Positions 1 through 64,000 of a stretch of 64,000 nt of DNA are shown in pieces; position 1 is the stretch's first letter; each line of letters starts with the position of its first letter. The translations under genes were made by a program, and so were the position numbers. Origin of the DNA: Octopus sinensis (taxonomy: Eukaryota); NCBI RefSeq assembly GCF_006345805.1, contig NC_043004.1, positions 103,106,001 to 103,170,000 of the forward strand. The letters are read 5' to 3'. The notes under the pieces were generated by a model. That model did no database searches. It had not been told where the DNA came from and saw nothing but the letters and a program-made list of their open reading frames with translations.

Positions 1-159
1 GACTTGAAATGAAGGACATTGTTTGCATGACGGTGACACTCACACAACTATCACATGATGTCAAAACAAAGACATAGTGACACAGGTACACGCAAACACA
101 GACATCCACCCCACCCCCCGCGTGCACACACACACACACACACACAAGCACGCATATAT

Positions 160-311
160 GACAAGCTTGTTTCAGTTTCCATCAACCAAATCCATTCATA
201 AGAATTTGGTCCGCTCGATCGCAGAAGTCATTAGTCCAAGGACTCACACAGAAAGACAGAATCCGAAATCACGTAGTTGGGAAGCAAACTTCTTACCATA
301 CAGCCACGCTT
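160..311 (-). mobile_element. Degenerate 5' half of tRNA-derived SINE (family A)
   Basis: Diverged match to the family A head (cf. 25200-25393): ttcagtttcc..caaatcc..cttaccatacagccac. Confidence 0.55.
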
Positions 312-841
312 GCATCTAATGCATAAAGAAAGCCCAAGTTCGAAAGGGATGGGAAAAGATGGTGGAAAATACGGGTTTTCCAACGATAGAAATGTTATGG
401 TAATGACAACTTTACTTCATGTTCACAGATTAAAAAAAATATTTAATAAAAAAAGAAGAAATGACCTCAGTCAGCAGTCATTAAAATATATAACAATACA
501 CTGATATAGGTTTAATCGACTGTGCCCTACCATCCTACCATTACACTCACCAAAATGACATTGTTGAGAATTCTTTACTTAAACTCTGCTGAAAGATAAG
601 ATCAGTATATCAAAGACAACATAAATACCTTGAAATTTTTATTTTCCATTCGGCTATTTTGACCCACAGCTGGAGGAAGTCTGAATTTGTAGTTGTCCGT
701 TTATCTGTTGGTTGTAGGCCTGCATGTCCACATTGACCATTCTACTCAGAAACGCTACGAAAGTGCTTGCAGCTGATTTAGACATACAGCAAAGGAGCCA
801 GTATGTTGTTCCATATTTTGCTTTAGTCCAAGAGTCCAAGA

Positions 842-842
842 G

Positions 843-902
<60 letters not shown>

Positions 903-929
903 CCTATCTATCTATCTATCTATCTATCT
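842..929. repeat. (TATC)n microsatellite, left flank of Tx1 insertion
   Basis: Direct reading: about 22 TATC units. Confidence 0.95.
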
Positions 930-3890
930 GTTGGTGGTTTGCCCTCAAGAGAGCAGTAAAAGCAGAAGCGATTAGGTACAGCAAAGCACTAGCCATAGAT
1001 AGAAATAGAGTAGAGGGTGAGCTAGTTAAGAAGCTAGAAGAGGCAATTAGAAGCGGCATCGCATCCGACGTTTTGGCGGCGAGGTTGGCCCTCGACCAAC
1101 ACTTCAACGCCAAACACGAAGGATGTGCTCTCAGAGCTAGGATGCGTGCTCTAAGGAACGAAGGTATTGGAGCCGCGAGAGAGGCCCGGGTGGCAGAGGC
1201 GCAACAGGGCAACAAAGCCACCATTCGGTCCCTGGTAGATGAACAGGGGCGCGAATTGCTCGAGCCAAGTAAAATGTGTGAGGCCTTTCAGCAGCATTTT
1301 GCCCGACTGTTCGGAACGAGTGGAGGGCAAGAACGTAGGGTGGACTTCAGTGCCTACCTACATAGCCTACCACGACTCTCGACAAGAAAGGCAGGGTGCT
1401 GCGAAGGTGCCATCACGGCGGCGGAAGTGCAGGAAGCGATGGCAGAATGCTCGCGGGACAAATCACCGGGTTTGGATGGTCTACCCTACGAGCTTTACAA
1501 TTGTATGCCAGACTTGTTTGGAGATCTCTTGGCGGCGGTGTACTGCAACTGGCAGCAAAACGGGAGCATTCCTGGTTTTGTGAGCCGAGGAGTCGTAACA
1601 CTGCTGAAGAAAGATCTAAACAAGGGAAATGTAATAGATAACTTTAGGCCCATCACTCTGCTTAATGCAGACTTGAAAATTTTGGCCAAGTTGCTAGCCA
1701 AGAGGTTGGCGCTTGTCATCGAGAAACTGGTCGACAAGGCGCAAACATGCGCCGTGCCAGGCCGGACCATCCATGACAACCTCCACCTGATGCGCCACAT
1801 CATAGACAGGGTAGTTAACGAACCTGGCATGGGTGGGGCGCTGATCAATTTGGATCAATCGAAAGCTTTCGATAGGGTGGACCATCGATACTTGGAGGCG
1901 GTCCTCGGAGCGGCTGGCTTCGGTCCCGTCTTCCGCGGCTGGATAACCGCTTTGTACAGAGGCATCCTTTCGGTAATTCGCGTGAATGGACATCTATCGA
2001 GACCCTTCGACATCGCACGTTCGGTCCGTCAGGGATGCCCCCTCTCGTCGCTTCTATACGAGCCATTATTGCGGAAGCTGGCAACTTTGAGAGGCATCCC
2101 GCGAGAACTGGGATGCGGGACGAGCGTGTCTGCATACGCGGACGACGTCACCGCCATAGTGTCTAGCCACGAGCACATCGAGCAGCTCGGCGAGACACTG
2201 AAAAACTACGAAGCGGTGACAGGAGCGAAAATCAACCGGGAAAAGTCAGTGGGCTTGCGACTAGGCACCTGGAGAAGCAAGCCCATGCCATCCACCAGCG
2301 CCTCCGTCGTGGGACGCTGGACCGACGGCCCGGTTGAGTTGCTCGGGGTCTGGTTTGGTCCGGACCTCCAAGTGGAGAAGAACTGGAACGAGATAACGAG
2401 TAGGGTGGTCACTCTCGCCCGGCAATGGGCCGAGAGGAAACTGTCCCTAAAAGGTCGGGCGGAGGTGGCGAACACGTACATCGCGTCCGTCATCTACTAC
2501 CGCCTGACCGTCGTACCTTGTCCCGACTCTACCATCACCAAACTACAACGCATTCTCTTTCGCTTCTAGTGGAAAGGATGCGTCCCGATGGTCAGGCGAT
2601 CCATTTGCTGTCAACACCCGTTAAAAGGAGGGCTGGGCATGCCGTGGTTGATGATGCGCAGACACGCGCTGAGACTGCGACATCTCTGGCTCTATGTAGA
2701 CGACGGTGAACAGGTGTGGTCGCCGTTTGTGAGGCACGCTTTCCCGCAGCTCGTCTCCATGACCGAACTGCAGTCGTGGATCAAAAACAGGCCGAGGAAG
2801 GGCGAATGGCACCGCGAGTGTCGCGTTGCTCTCAAGCAACTCTGCCGTCCTGGGTCGACCTTGAGTGACTTCAACACAACCAAAGCATTCTATAGGGGTT
2901 TAGTGGAGGGGAGGTACGACGACGAGCTTGGGGCGAACCTGGACGTCGACGAGGAGTACCTGACCCGCCTGTTCGGGACGACTTTCGGGCCAGGGCCCAT
3001 GGACAACTTCCAGAGATCCCTGGCCTGGCAGTGCTACCGAGAAGCGCTACCCGTTCGGGATAAGCTCTACAGACACGGCTCGAGAAACACGGGGCCGACC
3101 TGCCAGAGATGCGGTCAGAGCGACGAAACCGTTCTGCACGCACTCGTGCAGTGTCCAACAATTTCCGACCTGTGGGCTTATGTCGAACAACTGCTGTCAC
3201 GTGTGGGACGAGTCGGTTTATCAGCTGAGTCTATCGTCAATATTGTCACGCCTCCTTCCTTCAAACGGGAAGGAAGAGCTATTTTCATCATCCTTGTGGC
3301 TATGGCGAAAGAATGTATCTGGTGGACGCGTCTGAAAGGATTGGAGACAAACACTTTCCTCTCTGGTCAATCTCTCATCAACTTCTTCAAGTACCTCTTG
3401 TAAAGGAAAGTGAGAGTAGAGAGGCAAGTTTTGTCTAGCGAATGTTTTAAAAAAAGATGGGTGAATGTAGCAAGAATGGCACGTATGAATGACGAAGCCA
3501 CCTTGAGCATAATCCTATGAACCCAGAAATTGAAAACAGAGAGTTGCTTATTTGCAAAAAAAAAAAAAGAAATATAACATGTGACTCCATTGACCGAGGT
3601 TACCTTGGTCTTTTCCGTAGGCTTTTCTTTCCACGGGTAAACCTCACCTGTCCTCCCCTTTACACTTCATATTGACATTTCTGTGATAACGATCCCTATT
3701 GATCAATTTTTTTTTCCTCTCCCCCTTTTTTTTAACCCCCCCCCCTTTTTTTGTCCTCTTTCTTTCCTTTTACGATCCCTTTTGATCGAAACTCCCCCCT
3801 TCCTTTTTTTTTTTTTAACCTTCAAAAGAAAAGCTCTACCTTGTAATTTGTTCTATCTGTGTGCAGCCCTGTGTGGCTAATAAAGAAACA
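930..3890 (+). mobile_element. 5'-truncated Tx1/L1-clade non-LTR retrotransposon
   Basis: RT motifs FRPITLLNADLKILAK, LDQSKAFDRVDH, SVRQGCPLS, YADDVT and C-terminal CQRC..H..C zinc motif; 3' UTR with AATAAA at 3879-3884; abuts (TATC)n on both sides. Confidence 0.92.
932..3520 (+). pseudogene. ORF2 remnant (RT + CCHC zinc finger; endonuclease lost)
   Basis: One frame from WWFALKR (932) to TGA (3518-3520), with premature stops at 2567-2569 and 3401-3403; LLYEPLL suggests a ~4-codon in-frame deletion relative to the usual LLYxxxxEPL. Confidence 0.85.
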
Positions 3891-4111
3891 TATCAATCTA
3901 TCTATCTATCTATCTATCTATCTACCTACCTACCTACCTACCCACCCACCCATCCATCCATCCACCCATCCATCCATCCATCCATCCATCCATCCACCTA
4001 CCTACCTACCTACCTACCTACCTACCTACCTACCTACCCACCTACCCACCCATCCATCCATCCATCCATCCATCCATCCATCCATCCATCCATCCATCCA
4101 TCCATCCATCC

Positions 4112-4163
<52 letters not shown>

Positions 4164-4178
4164 CTATCTATCTATATA
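3891..4178. repeat. Compound (TATC)n-(TACC)n-(CATC)n microsatellite
   Basis: Direct reading. Confidence 0.95.
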
Positions 4179-5040
4179 GAAGGTAACTTCTATAATCTTC
4201 AGCATAAAGGAAACATAGTGTAGCCACCATGTATTGACAGAGTATTTCTTAGCATATCGTCATTAATTTCCATTAATTTTTCCATACACAAGGAAAGATT
4301 TCTTTATTTGCTATAAGGACATACTGTAAAGGAATTACTAGTGTTTAGGAGTGCAGGGCATATTGACATCACAATGGAAATCTTGATACGATGCAGAAAA
4401 GTCGGAAGAACTAAGGAACAATTACTAAAAGATGAATGAATCCTGACCATTACAAACATTGTAATGGATGAGCCTGCCATTAAGAAGCCTGTGATATGAT
4501 TCTTCGTTCTTGAATAATAGAATGTTTAGAGATGACAGGGAGAATTGCGAATATAAATGAATTGATAGTAAGCAGTATAGCACACTCCCTTTGCTTTTTA
4601 CAATACGCAAGACACCAACAATATTAACTATATAAAGGATATGGCATGGATATAAAAGCTCGGCGGAATAAAATCAATAATCTTCGTATGGATGACTAGA
4701 ATCTGTTTGCAATAAACGAAAATCAAACACAATGTAACGCAGCAATACTCGAAGACATGCAATGTAGAATTAAAAATTGTAAAATTTTTATAATGAAACA
4801 AGGGAATATTAAAGCGAGTAACAGGTTCAGATACACCTGATAAAGAATTAATACAGGTCAATACAATATCGCAAGACTAGAGGAGATAAAAAGGAACTGG
4901 ATATAAATGAATGCATATTGTATATTTTGCAAATTAAGTCGTCACTCACCGAGAAAAAATAAAAGTGTTTAACCTTCTACCAAGGTTTATTCATTTTTAT
5001 TGGAACAATCCATTCCCCAAAATTTATACCAACAGCTGAC

Positions 5041-5170
5041 AGGCGCAGGCGTGGTCGTGTGGCAAGGTTCCAGGTTCAGTCCCACTGCGTTGCACATTCT
5101 ACTATAAGCCTCGGGCCGACCAAAACCTTGTGAGTGAATATGTGAGACGGAAACTGAAAGAAGTCCGTCG

Positions 5171-5207
<37 letters not shown>

Positions 5208-5401
5208 TTGTGTTTATGTTTGTCCTCTCGCCATCGCTTGACAACCGATGGTGGCATTTTTACGTCCCCGTAACTTAGCGGTTCGGCAAAAGAGACCTAT
5301 ATAATAATTACTGGGGGCGATTTCTTCGACTAAAAAAAATCCCTATAAAGCGGTGCTCCAGCATGGCCGCAGCCAAATGACTGAAACAAGTTAAAGAGTA
5401 A
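5041..5401 (+). mobile_element. SINE family A, partly deleted head
   Basis: ggcgcagg..ggttcagtcccactgcg head, internal (TA)(TG) tract, tail gactgaaacaagttaaagagta. Confidence 0.85.
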
Positions 5402-5644
5402 AAAAAAAGAGCTGATGTGGAAACATAAAGGTGGAAATATTGAAAGTAATAGTAATAAAATGAAATCAGAAATGAATCAATTGGAGTCTAAGAATCTTGC
5501 AGAAGTGTTTTCTTAGCAATGATAAACTTCAACTCTGCAAGACTAGTCCACGCTTTCAGTGGGGTTTCTACAGCTAGCCATGTGAAATTTAGAAATATTA
5601 GCGATTTGTCCCCGCAACCCACTGTTTTCTGATCTACAAGCATA

Positions 5645-6860
5645 TGCTTATTTTAGTTCAATCCATCTTATTTTAAAACAGTCACCCACTTTTTGACAAA
5701 TATAGTGAAGAAGAGCACTGTTTTCTCCTATCACCACTTTGGAATCTAAAGTTGGAAACGAAAAAGTCGATGAGAGCTTGACTGAATAGTCAAGCGTTCG
5801 TTCTTTGTATTCGTCAAGCATTCGTTCTTTCACCCTTGTCCTCGAACTCTTTCCTTCCCCATAGTCCCCAGAAAGAAAAATGCGTGTCCTGCCTGATTAA
5901 AGAAAGACGGTGGGATGATGTTTTCAATGAATTCGTACTATAGCAGAATCCGCCCTACACGCGACAATTGCTGTTCAATTTGACGCCAGAAGTCAGCAAT
6001 GCATACGGGTCAGTTTCGTCGCTCTGCACTTGTTTATCTCAGCCGGCACTTCCATATATGTAGAACTTGTCTCGAACCAGTAGAGTCCCTCTCTAGCAAT
6101 GGCAAGCTAAATTTTTTGAAAGTTATCTACATTAATCTCTGTCAGAAAAGTCCTTCGGAACAAGCTAGCTAGTTCGTTTTCGTCGACCAGAGTTTCGCCG
6201 AAAGTATCTTCACTTGGCAGCCTTGCCGCTCCTTGGTTTCGCAGAACTGGGAATTCACCTGTTCCTGTGCCAGTGGAAGCAGACGTCTACAAGGACATCT
6301 CCGAACAAGTATGAGCAGATCGATCAAACCAGGAGGTTTTCACATCATACCACCATCTTGCATCTTACCTACTATTATTGGGTTTTCACTGCAGTCAGCG
6401 ACTTTGACCGGGAGCTGCGACAAGCCATTCAGGTACGTTCTTTTGTCTTCTACCCTTTCTGGTCCACTACCCTTCACGAACAGCAAAGTGCTGCTGGAAA
6501 GCCGCATGCATCTGCTTGAAATCAAGAAATAGGCGTTCATTCCGATCAGTCAAATATTGAATTGTCGTTTTGTTATCACATTGTACTTCAGCCATCCGAG
6601 CCCATCAAACGTCTTTCGTTTCTTCAAGCTTTACATAGGACTGATGACCCGCTGGTCTGTAATTTAAATTTTGTGCATTGCGGTGAAGAAAGATATTCGC
6701 CGCTAACGTGTCGGTTGCGATGCCTTTTCTGATTGCTTCCTTTAATTAACTCCTCCTCTAATCTTACGTCTTTTAATATCGTTCCTTGAAAAATGAGAGG
6801 CGAAGTCAATAACAGCAAGATTTTACTTCAGAGCGTAAAAAGATGTGACTAAATACAGCA
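5645..6860 (-). mobile_element. Older, internally deleted Tx1-like copy
   Basis: Minus-strand peptides KTTIQYLTD..MHAAFQQHF, ERVEDKRTYLNGLSQL and IADFWRQIEQQLSRVGRI align to ORF2 of 930-3890; many stops and frameshifts. Confidence 0.8.
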
Positions 6861-7239
6861 AGGTAACAAGGTTTTATAGCCTCGTTCAATGCCGCCTCCA
6901 CAGTCACTGATTACTCATGTGTATCTATGTGTCTGTATTAGAATGCGCAAGCATGTGCACGAGAGAAAGAGAAGAAGAGAGAGAGAGAGAGTGTGTGTGT
7001 GTGTATGTGTGTGTGTGTGTGTGTGTTTGTATGTGTGTGCGTGTGCACCATGCGTGTGTATGTAAGTATGTAAATGTGTGTGTGTATGTATGTATGTATT
7101 TATATCTATGTGTGTACATATACATTTTTCCGTCGGGGGTTTATATGATCCAATATTAGACTATTTACCTTAGTCAATGCAAGGTGATCACTTATAAGCT
7201 ATAAGCTTATAAAACATTAATATATATATATATATATAT

Positions 7240-7660
7240 CCGCCGCCAAGGCATCGCCGATAAGGCTCCTTTCCAAAATGCGCCAGAGAAAATTTGTTTG
7301 CTTGTTATCAGTCGTAAGACACTTGTTGTTTTCACCGTTAATGCTTCTGTATTTCATGTTTCTGTATTCCATTATTGTTTTTTGCCTTTTATATTCGTCC
7401 CTTTTGCTGTCCCGGTGTTCGTATGCATTCGATCCTTCTTCCAGGAAATCTACGCTCCCAGCTTAGTTTTTCTAATGCTCGTTGCTTAGTTTTTCTTGGA
7501 GGGCTGGCCGTGATCTAGTAATCTCAAGATTAATCAGCCGAAATTACTACGATGATCCGGTTCTTGACTGAAGACTGAGGGTTTCGAATGTCCTGTCCGT
7601 GTTTATTGTATCGTCTTCTAAGAGTTATGCGTTCTTGTCCATGTTGTATTTTTCTACATA
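7240..7660. repeat. Interspersed repeat, unclassified
   Basis: The 7540-7660 part is similar to 62465-62635 (ggttcttgactg..tcgaatg..gcgttcttgtcc). Confidence 0.45.
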
Positions 7661-7662
7661 CC

Positions 7663-7713
<51 letters not shown>

Positions 7714-7728
7714 GTATATATGTGTGTG

Positions 7729-7795
<67 letters not shown>

Positions 7796-8142
7796 CATAT
7801 AAATTTGATAATTAGGTTTAGTATTTTCTTCGATATCTCCAACATCTCCCGACCTCATTATTAGAACTCGTGTCGCGCAATAGGGAGAAGCTAGGAAAGA
7901 GGCTTGCAAACTGAGGAAAGGTTTCTATCATTCTCTCAATTGTCTTTGCTGCCATTGTCATTTAGGTCAGCTCTATTCCAGGTTTTCAAGCCATATTCAT
8001 TGTCTCTTAGTTTTTGTTTTTTTTTTCGATCACGACCTAATCTAATCTATCCTTTTTCTTCTTTTTTTTCAAGATAGTACATTTGTGACTTGAGGGAAAA
8101 TTTGGTTGTTCTTTCTCTTATGCACATATATAACCAAAATAG

Positions 8143-8342
8143 GACTCTTTTACTTGTTTCAGTCATGTGACTCTGGCCATGCTGGAACACCGCCTTTAGT
8201 CGAGCAAATCGATCCCAGGACTTATTCTTTATAAGCCTAGTACTTATTCTATCGGTATCTTTTCCTGAACCGCTAAGTTACGGGGACGTAAACACACCAG
8301 CATCGGTTGTCAAGCGATGTTGGGGGGACAAACACAGACACA

Positions 8343-8394
<52 letters not shown>

Positions 8395-8567
8395 CATATA
8401 TACGACGGGCTTCTTTCAGTTTCCATCTACCAAATCCACTCACAAGGCTTTGGTCGGCCCGAGGCTATAGTAGAAGACACTTGCCCAAGATGCCACGCAG
8501 TGGGACTGAACTCGGAAGCATGTGGTTCGTAAGCATGCTACTAACTTCACAGCCACTCCTACGCCTA
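8143..8567 (-). mobile_element. SINE family A, full length
   Basis: Reverse complement of head, internal microsatellite and tail. Confidence 0.9.
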
Positions 8568-9373
8568 TGTATATGTAAACTGACCATGTATATGTAAGCT
8601 TACGTAGTTGACAAACAAATATGTCACTTTTACCTTTGTAGGTATTTTTAAAAAATGAAAATGAACCTCAATCGATTTTCGGCCCTTATTGGAATCTCAT
8701 CGGAGGTGCCAACATCACTTGACCAATCGTAGAGAAACACATCAGAAGTGTCAACATCACTTGACCAATCCCAGAGATACACATCAAATTTTGGAGCTTC
8801 AGAGATCTGGAGTTATTAATTTGCATAACATTGTTTAACACTTTAATTTAATATTAGTAGCCTGTCAACAGGAAACCCAGTCCATACGGCATCAAGGTAT
8901 GATATAGTATCTGTAAACCGATGTAGAAGACATAAAACAAGTCAATTTTATGTCTTCTACATAAGCATGTCACTTTTATCTGTCTCAATGTAGAAGGAAA
9001 AAAATGCTCACGTTGTTGTCATCATTGTTGTTTCTTAGTTCAGGTCAGCCTTGATATAATAATCAAAGGTGTTCCAAATGTGACTATCCAGTCTTTTATT
9101 CCAACACAATTTGGGCTTATATTCTAAAGACACGACAAGGAGTACGAGAATAGTCACACAAAAAGTCATGATTCAGGCGGATATTGAATTTAGGACGGAT
9201 ATTGGACAGGAATTGATGGAGAACATGAAAAAGAATTTATGGTTCTTCATCGTACCTCGAAAAACCTTATTTGATTGATATAATTGTGTCTGCAGAGTTT
9301 GATAAGGTTTCTCTGTGGCACAACCGGCGCTAATTCTTCCTGTTTTACCTAAAACTCTTAGAAGCAAATACTA

Positions 9374-9753
9374 GGCGCAATGGCCCAGTGGTTAGGGCAG
9401 CGGACTCGCGGTCGTAGGATCGCGGTTTCGATTCCCAGACCGGGCGTTGTGAGTGTTTATTGAGCGAAAACACCTAAAGCTCCACGAGGCTCCGGCAGGG
9501 GATGGTGGTGAACCCTGCTGTACTCTTTCACCACAATTTTCTCTCACTCTTACTTCCTGTTTCTGTTGTACCTGTATTTCAAAGGGCCGGCCTTGTCACT
9601 CTCTGTGTCACGCTGAATATCCCCGAGAACTACGTTAAGGGTACACGTGTCTGTGGAGTGCTCAGCCACTTACACGTTAATTTCACGAGCAGGCTGTTCC
9701 GTTGATTCGGATCAACCGGGACCCTCGTCGTCGTAACCGACGGAGTGCTTCCA
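9374..9753 (+). mobile_element. tRNA-derived SINE family B
   Basis: A box tggcccagtgg, B box gtttcgattcc; near-identical inverted copy at 23298-23648. Confidence 0.88.
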
Positions 9754-10689
9754 CCATCCAATTAAACTACTTCCTACAAACAACCCCCAGTTCAGCTAAA
9801 TAAGATAGATGTTAATCTAGCTATACTGGCGTTAGCTATCACCAATTCGTGTTCCTGTCATCCTGTTATTAAAAGGCTGTTCTTCTCCACTTTTGACTGT
9901 TTGTTGGCTATTTTCCACCTCCAGGGCTGATATTGAATATTTGTTCTCCATCACTATACGTCTTGGCGATCCGCCGGGTTCTGGTCTTTTCATACGCCTC
10001 ACCTGCTTTGTTGGCTCCCATCCATAGTGTTGGCTCCCATCTTGGGTACTGGCTGTCACTACTTTTTCTGGCTGCTACTTTCACTCGAACTGCCCAATAT
10101 TTTTCTTTTTTGTTTTTGTTTTTTACGTCCGCTCACTCTCCCCACATAGCCATACCCAGTGACCAGTAAATAAACACTTCTTCCCCCACCCTACTGGTGT
10201 CTAAATTAACACAATAAAGCCGTTGTCAAGTCGGTAACCATCAGCAACAAAACATTGTTTATCGTGGCGATTGTTTATGGTATGGAGGTTGTGGTTATGT
10301 GAGAAGAGAAAGGAGAAAAAAATGATGATAGTAAAAGACGAAGAAAGCGACAGAAAGAAAAAGGAGAGGAGAGAAGAGAAAGTGAGAGAATGTAAAGAAA
10401 AGAAACCGAAGAAAGAGAAATAATATAGAGAAGTAAATAAACTGAATATGCGAGAGGGAAATCGAGAAGGACATATAAAGAGAGATGGAGAGAAGGGAGA
10501 GAGAGATTAAAAAATAGAATAAAAGAACAAAGAAGGAAAGTAAAAAGATAGATAGCAGGAAGTGTGGGAATGGTGCGAGAGGATGTTTATATGATATGTG
10601 TAGGTAGACATGGAGATCAAAGTAGCTAGCTTGCTAGATCGATGAAGAGATTTATCGATCAATTGATTGGCGGGTGAAACAGAATGAGA

Positions 10690-10755
10690 GAGTTGGCTGG
10701 CTAGATAGGTAGACATGCAGATGGGTGGATAGACATGCAGATGGATAGATAGATA

Positions 10756-10787
<32 letters not shown>

Positions 10788-10848
10788 TAGTGAGAGAGAG
10801 AGATAGTGAGAGAGAGAGAGAGAAATAGGAAGGTAGGTAGGTAAATAA

Positions 10849-10885
<37 letters not shown>

Positions 10886-10910
10886 CAGACAACCAGGCAA
10901 ACAGACAGTC

Positions 10911-11006
<96 letters not shown>

Positions 11007-11025
11007 TAGATAGATAGATAGACAT

Positions 11026-11111
<86 letters not shown>

Positions 11112-11154
11112 TAGATAGATAGATAGACATATAGACAGACAGACAGACAGACAG

Positions 11155-11235
<81 letters not shown>
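10690..11235. repeat. (GATA)n/(GACA)n/(GA)n compound microsatellite
   Basis: Direct reading. Confidence 0.95.
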
Positions 11236-11236
<1 letters not shown>

Positions 11237-11642
11237 TGAAAAATAATGAAAGTTGTTGCTGTTTGACCCAAGGTCTGACTAGCCGAAATGACCTACGAAG
11301 GGGTCTTCACGATCATCTTGTCTTGTATCTAGGAGTACATTATTCAATGTTTCCATCCTTATTTTAGACTGTATAATGTTATTTAGGAGAGATTTGGCTG
11401 ATATTTTTAGTCAGATGAGTATGGAGAATGATAGAGATTAAGTAAGAGCGATAAAAGAATTATATGTCGATGTATATGCGTGTCTATATATTTATCTATC
11501 TATCAAGCTATCTATCTATCTATCCATATATATATATACATATATGGGAGAGGTAGAAAGTGGAAGGCGGAAGTTCAGAAGAGAGTAAGGAAAGAAGAGA
11601 GAAATGAAATTCGAGAAAAACTGCTTAAAATACAGAGGGGGA

Positions 11643-11683
<41 letters not shown>

Positions 11684-12230
11684 CGCATAGAAATTGGAGG
11701 AAAGAGAAAGATTTACACGAAATGCGTAAGATAAAACTGTCATGGCAGTCAGCCATTGACTAGTAACATGGTTTATTGATTACGGACGGAACAGTTTACA
11801 GACAGGAAACCAAACTATCAAAGCGCATGTCTAACAGATAAAAACAACAGACATAAGCGAAACAGAGGGTTATTTTTATCATGTTGGTTCCTACTGGCAA
11901 CCAGGTCACTCTCACTCGGAACTACCCGCTACCATCTTTCTTTCTGGTTTCATTTTCCTCTTTTATTATCGTCTGGTCTTTCCTTACCTTTTGTCTCACT
12001 TTCTTTCTCTTACTCTTCCTTCATTCCTCTTTTTCCTTCTTTCTTTCTGTTCCCCTCCCCCCCACCTCCGCAATTTACTTCGTACTTTCTTATTACTTTC
12101 CATCCTTATATCATTCATAGTTTCTTTACTTCCTTTATGTTTATCCGTTCTTCCTTTTTTTTCTTTTGCTATTAAATGTTTTTAAAGCTCTTACTCTATT
12201 CCGCACTTGCTGCTGTTTTTAGTGGATACT

Positions 12231-12570
12231 GGCGCATGGCTCAGTGGTTAGAGCGTCGAGCTTATGATCGTGAGGTTGTGAGCTCGAATCCCGGACCGGG
12301 CTGCGTGTTGTGTTCTCGAGCAAGGCACTTTATTTCACGTTGCTCCAGTTCACTCAGCTGTAGAAATGAGTTGCGACGTCACTGGTGCCAAGCTGTATGG
12401 GCCCCTTTGCCTTTCCCTTGGATAACACTGGTGGCGTGGAGAGGGGAAGCTGGTATGCATGGGCGACTGCTGGCCTTCCATAAACAACCTTGCCCGGACT
12501 TGCGTCTAGGAGGGTAACTTTCTAGGTGCAATCCCATGGTCATTCATGACCGAAGGGGGTCTTTACCTTT
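12231..12570 (+). mobile_element. tRNA-derived SINE family C
   Basis: A box tggctcagtgg, B box gctcgaatcc, central domain gagcaaggcactttatttc..cactcagctg; its 3' domain recurs inverted at 13790-13910. Confidence 0.82.
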
Positions 12571-12992
12571 ACTGCTTTCGCAGTATATAAACAACTGTTT
12601 CTCCAACGACCAAGGATGTCTCACTATCACTCTCTCGACTGAGTTGTTTTTCTGTTTCGACGGATTCAGTTGAGGAGACCTGTCGATGAAGTAGAACAAC
12701 CGTAATATTGTAAGCTCGCCAAAAATGATCAAAACAAGTATTTGTGGTGGGGTTGCCGCTGTGCATATGGGCTCATCTAAGACTGATTTCGGTAATATAC
12801 ATCATATTCGCTGAAGCAATTGTCCTTGAATCAGGTTCAGATTCTCTCTCTCTCTCTCTCTTTCTCCTCTCCCCTCTCTTTCTCTTTTCACTCTCTCTCC
12901 TTTCTCTTTTCCTTCTCCTCTCCCTCTTTCTCTTTCCATATATCTGTTCTATTAATATATATATATATATTATATATATATATATATATATA

Positions 12993-13325
12993 GGCGTAGG
13001 AGTGGCTGTGTGGTAAGTCCTTGCTTACCACCACATGGTTCGGTTCGTTCAGTCCCACTGCGTGGCACCTTGTGGCAAGTGTCTTCTACTATGGACTCGG
13101 GTCGATCAAAGCCTTGTGAGTGGATTTGGTAGACGGAAACTGAAAGAATCCCGTCGTATATATGTATATATATATATCTATATATATATATATATATATT
13201 ATATATAATAATATATATATATATATATACATTATATATATATATATAATATAGTACGTGTTGTGAATATGTTTTTGTGTCCAGCATGGATCACAGTCCA
13301 ATGACTGAAACAAGTAAAAGAGTAA
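12993..13325 (+). mobile_element. SINE family A with internal deletion
   Basis: Head and terminal tail present, most of 3' body absent. Confidence 0.82.
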
Positions 13326-13421
13326 AATAGAATAGTTGGAATTTACAACAAAAAAAAATACGAAGACAGGTGTAAAAACAACTAACAGGTATATTAGTTT
13401 AACGCTCGGGAAGATGAGAAA

Positions 13422-13457
13422 GTCTTTTACGTATCGAGCTTACGCTCTTCAACAGAC
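13422..13457 (-). ncRNA. Degenerate minimal type I hammerhead ribozyme motif
   Basis: Minus strand gtctgt-tgaaga-gc gtaa gc-tcgata-cgta-aaagac: stem II GAGC/GCTC, palindromic ACGT stem III, two core lesions. Confidence 0.55.
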
Positions 13458-13789
13458 AGGAACACGAGAAAATAAACAGAGAGAGAATTAAAAAAGCTTT
13501 AATGGCTAGCGATCGATCATGGCGGCTGCCTAGATGGAAGTGGTCAGACAGGAGAGCTAGGAAGAAGGGGAGATAATAAAGTAGTGGTGACTCTAAAACG
13601 AAGGTGTGCGTGCATGTGTATGTGACAGCGTGTAAGTGTGTGTGTGTGTGTGGATTGGGGCTGGTAACCTTGACGTGTGGGTGTGTGCATGTGTAGGTGT
13701 GTGGATGATGGTGTGGGTATTAACACACACATAAATATATACATGTATGTATGACTGCATGTATGTATAGACCCCTTCGCTTATGAATG

Positions 13790-13910
13790 ACGATTGGATT
13801 GCGCCCAGAAAGGTTCCCCTCTGAAGCACAAGTCCGGGCGAAGTTGTTTTTTGGAAGACCAGCAGTCGCCCATCCATGCCAGTCATCCCTCTCCACGCCA
13901 CCGGTGTTCT
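13790..13910 (-). mobile_element. 3' domain of SINE family C
   Basis: Inverted match to 12430-12540. Confidence 0.65.
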
Positions 13911-14132
13911 CTAAGAGAAAGGTATTTCGAAAGTTTGTATAAAACTGGTTTTTAAACATTGAATGGCTACGGGGTCCACCAGAATAAAATAGTGACCAAA
14001 GCGGTCCATAGGCCAAAAGTGGCTGAGAATCTCTAGTCGAAACCCCTCAAGGCAGTGCTGCAGACCAAGTGACTGAAACAAGTAAAAGATAAATAATAAA
14101 AAGTATATACATTTGTATTCATATATATGTAT

Positions 14133-14268
14133 GTGGTAAGAGGTTTGCTTTCCAACGACATACTTCTGGGTTCAGTCTCACTGCGTGGCACCTTAGGTAA
14201 GTGTCGTCTACTATTGCCTCGGACCGACCAAAGCCTTCTGGGTGGATTTAGTTGACGGGAACTGAAAC
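14133..14268 (+). mobile_element. SINE family A head fragment
   Basis: gggttcagtctcactgcgtggcacc..gacgggaactgaaa. Confidence 0.7.
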
Positions 14269-14269
14269 A

Positions 14270-14314
<45 letters not shown>

Positions 14315-14727
14315 CGCACACACACACACACACAACACACACACTCACACAAATATATACATATGTAAATAAATACGAATGAGAGTTAGAATACCTATAC
14401 TGCTAGAAATAAGAGCTGAAGGACTCTCTTGCTGCTGTCAACGCACAAATTAGTAGCGACCACTTTCCAGTCATTTACGGTCGCTGCCAGCATGTATGCA
14501 TACAATTTATGTGTGTTAGCAGTGGCAACGGAGCCCTTCAGTTCTTATTTCTAGCAACGTATGTGTTCTAACAACCTCAGTCATATTTGATGACAATTAT
14601 TGTTTTCCTTTTTGATGCAAGAGGAAAGAGTGAGAGAAAGTTGTGGCTAAAGAGTCAGCAGAAGTTCGCCATTACATTCTGCCGGTGCAGTGTGGGGCTT
14701 AGGTGTTTCTCTCTTAAATACACACAT

Positions 14728-14802
14728 TGTTTGGTCTGATATTCGAACCGCGATCCTTCGACCGCGAGTCCGGTGCTCTAACCACTAGGCCATGTGCCTC
14801 CA
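14728..14802 (-). mobile_element. Family B-like SINE tRNA head
   Basis: Minus strand ggcacatggcctagtggttagagcaccggactcgcggtcgaaggatcgcggttcgaat. Confidence 0.65.
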
Positions 14803-15207
14803 CATACATACATACATACATACATACATACATACATACATACATACATACATACATACATACGTACCTACATACACACACACACACATATGCGTGTGTG
14901 TGTGTTTGTCCCCACCACCACTTGAAAACTGGTGTTCGTGTGTTAATGTTCCAGTAAGTGATCATTTCGGCAAAAAAGATTGATAGAACAAGAATTCAGC
15001 TTTAAAAAAAAAGAAATGCTGGGGTTGATTCATTTCGGTTAAAGTTCTTTAAGGTGGTGCCCCAGCGTGGGCGCAGTCTAATGACTGAATCAAGAAAAAG
15101 ATAAAGAATATACGTATACACAGACAGACAGATAGACAGATACTATTACGTATGTATGTACGTATCTATGTATATCTATATATATACACACTATACACAC
15201 ACATACA

Positions 15208-15313
<106 letters not shown>

Positions 15314-15437
15314 ACATATATATATATATTATAGATTATATATATATATATAAGCATATATACATACATATATGTACATACTTACATATATTTATATTTA
15401 TTATATTATATATATATTATATATAATAGAGAGAGAG

Positions 15438-15524
<87 letters not shown>

Positions 15525-15555
15525 GCATATGCATATATGGTTACAGGATGTCATA

Positions 15556-16345
15556 AAACGAAAACAACATGAAATACGAAATACGAAAACCTGGAATACG
15601 AATTTGTTTTTTACGAACAACGAAAGAAACAAAAGGAAAACATGACTAGTAACATAAAGAACGACCCTTCATCAGTTGTCGGCTGTTTATCTATTCCACA
15701 TTTCGAGCAATTACGACAAGATGTGTCTTCGTGAAAACAGTTGCTCCCGCAAAGCAAAACAGAATTTGAGATTTGCGGAGGATCAAAGTTGGTAACAAAA
15801 ACAGGATAGAGAAAACAAACAGTAAGTGCTTCTAAGCCACAATGACGTGAGGTGGCGAACGTTGGAGGAACAAACTTTCATAGGAGAAAAGATAGGGGAG
15901 GGGACAGACAAGAATGAGTGTAATCTGTGTGACAGATCAAAAGGAAAGAAAGAAGCTCAAGTTAGGAAAAGAAAGATAGCTGATGGTCACGTGTGAGCAA
16001 CGAGAGAGTAAAGGAGGAAGAGTGAGAAAGAGAGAAGGACAGATAGAGAATGGTGAAGGGGAGAGGAAAAGAATTAGAGAAAGGATTAGAAAGAAAAAGC
16101 AAAATGTGGAGAAAGGGAGATAACAAGATAAAAAGAATTAAAGAAAGGAAGAGAGAGGAAATGAAAGAGGGGAGAGAGAACAGTACAGAGAGTCGCAACT
16201 TACTTGGAAATGGTTGCGTGGCCTTCAATCATATAATAATATAAATAATATGAGTATAGGACGTGATAAAACGTAAACACCATGAAATACGAAAATATGG
16301 AATACGAACTTTTTTGTGAACAACGAAAGAAACAAATGGAAAACA
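15556..16345. repeat. ~790 bp segment bounded by ~85-bp direct repeats
   Basis: taaaacg..catgaaatacgaa..gaacaacgaaagaaacaaa.ggaaaac at 15556-15641 and 16268-16345. Confidence 0.6.
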
Positions 16346-17171
16346 ACAAACTCACACACACACTCACACACACACAGATACACACAGACACACAGACACA
16401 AACACACACACACACACACACATATATAGTAAAGTTTATTTGCCAACATAACGTGGTAGTCCTGCATAGGATTATGTTACTACTTTTTAACTCCGGGAAA
16501 ACATCTTTTATCGATACATGACTGTTTCCGTGACATACTGTAAGTAAGGGGGCTTACTACTTCCTTCTATATAAGGTTCCTTCTATATTAGGGTCTCCCA
16601 ATGTCTGGAGAAAGACTGCGTAGTGCATGTAAGTGGGGCTACACAGAAGCAAGTGAAGAAATCTAGGTATCTCGAGAGAATGGATGTAGGAGGTTGAACT
16701 AGATTGCAGAATTGGTGGAATAGATGCAATACTGCGCCAGCGTCAGCCGTAGGCCATCAGAAAAGGAAATGCAAAATATAGAGAAGCAAAACTTGCTATG
16801 ATAGGTTCGGTTTTCGTGTTTACCTTTATCTATAGTCATGCATCTTCAGTAGAGAAGGGAAGACGTAAGATCGTAAATGCTAGCGATTGGAAGGGTAGCT
16901 GGAGAGACTCTTTAGTTTGGAGTGCGAAGCTTGAAGATGAGAGAGTCGCTGAGGGCCTTCCACTCCATTTCCGACAACCAAATTTGATGTGTGTGTGTGT
17001 GTGTATGTGTATTTATGTGTATGCGCGTGTGCATGCATATGGTGCGTGTTGTGTGCGTGTATGTATATGAATGTGCGTGTATGCGTATATATATAAATAT
17101 ATATATATATATGCGGTGTGTGTGTGTGTGTGTGTGTGTGTTTGTGTGTGTGCGTGCATGTATCTGAACGT

Positions 17172-17497
17172 GGAGAAGGTGCGTGGCTTGATGGCTAGGG
17201 GTATCCGGTTCACAATCATAAGGTCGCAGTTTGATTCCCGGCGGCGAGTTTTATCCTTGAGCAAGACACTTTATTTCCCACTCCTCCATTCAACTCAGCC
17301 GTGCAAAAGTGAGTTGTACCTGTTGCCCAAAAGGCCAGCCTTGTTACACTCCTTGTCACGCTGAATCTCCCTGAGAACTACGTTAAACGTAGTCGTGTCT
17401 GTGAAGTGCTCACCTTATTACAAGTTAATTTCATGTGCAGACTGTTCGGTTGATCGTATCAGCTGGAATAGACGTCTTCATAACCGACGGAAAGCCG
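17172..17497 (+). mobile_element. Chimeric SINE: family C head/core plus family B tail
   Basis: 17250-17323 matches 12310-12380; 17327-17497 matches 9580-9748. Confidence 0.75.
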
Positions 17498-17611
17498 AAC
17501 CTTATAGATAAGTATATGCGTACACGCACACACACACATACACACGCACACACACACACACACACACACACCACACACACACACACACACACAATAGGCT
17601 GCTTCTCTATT

Positions 17612-17848
17612 TCTTATTTCTTTATTGCCCTCAAGGGGCTAAGCATAGAGGGGACAAACAAGGACAGACAAACGGATTAAGTCGATTATATCGACCCCAG
17701 TGCGTAACTGGTACTCATTTAATCAACCCCGAAAAGATGAAAGGCAAAGTTGACCTCGGCGGAATTTGAACTCAGAACGTAGCAGCAGACGAAATGCCGC
17801 TAACCATTTCGCCCGGCATGCTAACGTTTCTGCCAGCTCACCGCCTTT
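17612..17848 (-). mobile_element. SINE family D
   Basis: Inverted match to 50787-51020. Confidence 0.8.
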
Positions 17849-19404
17849 ATTCTTCTATTTCTGTCTACTAAATTCCTCAGTCCGAGATTACAGTAGAACG
17901 GCATTTACTCTTACTTTATCGGTTTCATGTGAACAGTATTGGTGTCTGAATGTGTACTGATTGACACCATGAAGATGACATCATATGTCACTACCGCACT
18001 GTATCATTGCATACGATTGCATGCAATGAGACAACCGATACCAGTAGAAACAAGGTAGGAGGTGGAGAAACCCGATCGAACTGAGTGTGTGGTGATTCTC
18101 ATTATCAGAATACTGTATAATGTAGTGCATCACTGCATAAAAACGAACACGAATCTAAGATGAACACCAGTAATTGCTATCGATCGTTTCCAAAGCTTTT
18201 GATCGATTTACCCAATTAGATCTCTCACTGCAGCCTGATTCATATCGTACCTTCATATAATGTCAACGTCTTCGAGTAGAACATAACTGTTTTTTGAGAC
18301 TCTAATATTGCTGTCCGATACAAACATCAACCTGTTTGCAAGCAAGAAATGGTAGTGTACGGAAATTGTGTGCTGGGTGCTAACTGCTTGTGCTGAGGCT
18401 GAAGCTGAGCTGCTGACTGCTGAGAGCTGACCGTTATTTCTAGCGTCGGGGGTCAACAGTTGAATGTAGAAGAAAACGACGGAGTCTGTTGAGATTTTTT
18501 TTACATCAAACTTATTATTTTCGTACAGAAGCAAAAGACCCTGTTGTTATGAATGACAAATATTGGACAGAGTTTGGATGTTATTGTTCCTGGTGTAACT
18601 GTAAGAGTATTCAAAAAGTTTCTTCTAGTCGTTGTGTTTCTGTAGCGGATCGTTCATTATGTTGAAGTTACATCGGTTCTGCCGCTGTCCGTGTCTGTTC
18701 GCCATCCATCTGCCATGTCATCTCTTACTCTCTCTGCTACATCCCAAAGCTCTCTATGGTAGTTGTGTGTGCATCGATTTTATGCTGATTGGAGGGCTCA
18801 GAAAAGAGTGCGACAAAAATTGGAAATTATCGCTGAAGCCTATTCCACGTGAAGTCGCGATTGGTCAGATTTTGTTGATCACGTAACGTTCCAGCGAATC
18901 GCGACACCGGATGATTGCTGAATATTCCACTACAGCAGCCAAACTTTCCTCACGCCACACCATACCACCTTAAAACTGGAAGGATACGCCGAAAGATGTA
19001 GTTTTGGATGTAATACCTGGAAATTGATGGCATGGAATGCTTTCATCGCAGATATACTTGAAGAGAGCTGACTCAGAGTTAAACATCAACTTACTTGCTG
19101 TTTATTCCAGGAATGTTTCGAAAGCTTTGTATTTGTTAAAATGACACATCTCAAGTTATCAGAACCATCTTGGTTGCATCCCTTCGTAGAAATACGATCG
19201 ATCTTTGACTTACGGAACTGAAATTACTGTCGGTCATCTGCTGCTCATTGCATTACTAGAAGAGTGGCGAACAAATACAGTGTATAGTAACAGAGCCCCC
19301 CCCCCCGGCAACATTTTTCAGGATAGGAATCTGTAAAACGCATTTTGCTTCATGTCTCGTTTTGGGAGTAACCTCAAACCACTGGATATTTTTACATATA
19401 CATA

Positions 19405-19572
19405 TATACGACGGGCTTTTTTCAGTTTCCGTCTACCAAATCCACTCACAAGGCTTTGGTCGGCCCGAGGTTATAGTAGAAGACACTTGCTCAAGGTGCC
19501 ACGCAGTGGGACTGAACCCGGAAGCATGTGGTTGGTGAGCAAGCTATTTACCACACAGCTACTCCTGCGCCT
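19405..19572 (-). mobile_element. SINE family A head
   Basis: acgacgggc..cacagctactcctgcgcct. Confidence 0.85.
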
Positions 19573-19574
19573 AT

Positions 19575-21345
19575 GCTACAGAAAATATGTCTTCGAGAAA
19601 GAATATAAAGATTGGGATGATGAGATGAAAACCCGCTTAATCTTCAGAAAACTAGCACCAACAGAACATGAACGATACGGTAATTTTGTACTCCCAAGAA
19701 AACCGTCTGACGAAAACTTTAATGGAACAATGGATATATTGTGTAAGATTTTCAGCGAAAAAAGCTTCTTGTTCAACTCACGGTGGAAGTGTCTGAGCAT
19801 AGAGAAAAATAGTAACGAAGACTACATCACATATGCTGGTAGAGTAACCAGAGAATGTGAGACAGTTAAGCTGGATAAATTAACCTAGATATGTTCAAAT
19901 GCCTGATTTTTACACAGGGACTTACTGCAGGAAAAGGACGCAGAAGTCAGAACTAGAATTCTTGCAAAGCTGAAACAAAACCAAGATGTAACCCTGTAAA
20001 AATTGTCTGAAGAATGTGAAAGGATACTTAAATTAAGAGACGACACAGAGGAAATTGAACGCAAAGATTATTTCCAAGTAAAACCAGTGCAGAATAGTCT
20101 GAATAGAGATATAGAGTTTTCTAAAAAACACGACAAACATCAGGATATAAAGCCATGTTTTGCAAGTGATGGTATGCGACTGAGGAAAAACTGTCCATTT
20201 AAAAACGCGGCGTTTCGTTGTGGAAATATAGGATATATAAAGTCTTACGGATCTTTTCGGTTTGAACGGCAGTTTTTTCTAGCGGTATCATATGAAATTG
20301 TCACCCATAATTATGACCCTAGAATCGATCTATTGCATTTGAATTTCTTTTAGGGTTAGGGTTAGTTAGGGTTAGGGGTAGGGGAAGGGTATCTTTTTTC
20401 TTTACTAATGTAAATAAACCCAATCTGTTTCTTAAGCGAGGGACATATTCATACGGCACAGAATGCTTTTTAATTCAATGGGCGTCATCGATTGGTTGAA
20501 ATTGCAGAAATTGAAGAAAAAAACCCCAAATATCTTACAAACTATAGAATTTTCTCAATAAAGCCAAGAGAAAAAGATGTTTTATAAACACATTCTACCA
20601 GTATACGAAGCTTAAAATTTTTTAGTTACCTAGAAATTATGTTAAAAACTGCCGTTCAAACCGAAAAGATCCAGTCTTACTGTAGAACGAAGATGATAGA
20701 ACGTCAGAAAAAAGGTAAATGAATAAATAGTATGTCATTGGAAGAAATTGGAATTATAACAATGAAAAAATTCGTGAAGGTGAAAATCAGAAATACAACT
20801 GTTAAAATGCAGATGGACACGGGTAGTGACATTACTATTATAAACGAAAAAACGTAGAAATATGTCGGAAAACCGAATTTAATTAAATCTAAAAAAGTAG
20901 TGCATCGTGTTACAGGAAAAAATTTTTTTTTCGGTGAATTTCAATGTAATGTAACTTTTCGAGGTCAAACGAAAAAGGTTAAGATTTGTTGAAAGATGTG
21001 TTGCAAGATTCACTTAACTTGTTCGGCACAGAATGGCTGGCGCTATCTAAATTGTAGGAGACACCTATAAATGTTCTGTGTGGAAATGTAGTTAGTTCAG
21101 TCAGATGTTCAAATGAAGTTGAAGGATTGAGGCAAAAAGCAAAAAAGATTATTTCTATATGTTTTTTGGAAGAACTGAGTTGCAGTACAAAAAAAAAGCT
21201 GAGATCGCAGTAAAGCAAGGTACAACACCGGTCTTTAGGCCCATACGGAATGTGCCCTTTGCGGCAATAGACCAGGTTAACAAAGAACTGGAAAGACTGG
21301 GAATTCCTAGTATAATTGAAAGGAATGACTGGTTAACACCAACGA
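19575..21345 (+). mobile_element. Ty3/Gypsy relic, 5' half (gag, zinc knuckle, protease, start of RT)
   Basis: gag-like RKLAPTEHERYGNFVLP..FKCLIF; knuckle FRCGNIGYIKSYC restored when the MITE is removed; protease MQMDTGSD at ~20809-20830; PVFRPIRNVPFAA..DWLTP. Confidence 0.85.
20249..20672. mobile_element. 424-bp MITE, 29-bp perfect TIRs, 8-bp TSD, internal TTAGGG tract
   Basis: TIR ggatcttttcggtttgaacggcagttttt; TSD agtcttac at 20241-20248 and 20673-20680. Confidence 0.93.
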
Positions 21346-22430
21346 GATGGGAGTACCATTATTACTAATTCCCTCCATCTTTTTTCAACAAAGTTTTCTT
21401 AGAAGTGTCGTTTTATTTAGCAATAATATTTTTATTTGCCCCACCGCTCTTTTTTAAGTTTTTTCTTTTTCTCAACAATCTAATATTTTTATCTCATGGC
21501 ATTTATTTTCAGGAACACTGTATTCTTTTCCTTTCATTTGTACGCCGGGGTTCAATCACCTGCAGTAGCGTTGGTACTTGGAACGTATCGTACAACCATT
21601 CTATGGGTTCCTCCAACTTCTTTGGTTCGCTTTCCAGGAATGGCTTTTTCAGTTGGTTCCTGTGTCTCTTTTGTATGCCTTTTCTACTTTTTACCCAATA
21701 CATCATTTTACCTGTGTATTTGGTAATTTCGCCCTCTTCCCAGTTCTGCTTTCCATTTTTGTATGTCCTCATATACACATTATCACCAACTTTAAAAAAT
21801 CTTGCTATGTCTTCCCTGGCACTTTTTCTTTTCTGACTTTACCTTCCTTGCAGACATCAGCTCCGCTGGTGAGCTACCTGATGGTGTATTTCGATTTGGT
21901 GTTACACGGTACACTTTTTAAAATTGTTGAAGAGCTACCTCATCCGTGCCTCCCTTATTTGCTTTTCTTAAAGCTCTTTTGAAGGTATCAACAAAGCTTT
22001 CTGCCTGTCCATTAGATCTGGGATGGTATAGTGTCGTAGTTATATGGTCTACCGTGAACATTTAAATTTTTGTTTTAAATTCGCTAGACAAATTGCGTTC
22101 CATTATCATCAATTACTTGTCCTAAGTATTTGACTTTTTTCAGCAAGAATTCACACTTTACATCCAAACCAAAGAGAAGCCGCTTACATTTACTATAAGC
22201 CATAGCGTCGGTTAAATTTTAACAAATGTGAGCATGCGCGACTAAAAAATTCAATAATATTTTGGACTGTCCCACATTCACTGAAAGGCAATTCGATATT
22301 ATGACCTTATCTAATTTAAGTTACTTTGTTTAGGCTAAATCCAACGTGGAGTCGATAAAAACATTTCCAGCTACTCTACGTGCTTCGGCTTTTTGACAAT
22401 TTTCTTTTACTGATTCTGTTTATATAATTT
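21345..22430 (-). mobile_element. Ty3/Gypsy relic, 3' half, inverted
   Basis: Minus strand KCEFLLKKVKYLGQVID fused to DNGTQF; YHPRSNGQAESFVDTFKRAL; W.EG.I..KRHRNQL; polypurine tract at 21369-21386. Confidence 0.85.
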
Positions 22431-22454
22431 GGCATATCTTTTATCCTATCTTTT

Positions 22455-22683
22455 TTACTTGTTACAGTCCTTAGTCTGTGCCCATGCTGGGGCAACACCT
22501 TGAAGAAATTGTAGTCTAATGAATCTACTCCAATATATTTTTTTAAAGCCTAATGCTTATTTTATCGGCCGCTTTTGCCGAACCGCTAAGTTATGGGGAC
22601 GTTAACACCCATAACTTAGCGGTTCGGTAGTCAAGCGGTGGAGGGAGAGAAACACACACACACGCACACACGCACACACACAT

Positions 22684-22723
<40 letters not shown>

Positions 22724-22870
22724 GACGGGCTTCTTTTAGTTTTCGTGTATCAGATCTACTCGCGAGGTTTTGGTTGAAGACACATGCCCAAGATGCCACG
22801 CAGTGGGACTGAACCCGGAACCATGTGGTTGAGGAGCAATGGTCCTTACCACACAACTTCGCCTGCGCCT
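22455..22870 (-). mobile_element. SINE family A, diverged
   Basis: Head, (CA)n and tail in reverse orientation. Confidence 0.78.
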
Positions 22871-23297
22871 ATAAGAAACACGGCATCAATCGCTCGCTCC
22901 AGCGTCATCCATTTTCAGCAGATAAGTTGTTTCGCGCTCCTGAGCGGATTTCGACTCCAGTGGCCATTGTCCTGCTTTTATATCGACTGACACCCTTTCG
23001 GGGATCTAATGGGTGAAGCAAAACAAACGTTAGCCGGACGTTCGTGAAATATTAGGTAAAATATTTATTAAACTTCATTTCACCAAATACATACGAGGAA
23101 ATTCTTTGGAAACATCTACAGAAACTGTGAATGTCTTTCATCAACTATTCCTGTACAATGGATGCCTGTCATCAAAAAACTATCTTTTCTTCTTTTTTTT
23201 TTGTTACCTTCAGCTTTGCTAGTAAACCATTTCCCACTCCATTAATATGAAGAAAAGCAATGCTAGCCAACAGTTAAAATTGTCAATACTTGGATTG

Positions 23298-23648
23298 GAA
23301 GCACTCCGTCGGTTACGACGACGAGGGTTCCGGTTGATCCGAATCAACGGAACAGCCTGCTCGTGAAATTAACGTGTAAGTGGTTGAGAACTCCACAGAC
23401 ACGTGTACCCTTAACGTAGTTCTCGGGGATATTCAGCGTGACACAGAGAGTGACATGGCCGGCTCTTTGAAATACAGGTACAACAGAAACAGGAAGTAAG
23501 AGTAAGTTGTGGTGAAAGAGTACAGCAGGGATCACCGCCGGAGCCGCGTGGAGCTTTAGGTGTTTTCGCTCAATAAACACTCACAACGCCCGGTCTGGGA
23601 ATCGAAACCGCGAGTCCGCTGCCCTAACCACTGGGCCATTGCGCCTCC
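23298..23648 (-). mobile_element. SINE family B
   Basis: Near-identical reverse complement of 9374-9753. Confidence 0.9.
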
Positions 23649-23859
23649 ACTGACAATACTAGTGAGCTGGAAACGACCAGTTATAAATGTTATACCTCGT
23701 TGAGAACAATGCCCAGAGATTTTGTCTACCAATATTTTATTCTTTATAATTTGATTACTCCTACCAAAACTAAACTTTCAAATGCTAATCATTAATTAGA
23801 CGATCTACTAAATCAAATAATTAAATATGCATACATTATTTATATAATAATTCTTTCTA

Positions 23860-24100
23860 CTGTAGGTACAAGACCCTAATTTTTGTGGGGAGGTGCTAAT
23901 CGCTTACATCAGTCTCCGTGCTCGACTGGTACTTATTTTACCGATCCCGAAATAATGAAAGTCATCTTGATATTTATTTTATCAACCCCAAATGGGTAAG
24001 AGTCATCCTTGGTAGTATTCGAACTCAGAATCTAATGAAATGCTGGAAGTACTTAGCCTGGCGCAGTAACGATTTTGCCAGCGTGCCGCCTTTTGATTAT
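23860..24100 (-). mobile_element. SINE family D, diverged
   Basis: tggtacttattttaccgatccc..gaactcagaa..ttttgccagc..ccgcc. Confidence 0.65.
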
Positions 24101-24125
24101 AATTTTATATTTATATTTATAATCT

Positions 24126-24410
24126 GTGGAGGCGCAATGGCCCAGCGGTTTCGATTCCCAGACCAGGCGTTGTAAGTGTTTATTGAGCGAAAACACCTAA
24201 AGCTCCACGAGGCTCCGGCAGAGGGTGGTGGTGATCCCTGCTGTACTCTTTCGCCACAACTTTCTCTCACTCTTTCTTCTGTTGGCCTGCTCGCTTAGCC
24301 AGTGGGGTGGCGTCATTTGAAGGCTAAAACAATGTGAAGCGCATTGTGACCAGCGATATGTAGCAACATCTGATAGCCTGGTCGATCACGGTGATCACGG
24401 TGATTATAAT
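24126..24410 (+). mobile_element. SINE family B head with a different 3' tail
   Basis: Matches 9374-9550 with a ~35-bp head deletion at ggtt microhomology, then unrelated sequence. Confidence 0.72.
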
Positions 24411-24969
24411 CTAATATTTATATTATGATAATCTTTTCTACTCTCGGCACAATGCCCGATTTTATATTATGATAATAAAAGCCCGATGCGGTCTTTTCGC
24501 CCCTTTAAATTATTTAAGCTTACTCTCTATAAAAATTAATTTGTAGTAAAAGAGAGTCCATTTTCCGTCAAATCATTCATTCTTGCACTGTATTCTGCTG
24601 CTGGTTGCATAGATTTAATGCAGTAATTTTTCAGTCATTCAATGTCAAATAACTTGAGGTGACAATTGATGTATCCTAGTGTCGGCTTCCTACCAGCTGT
24701 AAATCAACAAATATGAAGGACACTTTTGAGCTGTTCTGCAACAATGGGAAATAAACTACTGTAAAGCTGTATACGAAACAGCTTCGATTTACAGTTGAAA
24801 TATTTTTTCTTTAAGTTCCTAATCGTACTTTTCTTTTTGGTGGAAACAGTTGATACTTTTCATTTGCTTTGTAGTTTTTCCAATACTCAGAATGAAACAC
24901 GAGCGAAACCTAAGCCCCAGTTTTCAGCAATAAACCGGCAGCGGTGTGAATTTCTTAATTTTCCCCTTT

Positions 24970-25180
24970 ACTCTTTTACTCTTTTACTTGTTTCAGTCAT
25001 TTGACTGCGGCCATGCTGGAGCACCGCCTTTAATCGAGCAACTCGACCCCGAGACTTATTCTTTTGTAAGCCCAGTACTTATTCTATCGGTCTCTTTTGC
25101 CGAACCGCTAAGTAACGGGGACATAAACACACCAGCATCGGTTGTCAAGCAATGCTAGGGGGACAAACACAGACACACAA

Positions 25181-25229
<49 letters not shown>

Positions 25230-25393
25230 CGACGGGCTTCTTTCAGTTTCCGTCTACCAAATCCACTCACAAGGCTTTGGTCGGCCTGAGGCTATAGTAG
25301 AAGACACTTGCCCAAGGTGCCACGCAGTGGGACTGAACCCGGAACCATGTGGTTGGTAAACAAGCTACTTACCACACAGCCACTCCTGCGCCT
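24970..25393 (-). mobile_element. SINE family A, full length, little diverged
   Basis: Complete head-microsatellite-tail with (tactcttt)n end. Confidence 0.92.
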
Positions 25394-26060
25394 TGTTTAA
25401 AAAATAAAGAAAGAAAGAAAGAAAGAAGGAAAGAAAGAAAATATATCGAAGAACCACCATTCAGGATTCTTCATCTGTATGGTGATTCTAACGAAACATA
25501 TAACAACTAAACAGCTCATAAAAAGCTGCATGCTTGAGGTAACCGATTTCCTCAATATGAGGTGTCAATGACAAGTTATCTTCCCATGTGTTCAATCTTT
25601 ACCAGGTGACTGTTGTCCATCTTCATCCATGCCATTTCTCTTATCGGTCATTGAGTTTAAAAAAAACCCTGCTGATAACATTCACTTAAAGATCTGGTGC
25701 CGATAGCAAGATGAAGGACTATACAATGCGCAGCATGCCATCAGCGACCACATTACGTGATGATGCGTTCAGTATGCAGTGCGGTGCAAAAGTACAGCAA
25801 TGACTGATAAGATTTAGGCATCATTTCAAATCAACAAATAACGCGCTTGATGACCTTAGTGATTAAGATTTCATAACACGCATTTACGATCTAATCCACC
25901 ATACTGAAATATATACGTTATACATGCAATCATACATACCTAGAGTATGTATATTTTAACCTTTACCTTTATATTTGTTTCAGTCATTGAACTGCGGTCA
26001 TGCTATGATTTTTCTTAAAGCAGGTACTTATCGTATCAATCGCTTTTGTCGAACCACACA

Positions 26061-26099
<39 letters not shown>

Positions 26100-26323
26100 A
26101 AGTAGATAAATGAATTATCTTATTAAGGATAATTCAAAAGATAACCGATACCTGGGTAGCAAAATTCACAACAGAAAGGGCACGGTTGAAGTTACGACCA
26201 TGGGGCATAAAATCCGTGCCTTAGTGCGGAAATTTGAAGTTTTATATATTACGTATAGGAAAGAATGGAGCTGAACGAAGATTTAACTAAATCTTCGTTC
26301 AGCTCCATTCTTTCCTATACTTA

Positions 26324-26397
<74 letters not shown>

Positions 26398-26438
26398 CAT
26401 ACATACATACATACATACATGTATACACACACACACAT

Positions 26439-26497
<59 letters not shown>

Positions 26498-26700
26498 CAC
26501 CATTTGTTACATATATATTATATCATACCTTGATACTGTGCAGACTAAGTTCCCCGTTGACAGGCCGCTGGTATTTATAGAGTGTTAAACACTGTCGGTG
26601 TGCAAATTAAGAACTCTTTCATAGAGTAACTGCTGCATTTGTTGAGTATATAAACAGATTGGCTGCTTGTTTCTCCGGAGACTGTCAGAATGATGTAGAC

Positions 26701-26743
26701 GTCTCTGATGAGAACCCAATAAGGTTTGAAAATCGATTAAGGT
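26701..26743 (+). ncRNA. Minimal type I hammerhead ribozyme motif with intact core
   Basis: gtct-CTGATGA-gaacc caataa ggttt-GAAA-atcgat-ta-aggt: CUGAUGA and GAAA intact, palindromic AATCGATT stem III, short stem I. Confidence 0.65.
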
Positions 26744-26831
26744 TTGTTCGTCATTGTTTTCAGTCTGCGGAGAAATGGTTAAAATTTGCCCAGTCTATAA
26801 TCATACATGTGTTACACACACACACACACAC

Positions 26832-26890
<59 letters not shown>

Positions 26891-26893
<3 letters not shown>

Positions 26894-27036
26894 CGCAGAA
26901 GTGGCTGTGTGGTAAGTAGCTTGTTTACCAACCACATGGTTCCGGGTTCAGTCCCACTGCGTGGCATCTTGGGCAAGTGTCTTCTGCTATGCCTTGTGAG
27001 TGGATTTGGTAGACGGAAACTGAAAGAAGCTTGTCT

Positions 27037-27067
<31 letters not shown>

Positions 27068-27290
27068 GTATGTGTTCGTGTGTCTGTGTTTGTCCCCCTA
27101 GCATTGCTTGACAACCGATGCTGGTTGTTTATGTTCCCGTTACTTAGCGGTTCGACAAAAGAGACCGATAGAATAAGTACTGGGCTTACAAAAGAATAAG
27201 TCTCGGGGTCGAGTTGCTCGATTAAAGGCGGTGCTCCATCATGGCTGCAGTCAAATGACTGAAACAAATAAAAGAGTAAAAGAGAGTATA
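26891..27290 (+). mobile_element. SINE family A
   Basis: ggcgcagaagtggctg..gactgaaacaaataaaagagta, small head deletion. Confidence 0.9.
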
Positions 27291-27741
27291 TATATATATA
27301 TTTGTGTGTATGTGTGTATACATATGTATGCACGTATGTATGTATGCATGTATGTATACACACACACACACACACAGAAATTTAGCGACATTGATTACGA
27401 ATGTCAGCAAGAGCAATTTATATATTACACAGAATCGCCCTAGAATGCAAAATCGAACGGAGTGAAAATTTAACTCCAAAACTTAGATTGACGTGGATGA
27501 CCTCGGCGACGGCAATAAAAAAAAAGGCAGAGAGAAAGAGAGGGGAGAGAAAGAGAGAGGTGAATTAAGTTATTACATCTACGTTTTTTTTTAAATTTTG
27601 TTGTTATTTTGTAAATATAATAAGCTTCTGAGTGTCACCTGTCTCGTTATTCCGACTATCTTCGACATCTATGTAAATGTCAACATGTCAGTTTGTCATC
27701 AGTCTCTGTGTCAGTCCGATACTACTAACAAACTACTAACA

Positions 27742-27780
<39 letters not shown>

Positions 27781-28099
27781 AGACAATGTGTGTTTGTCAC
27801 ATGCACGCAGCTTCCTACGAGCTACATAGTGCAGATGGTGGGACAACGACCTTCGCATTCTAAAGAGGTTTTGGTGGAAGAGATAATGACTCGAGGGTTG
27901 CCGTTGTTTAACCCCAAGCCATTCCTAACTGAGTAGTCATACGAGTGAAAGTTGTCCAACCGTGGCCACCTCATTGTTTTAAACATCAAGGACTAAATTG
28001 GGTTGTAGATTCGATTGGTAGATTTAATCTCTCTTTTGGCTTTTACATAACTACATGGTCCTTGCTCCATTTCCCGGAAGACGAAGCACCGCATCTACA

Positions 28100-28545
28100 A
28101 CTCATTGGCCTCTCTATTCTCCTCTGTGGAGCAGAAACGTGGCCCCTTTCGAAGACCCTGATAAAGAGGATCGACGGCTTCGATAGCAGAGCCTTGAGAA
28201 CCATCGAGAACATCAGATGGTACTATCACGTTTCCAACAAAGAACTGCGTGCGTACACGCATCAGCTTGCAACCTCCCACCTCACAGCTATTCATCGCAT
28301 GCGCCGGTACGAACATGTCCTCCGTCTCCCGCTAGATCACCCTACCAGGTCTTTACTCTCATTCGATGCAGCAGCTGTGGACTGGCAGAGGCCTAGTGGT
28401 AGGACCAGCACCAGATGGTTGGACGTGGTTGGGGAAGATTTTTGGAGGCTCAACATCACTTTGGAGGATGCAGAGAGGTTGGCATGGGACCACCAGCAAT
28501 GGAGATCACTGGTGGACATGATCGGTGCCACGCATGATGACGTCT
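28100..28545 (+). mobile_element. RTE-clade LINE 3' fragment
   Basis: LLCGAETWPL..FDSRALRTI..W..HVSN.EL..EHVLRL..R..GR...RWLDVV..D..WRSLV, typical RTE ORF2 C-terminus. Confidence 0.82.
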
Positions 28546-29515
28546 CTGAGACCACTAGCCTGGAATAACCCCAGTCCCGATTCCTTATGTACTTTCAGCG
28601 ATGTCATTCTGCTGCAAACACTCGGATTGGTCCCCCCGTTTGAGGATAACGCCCTCCGTCTCTCTCTCCCTCCGTCCCTCTCTCGCTCCGTCCCTCTCTC
28701 GTTCCGTCCCTCTCTCGTTCTCTCTCTCTCTCCCCCTCTCTCTCTCTCTCACCAACACAGAGCGCGTGCTAGTATGTTATGCGGTAATCATTGCAAAGAC
28801 GACTGCACATTCACCTCGAAGCGCCGGGTCTCCAGCAGAAAATAGTAATTTAATCCATTATTAATTACCAACCTCAATCGAAGAACAGAGTTCAGTGAGA
28901 GTTAGCAGTTCTCATTTAGCTCTATCTACCAATGGTTTGGGTAAGGTATTGGTAAATAATGGATTCTGGCGCCTCGAGATAATCTAAGCACTACATAGTA
29001 GGAAGGTCTACAGAAACACTTGTAAAGATTACGTAACTTATGAATTTAAGCTATATCTCCTGACTTATTCTTCTCACATTTATAATTTAACGCTAAATAA
29101 AACCGAAAAAGCAAGGGTCCTTTCCGAGCCATAGACGCATTCTCTTTCAAAGCACCGGGTGCCGAAATACCCGAAAGTCAGGGACAAGCGAGATAACTCA
29201 TCTCTGATCCCATCAAGAGTGATGGATGTTTCGCCATTTTTATGTCTTGTCGACATCACGTGTAAGTCGTGGACTGGCGATATAATTCATTTTCGATCCT
29301 GTCCGGTTGCAGGATTTTGATAAGAAGCAAAAATGGTGGAATATCGATGTCCATCACTCCTAGATGGGATTAGAGGTGAGATTAACATCGCCTGTCCATG
29401 AGTTTCAGGTGTTGTGGCATCTGGTGCTTTGAGAGAGTATTGTCCACCACGCCATAACACATCCTACTGGAAAATACACCATTAGTTTGCGTTAAGTATA
29501 AGTGGTTGATAATGC

Positions 29516-29573
<58 letters not shown>

Positions 29574-30589
29574 ACACACAAACAGTTTGTGAATATTTTA
29601 TTCCAGCACCGCCTTCGCCGTTATAGTTGTGTTAGCTCAAAACTACCACGCCAAAGGACATGCTGTGTGTGTCTGGGCGTGCATGCATGTGTATGTGTGT
29701 GTATGTGTGTGTGTGTGTGTGTCCGTCCGTCTGAACTTGTAAGTTTTTGTCTGGCCTTGTGAGTTCATATATTTGCATATGGGAAACGTGTATGTGCGTA
29801 TGTATGTGTGCGTGTATGTGTGTGTGTGTGTTATTGCGCGCGCGCTTCTCATAAGCCAACGGAAGTGCATGAAAAGAATATCTTCCAATCATGTAAACGT
29901 TTCCGTTTACTTAAGAAAACATAAGGAAATTTTAAACAAAACAACAACGACATATGTAAATAAATGTAACAACCCCAATGATCCTAGCTTTAATCTGTGT
30001 AATATGCGAGTAGCAAGCAACGTGAGAAAGATTTGTTCCGTTAAATACATTCATCACAACAGGATTTTACGGTGATAAAACTCAATAAAGTCCTACTATT
30101 GTTTCCTTTGAGTATTTTAAAGTTCTTTTAAGCGAGATATACTACTTCCCAGTTGCTCAATTCATAGCTTATTAAACCCTCCGGATGTCGTCTGTAATTA
30201 GCTTTCCTTTTACCCACAGGCATTTTTACATTGTTTTTCTTCTATTTTTCTTTTCATTACATTATCATGAAATGATAAAGTGAAGGAGAAAGAAAGGAGT
30301 TGAAAAGCAAGAAATATCTTCTTTGCTTTATTGTCTTTGTCTTCTCCACACAAGCCTGTGTCTCTTAGTCTATACGACGACCGTCTGCTGCTCTCATTTC
30401 CTTTTTAAATCTTTACAACTCTAAAGACCGCCCGTCCGCCTCATTGCCATACTGCTGGTGGTCTACCAGCAGACGACACGCAGAGGTTATACCATGCCGA
30501 GATTTCATTCCAACAGGTTTCTTTATTGCCTCATTTTAGTTTGACTTCATTCTTCTGTCGGTCTTTTTCTCTTCTCTTTCAAATCTTTG

Positions 30590-30689
30590 TCCACCATATG
30601 CATGCACGCACGCACGCACGCACGCAGACACGCACACACACACACACGCACTAACTATCCATCTATCCATCCATCCATTCATCTATCTG

Positions 30690-30767
<78 letters not shown>

Positions 30768-30773
30768 CGTCCG

Positions 30774-30868
<95 letters not shown>

Positions 30869-30926
30869 TCTGTCTGTCTGTCTGTCTGTCTGTCTTTGTG
30901 TATGTGTGTACATCTGTATATGTGTG

Positions 30927-30968
<42 letters not shown>

Positions 30969-31603
30969 CACACATATACAGATGTACCTATATGTATATG
31001 TGTGAGTGTGTGTACGTACATACGTACATACATACATACGTACATACATTATACACTTTTATACACATATATAGTTATATCTCCGTCTTTACTCCTTCTA
31101 ACACCGAATTCGATGTGGCTTCTCTCTCTCCTCCATAAGAAACACACTCCATTTTCTCTTTCTTTATAACTCCTTTTTCCTTCCCCCTACATCTTCCCCC
31201 ATTTTTTTTTTCTTTTTCTTACAACCTTCCGCTCTTTACTTGGCACAGAGACTCTTTTTTTGCTACTTGTGTCACCTTCCTTCACCACAAAACTCCCGCA
31301 ACTTCAAGCCTCACAACAATAACATACATGTGGACAACCTCCCGTTTTCTTCCATTTTTCTTCCTCTTTTTTTTTTCCTACCTCCTCAATCTTCTTAATA
31401 CCCATTTTAACTTTCATAGTCTGGCCTTGAGAATAAACGTGGGAGTCTCTTGCAGACGACCCAATTTTTGTCAATCAAATTCCACGCATTTTTTTGTTTG
31501 TATTACGCGAAGAGAAGGAATATATATATAGTCTGGTGTGGCGGCGGCTATAAAAGGGAGGAGGAAGAAGACAGTGGGAAAAAAGAGGAGAGAAAAGTAT
31601 ACA

Positions 31604-31662
<59 letters not shown>

Positions 31663-31714
31663 GTGTGCGTGTGTGCGTGTGTTTTGTATATATATATATG
31701 TACATATATGCATG

Positions 31715-31746
<32 letters not shown>

Positions 31747-31895
31747 CATATATACATTTATATATATATATATATATATATACATACACACACAAATGTA
31801 TACATATATACACATATATATACATATACATATGTGTATACACACACACATATATAAACATATATATATGTATGTATATATATATATATATATAT

Positions 31896-31977
<82 letters not shown>

Positions 31978-31980
31978 GCG
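30590..31980. repeat. Cluster of (TATC)n, (TGTC)n, (TG)n and long (TA)n microsatellites
   Basis: Direct reading; two clusters separated by pyrimidine-rich unique sequence. Confidence 0.9.
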
Positions 31981-32351
31981 TATATACACACATATATGTA
32001 TGCATGCGTACACATATGAATGTATTGCTTTATTCTTTTACCGGTTTCATTCATAATGCTATTATGGCTGTATAGGTCAACGCTGCCTTCAAGAGTTTAG
32101 TGAAACACACTGATTCATACCCCACTACTTATGTTCGGTCTGGTGCATATTTTATCGGCTAATTGTTGTCGAACCGCTAGGTCACGGGTCAATAAAATAA
32201 TTCACACCAGTTTTAGACACCGATACACACATATGCACATATTCATATATATATATATATATAATAAAATATTGGGAAATAAATCCAAACTTACAGGGAA
32301 AAATCAGATTTAGGATTAAATCCAATTTTATAGTATAAATATATTATATTA

Positions 32352-32575
32352 TATTATATTAAATTAGAGATAAAACCACTATTAGGCAAATCAAACAATG
32401 AAAAACATAAGCCAATACATAAAATTAATTATTTTATATTATTTTAAATATATCTTTTAAAATAAAATAAAATAAAATAAAAATACAATAATATAAATTA
32501 ATTAATTTTATGTATTGGCTTATGTTTTTCATTGTTTGATTTGCCTAATAGTGGTTTTATCTCTAATTTAATATA

Positions 32576-32578
<3 letters not shown>
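32352..32578. repeat. AT-rich inverted repeat, ~90-bp arms
   Basis: aaattagagataaaaccactattaggcaaatcaaacaatgaaaaacataagccaatacataaaattaatt and its reverse complement, ~45-bp spacer. Confidence 0.9.
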
Positions 32579-32629
<51 letters not shown>

Positions 32630-32845
32630 TTCAAATTTTAGTACAATGCCAGCAATTTGGGGAGAGGAGTAAGTCGATTACATCGACGACCCCTTTGTTC
32701 AATTCGTACTTATTCTAGCGACGCCATATGGTTGAAAGGCAAAGTCGACCACGGTAGAATTTGAACTCAGAACGTAGCGACGAACGAAATATTGCTAAGC
32801 ATTTTACCCCGTGCACTAATGATTTTGTCAGCCCGTCGCCTTCGC
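32630..32845 (-). mobile_element. SINE family D
   Basis: gaaaggcaaagtcgacc..gaatttgaactcagaacgtagcg..gcccgtcgcc. Confidence 0.78.
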
Positions 32846-33035
32846 AAAGGAGGCGAAAGTAATACAGCTATAGCGAAAAGGTTTAAAATTTACTGAACAT
32901 CAGTCTGGAAAATTTCAAGAGACTGGACCCTTCACTGATCGACCTAGACGTGGCCGAAAAAGAAGTGTGCCGACCCCTCGGTTTATCAAAAGTACCAGAA
33001 AAAAGACACGGCGAAATCTTCGTCGTTCGTGCTAA
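32846..33035 (+). pseudogene. DD37D (maT) mariner transposase, N-terminal HTH part
   Basis: GESNTAIAKRFKIY*TSVWKI then, after a frameshift, KFQETGPFTDRPRRGRKRSVPTPRFIKSTRKKTRRNLRRS. Confidence 0.8.
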
Positions 33036-33423
33036 GGGCGAGGTGCGTTTGCCCGTCTCCGTCGGTTAGCCGTGCCTGCGCTTTACGTGGAGCGACGGGC
33101 CCGGTCGAGAAGAGCGCGTGGATCCCACCGACCGCCGCTTGCGCGGCGGCGACGGGGCTCTCGTCTGCGACCTGCGGACGCCGCGCGCCTACCGGCCCGA
33201 CGGGAAACGGGTCGCGACGACGGATCGGAGGGGAAGTGCGTCCGATGCCGGCGCCCCGGGAATCGAACGCCGACGAGGCGGCAGACGACCGCCCGCGGAA
33301 CGAGCGGCCGCCACCGGCGCGTTCGTCGGCGACGACGGCGCCTCGGCGTGAAGCAGCGGACTGAGTCCCCTCGCGATCGCAGGGATAACTGGCTTGTGGC
33401 GGCCAAGCGTTCGCAGCGACGTC

Positions 33424-33461
<38 letters not shown>

Positions 33462-33503
33462 CGAAGCAGAATTCGCAAAGCGTTGGATTGTTCACCCACT
33501 AAC

Positions 33504-33550
<47 letters not shown>

Positions 33551-34155
33551 ATCCTACCGATGCATCGCGCGTACGCGGCGCCCCGAGTCGCGTCGGGGTA
33601 CTCGGCGTGCGGTCGAGGCGGCGGCGCGCTCGCGCGTCCGTCCGTCCTGGCCGTGCCGCCGGCGTTTCTCCGGCCGACCTTAGGCGGGCGTCGGCAACGT
33701 CAACTCGGCTACGGCTATCCCGTCCAGTACGAGAGGAACCGCGGGATCAGAGCAACGGTTTGCGCGCTCGCTCGATAGAGCGGTGGTGCCAGCTGCCTGC
33801 CTCTGAGCGATAACGGCTGAACGCCTCTAAGCGGAACCGTAGCCGGACCCGAGTTGTTTTCCAAAAGCGTCTCAACCTCAAGGCGCATGCCTTAGCTCGG
33901 CGTTCGCCGTCCGCCCGTCGCATTCGCGCGGCGAGCGGCAGCGTCGCCGGCGGAATTGCCATTCGGGGACGCGGCGGCGGCCGCGGCGTTCGCGCCGTGG
34001 TCGTCTGCTCGTCGTCCCGCCCCGACTAGTTCGAAGAGATCGAGACGAAAGGGATCGCTTGCATACGACCCGACTTGCCGTTCGGAGTGACGTGCTTAGT
34101 AGAGCAGCTACCACACTGCGATCTATTGAGTCTCTTCTCGCGAACGACACGATCC
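33036..34155 (+). rRNA. 28S rRNA: 28S rRNA, 3' fragment
   Basis: Conserved core from cagggataactggcttgtggcggcc (33380) through gatgtcggctcttcc and gagctgggtttagaccg, sarcin-ricin loop agtacgagaggaacc (33726-33740), terminal agagcagctaccacactgcgatctattgag; 33036-33378 only weakly alignable. Confidence 0.9.
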
Positions 34156-34399
34156 GCCCCTTCGAGGCGGAGAAGCGGGAGGAGGTGAGGAAAGATGGCG
34201 AAATTGTTGCGGCTCGGAGTCGGAGGAGTTACTTAGTGTTCGTTGCGTTGCGTTGCGTTGTGTCTCGTCTCGTCTCGTCACGTCTTGTCTGCGTCGAACG
34301 ACTCGGCGCGCGGTAATAGTCGTCGTCGCCGTAACCGCCTTCGTCTCGGCTTGGCAGCGCGCGCTCCGTTGCGGGTTCGTTTAAGTGAGAAGTGGAAGA

Positions 34400-34820
34400 A
34401 ACGGAACCTCCTGCTTAGTGCGCGAGTAGACGGGGTTGCCGCGCCAGCATGCAGCGCCCGTTTCGAACGTAACTTTCTGAACCGCCGACCAGTCGTCGCT
34501 CGTCGGCGTCCGGGTCGGTCCCCGGTCTCGCGGAGCGACGTACGACCTCTCAGTGGAACACCGCGACTGCCTGTTGTCGAAGCGGCGACTTCTGGGCATC
34601 GTCGTCCGATTGTCGAGGCGCCGCGTGAACGGATCGAAGGCGAGTAGCGTGTCCCTATCTACTGTCTAGCGAATGCAGAGCCGAGGGTACGGGCTTGAAG
34701 AAGTTCTCGGTATCGAGCGCGGGTAAACGGCGGGAGTAACTTGGTGAACGGATCGAAGGCGACGAGGATGTTGCCGCTATCCCTATCTACTACTGTCTAG
34801 CGATAAGCAGAGCTGAGTTA
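34400..34820 (+). pseudogene. Scrambled, degenerate 28S domain IV fragments in the spacer
   Basis: 26-nt match agcgcgggtaaacggcgggagtaact (34716-34741); two copies of gtgaacggatc..ccctatctact..tctagcga. Confidence 0.82.
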
Positions 34821-35602
34821 CTACGACGAAGACCACGAGTGTGTGTGTCCGTGTGTTATCCACGCGCATCGAAGCGGCGATTTCACTTGAGAGAGTTCTC
34901 GGTCGAGTGCACGAGTCGAAAGAGTTATGCGGCCGGTCGATTGCCGGGGAGTGAGTCTGAGTTACGACGAAGACCACGAGTGTGTGTGTCCGTGTGTTAT
35001 CCACGCGCATCGAAGCGGCGATTTCACTTGAGAGAGTTCTCGGTCGAGTGCACGAGTCGAAAGAGTTATGCGGCCGGTCGATTGCCGGGGAGTGAGTCTG
35101 AGTTACGACGAAGACCACGAGTGTGTGTGTCCGTGTGTTATCCACGCGCATCGAAGCGGCGATTTCACTTGAGAGAGTTCTCGGTCGAGTGCACGAGTCG
35201 AAAGAGTTATGCGGCCGGTCGATTGCCGGGGAGTGAGTCTGATTACGACGAAGACCACGAGTGTGTGTGTCCGTGTGTTATCCACGCGCATCGAAGCGGC
35301 GATTTCACTTGAGAGAGTTCTCGGTCGAGTGCACGAGTCGAAAGAGTTATGCGGCCGGTCGATTGCCGGGGAGTGAGTCTGAGTTACGACGAAGACCACG
35401 AGTGTGTGTGTCCGTGTGTTATCCACCGCATCGAAGCGGCGATTTCACTTGAGAGAGTTCTCGGTCGAGTGCACGAGTCGAAAGAGTTATGCGGCCGGTC
35501 GATTGCCGGGGAGTAAGTCTGAGTTACGACGAAGACCACGAGTGTGTGTGTCCGTGTGTTATCCACGCGCATCGAAGCGGCGATTTCACTTGAGAGAGTT
35601 CT
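34820..35602 (+). repeat. Tandem array of ~5.5 copies of a 141-bp unit
   Basis: gaccacgag at 34831, 34972, 35113, 35253, 35394, 35534; copies nearly identical. Confidence 0.95.
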
Positions 35603-38600
35603 CCCGAAATCGAAAGAACGAACCCAAGCTCGCGGTGCGGCCCACGGACGCGTGGACGTAGCCGCCACCGATGCTGGAAGGCGTTCGCGAGATGCACGCG
35701 CTCGATACGGCGACGCGGTCCGTCCCGTAAAGTCCCGAAAGATGACAAACTGCGGCTAGCGCTATCTAGCGGCAGGCCTGCGCCGTTCGCCCGCGTCTCC
35801 GCCGCCGAACCGTGCGTGAAATCGAAAGCACGAAACTAAGCGGGCGGTGTCGGCCACGTACGCGCGGACCTAGCCGCGACCGATGCTGCGAGGTACAGGC
35901 GTTCGATACGGCGACGTGGTCCGTCTCATAAATTCCCGAAAGATGACAAACTGCGGCCGGTGCCGGTAGCGGCGGGCCTGCGCCCGCGCCTCCGACGCGC
36001 TACCGCGAGGCTGAGGTGGGGGCTTGAGCGAAGCTTGCGCTCTCGCCCACGTACACGTGGACGTAGGCGCGATCGATGCCGTCAGTCGCCGGGAATGCGT
36101 GGCGACATGCACCGGGTAAAAACAGCGACGTGGTCCGACCCGTGAGTTAAGGAGGTGCTCGGACCGTAAGCAAACGGATCGGCCCCGGCTGGATAGTCAC
36201 GCCTCTAGGTGACCGTCGCACCCCAAGGGGGTCAAGACTATATTGAGGGCTTGCAGTCGGCAGTTTTCATGCCTCGGGGACCGTTCGGCAGGATGCCAGA
36301 GACGTCAGCCCGGCGGGTGGCCGCCGCCTTCGCGCCGCCTCGCTTTCTCCCGTTCGTCCACGAGCCGCGGGGCGTTAGCGGCAGACCCGCGCCGGTCGCC
36401 CGGTTCCTCCGCCGCGCTAACCGTGCCCGAAACCGAAAGAACGAACCCACGCTCGCGGTACGGCCCACGGACGCGTGGACGTAGGCGCCACCGATGTTGG
36501 AAGGGCGTTCACGAGATGCACGCCGTCGAACGGCGACGCGGTCCGTCCCGTAAAAACCCGAAAGATGGCAAACTGCGGCTAGCGCGGTCGCCCGTTGCTC
36601 CGCCACCCTAACGTGCCCGAAATCGAAAGAACGAACTTGAGCGTGCGGTCTCTCCCCACGTACGCGTGGACGTAGCCGCGACCGATGTCGCGACGTGCGG
36701 GCGTTCGATGCGGCGACGCGTCCGTCCGTAAATTCCCGAAAGATGACAAACTGCGGCCGGTGCATGCAACGGCCGATAGCGGCGGCCATGCGCCCGCCTT
36801 CTACCGCCTTCGTCCGCAGCCCCGCCGCGCGACCGCGAGGTTCAAGCGGGGCTCGAGCGAAACGTGCGCTCTCGCCCACGTACACGTGGACGTAGGCGCG
36901 ATCGATGCCGTCAGTCGCCGGGAGTGCGTGGCGATATGCACCGGGCGAAAACAGCGACGCGGTCCGACCCGCGAGTCAGGGAGGTGCTCGGACCGTAAGC
37001 AAACGGATCGGCCCCGGCTGGACAGTCACGCCTCTAGGTGACCGTCGCACCCCGAGGGGGTCAAGACTATATTGAGGGCTTGCAGTCGGCAGGTTTCATG
37101 CCTCGGGGACCGTTCGGCAGGATGCCAGAGACGTCAGCCTACGACGCCGTCAGCCCGGCGGGCCGCCGCCGCCTTCGCGCCGCCTCGCTTTCGCCCGTTC
37201 CTCCACGCCCCGCTGGGCCGTTAGCGGAAGGCCTGCGCCTGTCGCCCGTTGCTCCGCCGCGCTACCGTGCCCGAAATCGAAAGAACGAAGCCAAGCTCGC
37301 GTCACGGCCCACGTACGCGCGGGCGTAGCCGCCAGCGATGCCGGAAGGCGTTCACGAGATGAACGCGCTCGATACGGCGACGCGGTCCGTCCCGTAAAAT
37401 CCCGAAAGATGACAAAAACTGCGGCTAGCGCGATGTAGCGGCAGGCCTGCGCAAGGCCTGCGCCGGTCGCCCGCGTCTCCGCCGCCGAACCGTGCGTGGA
37501 ATCGAAAGCACGAAACTAAGCGATGTTGCGAGGTACGGGCGTTCGATACGGCGACGTGGTCCGTCTCGTAAATTCCCGAAAGATGACAAACTGCGGCCGG
37601 AGCCGGTGGCGGCGGGCCTTCGCCCGCGCCTCCGCCGCGCTACCGCGAGGCCGAAGTGGAGCTTGAGCTAAGCTGGCGCTCTCGCCCACGTACACGTGGA
37701 CGTAGGCGCGATCGATGCCGTCAGTCGCCGGGAGTGCGTGGCCATATGCACCGGGCAAAAACAGCGACGTGGTCCGACCCGTGAGTTAGGGAGGTGCTCG
37801 GACCGTAAGTTAAACGGATCGGCCCCGGCTGGATAGTCACGCCTCTAGGTGACCGTCGCACCCCAAGGGGGTCAAGACTATATTGAGGGCTTGCAGTCGG
37901 CAGGTTTCATGCCTCGGGGACCGTTCGGCAGGACGCCAGAGACGTCAGCCTGCGACGCCGTCAGCCCGGCGGGCGGCCGCCGCTTTCGCGCCGCCTCGCT
38001 TTCTCCCGTTCGTCCGCGAGCCGCGGGGCCGTTGGCGGCAGGCCCGCGCCGGTCGCCCGTTCCTCCGCCGCGCTACCGTGCCCGAAACCGAAAGAACGAA
38101 CCCACGCTCGCGGTACGGCCCACGGACGCGTGGACGTAGGCGCCACCGATGTTGGAAGGGCGTTCACGAGATGCACGCCGTCGATACGGCGACGCGGTCC
38201 GTCCCGTAAAAACCCGAAAGATGGCAAACTGCGGCTAGCGCGGTCGCCCGTTGCTCCGCCACCCTAACGTGCCCGAAATCGAAAGAACGAACTTGAGCGT
38301 GCGGTCTCGCCCACGTACGCGTGGACGTAGCCGCGACCGATGTCGCGAGGTGCGGGCGTTCGATGCGGCGACGCGGTCCGTCCCGTAAATTCCCGAAAGA
38401 TGACAAACTGCGGCCGGTGCAGGCAACGGCCGATAGCGGCGGCCATGCGCCCGCCTTCTACCGCCTTCGTCCGCAGTCCCGCCGCGCGACCGCGAGGTTC
38501 AAGCGGGCTCGAGCGAAACCTGCGCTCTCGCCCACGTACACGTGGACGTAGGCCGCGATCGATGCCGTCAGTCGCCGGGTGGCGTGGCGATATGCCACCG

Positions 38601-41600
38601 GGCAAAAACAGCGACGTGGTCCGACCCGTGAGTTAGGGAGGTGCTCGGACCGTAAGCAAACGGATCGGCCCCGGCTGGATAGTCACGCCTCTAGGTGACC
38701 GTCGCACCCCGAGGGGGTCAAGACTATATTGAGGGCTTGCAGTCGGCAGGTTTCATGCCTCGGGGACCGTTCGGCAGGATGGCAGAGACGTCAGCCTACG
38801 ACGCCGTCAGCCCGGCGGGCCGCCGCCGCCTTCGCGCCGCCTCGCTTTCTCCCGTTCCTCCACGCCCCGCTGGGCCGTTAGCGGCAGGCCTGCGCCTGTC
38901 GCCCGTTGCTCCGCCGCGCTACCGTGCCCGAAATCGAAAGAACGAAGCCAAGCTCGCGTGACGGCCCACGTACGCGCGGGCGTAGCCGCCAGCGATGCCG
39001 GAAGGCGTTCACGAGATGAACGCGCTCGATACGGCGACGCGGTCCGTCCCGTAAAATCCCGAAAGATGACGAAAACTGCGGCTAGCGCGATGTAGCGGCA
39101 GGCCTGCGCAAGGCCTGCGCCGGTCGCCCGCGTCTCCGCCGCCGAACCGTGCGTGGAATCGAAAGCACGAAACTAAGCGATGTTGCGAGGTACGGGCGTT
39201 CGATACGGCGACGTGGTCCGTCTCGTAAATTCCCGAAAGATGACAAACTGCGGCCGGAGCCGGTAGCGGCGGGCCTTCGCCCGCGCCTTCGCCCGCGCCT
39301 CCGCCGCGCTACCGCGAGGCCGAAGTGGGGCTCGAGCTAAGCAGGCGCTCTCGCCCACGTACACGTGGACGTAGGCGCGATCGATGCCGTCAGTCGCCGG
39401 GAGTGCGTGGCCATATGCACCGGGCAAAAACAGCGACGTGGTCCGACCCGTGAGTTAGGGAGGTGCTCGGACCGTAAGTTAAACGGATCGGCCCGGCTGG
39501 ATAGTCACGCCTCTAGGTGACCGTCGCACCCAAGGGGGTCAAGACTATATTGAGGGCTTGCAGTCGGCAGGTTTCATGCCTCGGGGACCGTTCGGCAGGA
39601 CGCCAGAGACGTCAGCCTGCGACGCCGTCAGCCCGGCGGGCGGCCGCCGCTTTCGCGCCGCCTCGCTTTCTCCCGTTCGTCCGCGAGCCGCGGGGCCGTT
39701 GGCGGCAGGCCCGGCCGGTCGCCCGTTCCTCCGCCGCGCTACCGTGCCCGAAACCGAAACCGAAAGAACGAACCCACGCTCGCGGTACGGCCACGGACGC
39801 GTGGACGTAGCCGCCACCGATGTTGGAGGGCGTTCACGAGATGCACGCCGTCGATACGGCGACGCGGTCCGTCCCGTAAAAACCCGAAAGATGGCAAACT
39901 GCGGCTAGCGCGGTCGCCGTTGTGTTCTCCGCTGCCCTAGCGTGCCCGAAATCGAAAGAACGAACTTGAGCGTGCGGTCTCGCCCACGTACGCGTGGACG
40001 TAGCCGCCACCGATGCCGGAAGGCGTTCACGAGATGCACGGCGACGTGGTGCGTCCCGTGAAAACACGAAAGATGGCAAACTGCGGCTAGCACGGTCGCC
40101 CGTTGCTCCGCCGCCCAGACGTGCCCGAAATCGAAAGAACGAACCTAAGCTCGCGGTGCGACTCCCGTACGCGTGGACGTAGCCGCCACCGGTGCCGGAA
40201 GGCGTTCACGAGATACCGGCGCTCGATAGGAGTACGTGGTCCGTCCCGTAAAATCCCGAAAGATGACAAACCGCGGCCAGCACGAGGTAGCGGCGGAAGG
40301 CGTGCGCCGGTCGCCCGCGTCTCCGCCGCCCTACCGTGCGTGAAATCGAAAGCCCGAACTTGAGCGTGCGGTCTCGCCCGCGTACGCGTGGACGTAGCCG
40401 CGACCGATGTCGCGACGTGCGGGCGTTCGATGCGGCGACGCGGTCCGCCCCGTAAATTCCCGAAAGATGACAAAGTGCGGCCGGTGCAGGCAACGGCCGA
40501 TTGCGGCGGGCATGCGCCCGCCTTCTACCGCCTTCGCCCGCAGCTCCGCCGCGCTACCGCGAGGCTCTAGTGAGACTCGAGCGAAACTCGCGCTCTCGCC
40601 CGCGTACGCGTGGACGTAGGCGCGATCGATGCCGTCAGTCGCCGGGAGTGCGTGGCGATATGCACCGGGTAGAGACAGCGACGTGGTCCGACCCGTGAGT
40701 TAAGGAGGTGCTCGGACCGTAAGCAAACGGATCGGCCCCGGCTGGATAGTCACGCCTCTAGGTGACCGTCGCACCCCAAGGGGGTCAAGACTATATTGAG
40801 GGCTTGCAGTCGGCAGGTTTCATGCCTCGGGGACCGTTCGGCAGGACGCCAGAGACGTCAGCCTGCGACGCCGTCAGCCCGGCGGACGGCCGCCGCCTTC
40901 GCGCCGCCTCGCTTTCTCCCGTTCGTCCGCGAGCCGCGGGGCCGTTAGCGGAAGGCCCGCGCCGGTCGCCCGTTCCTCCGCCGCGCGACCGTGCCCGAAA
41001 CCGAAAGAACGAACCCACGCTCGCGGTACGGCCCACGGACGCGTGGACGTAGCCGCCACCGATGCCGGAAGGCGTTCACGAGATGCACGACGTTGATACG
41101 GTGACGCGGTCCGTCCCGTAAAAACACGAAAGATGGCAAACTGCGGCAAGCACGGTCGCCCGTTGCTCCGCCGCCCTGACGTGCCCGAAATCGAAAGAAC
41201 GAAGCTAAGCTCGCGGTGCGACCCCCGTACGCGTGGACGTAGCCGCCACCGATGCCGGAAGGCGTTCACGAGATGCATGCCGTCGATACGGCGACGTGGT
41301 GCGTCCCGTGAAAACACGAAAGATGGCAAACTGCGGCTAGCACGGTCGCCCGTTGCTCCGCCGCCCTGACGTGCCCGAAATCGAAAGAACGAACCTAAGC
41401 TCGCGGTTCGACCCCCGTACGCGTGGACGTAAGCCGCCACCGGTGCCGGAAGGCGTTCGCGAGATACCGGCGCTCGATAGGAGTACGTGGTCCGTCCCGT
41501 AAAATCCCGAAAGATGACAAACTGCGGCTAGCACGAGGTAGCGGCGGAAGGCGTGCGCCGGTCGCCCGCGTCTCGCCGCCCTACCGTGCGTGAAATCGAA

Positions 41601-42045
41601 AGCACGAACTCGAGCGTGCGCGTCTCGCCCGCGTACGCGTGGACGTAGCCGCGACCGATGTCGCGACGTGCGGGCGTTCGATGCGGCGACGCGCGGTCCG
41701 TCCCGTAAATTCCCGAAAGATGACAAAGTGAGGCCGGTGCAGGCAACGGCCGATTGCGGCGGCATTCGCCCGCTTTCTACCGCCTTCGCCCTCGGCTCCG
41801 CCGCGCTACCGCGAGGCTCGATTGGGACTCGAGCGAAACTCGCGCTCTCGCCCGCGTACGCGTGGACGTAGGCGCGATCGATGCCGTCAGTCGCCGGGAG
41901 TGCGTGGCGATATGCACCGGTAAAACAGCGACGTGGTCCGACCCGTGAACAAGGAGGTGCTCGGACCGTAAGGAAACGGATCGCGCCCCGGCTGGATAGT
42001 CACGCCTCTAGGTGACCGTCGCACCCAAGGGGGTCCAGACTAATA
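35603..42045 (+). repeat. rDNA intergenic spacer: promoter-bearing units with nested 180-205 bp subrepeats
   Basis: gact(a)atat motif at 36236, 37065, 37876, 38722, 39543, 40789, 42038; gaaagatg(a/g)caaa subunits two or four per unit. Confidence 0.92.
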
Positions 42046-42055
42046 TGTAGGGTTG
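41920..42055 (+). promoter_or_regulatory. Putative RNA polymerase I gene promoter / initiation site
   Basis: Last copy of the repeated block; diverges from the six upstream copies at gactaatatgtagggtt and leads into the ETS. Confidence 0.55.
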
Positions 42056-43625
42056 TGGTTGATCGGCATAGGTTAGCGTCTCGGAAGGATGTCCTCGTAG
42101 CTCCTTTCCTGATGACGGTTAGCTCCCCGTTTGCCGGTGCAAGATCGATTCTACACGGCCGGCGCGTCCTCGAATTTCCGCCGCCGAACCGCCCGCCTTT
42201 CAGACGCTGCGTTCGCCCGCCCGTTGACGCCCGCGTTTGCCCGCCTTCGCCCGCCTTTTGAAGCTCGCCTTCGTCCGCCTTCGCCCGCCTTCGCCCGCCT
42301 TCGCCCGCCTCTGGACGTCCGCTTCTTCACGCCCGCCTATTAGACGCTGCGTTCTACCCGCATCTTTGGACGCACGCCTTCGCCCGCCTTTCAGACGCCG
42401 CTGCGTTCGCCCGACCCTTTCGACGCACGCGTTTGCCCGCCCGCCTTATTTCCTTCCTTCGCTCGCCCGCCGGCAACCGCCGCACAAGCGCTATTCACGT
42501 AGGGTCGCGGCCGAACGGCATAGGTGGACCGCCTGGAAGGGATGTTGACGGCGCTCCTTTCTGCCAACGGTTGGCTCCCTTATTGCCGGTGCAAGGTCGA
42601 CTCTACACGGCTGGCGCGTCCTCGAATGTCTGCCGCCGCCGCCGCACCGCCCGCCTTTTAGACGCGCTCCCTCGACGCCCGCGTCTGCCCGCCTCTTCAC
42701 GCTCGCAATCGGTTCGTCCTCCCGCAATCGAACCGCTTCTCGTTACCGCGTTTTCTTTTTTTCTTCTCTTCTCTTTTCTTCCTTCCGACCCCCGGCCTCG
42801 TCTTCGCCGCCGAGGACCCGGTCAGGTTACGCCGCTGACCTCGTGTCGCGTCGCCGCCGGCGCGGCGGACGGGCTAGCCGTCGCTTCCCGTTCCGCCACA
42901 GGCGACGCGGCGTCTCCGAAAGAGAGCGGTGCCGTGTCCGTCCCTTCTTCCCTGGACGGAACCGTGGCTTCAACTCCGGGTTTCGCTGCCTCGTAGCGTT
43001 TCTGCAGCTTTTTCTTTTCCCTTCCCGGCATCACCCCCGCCTTGCGCGCGTCGTTTTCGTGGCGACCACCGTCATGGCACTCGCTCGTTGACCGCAGTCC
43101 GGACGCACTTCGTCGCACCGTTTCGAAAGGATCGGTGGAGGAGGAGGAAGCGACGACGACGACGACCACCGACGCGTAGGGCGCCGGCGAGTCTAAAAGC
43201 TGCAGCGGGCCCGCGCCAATCGCCGCTGCCCCTCTCGTCTGCCGACCTAGTCGCTGGCCTTCTTCGCCTTCTCTTCTCTTCCCTCTTCTTCCGCCCGGAA
43301 CCGGCCCCCACTTCGAATCGACCCGCACCGGAGCCCGTCCGCAGCGGCCCCGGTGTGCGGCAGTCGGATCGCAAACCGTTTCTTGTATCGCGAACGCTTC
43401 TTCGCGCGTCGACCCGTGTCGTTTCCGCCTCTTCTCCTCCTGGAGGAGCAGCTGGCGCGCGCGTATACGAACGGCGGCCGAACTCGCGAGCGCCCTCGCG
43501 CCTCTCTGTTTTTTTCGGCCCCTCCGATTCCTTTCGTTCTCGTTTTCCGATCGTCGGCGGCGGGCGGCTGCTTCCCGAGCTTCCGCCGCCGCGCGCTTCG
43601 TTCTCTCGAAACGTAACGTCGGTGA
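42050..43625 (+). other. Putative 5' external transcribed spacer
   Basis: Lies between the last promoter-like repeat and 18S; internal ~145-bp duplication and (ttcgcccgcc)n. Confidence 0.7.
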
Positions 43626-45302
43626 TACCTGGTTGATCCTGCCAGTAGTCATATGCTTGTCTCAAAGCTTAAGCCATGCAAGTGTAAGTTCATGCCGTAA
43701 ACGAATGGTGAAACCGCGAATGGCTCAGGAACCGGACCTAATCCTCGGGACCGTATTCTTCCACCGCGAGGAGAGTGGATAACTGTGGCAATTCTAGAGC
43801 TAATACATGCAACCGAAGCCACGATCGCAGGTCGCACCCGGGCGTCGGGCTCGAAAACGGCGTTCGGCAGCCGTCGCGTTTCGCGCGGCGTCGCCGTCGT
43901 TCGCCGCCGGCGTCCGCTCGGCCGGATCTAGGGCGGTGCATCCGCGCCCGTCCCTCCCGGTCGCGACGATACGGTCGGCCTTCCGCATTGGTCGCGGCGC
44001 AAATATTAGACTGAGACCGACGCGTACGGGCCGTTGCAGCAGCCGCCGCGCCTTCCGCGCGCGGGTCTTAGGCGTGCGGCGGCTTCACGCCCTTCGATTT
44101 TGGTGACTCTGGATAACTGTCAGTACGATCGCACGGCTAGTATCGCACTAGCCTTCGCGCGACGGGTCCCCCGCGAGTCCGCCCTATCAACTGTCGACGG
44201 CCCGGTCAGTGCCGACCGTGGTGGCAACGGGTAACGGGGAATCAGGGTTCGATTCCGGAGAGGGAGCATGCGAAACGGCTACCACATCCAAGGAAGGCAG
44301 CAGGCGCGCAAATTACCCACTCCCGGCACGGGGAGGTAGTGACGAAAATAACGACGCGGGACTCTGTCGAGGCCCCGCGATCGGAATGAGTACACTTCAA
44401 ATCCGTTAACGAGGATCGACCGGAGGGCAAGTCTGGTGCCAGCAGCCGCGGTAATTCCAGCTCCGGTAGCGTATATTAAAATTGTTGCGTTTGAAAAGCT
44501 CGTAGTCGGAATTCGGGTCTCGAAAACGTGCCCCAGCACGTTCGGGGCGACGGCGCCGTCGCAGGCGCGCTTCTGGCGCGTCCGCTTCGGTCGTCCGTTC
44601 GCACTCCCGGCCTTATTCGCCGGTGCGTGCGCGGTCGGGCCGCGGAGCTCTGCTCGCGTCGCCGCCGCGACTCGGCACCCCGTCCAGCGCTCGTCTTCGC
44701 CCGCGTCGCGTCCGGTTTCACGCCTGCGCCTTCAACGGCGCGGGTCGGTCAGGCGTGCTGCGCGCGCGGGAGCCACGAGGCGGGTGCGCTATTGGGCGTC
44801 GTCGCCGTTCGCGTTCTAGCGGTAGTAGCGCGTCCACCTCCCGGTCGTTTCGGCCCGCACGGTTCCTCCGAGGGTGCTCTTCGCCGAGTGTCCGAGGCGG
44901 CCGGTACGTTCACTGTGAAAAATTAGAGTGCTCAGAGCGAGCCCCGCCGGCTTGCATACGAAAAGCATGGAATGATGGAAAATGGCCTCGTCCGCGCGTC
45001 ATCCGTCGGTCTCCGTTCACGACGAGGCAATGATCGAAGGGAGCGATCGGGGCCACTCGTATTGCGACGTTAGAGGTGAAATTCTTGGATCGTCGCAAGA
45101 CGCACTGCAGCGACGGCGTGTGGCAAGCACGTTTTCCTCGATCAAGAGCGAAAGTCGGAGGTTCGAAGACGATCAGATACCGTCGTAGTTCCGACCGTAA
45201 ACGATGCCGACTGGCGCTCCGCCGCGCGTTCGCTTCGATGACCCGGCGGGGAGCCTGCGCGGGAAACCATAGTCGGTTCCGGGGGAGTATGGTTGCAAAA
45301 CA

Positions 45303-45348
<46 letters not shown>

Positions 45349-46028
45349 GCGGCTTAATTTGACTCAACACGGAAAACTCACCCGGTCCGGACACCGGTAG
45401 GATTGACAGATCGATAGCTCTTTCTCGATTCGGTGGGTGGTGGTGCATGGCCGTTCTTAGTTGGTGGAGCGATCCGTCTGGTTGATTCCGATAACGAACG
45501 AGACTCCGGCCTGCTAACTAGCGCGTCGATTAGTGCTTTTCCGGTAGCGCGGCGGCGCCGAAGCCGTCGTCGGTAGCTCCGCGCGCGGCCCGGCTTGCCG
45601 TTGCCGCCGCTCTCCTTCGCGTCCGGCGCTGCGGCCGCGTCCGGCTGCCGTCCCCCGTTCGCGGGGGTTCGGTCGCGGCGTGGTTGCGGCGTCGGTTGCG
45701 GAGCGGCGGCGTGACCCGGTCGGCTCGGCCCGCGCGAGCCCGGCGGCGGCACGCCGTCGCGTCCGGCCAGTCGGTTGGCGAACGCAGCGCTTCTTAGAGG
45801 GACGGGCGGCAGAAAGCCGCACGAGGCGGAGCGATAACAGGTCTGTGATGCCCTTAGATGTCCGGGGCCGCACGCGCGCTACACTGGAGGTATCAGCGGG
45901 CGCGTCTCCCCCGGCCCGAGAGGGTCGGGAAACCTCTGAACCACCTCCCGTGATAGGGATCGGGGCCTGGAACCAACCCCGTGAACGAGGAATTCCCGGT
46001 AGGCGCGGGTCATCAGCCCGCGTCGATC

Positions 46029-46071
<43 letters not shown>

Positions 46072-46190
46072 CGAACGGTCCGGTGAGGTCCTCGGATCTG
46101 GCCGACGAGTCCGCTTACGCGCGGCGGCGTTCCGCGCCGTCGTCGGCGCGTTCTCTGATGGCCCGGAGAAGACGACCGAACCCGATCGCT

Positions 46191-46248
<58 letters not shown>
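43626..46248 (+). rRNA. 18S rRNA: 18S rRNA, expanded (2623 nt)
   Basis: tacctggttgatcctgccag start; gccagcagccgcggtaattcc; gacggaagggcaccaccagg; gtacacaccgcccgtc; gtaggtgaacctgcggaaggatcatta end; large GC-rich variable-region insertions. Confidence 0.97.
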
Positions 46249-47517
46249 GCGCCGTGTTCTCGAATTAGAGAAGAAGAAGGAAATAAACATTCGCGATCCG
46301 CCCGATAAGTCGCGGCCGGGCCCCCTCGCCCGAGTACCACCGAATGCTCTTGATTCGGCCCTCTAACAGCGCAGCAGTAGCCGTCGCGGCAGCCCGCCGT
46401 CACACGCCGCGACTCTCTGCTGCCGACCGCGCAACCACCCTGCCGGCGTCGGCCCGCCCTCATGGCGCTCGGACGACGGGGCTTGCACGCTTTGCGAGCT
46501 CCATGACCATTTTCTCTCTTCCTTCCTGCCTCGCCGACCGCGCGATTCGGCCTAGGCCGGGGCGCCGCGGCGCCTTCCGATGACCACCGTAACGCGCGCC
46601 GTCTTTTTTTTTCTTTTCCTCGCCTCCTAGCGCGCAGTCTCTTTTCGAGACTTGCCGAGCCAAAAGTCGCGGCCGGGCCCCCTCGCCCGAGTACCACCGA
46701 ATGCTCTTGATTCGGCCCTCTAACAGCGCAGCAGTAGCCGTCGCGGCAGCCCGCCGTCACACGCCGCGACTCTCTGCTGCCGACCGCACAGCCACCCTGC
46801 CGGCGTCGGCCCGCCCTCATGGCGCTCGGACGACGGGGCTTGCACGCTTTGCGAGCTCCATGACCATTCTCTCTTCCTTCTACCATCGCCGTTGGCGTCG
46901 GCAGTGGCGCGCTTCGTTCCGCTGTCGACGCCTTCGAATCTCATTTTATTTTTTCCGTCGCGCGGCGCCGGCCTCCTGTCGGGGGCCGCTGCCGCTTTCC
47001 TTTTTTTTTTTTTTTTTTTTTTTTACTTTCCGTACGTCTAGCCCCGTCCGGTCGAGAGGCGGTCAAGACACGAAAACGCAGTCCGCCGCGGCCGTTGGCT
47101 GCGGCGGGGAGTCGGGAGTCGCAGGAAAGGGCGGCGCTCGCCGCGAGGCCCGCACGTTATCTCGCTCGATCGTCCGTCTCCCGTAATGCCAGACCGTCAT
47201 CGTTGCGAAGCGCTGTTGCGGAGGAGGGAGCCCGCCGAAGTGCGGAAGCAGTGGAGTAAGGGATCGCAGTAGCAGGAACGACACGGCGAGGCCCCTCGTC
47301 GCGTCCGCGTCTTCCTCTGCGTTCCTCTCCGAGCGACCGCCGCCCTCCGTCGCTGCCGCCGCAGCCGCCGCCGTCTCGTCTTTCGGCGTTCGCTCTGTGG
47401 GAACATCTTCTTTCGTGCGAGCGTTCGTGCCGATCGACAGCGGTGGCGGTGCGCGCCGGTAGTAGCAAGCTGCTGCAGCAGCCGTCTCTTTTGCAGCGTC
47501 TCCTTTTTTTATTCACG
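46249..47517 (+). other. Internal transcribed spacer region with ITS1 duplication
   Basis: Between 18S end and 28S start; ~220-bp repeat at 46307-46526 and 46664-46880. Confidence 0.85.
47025..47062 (+). pseudogene. Probable 3'-terminal remnant of 5.8S rRNA
   Basis: cgtccggtcgagaggcgg (47045-47062) is complementary to the 28S 5' end ctgccctcgactcggacg (47518-47535); no 5.8S core motif upstream. Confidence 0.5.
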
Positions 47518-47962
47518 CTGCCCTCGACTCGGACGCGATTACCCGCCGAACTTAAGCATATCGCTAAGCAGAGGAAAAGAAACCAACCGGGATTCCCTAA
47601 GTAACGGCGAGTGAACCGGAGAGAAGCCCAACGCCGAATCTCGTCGGCCGCGCGGTCGGTCGTCGAGAGCTGTGGCGCAAGGGTCGTACACGGTCGATCG
47701 TTTCGCCCGGCTAGGTTCGGAGTCCCCTCGATCGGGGCTGCCCAGAGCGGGTGCCAGGCCCATTCGGAGCCGGCGGCGATCGGCGGTGTTCATCGGCCCG
47801 AGAGTCGGGTTGCTTGGGAACGCAGCCCAAAGCGGGTGGTAAGCTCCATCCAAGGCTAAATACGGGGACGAGTCCGATAGCCGACAAGTACCGCGAGGGA
47901 AAGTTGAAAAGAACTTTGGAGAGAGAGTTCAAGAGACCGTGAAACCGCCCAGGGGTAAACGT
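47518..47962 (+). rRNA. 28S rRNA: 28S rRNA, 5' fragment (D1 to start of D2)
   Basis: acccgccgaacttaagcata; agtaacggcgagtgaa; gagtcgggttgcttgggaacgcagc; acaagtaccgcgagggaaagttgaaaagaacttt; ends at gtgaaaccgcccaggggtaaacg. Confidence 0.95.
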
Positions 47963-48135
47963 CTAAAACCTGGCTGCTACCGCAAAAGTAAGCCGAACAT
48001 CGATGTATCAAGTGTTGAATGAGCATCTCAAGACCCATTCCTACATGATGATTCGTCGTCATCAGCTCACGTAAGGTTATAAAGACATGAGATAAGAAAG
48101 AAGTCGTCTTATCCGGTTGTTTGCTGATACTCTTT
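47963..48135 (+). pseudogene. DD37D transposase, middle part
   Basis: NLAATAKVSRTSMYQVLNEHLKTHSYMMIRRHQLT*GYKDMR*ERSRLIRL continues the peptide broken at 33035. Confidence 0.8.
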
Positions 48136-48136
48136 G

Positions 48137-48321
48137 CTCTCTTTTACTTGCTTCAGTCATGTGGCTGCGGCCATGCTGGAGCACCGCTTTTAGTCGAGCA
48201 AATCGAACCCAGGACTTATTCTTTGTAAGCCTAGTACTTATTCTATCGGTCCCTTTTGCCGAACCGTTATGTTACGGGGACGTACACACACCAGCATCGG
48301 TTGTCAAACACGGACACACAA

Positions 48322-48366
<45 letters not shown>

Positions 48367-48505
48367 CATATATACGACTGGCTTCTTTCAGTTACCATCT
48401 ACCAAATCCACTCACAAGGCTTTGGTCGGCCCGAGGCTATAGTAGAAGACACTTGCCCAAGGTGCTACGCAGTGGGACTGAACCCCGGAACCATGTGGTT
48501 GTTAA
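48137..48505 (-). mobile_element. SINE family A nested in the transposase
   Basis: Tail, microsatellite and most of head in reverse orientation. Confidence 0.88.
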
Positions 48506-48511
48506 GCAAAA

Positions 48512-49189
48512 CAGACAGTAAACCATCAGAACGATCGACCTTAAGTGTATCTGGTCCGTTGAGGGTAGATTCATAAATCGACGTCAACTTTCACCGTCAT
48601 TTATGGTTTGGGCGGCTGTGACAGCCACTGGAAGGCCTTCTCTCGTTTTTAGTACCCTTGGGTGTTAAAATTAACATCCAGCGATACACTAGCGACATTC
48701 TGGGAGCTGAACTGCTTCTATGGGTGAATGGGCACTTTCAAGGCGAACCTTGGAGCTTCCAACAGGACTCGGTTCCATCCTACAGCTCCAAACAGACAAC
48801 ACTGGATTCAGAAAAACATTCCATCGTTCAAAGGTAAGGATGTACGGCCCTCAGGAAGCCCTGATCTCAACCCGTTAAATTTTTCTATTTGGTCCATTTT
48901 GAAGATGAAGGTCTCTAGCACTTCTCGTGCTTCACTCGACGCTCTGAAGGCAAAACTGCCAGGAATGAGCTTCGATTCCGCAAGAACAGCTGCGTGCCGC
49001 GTGTGAAGTAGTCGCACCTAGACTTAAGACTGTGATTCGAAACAGAGGTGATCATATCGAATAAATGTGGTAGTGTCATAATTGTGTTTCCTTTATCAAT
49101 GCATAGCAACGCTCGGACATGAAATATAAAGATATTTTGCTTCGGCAAAATTGAAAAAAGTTGGTTTCCTTAATTTTGAGACACCCTAA
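48512..49189 (+). pseudogene. DD37D transposase C-terminal part and right TIR
   Basis: VNHQNDR, MVWAAV, FQQDS..(37 aa)..SPDLNPLN (third D changed to N), RLKTVIRNRGDHIE*; end ttaattttgagacaccct. Confidence 0.85.
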
Positions 49190-49236
49190 ATATCACACAC
49201 ACACACACACACACATATTATATATATATATATATG

Positions 49237-49288
<52 letters not shown>

Positions 49289-49309
49289 GTATATATACTC
49301 TTTATTCTT

Positions 49310-49500
49310 TTGCTCTTTTACTTGTTTCAGTCATTTGACTGCGGCCATGCTGGAGCATCGCCTTTAGTCGAGCAAATCTACCTCAGGACTTATTCTTGTA
49401 AGTCTTATGCAATCGGTCACTTTGCCGAAGCACTAAGTTACGGGGACGCAATCACACAAGCATCGGTTGTCAAGCGATGTTGGGGGAACAGACACACAAA
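49310..49500 (-). mobile_element. SINE family A 3' half
   Basis: ttttacttgtttcagtcatttgactgcggcc..gttgtcaagcgatg. Confidence 0.8.
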
Positions 49501-49520
49501 CACACAATATATATATATAT

Positions 49521-49575
<55 letters not shown>

Positions 49576-49804
49576 ATAGAAATATTAAAATTACTAAGTC
49601 TCTCTAAAAGAGAACAACGGCAGCGTTCCCGGAAAATAATAGTTATCGCCATACTAATATGGCATTCTTATAAAAATAAGAATAAAGCTGTCCGCTTATT
49701 AGCTCCATGAGGCCATCGCCTTAAGTTAGCTATTTGATACACAAACTGTATCCATATAACCTTCGAACAAGGGAGGTCAGTCGCTCCACACTACTTGACC
49801 GGCA

Positions 49805-49846
49805 GCTACAGACGCGTTTCGGGGTATTGCCCCTTTTCAATGTAGC
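49805..49846 (-). ncRNA. Minimal type I hammerhead ribozyme motif, 5' core mutated
   Basis: gctaca-ttgaaaa-gggg caata cccc-gaaa-cgcgtc-tgtagc: 6-bp stem I, 4-bp stem II, ACGCGT palindrome, GUC site. Confidence 0.65.
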
Positions 49847-49899
49847 GTAGCCAGACCAGTAGGTGTTGCGCATAAGTAGTCTAGTCCGGCTTTTACATT

Positions 49900-50172
49900 T
49901 CATGTCCTAATACATCTCCTGATGTGGCTGTGTAGTCCTATCCTGGACAAACACTCCCTCTGGCAGGTACCGCAAATGTAGCGAAGACTGTTCCTGGCTG
50001 GTTGTAGTGCCATAGTTTCTTGTTGACGTCTCTTCTTTTCTTTCCATTTCTCCTCTCTCTCTGTCACTCCTTTGTATTCCCTCTTTTACGGTACGTCGCC
50101 ATTTTCCACGGTTGCCGGCAACTGCCTTCCAACCGCTAATATTGATGTTGCAGGCCTTCATGTCCCTTTTGC
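49900..50172 (-). mobile_element. RTE/BovB-like LINE 3' fragment
   Basis: KRDMKACNI..W..VAGNRGKWRRTV then CGTCQRECLSRIGLHSHIRRC. Confidence 0.82.
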
Positions 50173-50233
50173 AAAAAATAAACATATAAAATAAACGTAG
50201 GCAAAAGAATGAAAAATCTAATAATGATTTAAC

Positions 50234-50274
<41 letters not shown>

Positions 50275-50786
50275 TATACATATATATACATACGACGGGC
50301 TTCTTTCAGTTTCCGTCTACCAAATCCAGTCACAAGGCTTTGGTTGACCTGAGGCTAAGGTAGAAGACACCTGCCCAAAGTCCCTCGCAGTGTTTTACAA
50401 TGTTGTGAAAAAGTGTCAGCAGTTATATAACATATGTTTTTACCTGTTTCAGTCATTGGACTGCGGCCATACTGGAGTTCTTCCCATGAAGGCTTTAATC
50501 AAATGAATCGACCGCAGTATTTTATTTTAAGCCTGGTTACTTATTTTGTTGTCTTCTAAAACAATCTAAGGAGTTTTATCGTCTCTTCGTCGCTGGAAAT
50601 GGTACTGTCTAGGTATCGCAACTGAGAGATTGTGGATAATTACTTTTGCTACAGTCGTTGTTGTTGTTGTTTGCTATTGTTGTTTTGTTATCGTTGTTTT
50701 TTTTTTTTGTTGTTAATATTGTTGCTGTTATTGTTTTTGTTGTTGTTATTCTTCTTCTTCTTATTTTTGTTGCTAATATTGTTTAA

Positions 50787-51185
50787 GGCGGCGAACTGGC
50801 AGAAACGTTAGCACGCCGGGCGAAATGCTTACCGATATTTCGTCTGCCGCTACGTTCTGGGTTCGAATTCCGCCGAGGTCGTCTTTGCCTTTCATCCTTT
50901 CGGGGTCGATTAAATAAGTACCATTTACGCAATGGGGTCGATATAATCGACTTAATCCGTTTGTCTTTTCTTGTTTGTCCTCTCTGTGTGTAGCCCCTTG
51001 TGGGTAGTAAAGAAATAGGTATTTCGTCTGCTACTACGTTCTGAGTTCAAATTCCGCCGCGGTCGACTTTACCGTTCATCCTTTCAGGGTCGGTAAATTA
51101 AGTACCAGTTGCGTATTGTGGTCGATCGAATCGACTCGCCCCCTCCCCCCAAATTTTGGGCATTGTTCCTAGAGTAGAGAAGAAT
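50787..51185 (+). mobile_element. SINE family D, partial tandem dimer
   Basis: ggcggcgaactggcagaaacgttagc head; second unit restarts at gtatttcgtctgc (~51018) with a different tail. Confidence 0.82.
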
Positions 51186-51879
51186 GTTGTTTGTTGAAAG
51201 CGGGAAAGGAGGGGTAGTGATGCAGTGTACCATTGACTGAAGACTTCGGTTTTTCTAGACATTTACTGTCAAGAATTCTTCCTGCAGAGTTTCGGATCAG
51301 GACGCCTACATAAGCTGGAAGTGTTCCTGTTGTGTTATTTTTACCACGGTCTTGAAAATGGGTGGAGACATTTTTTCATAAAAAAAAGTTTTTGAAAATT
51401 TATGATTTTCTGTTCACACACACCCTTTCCCTTCTGGACTAATTTTGGCCAAATATATATATATATTTTGCACTACGAACCTTAAAACCATGGGAGAAAC
51501 CATAGTTAAGGAAAAAAAGGAGAATATTGCAAGTATTTTCAGGCGAAAAAGTGTGTGATTTAGGGCGATTTTGCTGTTATTTGTAGCACATCCGATGACT
51601 ACCTTCCTTATCAAACTTATGTGGTCGTCCAGATCAGAAATTCCGCCGGACATTCTTCCATAAGTTGTAGCAACTGTTTACATAATGACAGCATCAGGAC
51701 AGTAATTGATGAGACATGAGAGTGCCAGCCACTTGAGCGCGGTCATCGCTCACACACATAGGAGTGTGAGCTGAAAGAAGGGTCATTTACAAACTGTAGT
51801 TCAGATTTGAGCCGCATTTTGTCTATTTTTATGTTTTATCATTTGCAATCTTGAGGAATTTTTAGTTAAATGAATCGAC

Positions 51880-52262
51880 CACAGTACTTATTATTTTTTA
51901 AACCCTGATACTTATTCTATCAGCGTCTTTTGTCGAACCGCTAAGTTATCAGGATGTAAGCACATCAACTGTTGTCAAGTGGTGGTGGAGTATAAACATA
52001 TAAACAAAGTCACACACGCACACACACACACACACACACACGCACACACACACACACACCTCACACACACGCATATGCACACACACATATGCACATTATA
52101 TATGTTTATTTCAGCTTCTGTCTAACAAATCCACTCGCAAGGCTTTGGTCGGTCCGAGGTTATAGTAGAAGACACTTGACCATGGTGCTATGCAGTGGGA
52201 CTGAACCCGGAATCACATGGTCACCATACGGTTGGGAAGCAAGCTTCTTACCACACAGCTAT
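51880..52262 (-). mobile_element. SINE family A, diverged
   Basis: tacttattctatc..gaaccgctaagtt..(CA)n..ttaccacacagc. Confidence 0.72.
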
Positions 52263-52379
52263 GACTGTTGACTTTTGATACTGAAAATGTTTCCGCTATA
52301 TCAAAAGTATATAACGACACTTGCTTCCACTTTAAGCGTAACAGCGTGGACACAAAATGGAAGATACTAGATAATTCTT

Positions 52380-52590
52380 TCTGCTATTGGCATAAGGCTT
52401 GAAATTTTGAGGGAAAGAGTCAAATCGATAACATCGACCTAGTGCTCAGCTGGTATTTATTTTATTGATCCAGAAATGATGAAAGGCCAACTCGTCCTCG
52501 GCGGAATTTGAACTCAGAATATAACGATTCGGAAGAAATGCCGTTAAGCGTTTTATCTGTCGGGCTAACGATTCCGCCAACTGGCTGCTA
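52380..52590 (-). mobile_element. SINE family D, diverged
   Basis: ggcggaatttgaactcagaa..ctaacgattccgcca. Confidence 0.68.
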
Positions 52591-53705
52591 TGAAGATATT
52601 AAATAATACAAGCATTGGCTGTGTTTTCTACACCGAAAGCTTCAGATCTCTGAGCTCTAACTGCAATTTAAACCATCCTCCCCATATGGAATTAGTGGAC
52701 ACCATTCACGAATTTAGATAGGCAACTAAATTTTCTGAAAGCATCTCATAGACGTTCACACACTCACACAGACTCCCCATACCGACACACAGAGAGATAA
52801 TTTTTGCCTGCAGATGTTTTATTTGGTATGCAATGAGAAGAGTAGTTTGAACGATTAAACGATGTTAGCAATGGGATATCATCATATATAAATTCTCTTG
52901 AGTTCTTTTGCACAGTCAAGATATTTGCCAAGTCAATTACTTCAAGAATATGTTTTCAGTTAAACTGTAAAATTCTAACATCGTAATTACAGTTTATGAT
53001 AACTTAACGGTAAGTTAGAACTTAAATTTTAATGTTGGCGGTATGTTGCTTGTTTCCTTTTATAATTTTTTTAATACTCAGACTGGTCAGAAATATATTT
53101 CAGAAGTTTCCATTACTCCTCGTATATAGTGAACTGACACAGTCTGCTGTCTATAAATATAGCGGTAATTACGCTTACAGTTCTTTCAACGACTTTCCCC
53201 TGAAGAAACATTTAACGAATTTAGTCATAAAATTAGATTTTCAGAAACAGGGCTCTCCGTGTGGATACTTGATATGAAATGAAAAGAACCTATTTACATC
53301 AACCTGTATACATAAAGCTGAGAAGAAACTTTATAACTAGGTGGGATATGTTAAGAACCTTCGATAGATAGTTTCCACTGATTTTCTATAAGCTCGCCAT
53401 GCATTTCAAAGTAATTCTAGGATTGTCTCTCTTTGTATCCAGTGCTGATGATAACTAAGTAACTTGACATGCATTCATCAGAGAGTAACCTGGAATGACT
53501 GTTGGTGTTTTAACGTACTGTTGCCTAAAACGAGAATTATTTTCTCTGCGACAAACTACGGTGAAAATGGCCTGTTTGCAAGTTGAATATGTTCCAAACA
53601 TATTTGAACTGATCTAAAAGTTTGTTAGATTCACAACAATGCTTTCACGAGTGCCTATCACACTATACACACACAAACACACACATATATATATATACAC
53701 ACACG

Positions 53706-53736
<31 letters not shown>

Positions 53737-54984
53737 ATAAACACGCATACATACACTTATAGTGCAAGAAAACAACAAAAACTTCTTTATGGGTGCGAAG
53801 ATAACATATCTCAGATACGTCGTGTCAAGTATTTTTTCAATCAAAAAGAATGGACTACAAGCATGTTATGAAACAACTTCAGTTTAAACAAAATACTTAT
53901 TACTCGGTAAAGTTAAGGATGGTGAATTAACGGAAATTGTAGAAATTATACCAATCCTGTTAAAGTGGATTTCGTCCTCCACTACTTCGGCTTTTTTACA
54001 TTAAAAGTTAAAAAGTAAGTAGTGACAAAATAATCAAACTACAAGTAGAGATAAAACGGAAATTGAAGTGGTTTATAGATTTTTGAGTCTAAACGGATAT
54101 TGTCGTCAGTACAGAAAAGTGTATTGTTAATCAAACCAAAAATCTGGCCAACAGAAGAAAAAGAGATAAATAAACTGAGAGAGCACCCCGTTTCTTGCTT
54201 AGATGTAAGCAGTTTCATTTCACTTACACCATTAATCGCATTTGGAAAGATATTATAGCCACAACTTCCTATTTCCATATTTCCAATAATTTGTTAGCCA
54301 TTTTACATATTCTTCTACTGCTATAGGAATATATAGCTGTGCATCTAGCTACATCGCATCATAGCCGATGTGTACATGTATTTGGTTGTCAACCTTACCA
54401 TATCACACCCTACAAAGTTCCCTACAAGACATTTTATCCATATGTATCTCCTAAAGAACTATTTATCTCAGGAATTCGCACCTTGCAAATGTTGTTACTG
54501 TCGTTTCTCCCCCACTTTGACTCTGTTGTACCGTGTCTAAGAGTGAGGGATCTCTAGCCATGAAGATCAGTTCTTCTTTTCTAGACTATATTATCCAACG
54601 TTTTCTTCAAGTTTTAAAACAGTTGAGTGTTATCTGAAGATTTCGCTGATATTTAGAGTAGGTCTCTAAGTTACATTTTTACAAATAAAACTCACCCAAC
54701 CACAGTACATGCTGAACTTGTATCGACCCTAGTAGTGCAAGGCAGTCTGCATATCTAAGGGTTTGTTCCTTTCTGTAGAACTAAATATCCAAAAGAGAAA
54801 TGAGCAGTCATGCACGGCTCTTTGTGTTTTGAGTTCAGATTAACTTTTCCTCTTTCTGGAATCAATAAAATGAAGTACCAACAATGTACTGGTGCTAATA
54901 TAATCAACAGTCCTACATCTAAAATTGAGGCCTTACATTTACGTAAGTAATTACATGTTAAGTTAGTAATTAATATCAGCCTGT

Positions 54985-55205
54985 ACCAGGCGGCAAGCGA
55001 GTAGACCGTTAGCACGCCAGGGCAAACTGCTTAGTGGCATTTCGCCTGTCTTTACGTCCTGAGTTCAAATTCCATCGAGATCGACTTTGTCTTTCATCTT
55101 TTCGAGGTCACTAAAATAAGCACCAGTTGATTACTGGGGGTCGATGTAATCGACTATCCTCTTGCTTCGAAGGTGATGACGACCTTGTGCCAAAATTTGA
55201 AACCA
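54985..55205 (+). mobile_element. SINE family D
   Basis: ggcggcaagcgagtagaccgttagcacgcc..gagttcaaattcc..ggggtcgatgtaatcgac. Confidence 0.75.
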
Positions 55206-56137
55206 ATATCTACGAGTAAAACAGTTAATACGAGCTAACTAAACTGATATCTCTAGTTTTATCTTAAAACATCATTAATTAAATTACACTATATTTTTAT
55301 TTATTATTTTTATTTATTAAACGTTTTGAACCGGAGTGTAAGGTTACATGTATGGCCTACACAGGTTATTGGAGACTAGTGAAATCAAAGTGATTGATGT
55401 TCGTGTGTTGACGTCTGCAGGGAAAGCTTGAAAAGAGACGAGTCTTTCACGGAGCATATTTGGGGACACTCGACCAGCTGGAAGCAGCAGTCAAATGTAC
55501 CTCAAATAAAACCTGGCCGTTCTATGAAATGTATAATGTCCATCTGCAAATACCTGAAAAAAAGAAAGCACAGGTAGGTTCATAACTAGAAACTCTTTCA
55601 TGTTTGGTTGATAAGGATTTATCTGGAACTAAACAACAGTAGCAACATGAGCAAAAAGGGAAATCAAGCAAAAATTAAACATACATATATTTGATAGCAA
55701 GAATCATTTGAGATTGTTGGCGTTTTTCCTTCAGTAACATATTTGTAAATATTTAAGTAGAAAATCTTAATGGTGTCTATTTGGGATGAGACTTAAATTG
55801 GAGATGCTAATACAGGACTACAAACTATATCTGTAATCTGTAAATATTTTTTAGCTAACATTATACTGATACACAACTAAAACATCCATGTCCTTATATA
55901 CAAAATGCTGGTGGACGGAGGAGGAATGGGCTGATCTAGTTTGGATGTTTGGGTTTTTATCAGCAACTGAATACCCTAACACAAGAGAGCATCTAATATA
56001 GCTGAACCCACTTTCTTCTGGCCTTAAAGGTACTGTATATAAATACAGAATGGTTAGATTTGCTTATTATATACGATGTTCAATAAATCTCTCTCACTCT
56101 CTCTCTCTTCCCCCTCCCTCTTATATATATACATATA

Positions 56138-56523
56138 TCTTTATATATAAAAGTGAAATTGTGTGTCTGTCTCCTACGATTTAGATTCCTAACTACTCCC
56201 ACATTTTGCGGTGCAGTTTAACCAAAAGCGGGTATCTTATAGTCGTGATTCATATCGAGCCTTCTGGGTATTAGCGCGCGTCTACGATGAGTCTACGATT
56301 TAAAAAATAATTTACCATCATTTTTTTCCCATTTTAATGCATTTTTTCGCTATTATATAAGGGAAGTAACTCTCTAAATGAGTCAACGATTTAAAAAAAA
56401 ATTACCATCATTTTTTTTTCATTTTTAATGCATTTTTTTGCTATTTTTTGGCTATAACTCTCTAAAAATGCTTATATAGTTATTTCCCTTACAAACCCGA
56501 GCAACGACGGGCAATACTGCTAG
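56138..56523 (+). mobile_element. Non-autonomous Helitron (386 bp)
   Basis: A|TC 5' end, cccg..cggg hairpin at 56496-56511, CTAG|T 3' end. Confidence 0.8.
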
Positions 56524-56826
56524 TCTATATATAAAGCAAATTAGCTAGTCAGAAAATTTCTATAAGAGGTGAAAACAGTAACTACACTGAGAAGTAATGC
56601 TTATCACCACTTAAACATGGCCGTTCCGTTGAAACCGACGTTACTGCTATTTCTAGACCCATAAAGGCGCATCCTCTGGCTGGTTATTCGAAGTTATCTA
56701 CACCCGATATATATTGCAAGCAGTGAAATGAACTCCTACCATCCTCCAACCACGAGATCACTACACCATTTGGTTTTCATCTTTCTGTGGTCATCCACGG
56801 TTGTGGATACTCATCCGATAGAGATA

Positions 56827-57235
56827 GTAGGAGTGGCTGTGTGGTAAGTAGCTCGTTTACCAACCACATGGTCCCGGGTCCAGTCCCACTGCGTGGCACC
56901 TTGGGCTAGTGTCTTCTACTATAGCCCCGGGCCGACCAATGCCTTCTGAGTGGATTTGGTAGACGGAAACTGAAAGAAGCCTGTCGTATATATGTATATA
57001 TATATATGTATGTGTGTATTTGTGTGTCTGTGTTTGTCCCCCTAGCATTGCTTGACAACCGATGCTGGTGTGTTTATGTCTCCGTTACTTAGTGGTTCGG
57101 CAAAAGAGACCGATAGAATAAGTACTGGGCTTACAAAAGGATAAGTCCCGGGGTCGATTTGCTCGATTAAAGGCGGTGCTCCAGCATGGCCGCAGTCAAA
57201 TGACTGAAACAAGTAAAAGAGTAAAAGAATAAAAA
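56827..57235 (+). mobile_element. SINE family A, full length
   Basis: ggagtggctgtgtggtaagtagc..gactgaaacaagtaaaagagtaaaagaata. Confidence 0.9.
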
Positions 57236-59454
57236 AGTAGTTCACTCCAGCTCGCAATATATAGAGAACAGGTGACACACAGTCACTGATCTTGCAACAA
57301 GCAAATTAGCTTGTCAGAAAATCTCTATAATAGAGAAAAGCAGAAACCACAGTGAGAAGTAATGCTTATCGCCACATAAACATGGCTGTTCCGTTGAAAC
57401 TGACGTTAATGCTTTTTTTTAACCCCAGGTGGTTAAGATCAAACAACTGACAAGCAAATTTGTGCTGTTGAGCAGAATATTTGCCATAACGATATTTCTG
57501 CTTCAGCAACTCAGCGCTGAATCTGTCTGAAATGTAATGGAAAAATAGGTCAGTTTCAAAACATTTATACCAAGTGACAAAAGCAAAGTTTGCAGGGAAT
57601 AGTAATAATATGCTTTTGATTTCTAGATAGAAGTAAATAGGAAATAACACTTACTGACCAAAACAAAACAAAAATAAATATATGAATAAATAAATAAATA
57701 AATAAATAAAAACTTTGTTGCACAGTGTAAATACGGAATTTCCAAAAGTGATAGGAGAATGACTAAGTAAGTAATACGCGTATCACAACACAACGCTTAG
57801 CAACATACACGCGTCACAAACCGGATATACACGTCAGCGATTGATGTGGAACTCTAAAGACAACGATACGACGAATGCGATAACTTTGAGATATCTAACA
57901 GTCATAATACGAATCGCATGACGTAGAAAACTAACGGTCAAACACTGACTGACAGTAAATTCTACATAAATTCTGGCTATAAAGACAGCATAAACAAAAG
58001 TCATTCAGTTTACAAAAGAAAGGAGGGGGATACAGAAGCAAGTTCCGCACCATGTCCTGATGATAAGGCTGAGTTAGTCTGGAAAAGTTAATAAAAATTA
58101 ATATAGGAATTTTATTGCTCCAAATGAAATAAATCTGATACTTAAGTACAAAAGCCAACCGAATAAAAATGATTAGATTAGAACATTTCAATATGTTGCG
58201 TGTAAAAGAAAAGTATACAAATATGACAGTGTGCATGTGTGTGTGTATGCATGCGTGTTAATGTATACGTGTGAATACAAATAGATAAATGATAGGAAAT
58301 GAAATTTATTTACAATCACTACAATTGTTTCGACACACTTTTACACCTTTAGTACATAGGTAAGCTGGATCAATCGTTATCATACACCCAAGACGTAAAA
58401 TACGCCTCTTCAGGTGATTGCTTAAGTAAGTCCTTCGTAAGATCCTTTCGTCATTTCACTCAGTGTGGCATTGCATACTCAAAGTGATGAATCATTTTCA
58501 ACAGTTTACAAACGAAACTAAACCCATAAATGCGGTGACAGACAAGATACAATCACCATCAAAATCCAACATACATAAATAAACAGACGAAAGAAAAGGG
58601 TGAGGTTGACTATAAAATTACCATTTCATCTTAGATATACTTATGAATGTGCATGTGTGCGCATGTATCTATGTGTGTAGCTGTATGTGTGTGTTGTGTG
58701 TGGGTGAAATTAATTCACAGTACTTGGCGAGACGTTTAAACTAAGCCGCAGCCGTGATCTAAACCTCTCGCTTGCAGTGGAAAGGCAACAAGTAGCAAGA
58801 CTTCGTTTGTTTAATCTGAAAAGAAACTTAAAACAACAACAAAAAAAAACAAAGCAACGTGAACATAATGATGAAATGTAGATGTGTCGAGGCATGAACT
58901 CACATAGAAAGTGATACCCTTTTGCTATCACAGACAGGGCAGGGCAACGTTTAATGAGGAATTCAAAGTGAAGAAAAACGTTTGTTGAACAAAGATTTAG
59001 TATACTAGTATTTTATTACATCGACTAATTCCAGCACGAAACTATAACAAATCAAAACGGGACAAAATGGAGGAGGGAATCAGACAGGAATAAAGTAAAA
59101 TAAAAAATAATTGAGAAAAGCGGAAATGGTGGAAAAGTAGAGGGGGAGTAGTGGAGAAAATGATAAACAGAGACTGCGACAGGAACAATAATAAGAACAA
59201 GAAAACGGCAATAGTGAAATTCTTCAGTGAAACTGGTGCTCTTGTTGGTTACTTCGTACTTTTGGGTTTGATGTGCATCACTGCAATTAGATGTTCCGCC
59301 GTCTTTTAGATTTTGGTTCTTGATATATAATATAGGAATTGGGGAGTTTTTCTTCATTTTTCTCCGCAAACATACATGCGTACATATGAACTGTCTCTAT
59401 GTATGTATGAATGTACGTACGTAAGTATGTATGTGTGTATATATATGTGTATGC

Positions 59455-59496
<42 letters not shown>

Positions 59497-59675
59497 GTGT
59501 GTATGTGTGTGCATATATATATATATATATATACATACATACACACACCCACACATGGATTTATCTCTGCTTGTACGTATAAAAATACATTGACACAATG
59601 TATCAATTCACATGCAAAGTTCTGTATTGAGTGCAGACAAACACAGATGTTCATATATCTGGTGGGGGATGGAGA

Positions 59676-59717
<42 letters not shown>

Positions 59718-60078
59718 GAGAGTATGTACATGTGTTACGGATATGTACAAACACAAACGCACATGCAGAGAATACCGTGTCTAGCAAACTTCACATTTCA
59801 CTGTATTATTTCATGACTACGAATACCAAGATGATTAGATCAGCATTTCAATATTTTAAAATGTATGTTCTTCACATGGTCATTATACATACACCATACA
59901 CAGCTTGCCTGTCTGTCTGTCTGTCTAATTATCGTCTGTTAGTCCCATTTCCTCCCAGCTTTTACGTCTCGGTATGCCGTCTGCCCGCCTAGTTGTCATA
60001 TTGTTGGTGGTCCACCGGCAGACGACATGCAGGGGTGTTTCATGCTCGGATTAATTGCAATAGATCGCTTTACCTCAA

Positions 60079-60410
60079 TACATACATACATACATACATA
60101 CATACATACATACATACATACATACATACATACATACATACATACATGTATGTATGTATGTATGCATACATACATGCACACACATACAGGCATACATACA
60201 TACATACATACATACATACATACATACATACATACATAAATTCAGAGACAGTCAGACATACATGCATACATGTACACACATACATACATGCATACTTACA
60301 CACATGCATACGTACATACATACGTACATATATACATACATACATGCATGCATGCATGCATACTTGCATCCCTGCATCCCTGCATACATACATACATACA
60401 TACATACACG
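60079..60410. repeat. (TACA)n/(TGCA)n microsatellite
   Basis: Direct reading. Confidence 0.93.
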
Positions 60411-62286
60411 AAGTCATTAAAAGTGATTATACGCACTCGTCTACGAAAGAGACATCTGCTCTCATTCATTACATAAGGTATATTCATATCTACACATACG
60501 CCTACATATATGAAGACATTAACTCCCTGACACATTAAAGCTCCCTGGGGCTGTCTTTGCTCAAACAATATAGTCTGTTAGTGATCTGGTCGAATTATAC
60601 GAAGAAGAAATTAAATATATCTCAAAGAAAAATACACACACTCGCTGCAAACGCACACACACGCATACACTCGCACAGACATATTTATACAGACTTATAT
60701 ATATTAATGCTTGTTTTTTCTATGGCACATAATAGTCATACATAATTATATAAACGTAAAAGAACAGAAGTATAAACAGGTAAAAGAATTGGTATCTGGT
60801 TAGATTATGACATATTTTTAACACCTGATGTTACGTGAGTATAGATCACAAGAAGGAAGGAATTAGATAGGTATGCAGAAAGTCTCTTACAGCTGTTTCG
60901 AGAAAAGATTCGCAGTGGTGCATGTTGTGCAAAACGAACGCTAGCAATCCTTATATCAGCGATGATCTGTCTATTATCGGAGGGAGAATAAGATTATAAC
61001 AGTGATTTATTCCATCGTCGGAAAGAGAATGAGAGTTACTGTAGAAGGCTTTGAGTTACTAATATAGTTTAGTGTAGAGAGGAATACTAAAGTGAGAAGA
61101 GGCAGAGAGAATAAGATCGTACTGAAATGATAGATAGATAGAAGGTAACAATCATATCAAGGGATAGCTATATGAATTACAAGAGTTAGATGAAGATATA
61201 CAAAGAGGAATGACAAGTGTTAATATGGATAGGAACTAGGTGGTCTTGTGGGAGCGAAGCTGTATGTAATTGACTACTGTTAATGGTGCCAAAATAATAT
61301 AGTTATCTTTTAGCCATACTTGCTAGCAGAGGTGGAGTACAAGATAAAGAATACTTACTATTTACAGTAGTTTGGCTTAGTGGTCAGCGCGATGTGTACG
61401 GAAGTCGAGAAGTCATTTAGGCGTATGATAATAAATCATCTAACTACAACTGAGTTCATACGCCATTGCATACGACTAGAATGTCTGTGTTTGATCGTAG
61501 TTACCTAAATAAATAAAGAATTTACTGTAACAGTAAAGGATTATTAGTATTTAAGTTTGTGCTGAGTAAATAATCGAGGACAGAGAGATACGAAGTCTTG
61601 TATCTTGGCAGAGAAAATCCTAAGTAAATCCATAGATACTGTGCGCTCCTCAGAGGATAAAATTTAGTTAGATGGTTGCGATATCATTCCAGTTGGAAGG
61701 GATAATAAAATCTAAAATTAGGGAATATGCAGTATGGAACCTTATAGAGTTCAATGAAGTGGAGGATTTAGAATAGGAGATTTGAATAAAGGTGTCGGAT
61801 AGGGATACAGAAAGATAATTGAAGTTAGTAAAGATGAACAATATGATTAATATTGGGTTAGACGGAAAAGTTTACGTAGGTATAATAGATGCGTCAATTT
61901 TATAAAGGTAAGTACTTTATAAAGATTCAAACTACTCCATATAGATTTGTGATATAAGTTAAACTAATTTAAATAGTTTTAAGTGGTACATCCACATACT
62001 GTAGGCAAGGTTTGCGTTGAGAAACTCAATACAAACATTTAGATTGGTGATATAGTTAAAATTAAATTGAATAAAGTTAGATCAGCGTAAGAAGTGAATT
62101 CAGTTTATGTGAATGAGACTTGTGTTGAGAGATTCAAATAGCTACATTTAGTTTTTGTGATAAAATCGGAATGCTTTAAAAATTTATGAACATTTGAAGT
62201 GAAGGTTTCGCTTTATTTATTCAATAACAGTAATGGATTATGTAATAGGATTTGTTTGAATTCTTTAAAGTAAACCAGCATGGGGC

Positions 62287-62291
62287 ATACA

Positions 62292-62325
<34 letters not shown>

Positions 62326-62712
62326 CATACGTACGTACGTACGTACGTACATACATACATAACATACATACATACATACATACATACATACATGCATGCA
62401 TGCATACATACATACATACATGCATGCATGCATGCATGCATGCATACATACATACATTCATACATACAACCGAAATTGCGAGGATAATCTGGTTCTTGAC
62501 TGGAGATAGAAAACTTCGAATGATCCGTCCTTGTTTTCTTTTTATCGTCTATCTGGATTTTTTGTTGTCCCTTTTTGTATCACCTAACTATCCGGGTGTT
62601 TTGCGTTCTTGTCCCATTTTGTATTTTATATATACACGCATACATACATACATACATACATACATACATACATACATACATACATACATACATACATACA
62701 TACATACATACA
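62287..62712. repeat. Two (TACA)n-type microsatellites flanking a short interspersed repeat
   Basis: Direct reading; the middle part resembles 7540-7660. Confidence 0.85.
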
Positions 62713-64000
62713 AATTTAAATTTCCTTTTGCATGTTTCATTGTGGAGGTCTAATGGGCCAGAAGAAACATGTCTATTCCTCTTATAGGTTGACTTCAAAG
62801 GCCAAATCCGTCACAGTCTGTTCTGCTCCAATCGTTCCAAAACGTCGAGCAATTCAGTTTATTGGAATCATCTCCGTCATTTGCTTTTAAATCTTAAACA
62901 CCCCCTAGAACAAGTGCTTTTTTTATTAGTCTTAGTCTTGGGTTTGTCACGACGAGTCTATAGCGCCCTTGAGACGAGAATTTATTACGGTTTCCATGGC
63001 ATATAAACGACTGATAGTACAATACTCTGCTCACACCCGAAGGAGATGTCAATCCAACGTTGAGCTAAGCCTCATCCGTTGCTGCTTCCCGTTTTCAACC
63101 GATTGGCTTGGAATACCGGGAAAAGAAGTGCTTTTCTTTAGAATACAACGTGCCACCTGGTCTGGGAACAGAAACCACGACCTTATGATAGTAAGTCCAA
63201 CACCCTAGTCCCTAGGCCACTTGCCTTCAAATATGTGTCTGATAACTGCTTGTATAATCTTAGAGGATCGAAGATATCCTTTCGAATTTGCGTTTATTAT
63301 GCAGAACGCTCCGTTCAATGTAGTTGTGCTGAGTATGTATATCAACACTATAGCTAAGGGAAAAAAACTCGGGTATGTTCCTTTAGGTGTGAGTGTCTTG
63401 TAGCAATCTCCTGCTCTTGATTTCCAAACACGTCGAAGTGGGATGTGATATAGCGGTCGCAAGTCCAAGAACGGCTGTACTTCATATCAGTGTTAGTGTC
63501 ATCTTCAAGTCTTCCGAAAACATATCCATGCATCATTTTTTTTTCTCTTTTGGTGTTAGAGCCGGAGTGTACTGAACCTTTCACGTCCAGGTTTTCCTTC
63601 AGCTATATTAATCTCGCTAATTGTAGGTTGTGTGAGAGGCCGTCAGCAAAAGAGTATTTCCTTGGTATCTCACTGCCAACTCGTGGGCTGTCGTTTTCTT
63701 CGCTTTTTAGCACTTGGATTGACATATATAATTTTGCTGCTGCTGTTTAGAAGGCGCTGTCTGAAGAATACTATTCGACATTAGAAAGTTGTCTGAACTG
63801 ATCTCAAGCGTCTACTTCCTTCGTCTCTTCTTAGGCAGAGCCGGTCGATATCACTGATTGAATAAACGTTTCCAGCTCACGTCAGGATCTTGCGGATTTT
63901 AATGTCCACGGAGTGGATTTCCTTCACAGACTAGCCAAGTATCCTAAACATTGATATGTCTGCCAGTCTGTCTGTCTGTTTGTCTGTATATATGTGCGTA

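What the first reader, a model, noticed from the sequence alone, without database searches (positions are those of the whole stretch)
34400..34820. Scrambled fossil of 28S domain IV in the spacer, twice skipping the R2/I-PpoI target site
Seen: downstream of the 28S 3' end lie pieces resembling the conserved LSU core in the order A (gacttctg..tgtcgaggcg), C (gtgaacggatc..ccctatctactgtctagcga..cgggcttg), B (agcgcgggtaaacggcgggagtaact, a 26-nt match), C again. The canonical order is A-B-[atgactctcttaaggtagccaaatgcc..]-C. Established: the bracketed segment holds the R2 retrotransposon insertion site (TTAAGG/TAGC) and the I-PpoI homing endonuclease site. Both joins into C omit it. Inference: these are scars of endonuclease cleavage and deletion repair, afterwards duplicated and retained in the spacer.
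Basis: partly seen in the sequence, partly recalled or inferred. Interest (0 to 1): 0.78.

Follow-up and report, generated by a model that had tools for sequence, protein, structure and literature searches.

The report
Decayed 28S pieces in rDNA spacer
About 440 bases after a truncated 28S rRNA gene, the spacer holds three worn-down copies of pieces of the 28S core, duplicated locally at the head of the spacer's repeat array. They are real relics, but nothing here shows that an endonuclease made them.

Summary
The sequence observation holds in part. Three blocks are significantly 28S-like: C (34650-34702, nhmmer E=8e-9), B (34696-34741, E=1e-6, containing the exact 26-mer) and C' (34772-34817, a 76% copy of C). 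Block A is marginal (p~0.04) and can be aligned in other ways. The R2/I-PpoI target is absent from the whole window.

The order C-B-C' is what local duplication gives. C and C' share four derived changes against the universal 28S core. The block sits at the 5' edge of a 141-bp tandem array whose unit is collinear with it.

The missing stretch brackets the R2 nick (-15/-12 to +9 in both copies; to about +24 at the B->C' join). No breakpoint lies at the nick, and a loss of that size covers the site by chance with P of about 0.1-0.3. No R2 or intron sequence lies beside it.

The host rDNA unit is itself dead: the 28S is cut at both ends, there is no 5.8S, and the flanks are repeat-rich.

One result was unexpected. 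Four unrelated metagenomic rDNA contigs also carry short pieces of this same 28S neighbourhood in their spacers. One of them (L065) matches B over 32/32 bases, including six non-28S flank bases.

The endonuclease-scar reading is unproven. Interest is moderate to low.

The parts
33381..34155 (+). Truncated 28S rRNA gene: the last ~775 nt only, starting abruptly at CAGGGATAACTGGC
   Evidence: cmscan RF02543, 286 bits, effectively model ~2822-3399. nhmmer 33380-34145, E=1e-107. It differs at 3 of 103 near-invariant LSU columns.
34156..34571 (+). Unique spacer leader with no LSU similarity
   Evidence: Local alignments to the LSU consensus are no better than shuffles (hits 4-7). No nhmmer hit.
34572..34620 (+). 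Block 'A': weak and ambiguous 28S-like stretch. Its first 16 nt (TCGAAGCGGCGACTTC) recur in every 141-bp unit.
   Evidence: Consensus 128-173 at 31/46, p~0.04, or consensus 238-263 at 18/26. Repeat family D4.
34596..34702 (+). Block C (copy 1). The solid core is 34650-34702, TGTCCCTATCTACTGTCTAGCGAATGCAGAGCCGAGGGTACGGGCTTG. The upstream 54 nt are only weakly alignable.
   Evidence: nhmmer E=7.9e-9 for the core. Smith-Waterman 80/103 to consensus 238-342. Core mismatches 6/48.
34696..34744 (+). Block B: 28S consensus 172-213 with a 4-nt insert. It contains the exact 26-mer (34716-34741). 34713-34744 is identical to a spacer element of metagenome contig L065.
   Evidence: nhmmer E=9.9e-7. 26-mer unique in the window. 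32/32 match to L065 1009-1040, including the non-28S flanks TCG and TGG.
34744..34817 (+). Block C' (copy 2 of C). It carries a 3-nt ACT duplication and small indels. The core is 34772-34817.
   Evidence: blastn 76% over 74 nt to 34625-34685, E=3e-7. Repeat families D6 and D7. Smith-Waterman 39/49 to consensus 276-324. nhmmer E=0.13.
34822..35603 (+). 141-bp tandem array: 5.6 copies at 99% identity. Its unit is collinear with the fossil unit but shorter.
   Evidence: TRF. Repeat families D1-D4. Alignment of 34577-34868 to one unit. No LSU hit of its own.
35603..42052 (+). Long spacer repeats: about 830-900 bp, 7-8 copies, 83-88% identical, with internal ~190-bp sub-repeats
   Evidence: Self-blastn and TRF.
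43626..46248 (+). 18S rRNA gene, unusually long at 2623 nt
   Evidence: cmscan RF01960, 1308.7 bits, model 1-1831.
46249..47518 (+). Internal spacer without any 5.8S. It contains a 220-nt internal duplication.
   Evidence: No 5.8S at E<=1. No TCGATGAAGAACGCAGC with up to 3 mismatches. Duplication 46298-46517 / 46655-46874 at 97%.
47519..47962 (+). 5' end of the 28S gene: the first ~440 nt only, then unrelated AT-rich DNA
   Evidence: cmscan model 1-~425 with high posterior. nhmmer 47499-47981. Sequence read directly.

Best explanation
The block 34596-34817 is an old, non-coding relic of the 28S domain-IV core that came to lie in the intergenic spacer. It was then copied locally by the same unequal exchange or slippage that builds spacer sub-repeat arrays.

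What survives recognisably are three short cores, each about 10-14% diverged from the universal 28S sequence: C, B and C'. The order C-B-C' is simply two neighbouring units of a head-to-tail repeat. B followed by C' is the canonical order, with about 35-39 nt missing between them.

The 99%-identical 141-bp array that starts right after C' is a shortened, recently amplified descendant of the same unit. The recognisable 28S-like copies sit at the array's 5' edge, where repeats are least homogenised.

The stretch around the R2/I-PpoI site was lost by ordinary deletion. Imperfect direct repeats flank the site in every 28S: TAACTATGAC at consensus 209-218 and TAATTAGTGAC at 249-259. They give a ready substrate, and the observed join AACT-TGGTGAAC falls in them.

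Shown: the homology of the three cores, the duplication, the position at the array edge, the absence of the site, and the dead state of the host unit. Inferred: the order of events, the deletion mechanism, and the lack of present function.
For: 1. Homology of B, C and C' to LSU: nhmmer E=9.9e-7, 7.9e-9 and 0.13. Smith-Waterman scores beat 300/300 shuffles.
2. The cores are equally diverged: C 6/48, B 4/42, C' 5/37 mismatches, Fisher p~1. One age fits all three. A perfect run of 26 nt is expected about half the time at 88-90% identity (P=0.45-0.62).
3. C and C' are copies of each other. They are direct repeats 119-131 nt apart and 76% identical over 74 nt. In the core they share four departures from near-universal 28S letters: ACTA->ACTG, CCACAG->GCAGAG (two changes) and CCAAGG->CCGAGG/CTGAG (sequence).
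4. Link to the array. The motifs TCGAAGCGGCGAYTTC (94%) and CTTGARRAGTTCTCGGT... (71% over 31 nt) recur in register in all 141-bp units. They stand in the same order as in 34577-34868, and the last 47 nt are identical. The local score of the non-identical parts is 105 against a shuffle mean of 74.7, sd 11.0.
5. Nothing nearby points to a mobile element. Spacer ORFs have no Pfam domains. Rfam finds no family other than rRNA.
6. Chance covers the missing site with P=0.08-0.29 for one loss of 24-46 nt.
Against: 1. The homology between the fossil unit and the 141-bp unit rests on two short motifs plus the shared tail. TRF does not join them, and the shuffle test is only about 2.8 sd.
2. The segment missing from both copies (consensus 214/217-237) brackets the R2 nick tightly, from -15/-12 to +9. 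A neutral model gives this only about 10% of the time.
3. B is identical over 32 nt, including six non-28S flank bases, to a spacer element of an unrelated metagenomic animal-like rDNA contig (L065). A private neutral relic should not share this. It suggests constraint, a mobile carrier or deep common descent.
4. I could not see this species' intact 28S or its canonical rDNA units. The 'shared derived' letters of C and C' could in principle be the species' own 28S state. The block might also exist only in this dead copy.
Confidence: 0.55

Rival explanations
1. A 28S copy was cut at the R2/I-PpoI site by a site-specific endonuclease. The ends were chewed back and rejoined, possibly through the short repeats flanking the site. 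The repaired piece ended up in the spacer and was then duplicated.
For: - The site is absent from both copies.
- The commonly missing segment is a tight bracket around the nick, -15/-12 to +9. The B->C' loss runs from about -15 to +24.
- The observed join lies in imperfect repeats that flank the site, which is what microhomology-mediated repair of a break between them would use (consensus).
- B coincides with the published footprint of the upstream R2 protein subunit, -40 to -20 (PMC6895275, read).
- R-element-type insertions at this site are common in the metagenomic 28S genes fetched here (L029, L069, L066).
Against: - No breakpoint lies at the nick itself.
- The chance probability is 0.08-0.29.
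- No R2-type coding or RNA element lies in or near the block.
- I-PpoI is an intron-encoded enzyme of a slime mould (general knowledge), and Rfam finds no group I intron in the window.
- In other taxa the spacer copies of this neighbourhood often retain the site in diverged form (L110, L088, L079).
- The same deletion needs no break: replication slippage between the flanking repeats is enough.
Confidence: 0.15
2. B, and perhaps the whole neighbourhood, is a maintained cis-element of the spacer. It would be a DNA site bound by a host factor or by an rDNA-specific element's protein, as a decoy or landing half-site, kept similar to the 28S sequence by selection. C and C' would be incidental.
For: - 32/32 identity between the window and L065, including four shared non-canonical letters (TCG....TGG). 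These letters occur in none of the other 119 loci.
- The two spacers share nothing else.
- Pieces of the same ~130-nt neighbourhood occur in multiple copies in the spacers of four unrelated contigs and in both orientations, which suits a DNA-level rather than an RNA-level role.
- No other LSU region turned up as a small spacer fragment.
Against: - Two of the four contigs (L065, L110) were fetched because their spacers contain the 26-mer, which is ascertainment bias.
- Short diverged fragments are detectable only from the most conserved LSU stretches, which is detection bias.
- The equivalent position in the window's own 141-bp units is degenerate (GAGTGCACGAGTCGAAAGAGTTATG), so the motif is not kept within this array.
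- The host unit here is a pseudogene.
- No binding factor is known to me.
Confidence: 0.12
3. The blocks are separate captures. Short pieces of rRNA or rDNA, the most abundant RNA and a fragile locus, were inserted as filler at spacer breaks at different times. This would give a patchwork with no single ancestral fragment.
For: - Another stray 28S fragment lies far from the rDNA, at 22881-23015 (-), E=2e-23. Dispersed rRNA-derived pieces therefore do occur in this genome.
- The order is not canonical.
- The sequences between the cores are hardly alignable.
Against: - The three cores are equally diverged.
- C and C' are clearly copies of one another rather than two captures.
- All the pieces come from one ~170-nt stretch of a 3.4-kb gene.
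Confidence: 0.08

Closest known systems
Spacer (IGS) sub-repeat arrays built from duplicated pieces of the rDNA unit or of inserted sequences
   Same: - Tandem head-to-tail copies between the 28S end and the 18S.
- A very homogeneous interior with diverged edge units.
- Growth by unequal exchange.
- The general idea that spacer tandem repeats arise by duplication of inserted sequences is argued in PMC10319768 (read).
   Different: Here the founding sequence is a piece of the 28S coding core (domain IV). It is not a promoter, a terminator or a transposon remnant.
rDNA pseudogenes, orphons and dispersed rRNA-derived fragments
   Same: - The host unit is a partial, dead rDNA copy in repeat-rich DNA.
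- A further stray 28S piece lies 11 kb away.
- The review PMC10946416 cites work showing that rDNA fragments add to junk DNA and that transposons can carry rDNA fragments (for example SINE28, which contains 28S fragments).
   Different: The block lies inside the spacer of an rDNA unit. It shows no sign of a carrier element, poly-A tail or target-site duplication.
R2 retrotransposon target site and its junction variants
   Same: - The same 28S neighbourhood is involved.
- B overlaps the -40 to -20 footprint of the upstream R2 subunit. The missing piece overlaps the nick and the start of the downstream footprint (PMC6895275).
- A paper on Drosophila R1/R2 integration and second-strand priming exists (PMC2718515). 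I saw only its abstract.
   Different: - No R2 sequence is present.
- No breakpoint lies at the nick.
- The location is in the spacer rather than in a 28S gene.
Spacer copies of the same 28S neighbourhood in metagenomic rDNA contigs L065, L110, L079 and L088
   Same: - Short (30-75 nt), multi-copy pieces from consensus ~160-285, lying in the spacer.
- L065 shares B's non-canonical flanks exactly.
   Different: - These copies mostly keep the R2 site or stop at it. L065 ends at AAGGT. L110 and two L088 copies span the site.
- None has a C block.
- Their orientations differ.
- The organisms are unknown.

Membership tests
Fragment homologous to eukaryotic LSU rRNA | Significant similarity to an LSU sequence profile | tested here: met
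   nhmmer with a profile of 31 LSU genes: C E=7.9e-9, B E=9.9e-7, C' E=0.13. Smith-Waterman scores beat all shuffles.
Fragment homologous to eukaryotic LSU rRNA | Match to the Rfam covariance model RF02543 | tested here: not met
   cmscan of 34300-34900 at E<=10 gave no match. The pieces are too short and carry no structure context.
R2 insertion or cleavage scar | Breakpoint at the R2 nick, TTAAGG|TAGC (consensus 228|229) | tested here: not met
   B ends at consensus 213-216 (-15/-12). C starts at about 238 (+9). C' starts at about 252 (+24). The edges are uncertain by tens of nt.
R2 insertion or cleavage scar | R2-derived sequence next to the join (reverse transcriptase / restriction-like endonuclease ORF, 3' UTR element or 5' ribozyme) | tested here: not met
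   No Pfam domain in spacer ORFs. No Rfam family other than rRNA.
R2 insertion or cleavage scar | R2-type elements present in the genome | not testable with these tools
   Only this window is available. Its one reverse transcriptase (1073-3403) has RVT_1 + zf-RVT and lies 30 kb from the rDNA.
Group I intron / I-PpoI-type homing site | Intron or homing-endonuclease gene at or near the site | tested here: not met
   The gathering-threshold Rfam scan of the whole window found only rRNA. The target site itself is absent.
Spacer tandem sub-repeat array (edge units) | Lies between the 28S 3' end and the 18S and is repeated head to tail | tested here: met
   The block starts 441 nt after the 28S end. 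C and C' are direct repeats 119-131 nt apart. The 141-bp array, 5.6 copies, begins at 34822.
Spacer tandem sub-repeat array (edge units) | Homology between the block and the array unit | tested here: inconclusive
   Two collinear motifs (94% over 16 nt; 71% over 31 nt) plus an identical 47-nt tail. The shuffle test is about 2.8 sd. TRF does not link them.
rDNA pseudogene / orphon unit (the host of the block) | Truncated or missing rRNA genes, flanked by non-rDNA | tested here: met
   Only the last ~775 nt and the first ~440 nt of 28S are present. There is no 5.8S. Flanks are 35-45% GC with SINE-like repeats. The unit differs at 3/103 and 3/115 near-invariant LSU columns.

The most novel reading that the evidence does not exclude
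Short copies of the 28S stretch that surrounds the R2/I-PpoI site, in particular the ~32-nt B element, may be a recurrent and selectively maintained component of rDNA spacers in distant eukaryotes. They could act as DNA half-sites for a host factor, or for the proteins of rDNA-specific mobile elements, as decoys or break sites that feed rDNA copy-number change. On this reading the window's block would be one decayed example, not a private accident.
Probability: 0.12. Interest if true: 0.7.

Novelty: new member of a known kind. Interest (0 to 1): 0.33.

Why it matters
As it stands, this is a small case study in how spacer repeat arrays are born. A piece of coding rDNA is stranded in the spacer, duplicated and shortened, and its origin stays legible only in the edge copies.

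It would matter more if the cross-species hint holds. The same 28S neighbourhood recurs in spacers of unrelated organisms, and one case shares B's private flank letters. That would point to a conserved spacer element tied to the most heavily targeted site in the ribosomal genes. The question can be tested on the complete rDNA units that long-read assemblies now provide.

Tried and rejected
1. 'B is much younger than C'. A first count at near-invariant LSU columns gave B 1/34, C 19/72 and C' 20/52. Restricted to the solidly aligned cores, the difference vanished: 4/42, 6/48 and 5/37, Fisher p~1. The excess came from the poorly alignable 5' halves of C and C'. Rejected.

2. 'The perfect 26-mer needs a special explanation'. 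At 88-90% identity a run of 26 is expected in 45-62% of cases. Rejected for the window alone.

3. Exact junction mapping. The stretch GTGAACGGATCGAAGGCGA at the start of C and C' can be read as consensus 255-274, as 261-279, as a decayed B, or as consensus 159-177 (as in L065). I could not settle it.

4. Finding this spacer elsewhere.
- Exact look-ups of three window ORFs found nothing.
- Two protein-level searches with spacer and 28S-end ORFs found nothing.
- Scans of genome contigs and viral contigs for AACGGCGGGAGTAACTTGG gave 0 hits.

5. Ribozyme or R2 RNA elements next to the spacer fragments of L065, L079, L088 and L110: none at E<=1.

6. 'Fragment ends in other taxa cluster at the nick'. 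L065 ends at AAGGT, but L110, L079 and two L088 copies run through the site. Given fragment lengths of 30-75 nt and selection on the 26-mer, the clustering is not informative.

7. The Tc1/mariner reading of the DNA flanking the rDNA block rests on my eye only. Pfam gave only weak HTH hits, below the curated cut-offs, for the upstream piece and nothing for the downstream piece.

8. Literature searches for octopus rDNA spacers and for 28S-like spacer elements found nothing specific.

Full report
SETTING

The window is not a run of normal rDNA units. Rfam finds an 18S gene at 43626-46248, a 28S 3' piece at 33350-34155 and a 28S 5' piece from 47519/47542.

- Read closely, the 3' piece begins abruptly at CAGGGATAACTGGC (33381). 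The conserved 28S sequence that should precede it is absent.
- The 5' piece stops at about 47962 and is followed by AT-rich DNA, a SINE-like repeat and microsatellites.
- Between the 18S and the 28S start lie 1270 nt with no 5.8S at all and an internal 220-nt duplication.
- GC content falls from 59-67% inside the block to 35-45% on both sides.

The 'spacer' of the finding therefore belongs to a partial, dead rDNA copy. That copy differs from near-invariant LSU letters at about 3% of positions (3/103 and 3/115), so it is a fairly young pseudogene. The window holds no intact 28S domain IV for comparison.

REFERENCE

I scanned metagenome contigs for the 26-mer and obtained 120 eukaryotic LSU loci.

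- In 68 loci with enough flank, the 26-mer is followed by ATGACTCTCTTAAGGTAGCCAAATGCC....
- I built a 471-nt consensus. In it the 26-mer is positions 188-213 and the R2 nick lies between 228 and 229.
- I also built an LSU profile from 31 long loci.

THE OBSERVATION

- The 26-mer is exact and unique at 34716-34741.
- The profile hits C at 34650-34702 (E=7.9e-9), B at 34696-34741 (E=9.9e-7; 46 nt with a 4-nt insert) and C' at 34774-34803 (E=0.13).
- Smith-Waterman alignments give 34596-34702 against consensus 238-342 (80/103), B at 28/30, and 34765-34817 against consensus 276-324 (39/49). Each beats all 300 shuffles. Nothing in 34400-34570 does.
- C and C' are direct repeats.
- Block A is marginal. 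Consensus 128-173 aligns at 31/46 (p~0.04), and part of the same DNA fits consensus 238-263 as a collinear extension of C.
- Rfam's own LSU model sees nothing here.
- The R2/I-PpoI target is absent from the whole window.

HOW THE PIECES RELATE

- The three solid cores are equally diverged from the consensus: 6/48, 4/42 and 5/37. An earlier impression that B was younger was an artefact of the badly alignable 5' halves of C and C'.
- At 88-90% identity, a perfect 26-mer is unremarkable.
- In the core, C and C' share four departures from letters that are near-universal in 28S: ACTG for ACTA, GCAGAG for CCACAG, and CCGAGG/CTGAG for CCAAGG. They were therefore copied from one another after the relic had already diverged.
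- Both copies start with the same GTGAACGGATCGAAGGCGA.

The block stands directly in front of a 141-bp array of 5.6 copies at 99% identity.

- Every unit of that array contains TCGAAGCGGCGATTTC and CTTGAGAGAGTTCTCGGTCGAG... in the same order as 34577-34592 and 34694-34724.
- The last 47 nt of 34577-34868 are identical to the unit.
- I read 34577-34868 as a long, old edge unit. The 141-bp units would be a shortened descendant that was amplified recently.
- This link is moderately supported (about 2.8 sd over shuffles; TRF does not join them).

On this view the order is not scrambled. It is two adjacent units of a head-to-tail repeat, and B-then-C' is the canonical order with a gap.

THE GAP

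- At the B->C' join the window reads GAGTAACT-TGGTGAACGG.
- The most parsimonious alignment puts B's end at consensus 213-216 and C' from about 252. That is a loss of about 35-39 nt, from 12-15 nt upstream to about 24 nt downstream of the nick.
- Copy 1 can be followed back to consensus 238 (+9).
- The piece missing from both copies is thus consensus 214/217-237, a tight bracket around the nick.
- Every 28S carries imperfect direct repeats on either side of the site: TAACTATGAC at 209-218 and TAATTAGTGAC at 249-259. The join falls within them.
- Slippage between these repeats, or repair of a break between them, would give the same product.
- A simple placement model gives P=0.08-0.29 that one loss of 24-46 nt covers the site, and 0.12 for two independent losses.
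- No R2, intron or endonuclease sequence is near.

The endonuclease reading is therefore compatible with the data but not demonstrated.

AN UNEXPECTED COMPARISON

I ran the LSU profile over the 120 fetched loci. About 38 of them include at least 400 nt of spacer. Four carry short extra LSU pieces in the spacer, and all come from the same neighbourhood, profile 3245-3335.

- L110: three tandem copies spanning -47 to +22 relative to the nick.
- L079: six copies covering -40 to -2, antisense to its 28S.
- L088: four copies covering -21/-2 to +29/+55, antisense.
- L065: at least four copies in both orientations, covering -69 to about +1/+5 and ending ...CTCTTAAGGT.

Two of these loci (L110, L065) were fetched because of those very copies, so their frequency is biased. 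L079 and L088 were not. Apart from these pieces, the spacers share nothing with each other or with the window.

L065 is special.

- Window 34713-34744 equals L065 1009-1040 over 32/32 nt. The match includes TCG before and TGG after the 26-mer, where 28S has different letters.
- No other locus has AACTTGG.
- A fourth L065 copy also resembles the window's right flank (GTGTACGGATCGA against GTGAACGGATCGA, p~0.009).

This is hard to square with a purely private, neutral relic. It is the basis of the more novel reading: a maintained spacer element overlapping the -40 to -20 footprint of the upstream R2 subunit (PMC6895275). The evidence is thin. It rests on one contig of unknown origin and carries ascertainment and detection biases. 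The motif is also degenerate in the window's own 141-bp units.

VERDICT

The best explanation is an old 28S-derived relic that seeded, or sits at the edge of, the spacer repeat array and lost the R2-site stretch by ordinary deletion (confidence 0.55).

- A maintained cis-element (0.12) and separate captures (0.08) are the other rivals.

Nothing could be checked against the species' canonical rDNA or against relatives, because no suitable sequence was reachable. Those comparisons are the decisive next steps.

Noticed in passing
window 33381-47962: The rDNA here is a single partial, dead unit. It has the last ~775 nt of 28S, the spacer, an 18S, an internal spacer with no 5.8S, and the first ~440 nt of 28S. 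It is embedded in AT-rich, repeat-rich DNA, so it is an rDNA orphon and not part of a regular array.
   Followed up: partly
window 46249-47518: No 5.8S gene lies between the 18S and the 28S. The stretch contains a 220-nt direct duplication (46298-46517 / 46655-46874, 97%).
   Followed up: partly
window 43626-46248: The 18S is 2623 nt long against a model of 1831, and scores 1308.7 bits. A normal 18S on contig L088 scores 1580.5. Large insertions or decay were not examined.
   Followed up: no
window 22881-23015 (-): A stray 135-nt 28S fragment from a different part of the gene (nhmmer E=2e-23, about 19-27% diverged, with a 15-nt internal gap). It lies 10 kb outside the rDNA block, next to a SINE-like repeat.
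   Followed up: partly
window 33030-33380: A GC-rich stretch directly upstream of the truncated 28S. It shows no similarity to LSU, to the rest of the window or to any Pfam domain. Its origin is unknown.
   Followed up: partly
window 32860-33030 and 48520-49010: By eye, these are the N-terminal (helix-turn-helix) and C-terminal (catalytic) parts of a frameshifted Tc1/mariner-type transposase. They lie on the same strand and in the right order on either side of the rDNA block, as if the block had been inserted into one element. Pfam gave only weak HTH hits, below the curated cut-offs, for the upstream piece and nothing for the downstream piece.
   Followed up: partly
window 48128-48509, 56829-57233, 8145-8535, 24967-25387, 26897-27289, 5063-5406, 22439-22858 and others: A ~400-bp SINE-like repeat family with many copies (74-92% identical), often ending in (AC)n/(AT)n microsatellites.
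   Followed up: no
window 1073-3403: A LINE-type reverse transcriptase ORF pair (RVT_1 E=3e-28; zf-RVT E=1.5e-8). It is not next to the rDNA and shows no R2-type features in the domains found. A DUF7083 ORF lies at 19352-19888.
   Followed up: no
loci L065, L110, L079, L088 (spacers): Unrelated metagenomic rDNA contigs carry multi-copy 30-75-nt pieces of the 28S stretch around the R2/I-PpoI site in their spacers, in either orientation. L110 has a second piece per repeat that reads GTAACT|TAGCCA/TAACCAAATGC, which is B's end joined at the nick.
   Followed up: partly
loci L029, L069, L066, L027, L092, L001: These are metagenomic 28S genes interrupted at or near the R2/R1 sites by insertions of 0.8-4.6 kb. 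L029 has a 14-nt overlap of the flanks, as R1 elements give. The insertions were not characterised.
   Followed up: no
window 35603-42052: The rest of the spacer is 7-8 copies of an ~830-900-bp repeat (83-88% identical) with internal ~190-bp sub-repeats. C-rich short repeats lie at 42190-42441, before the 18S.
   Followed up: no
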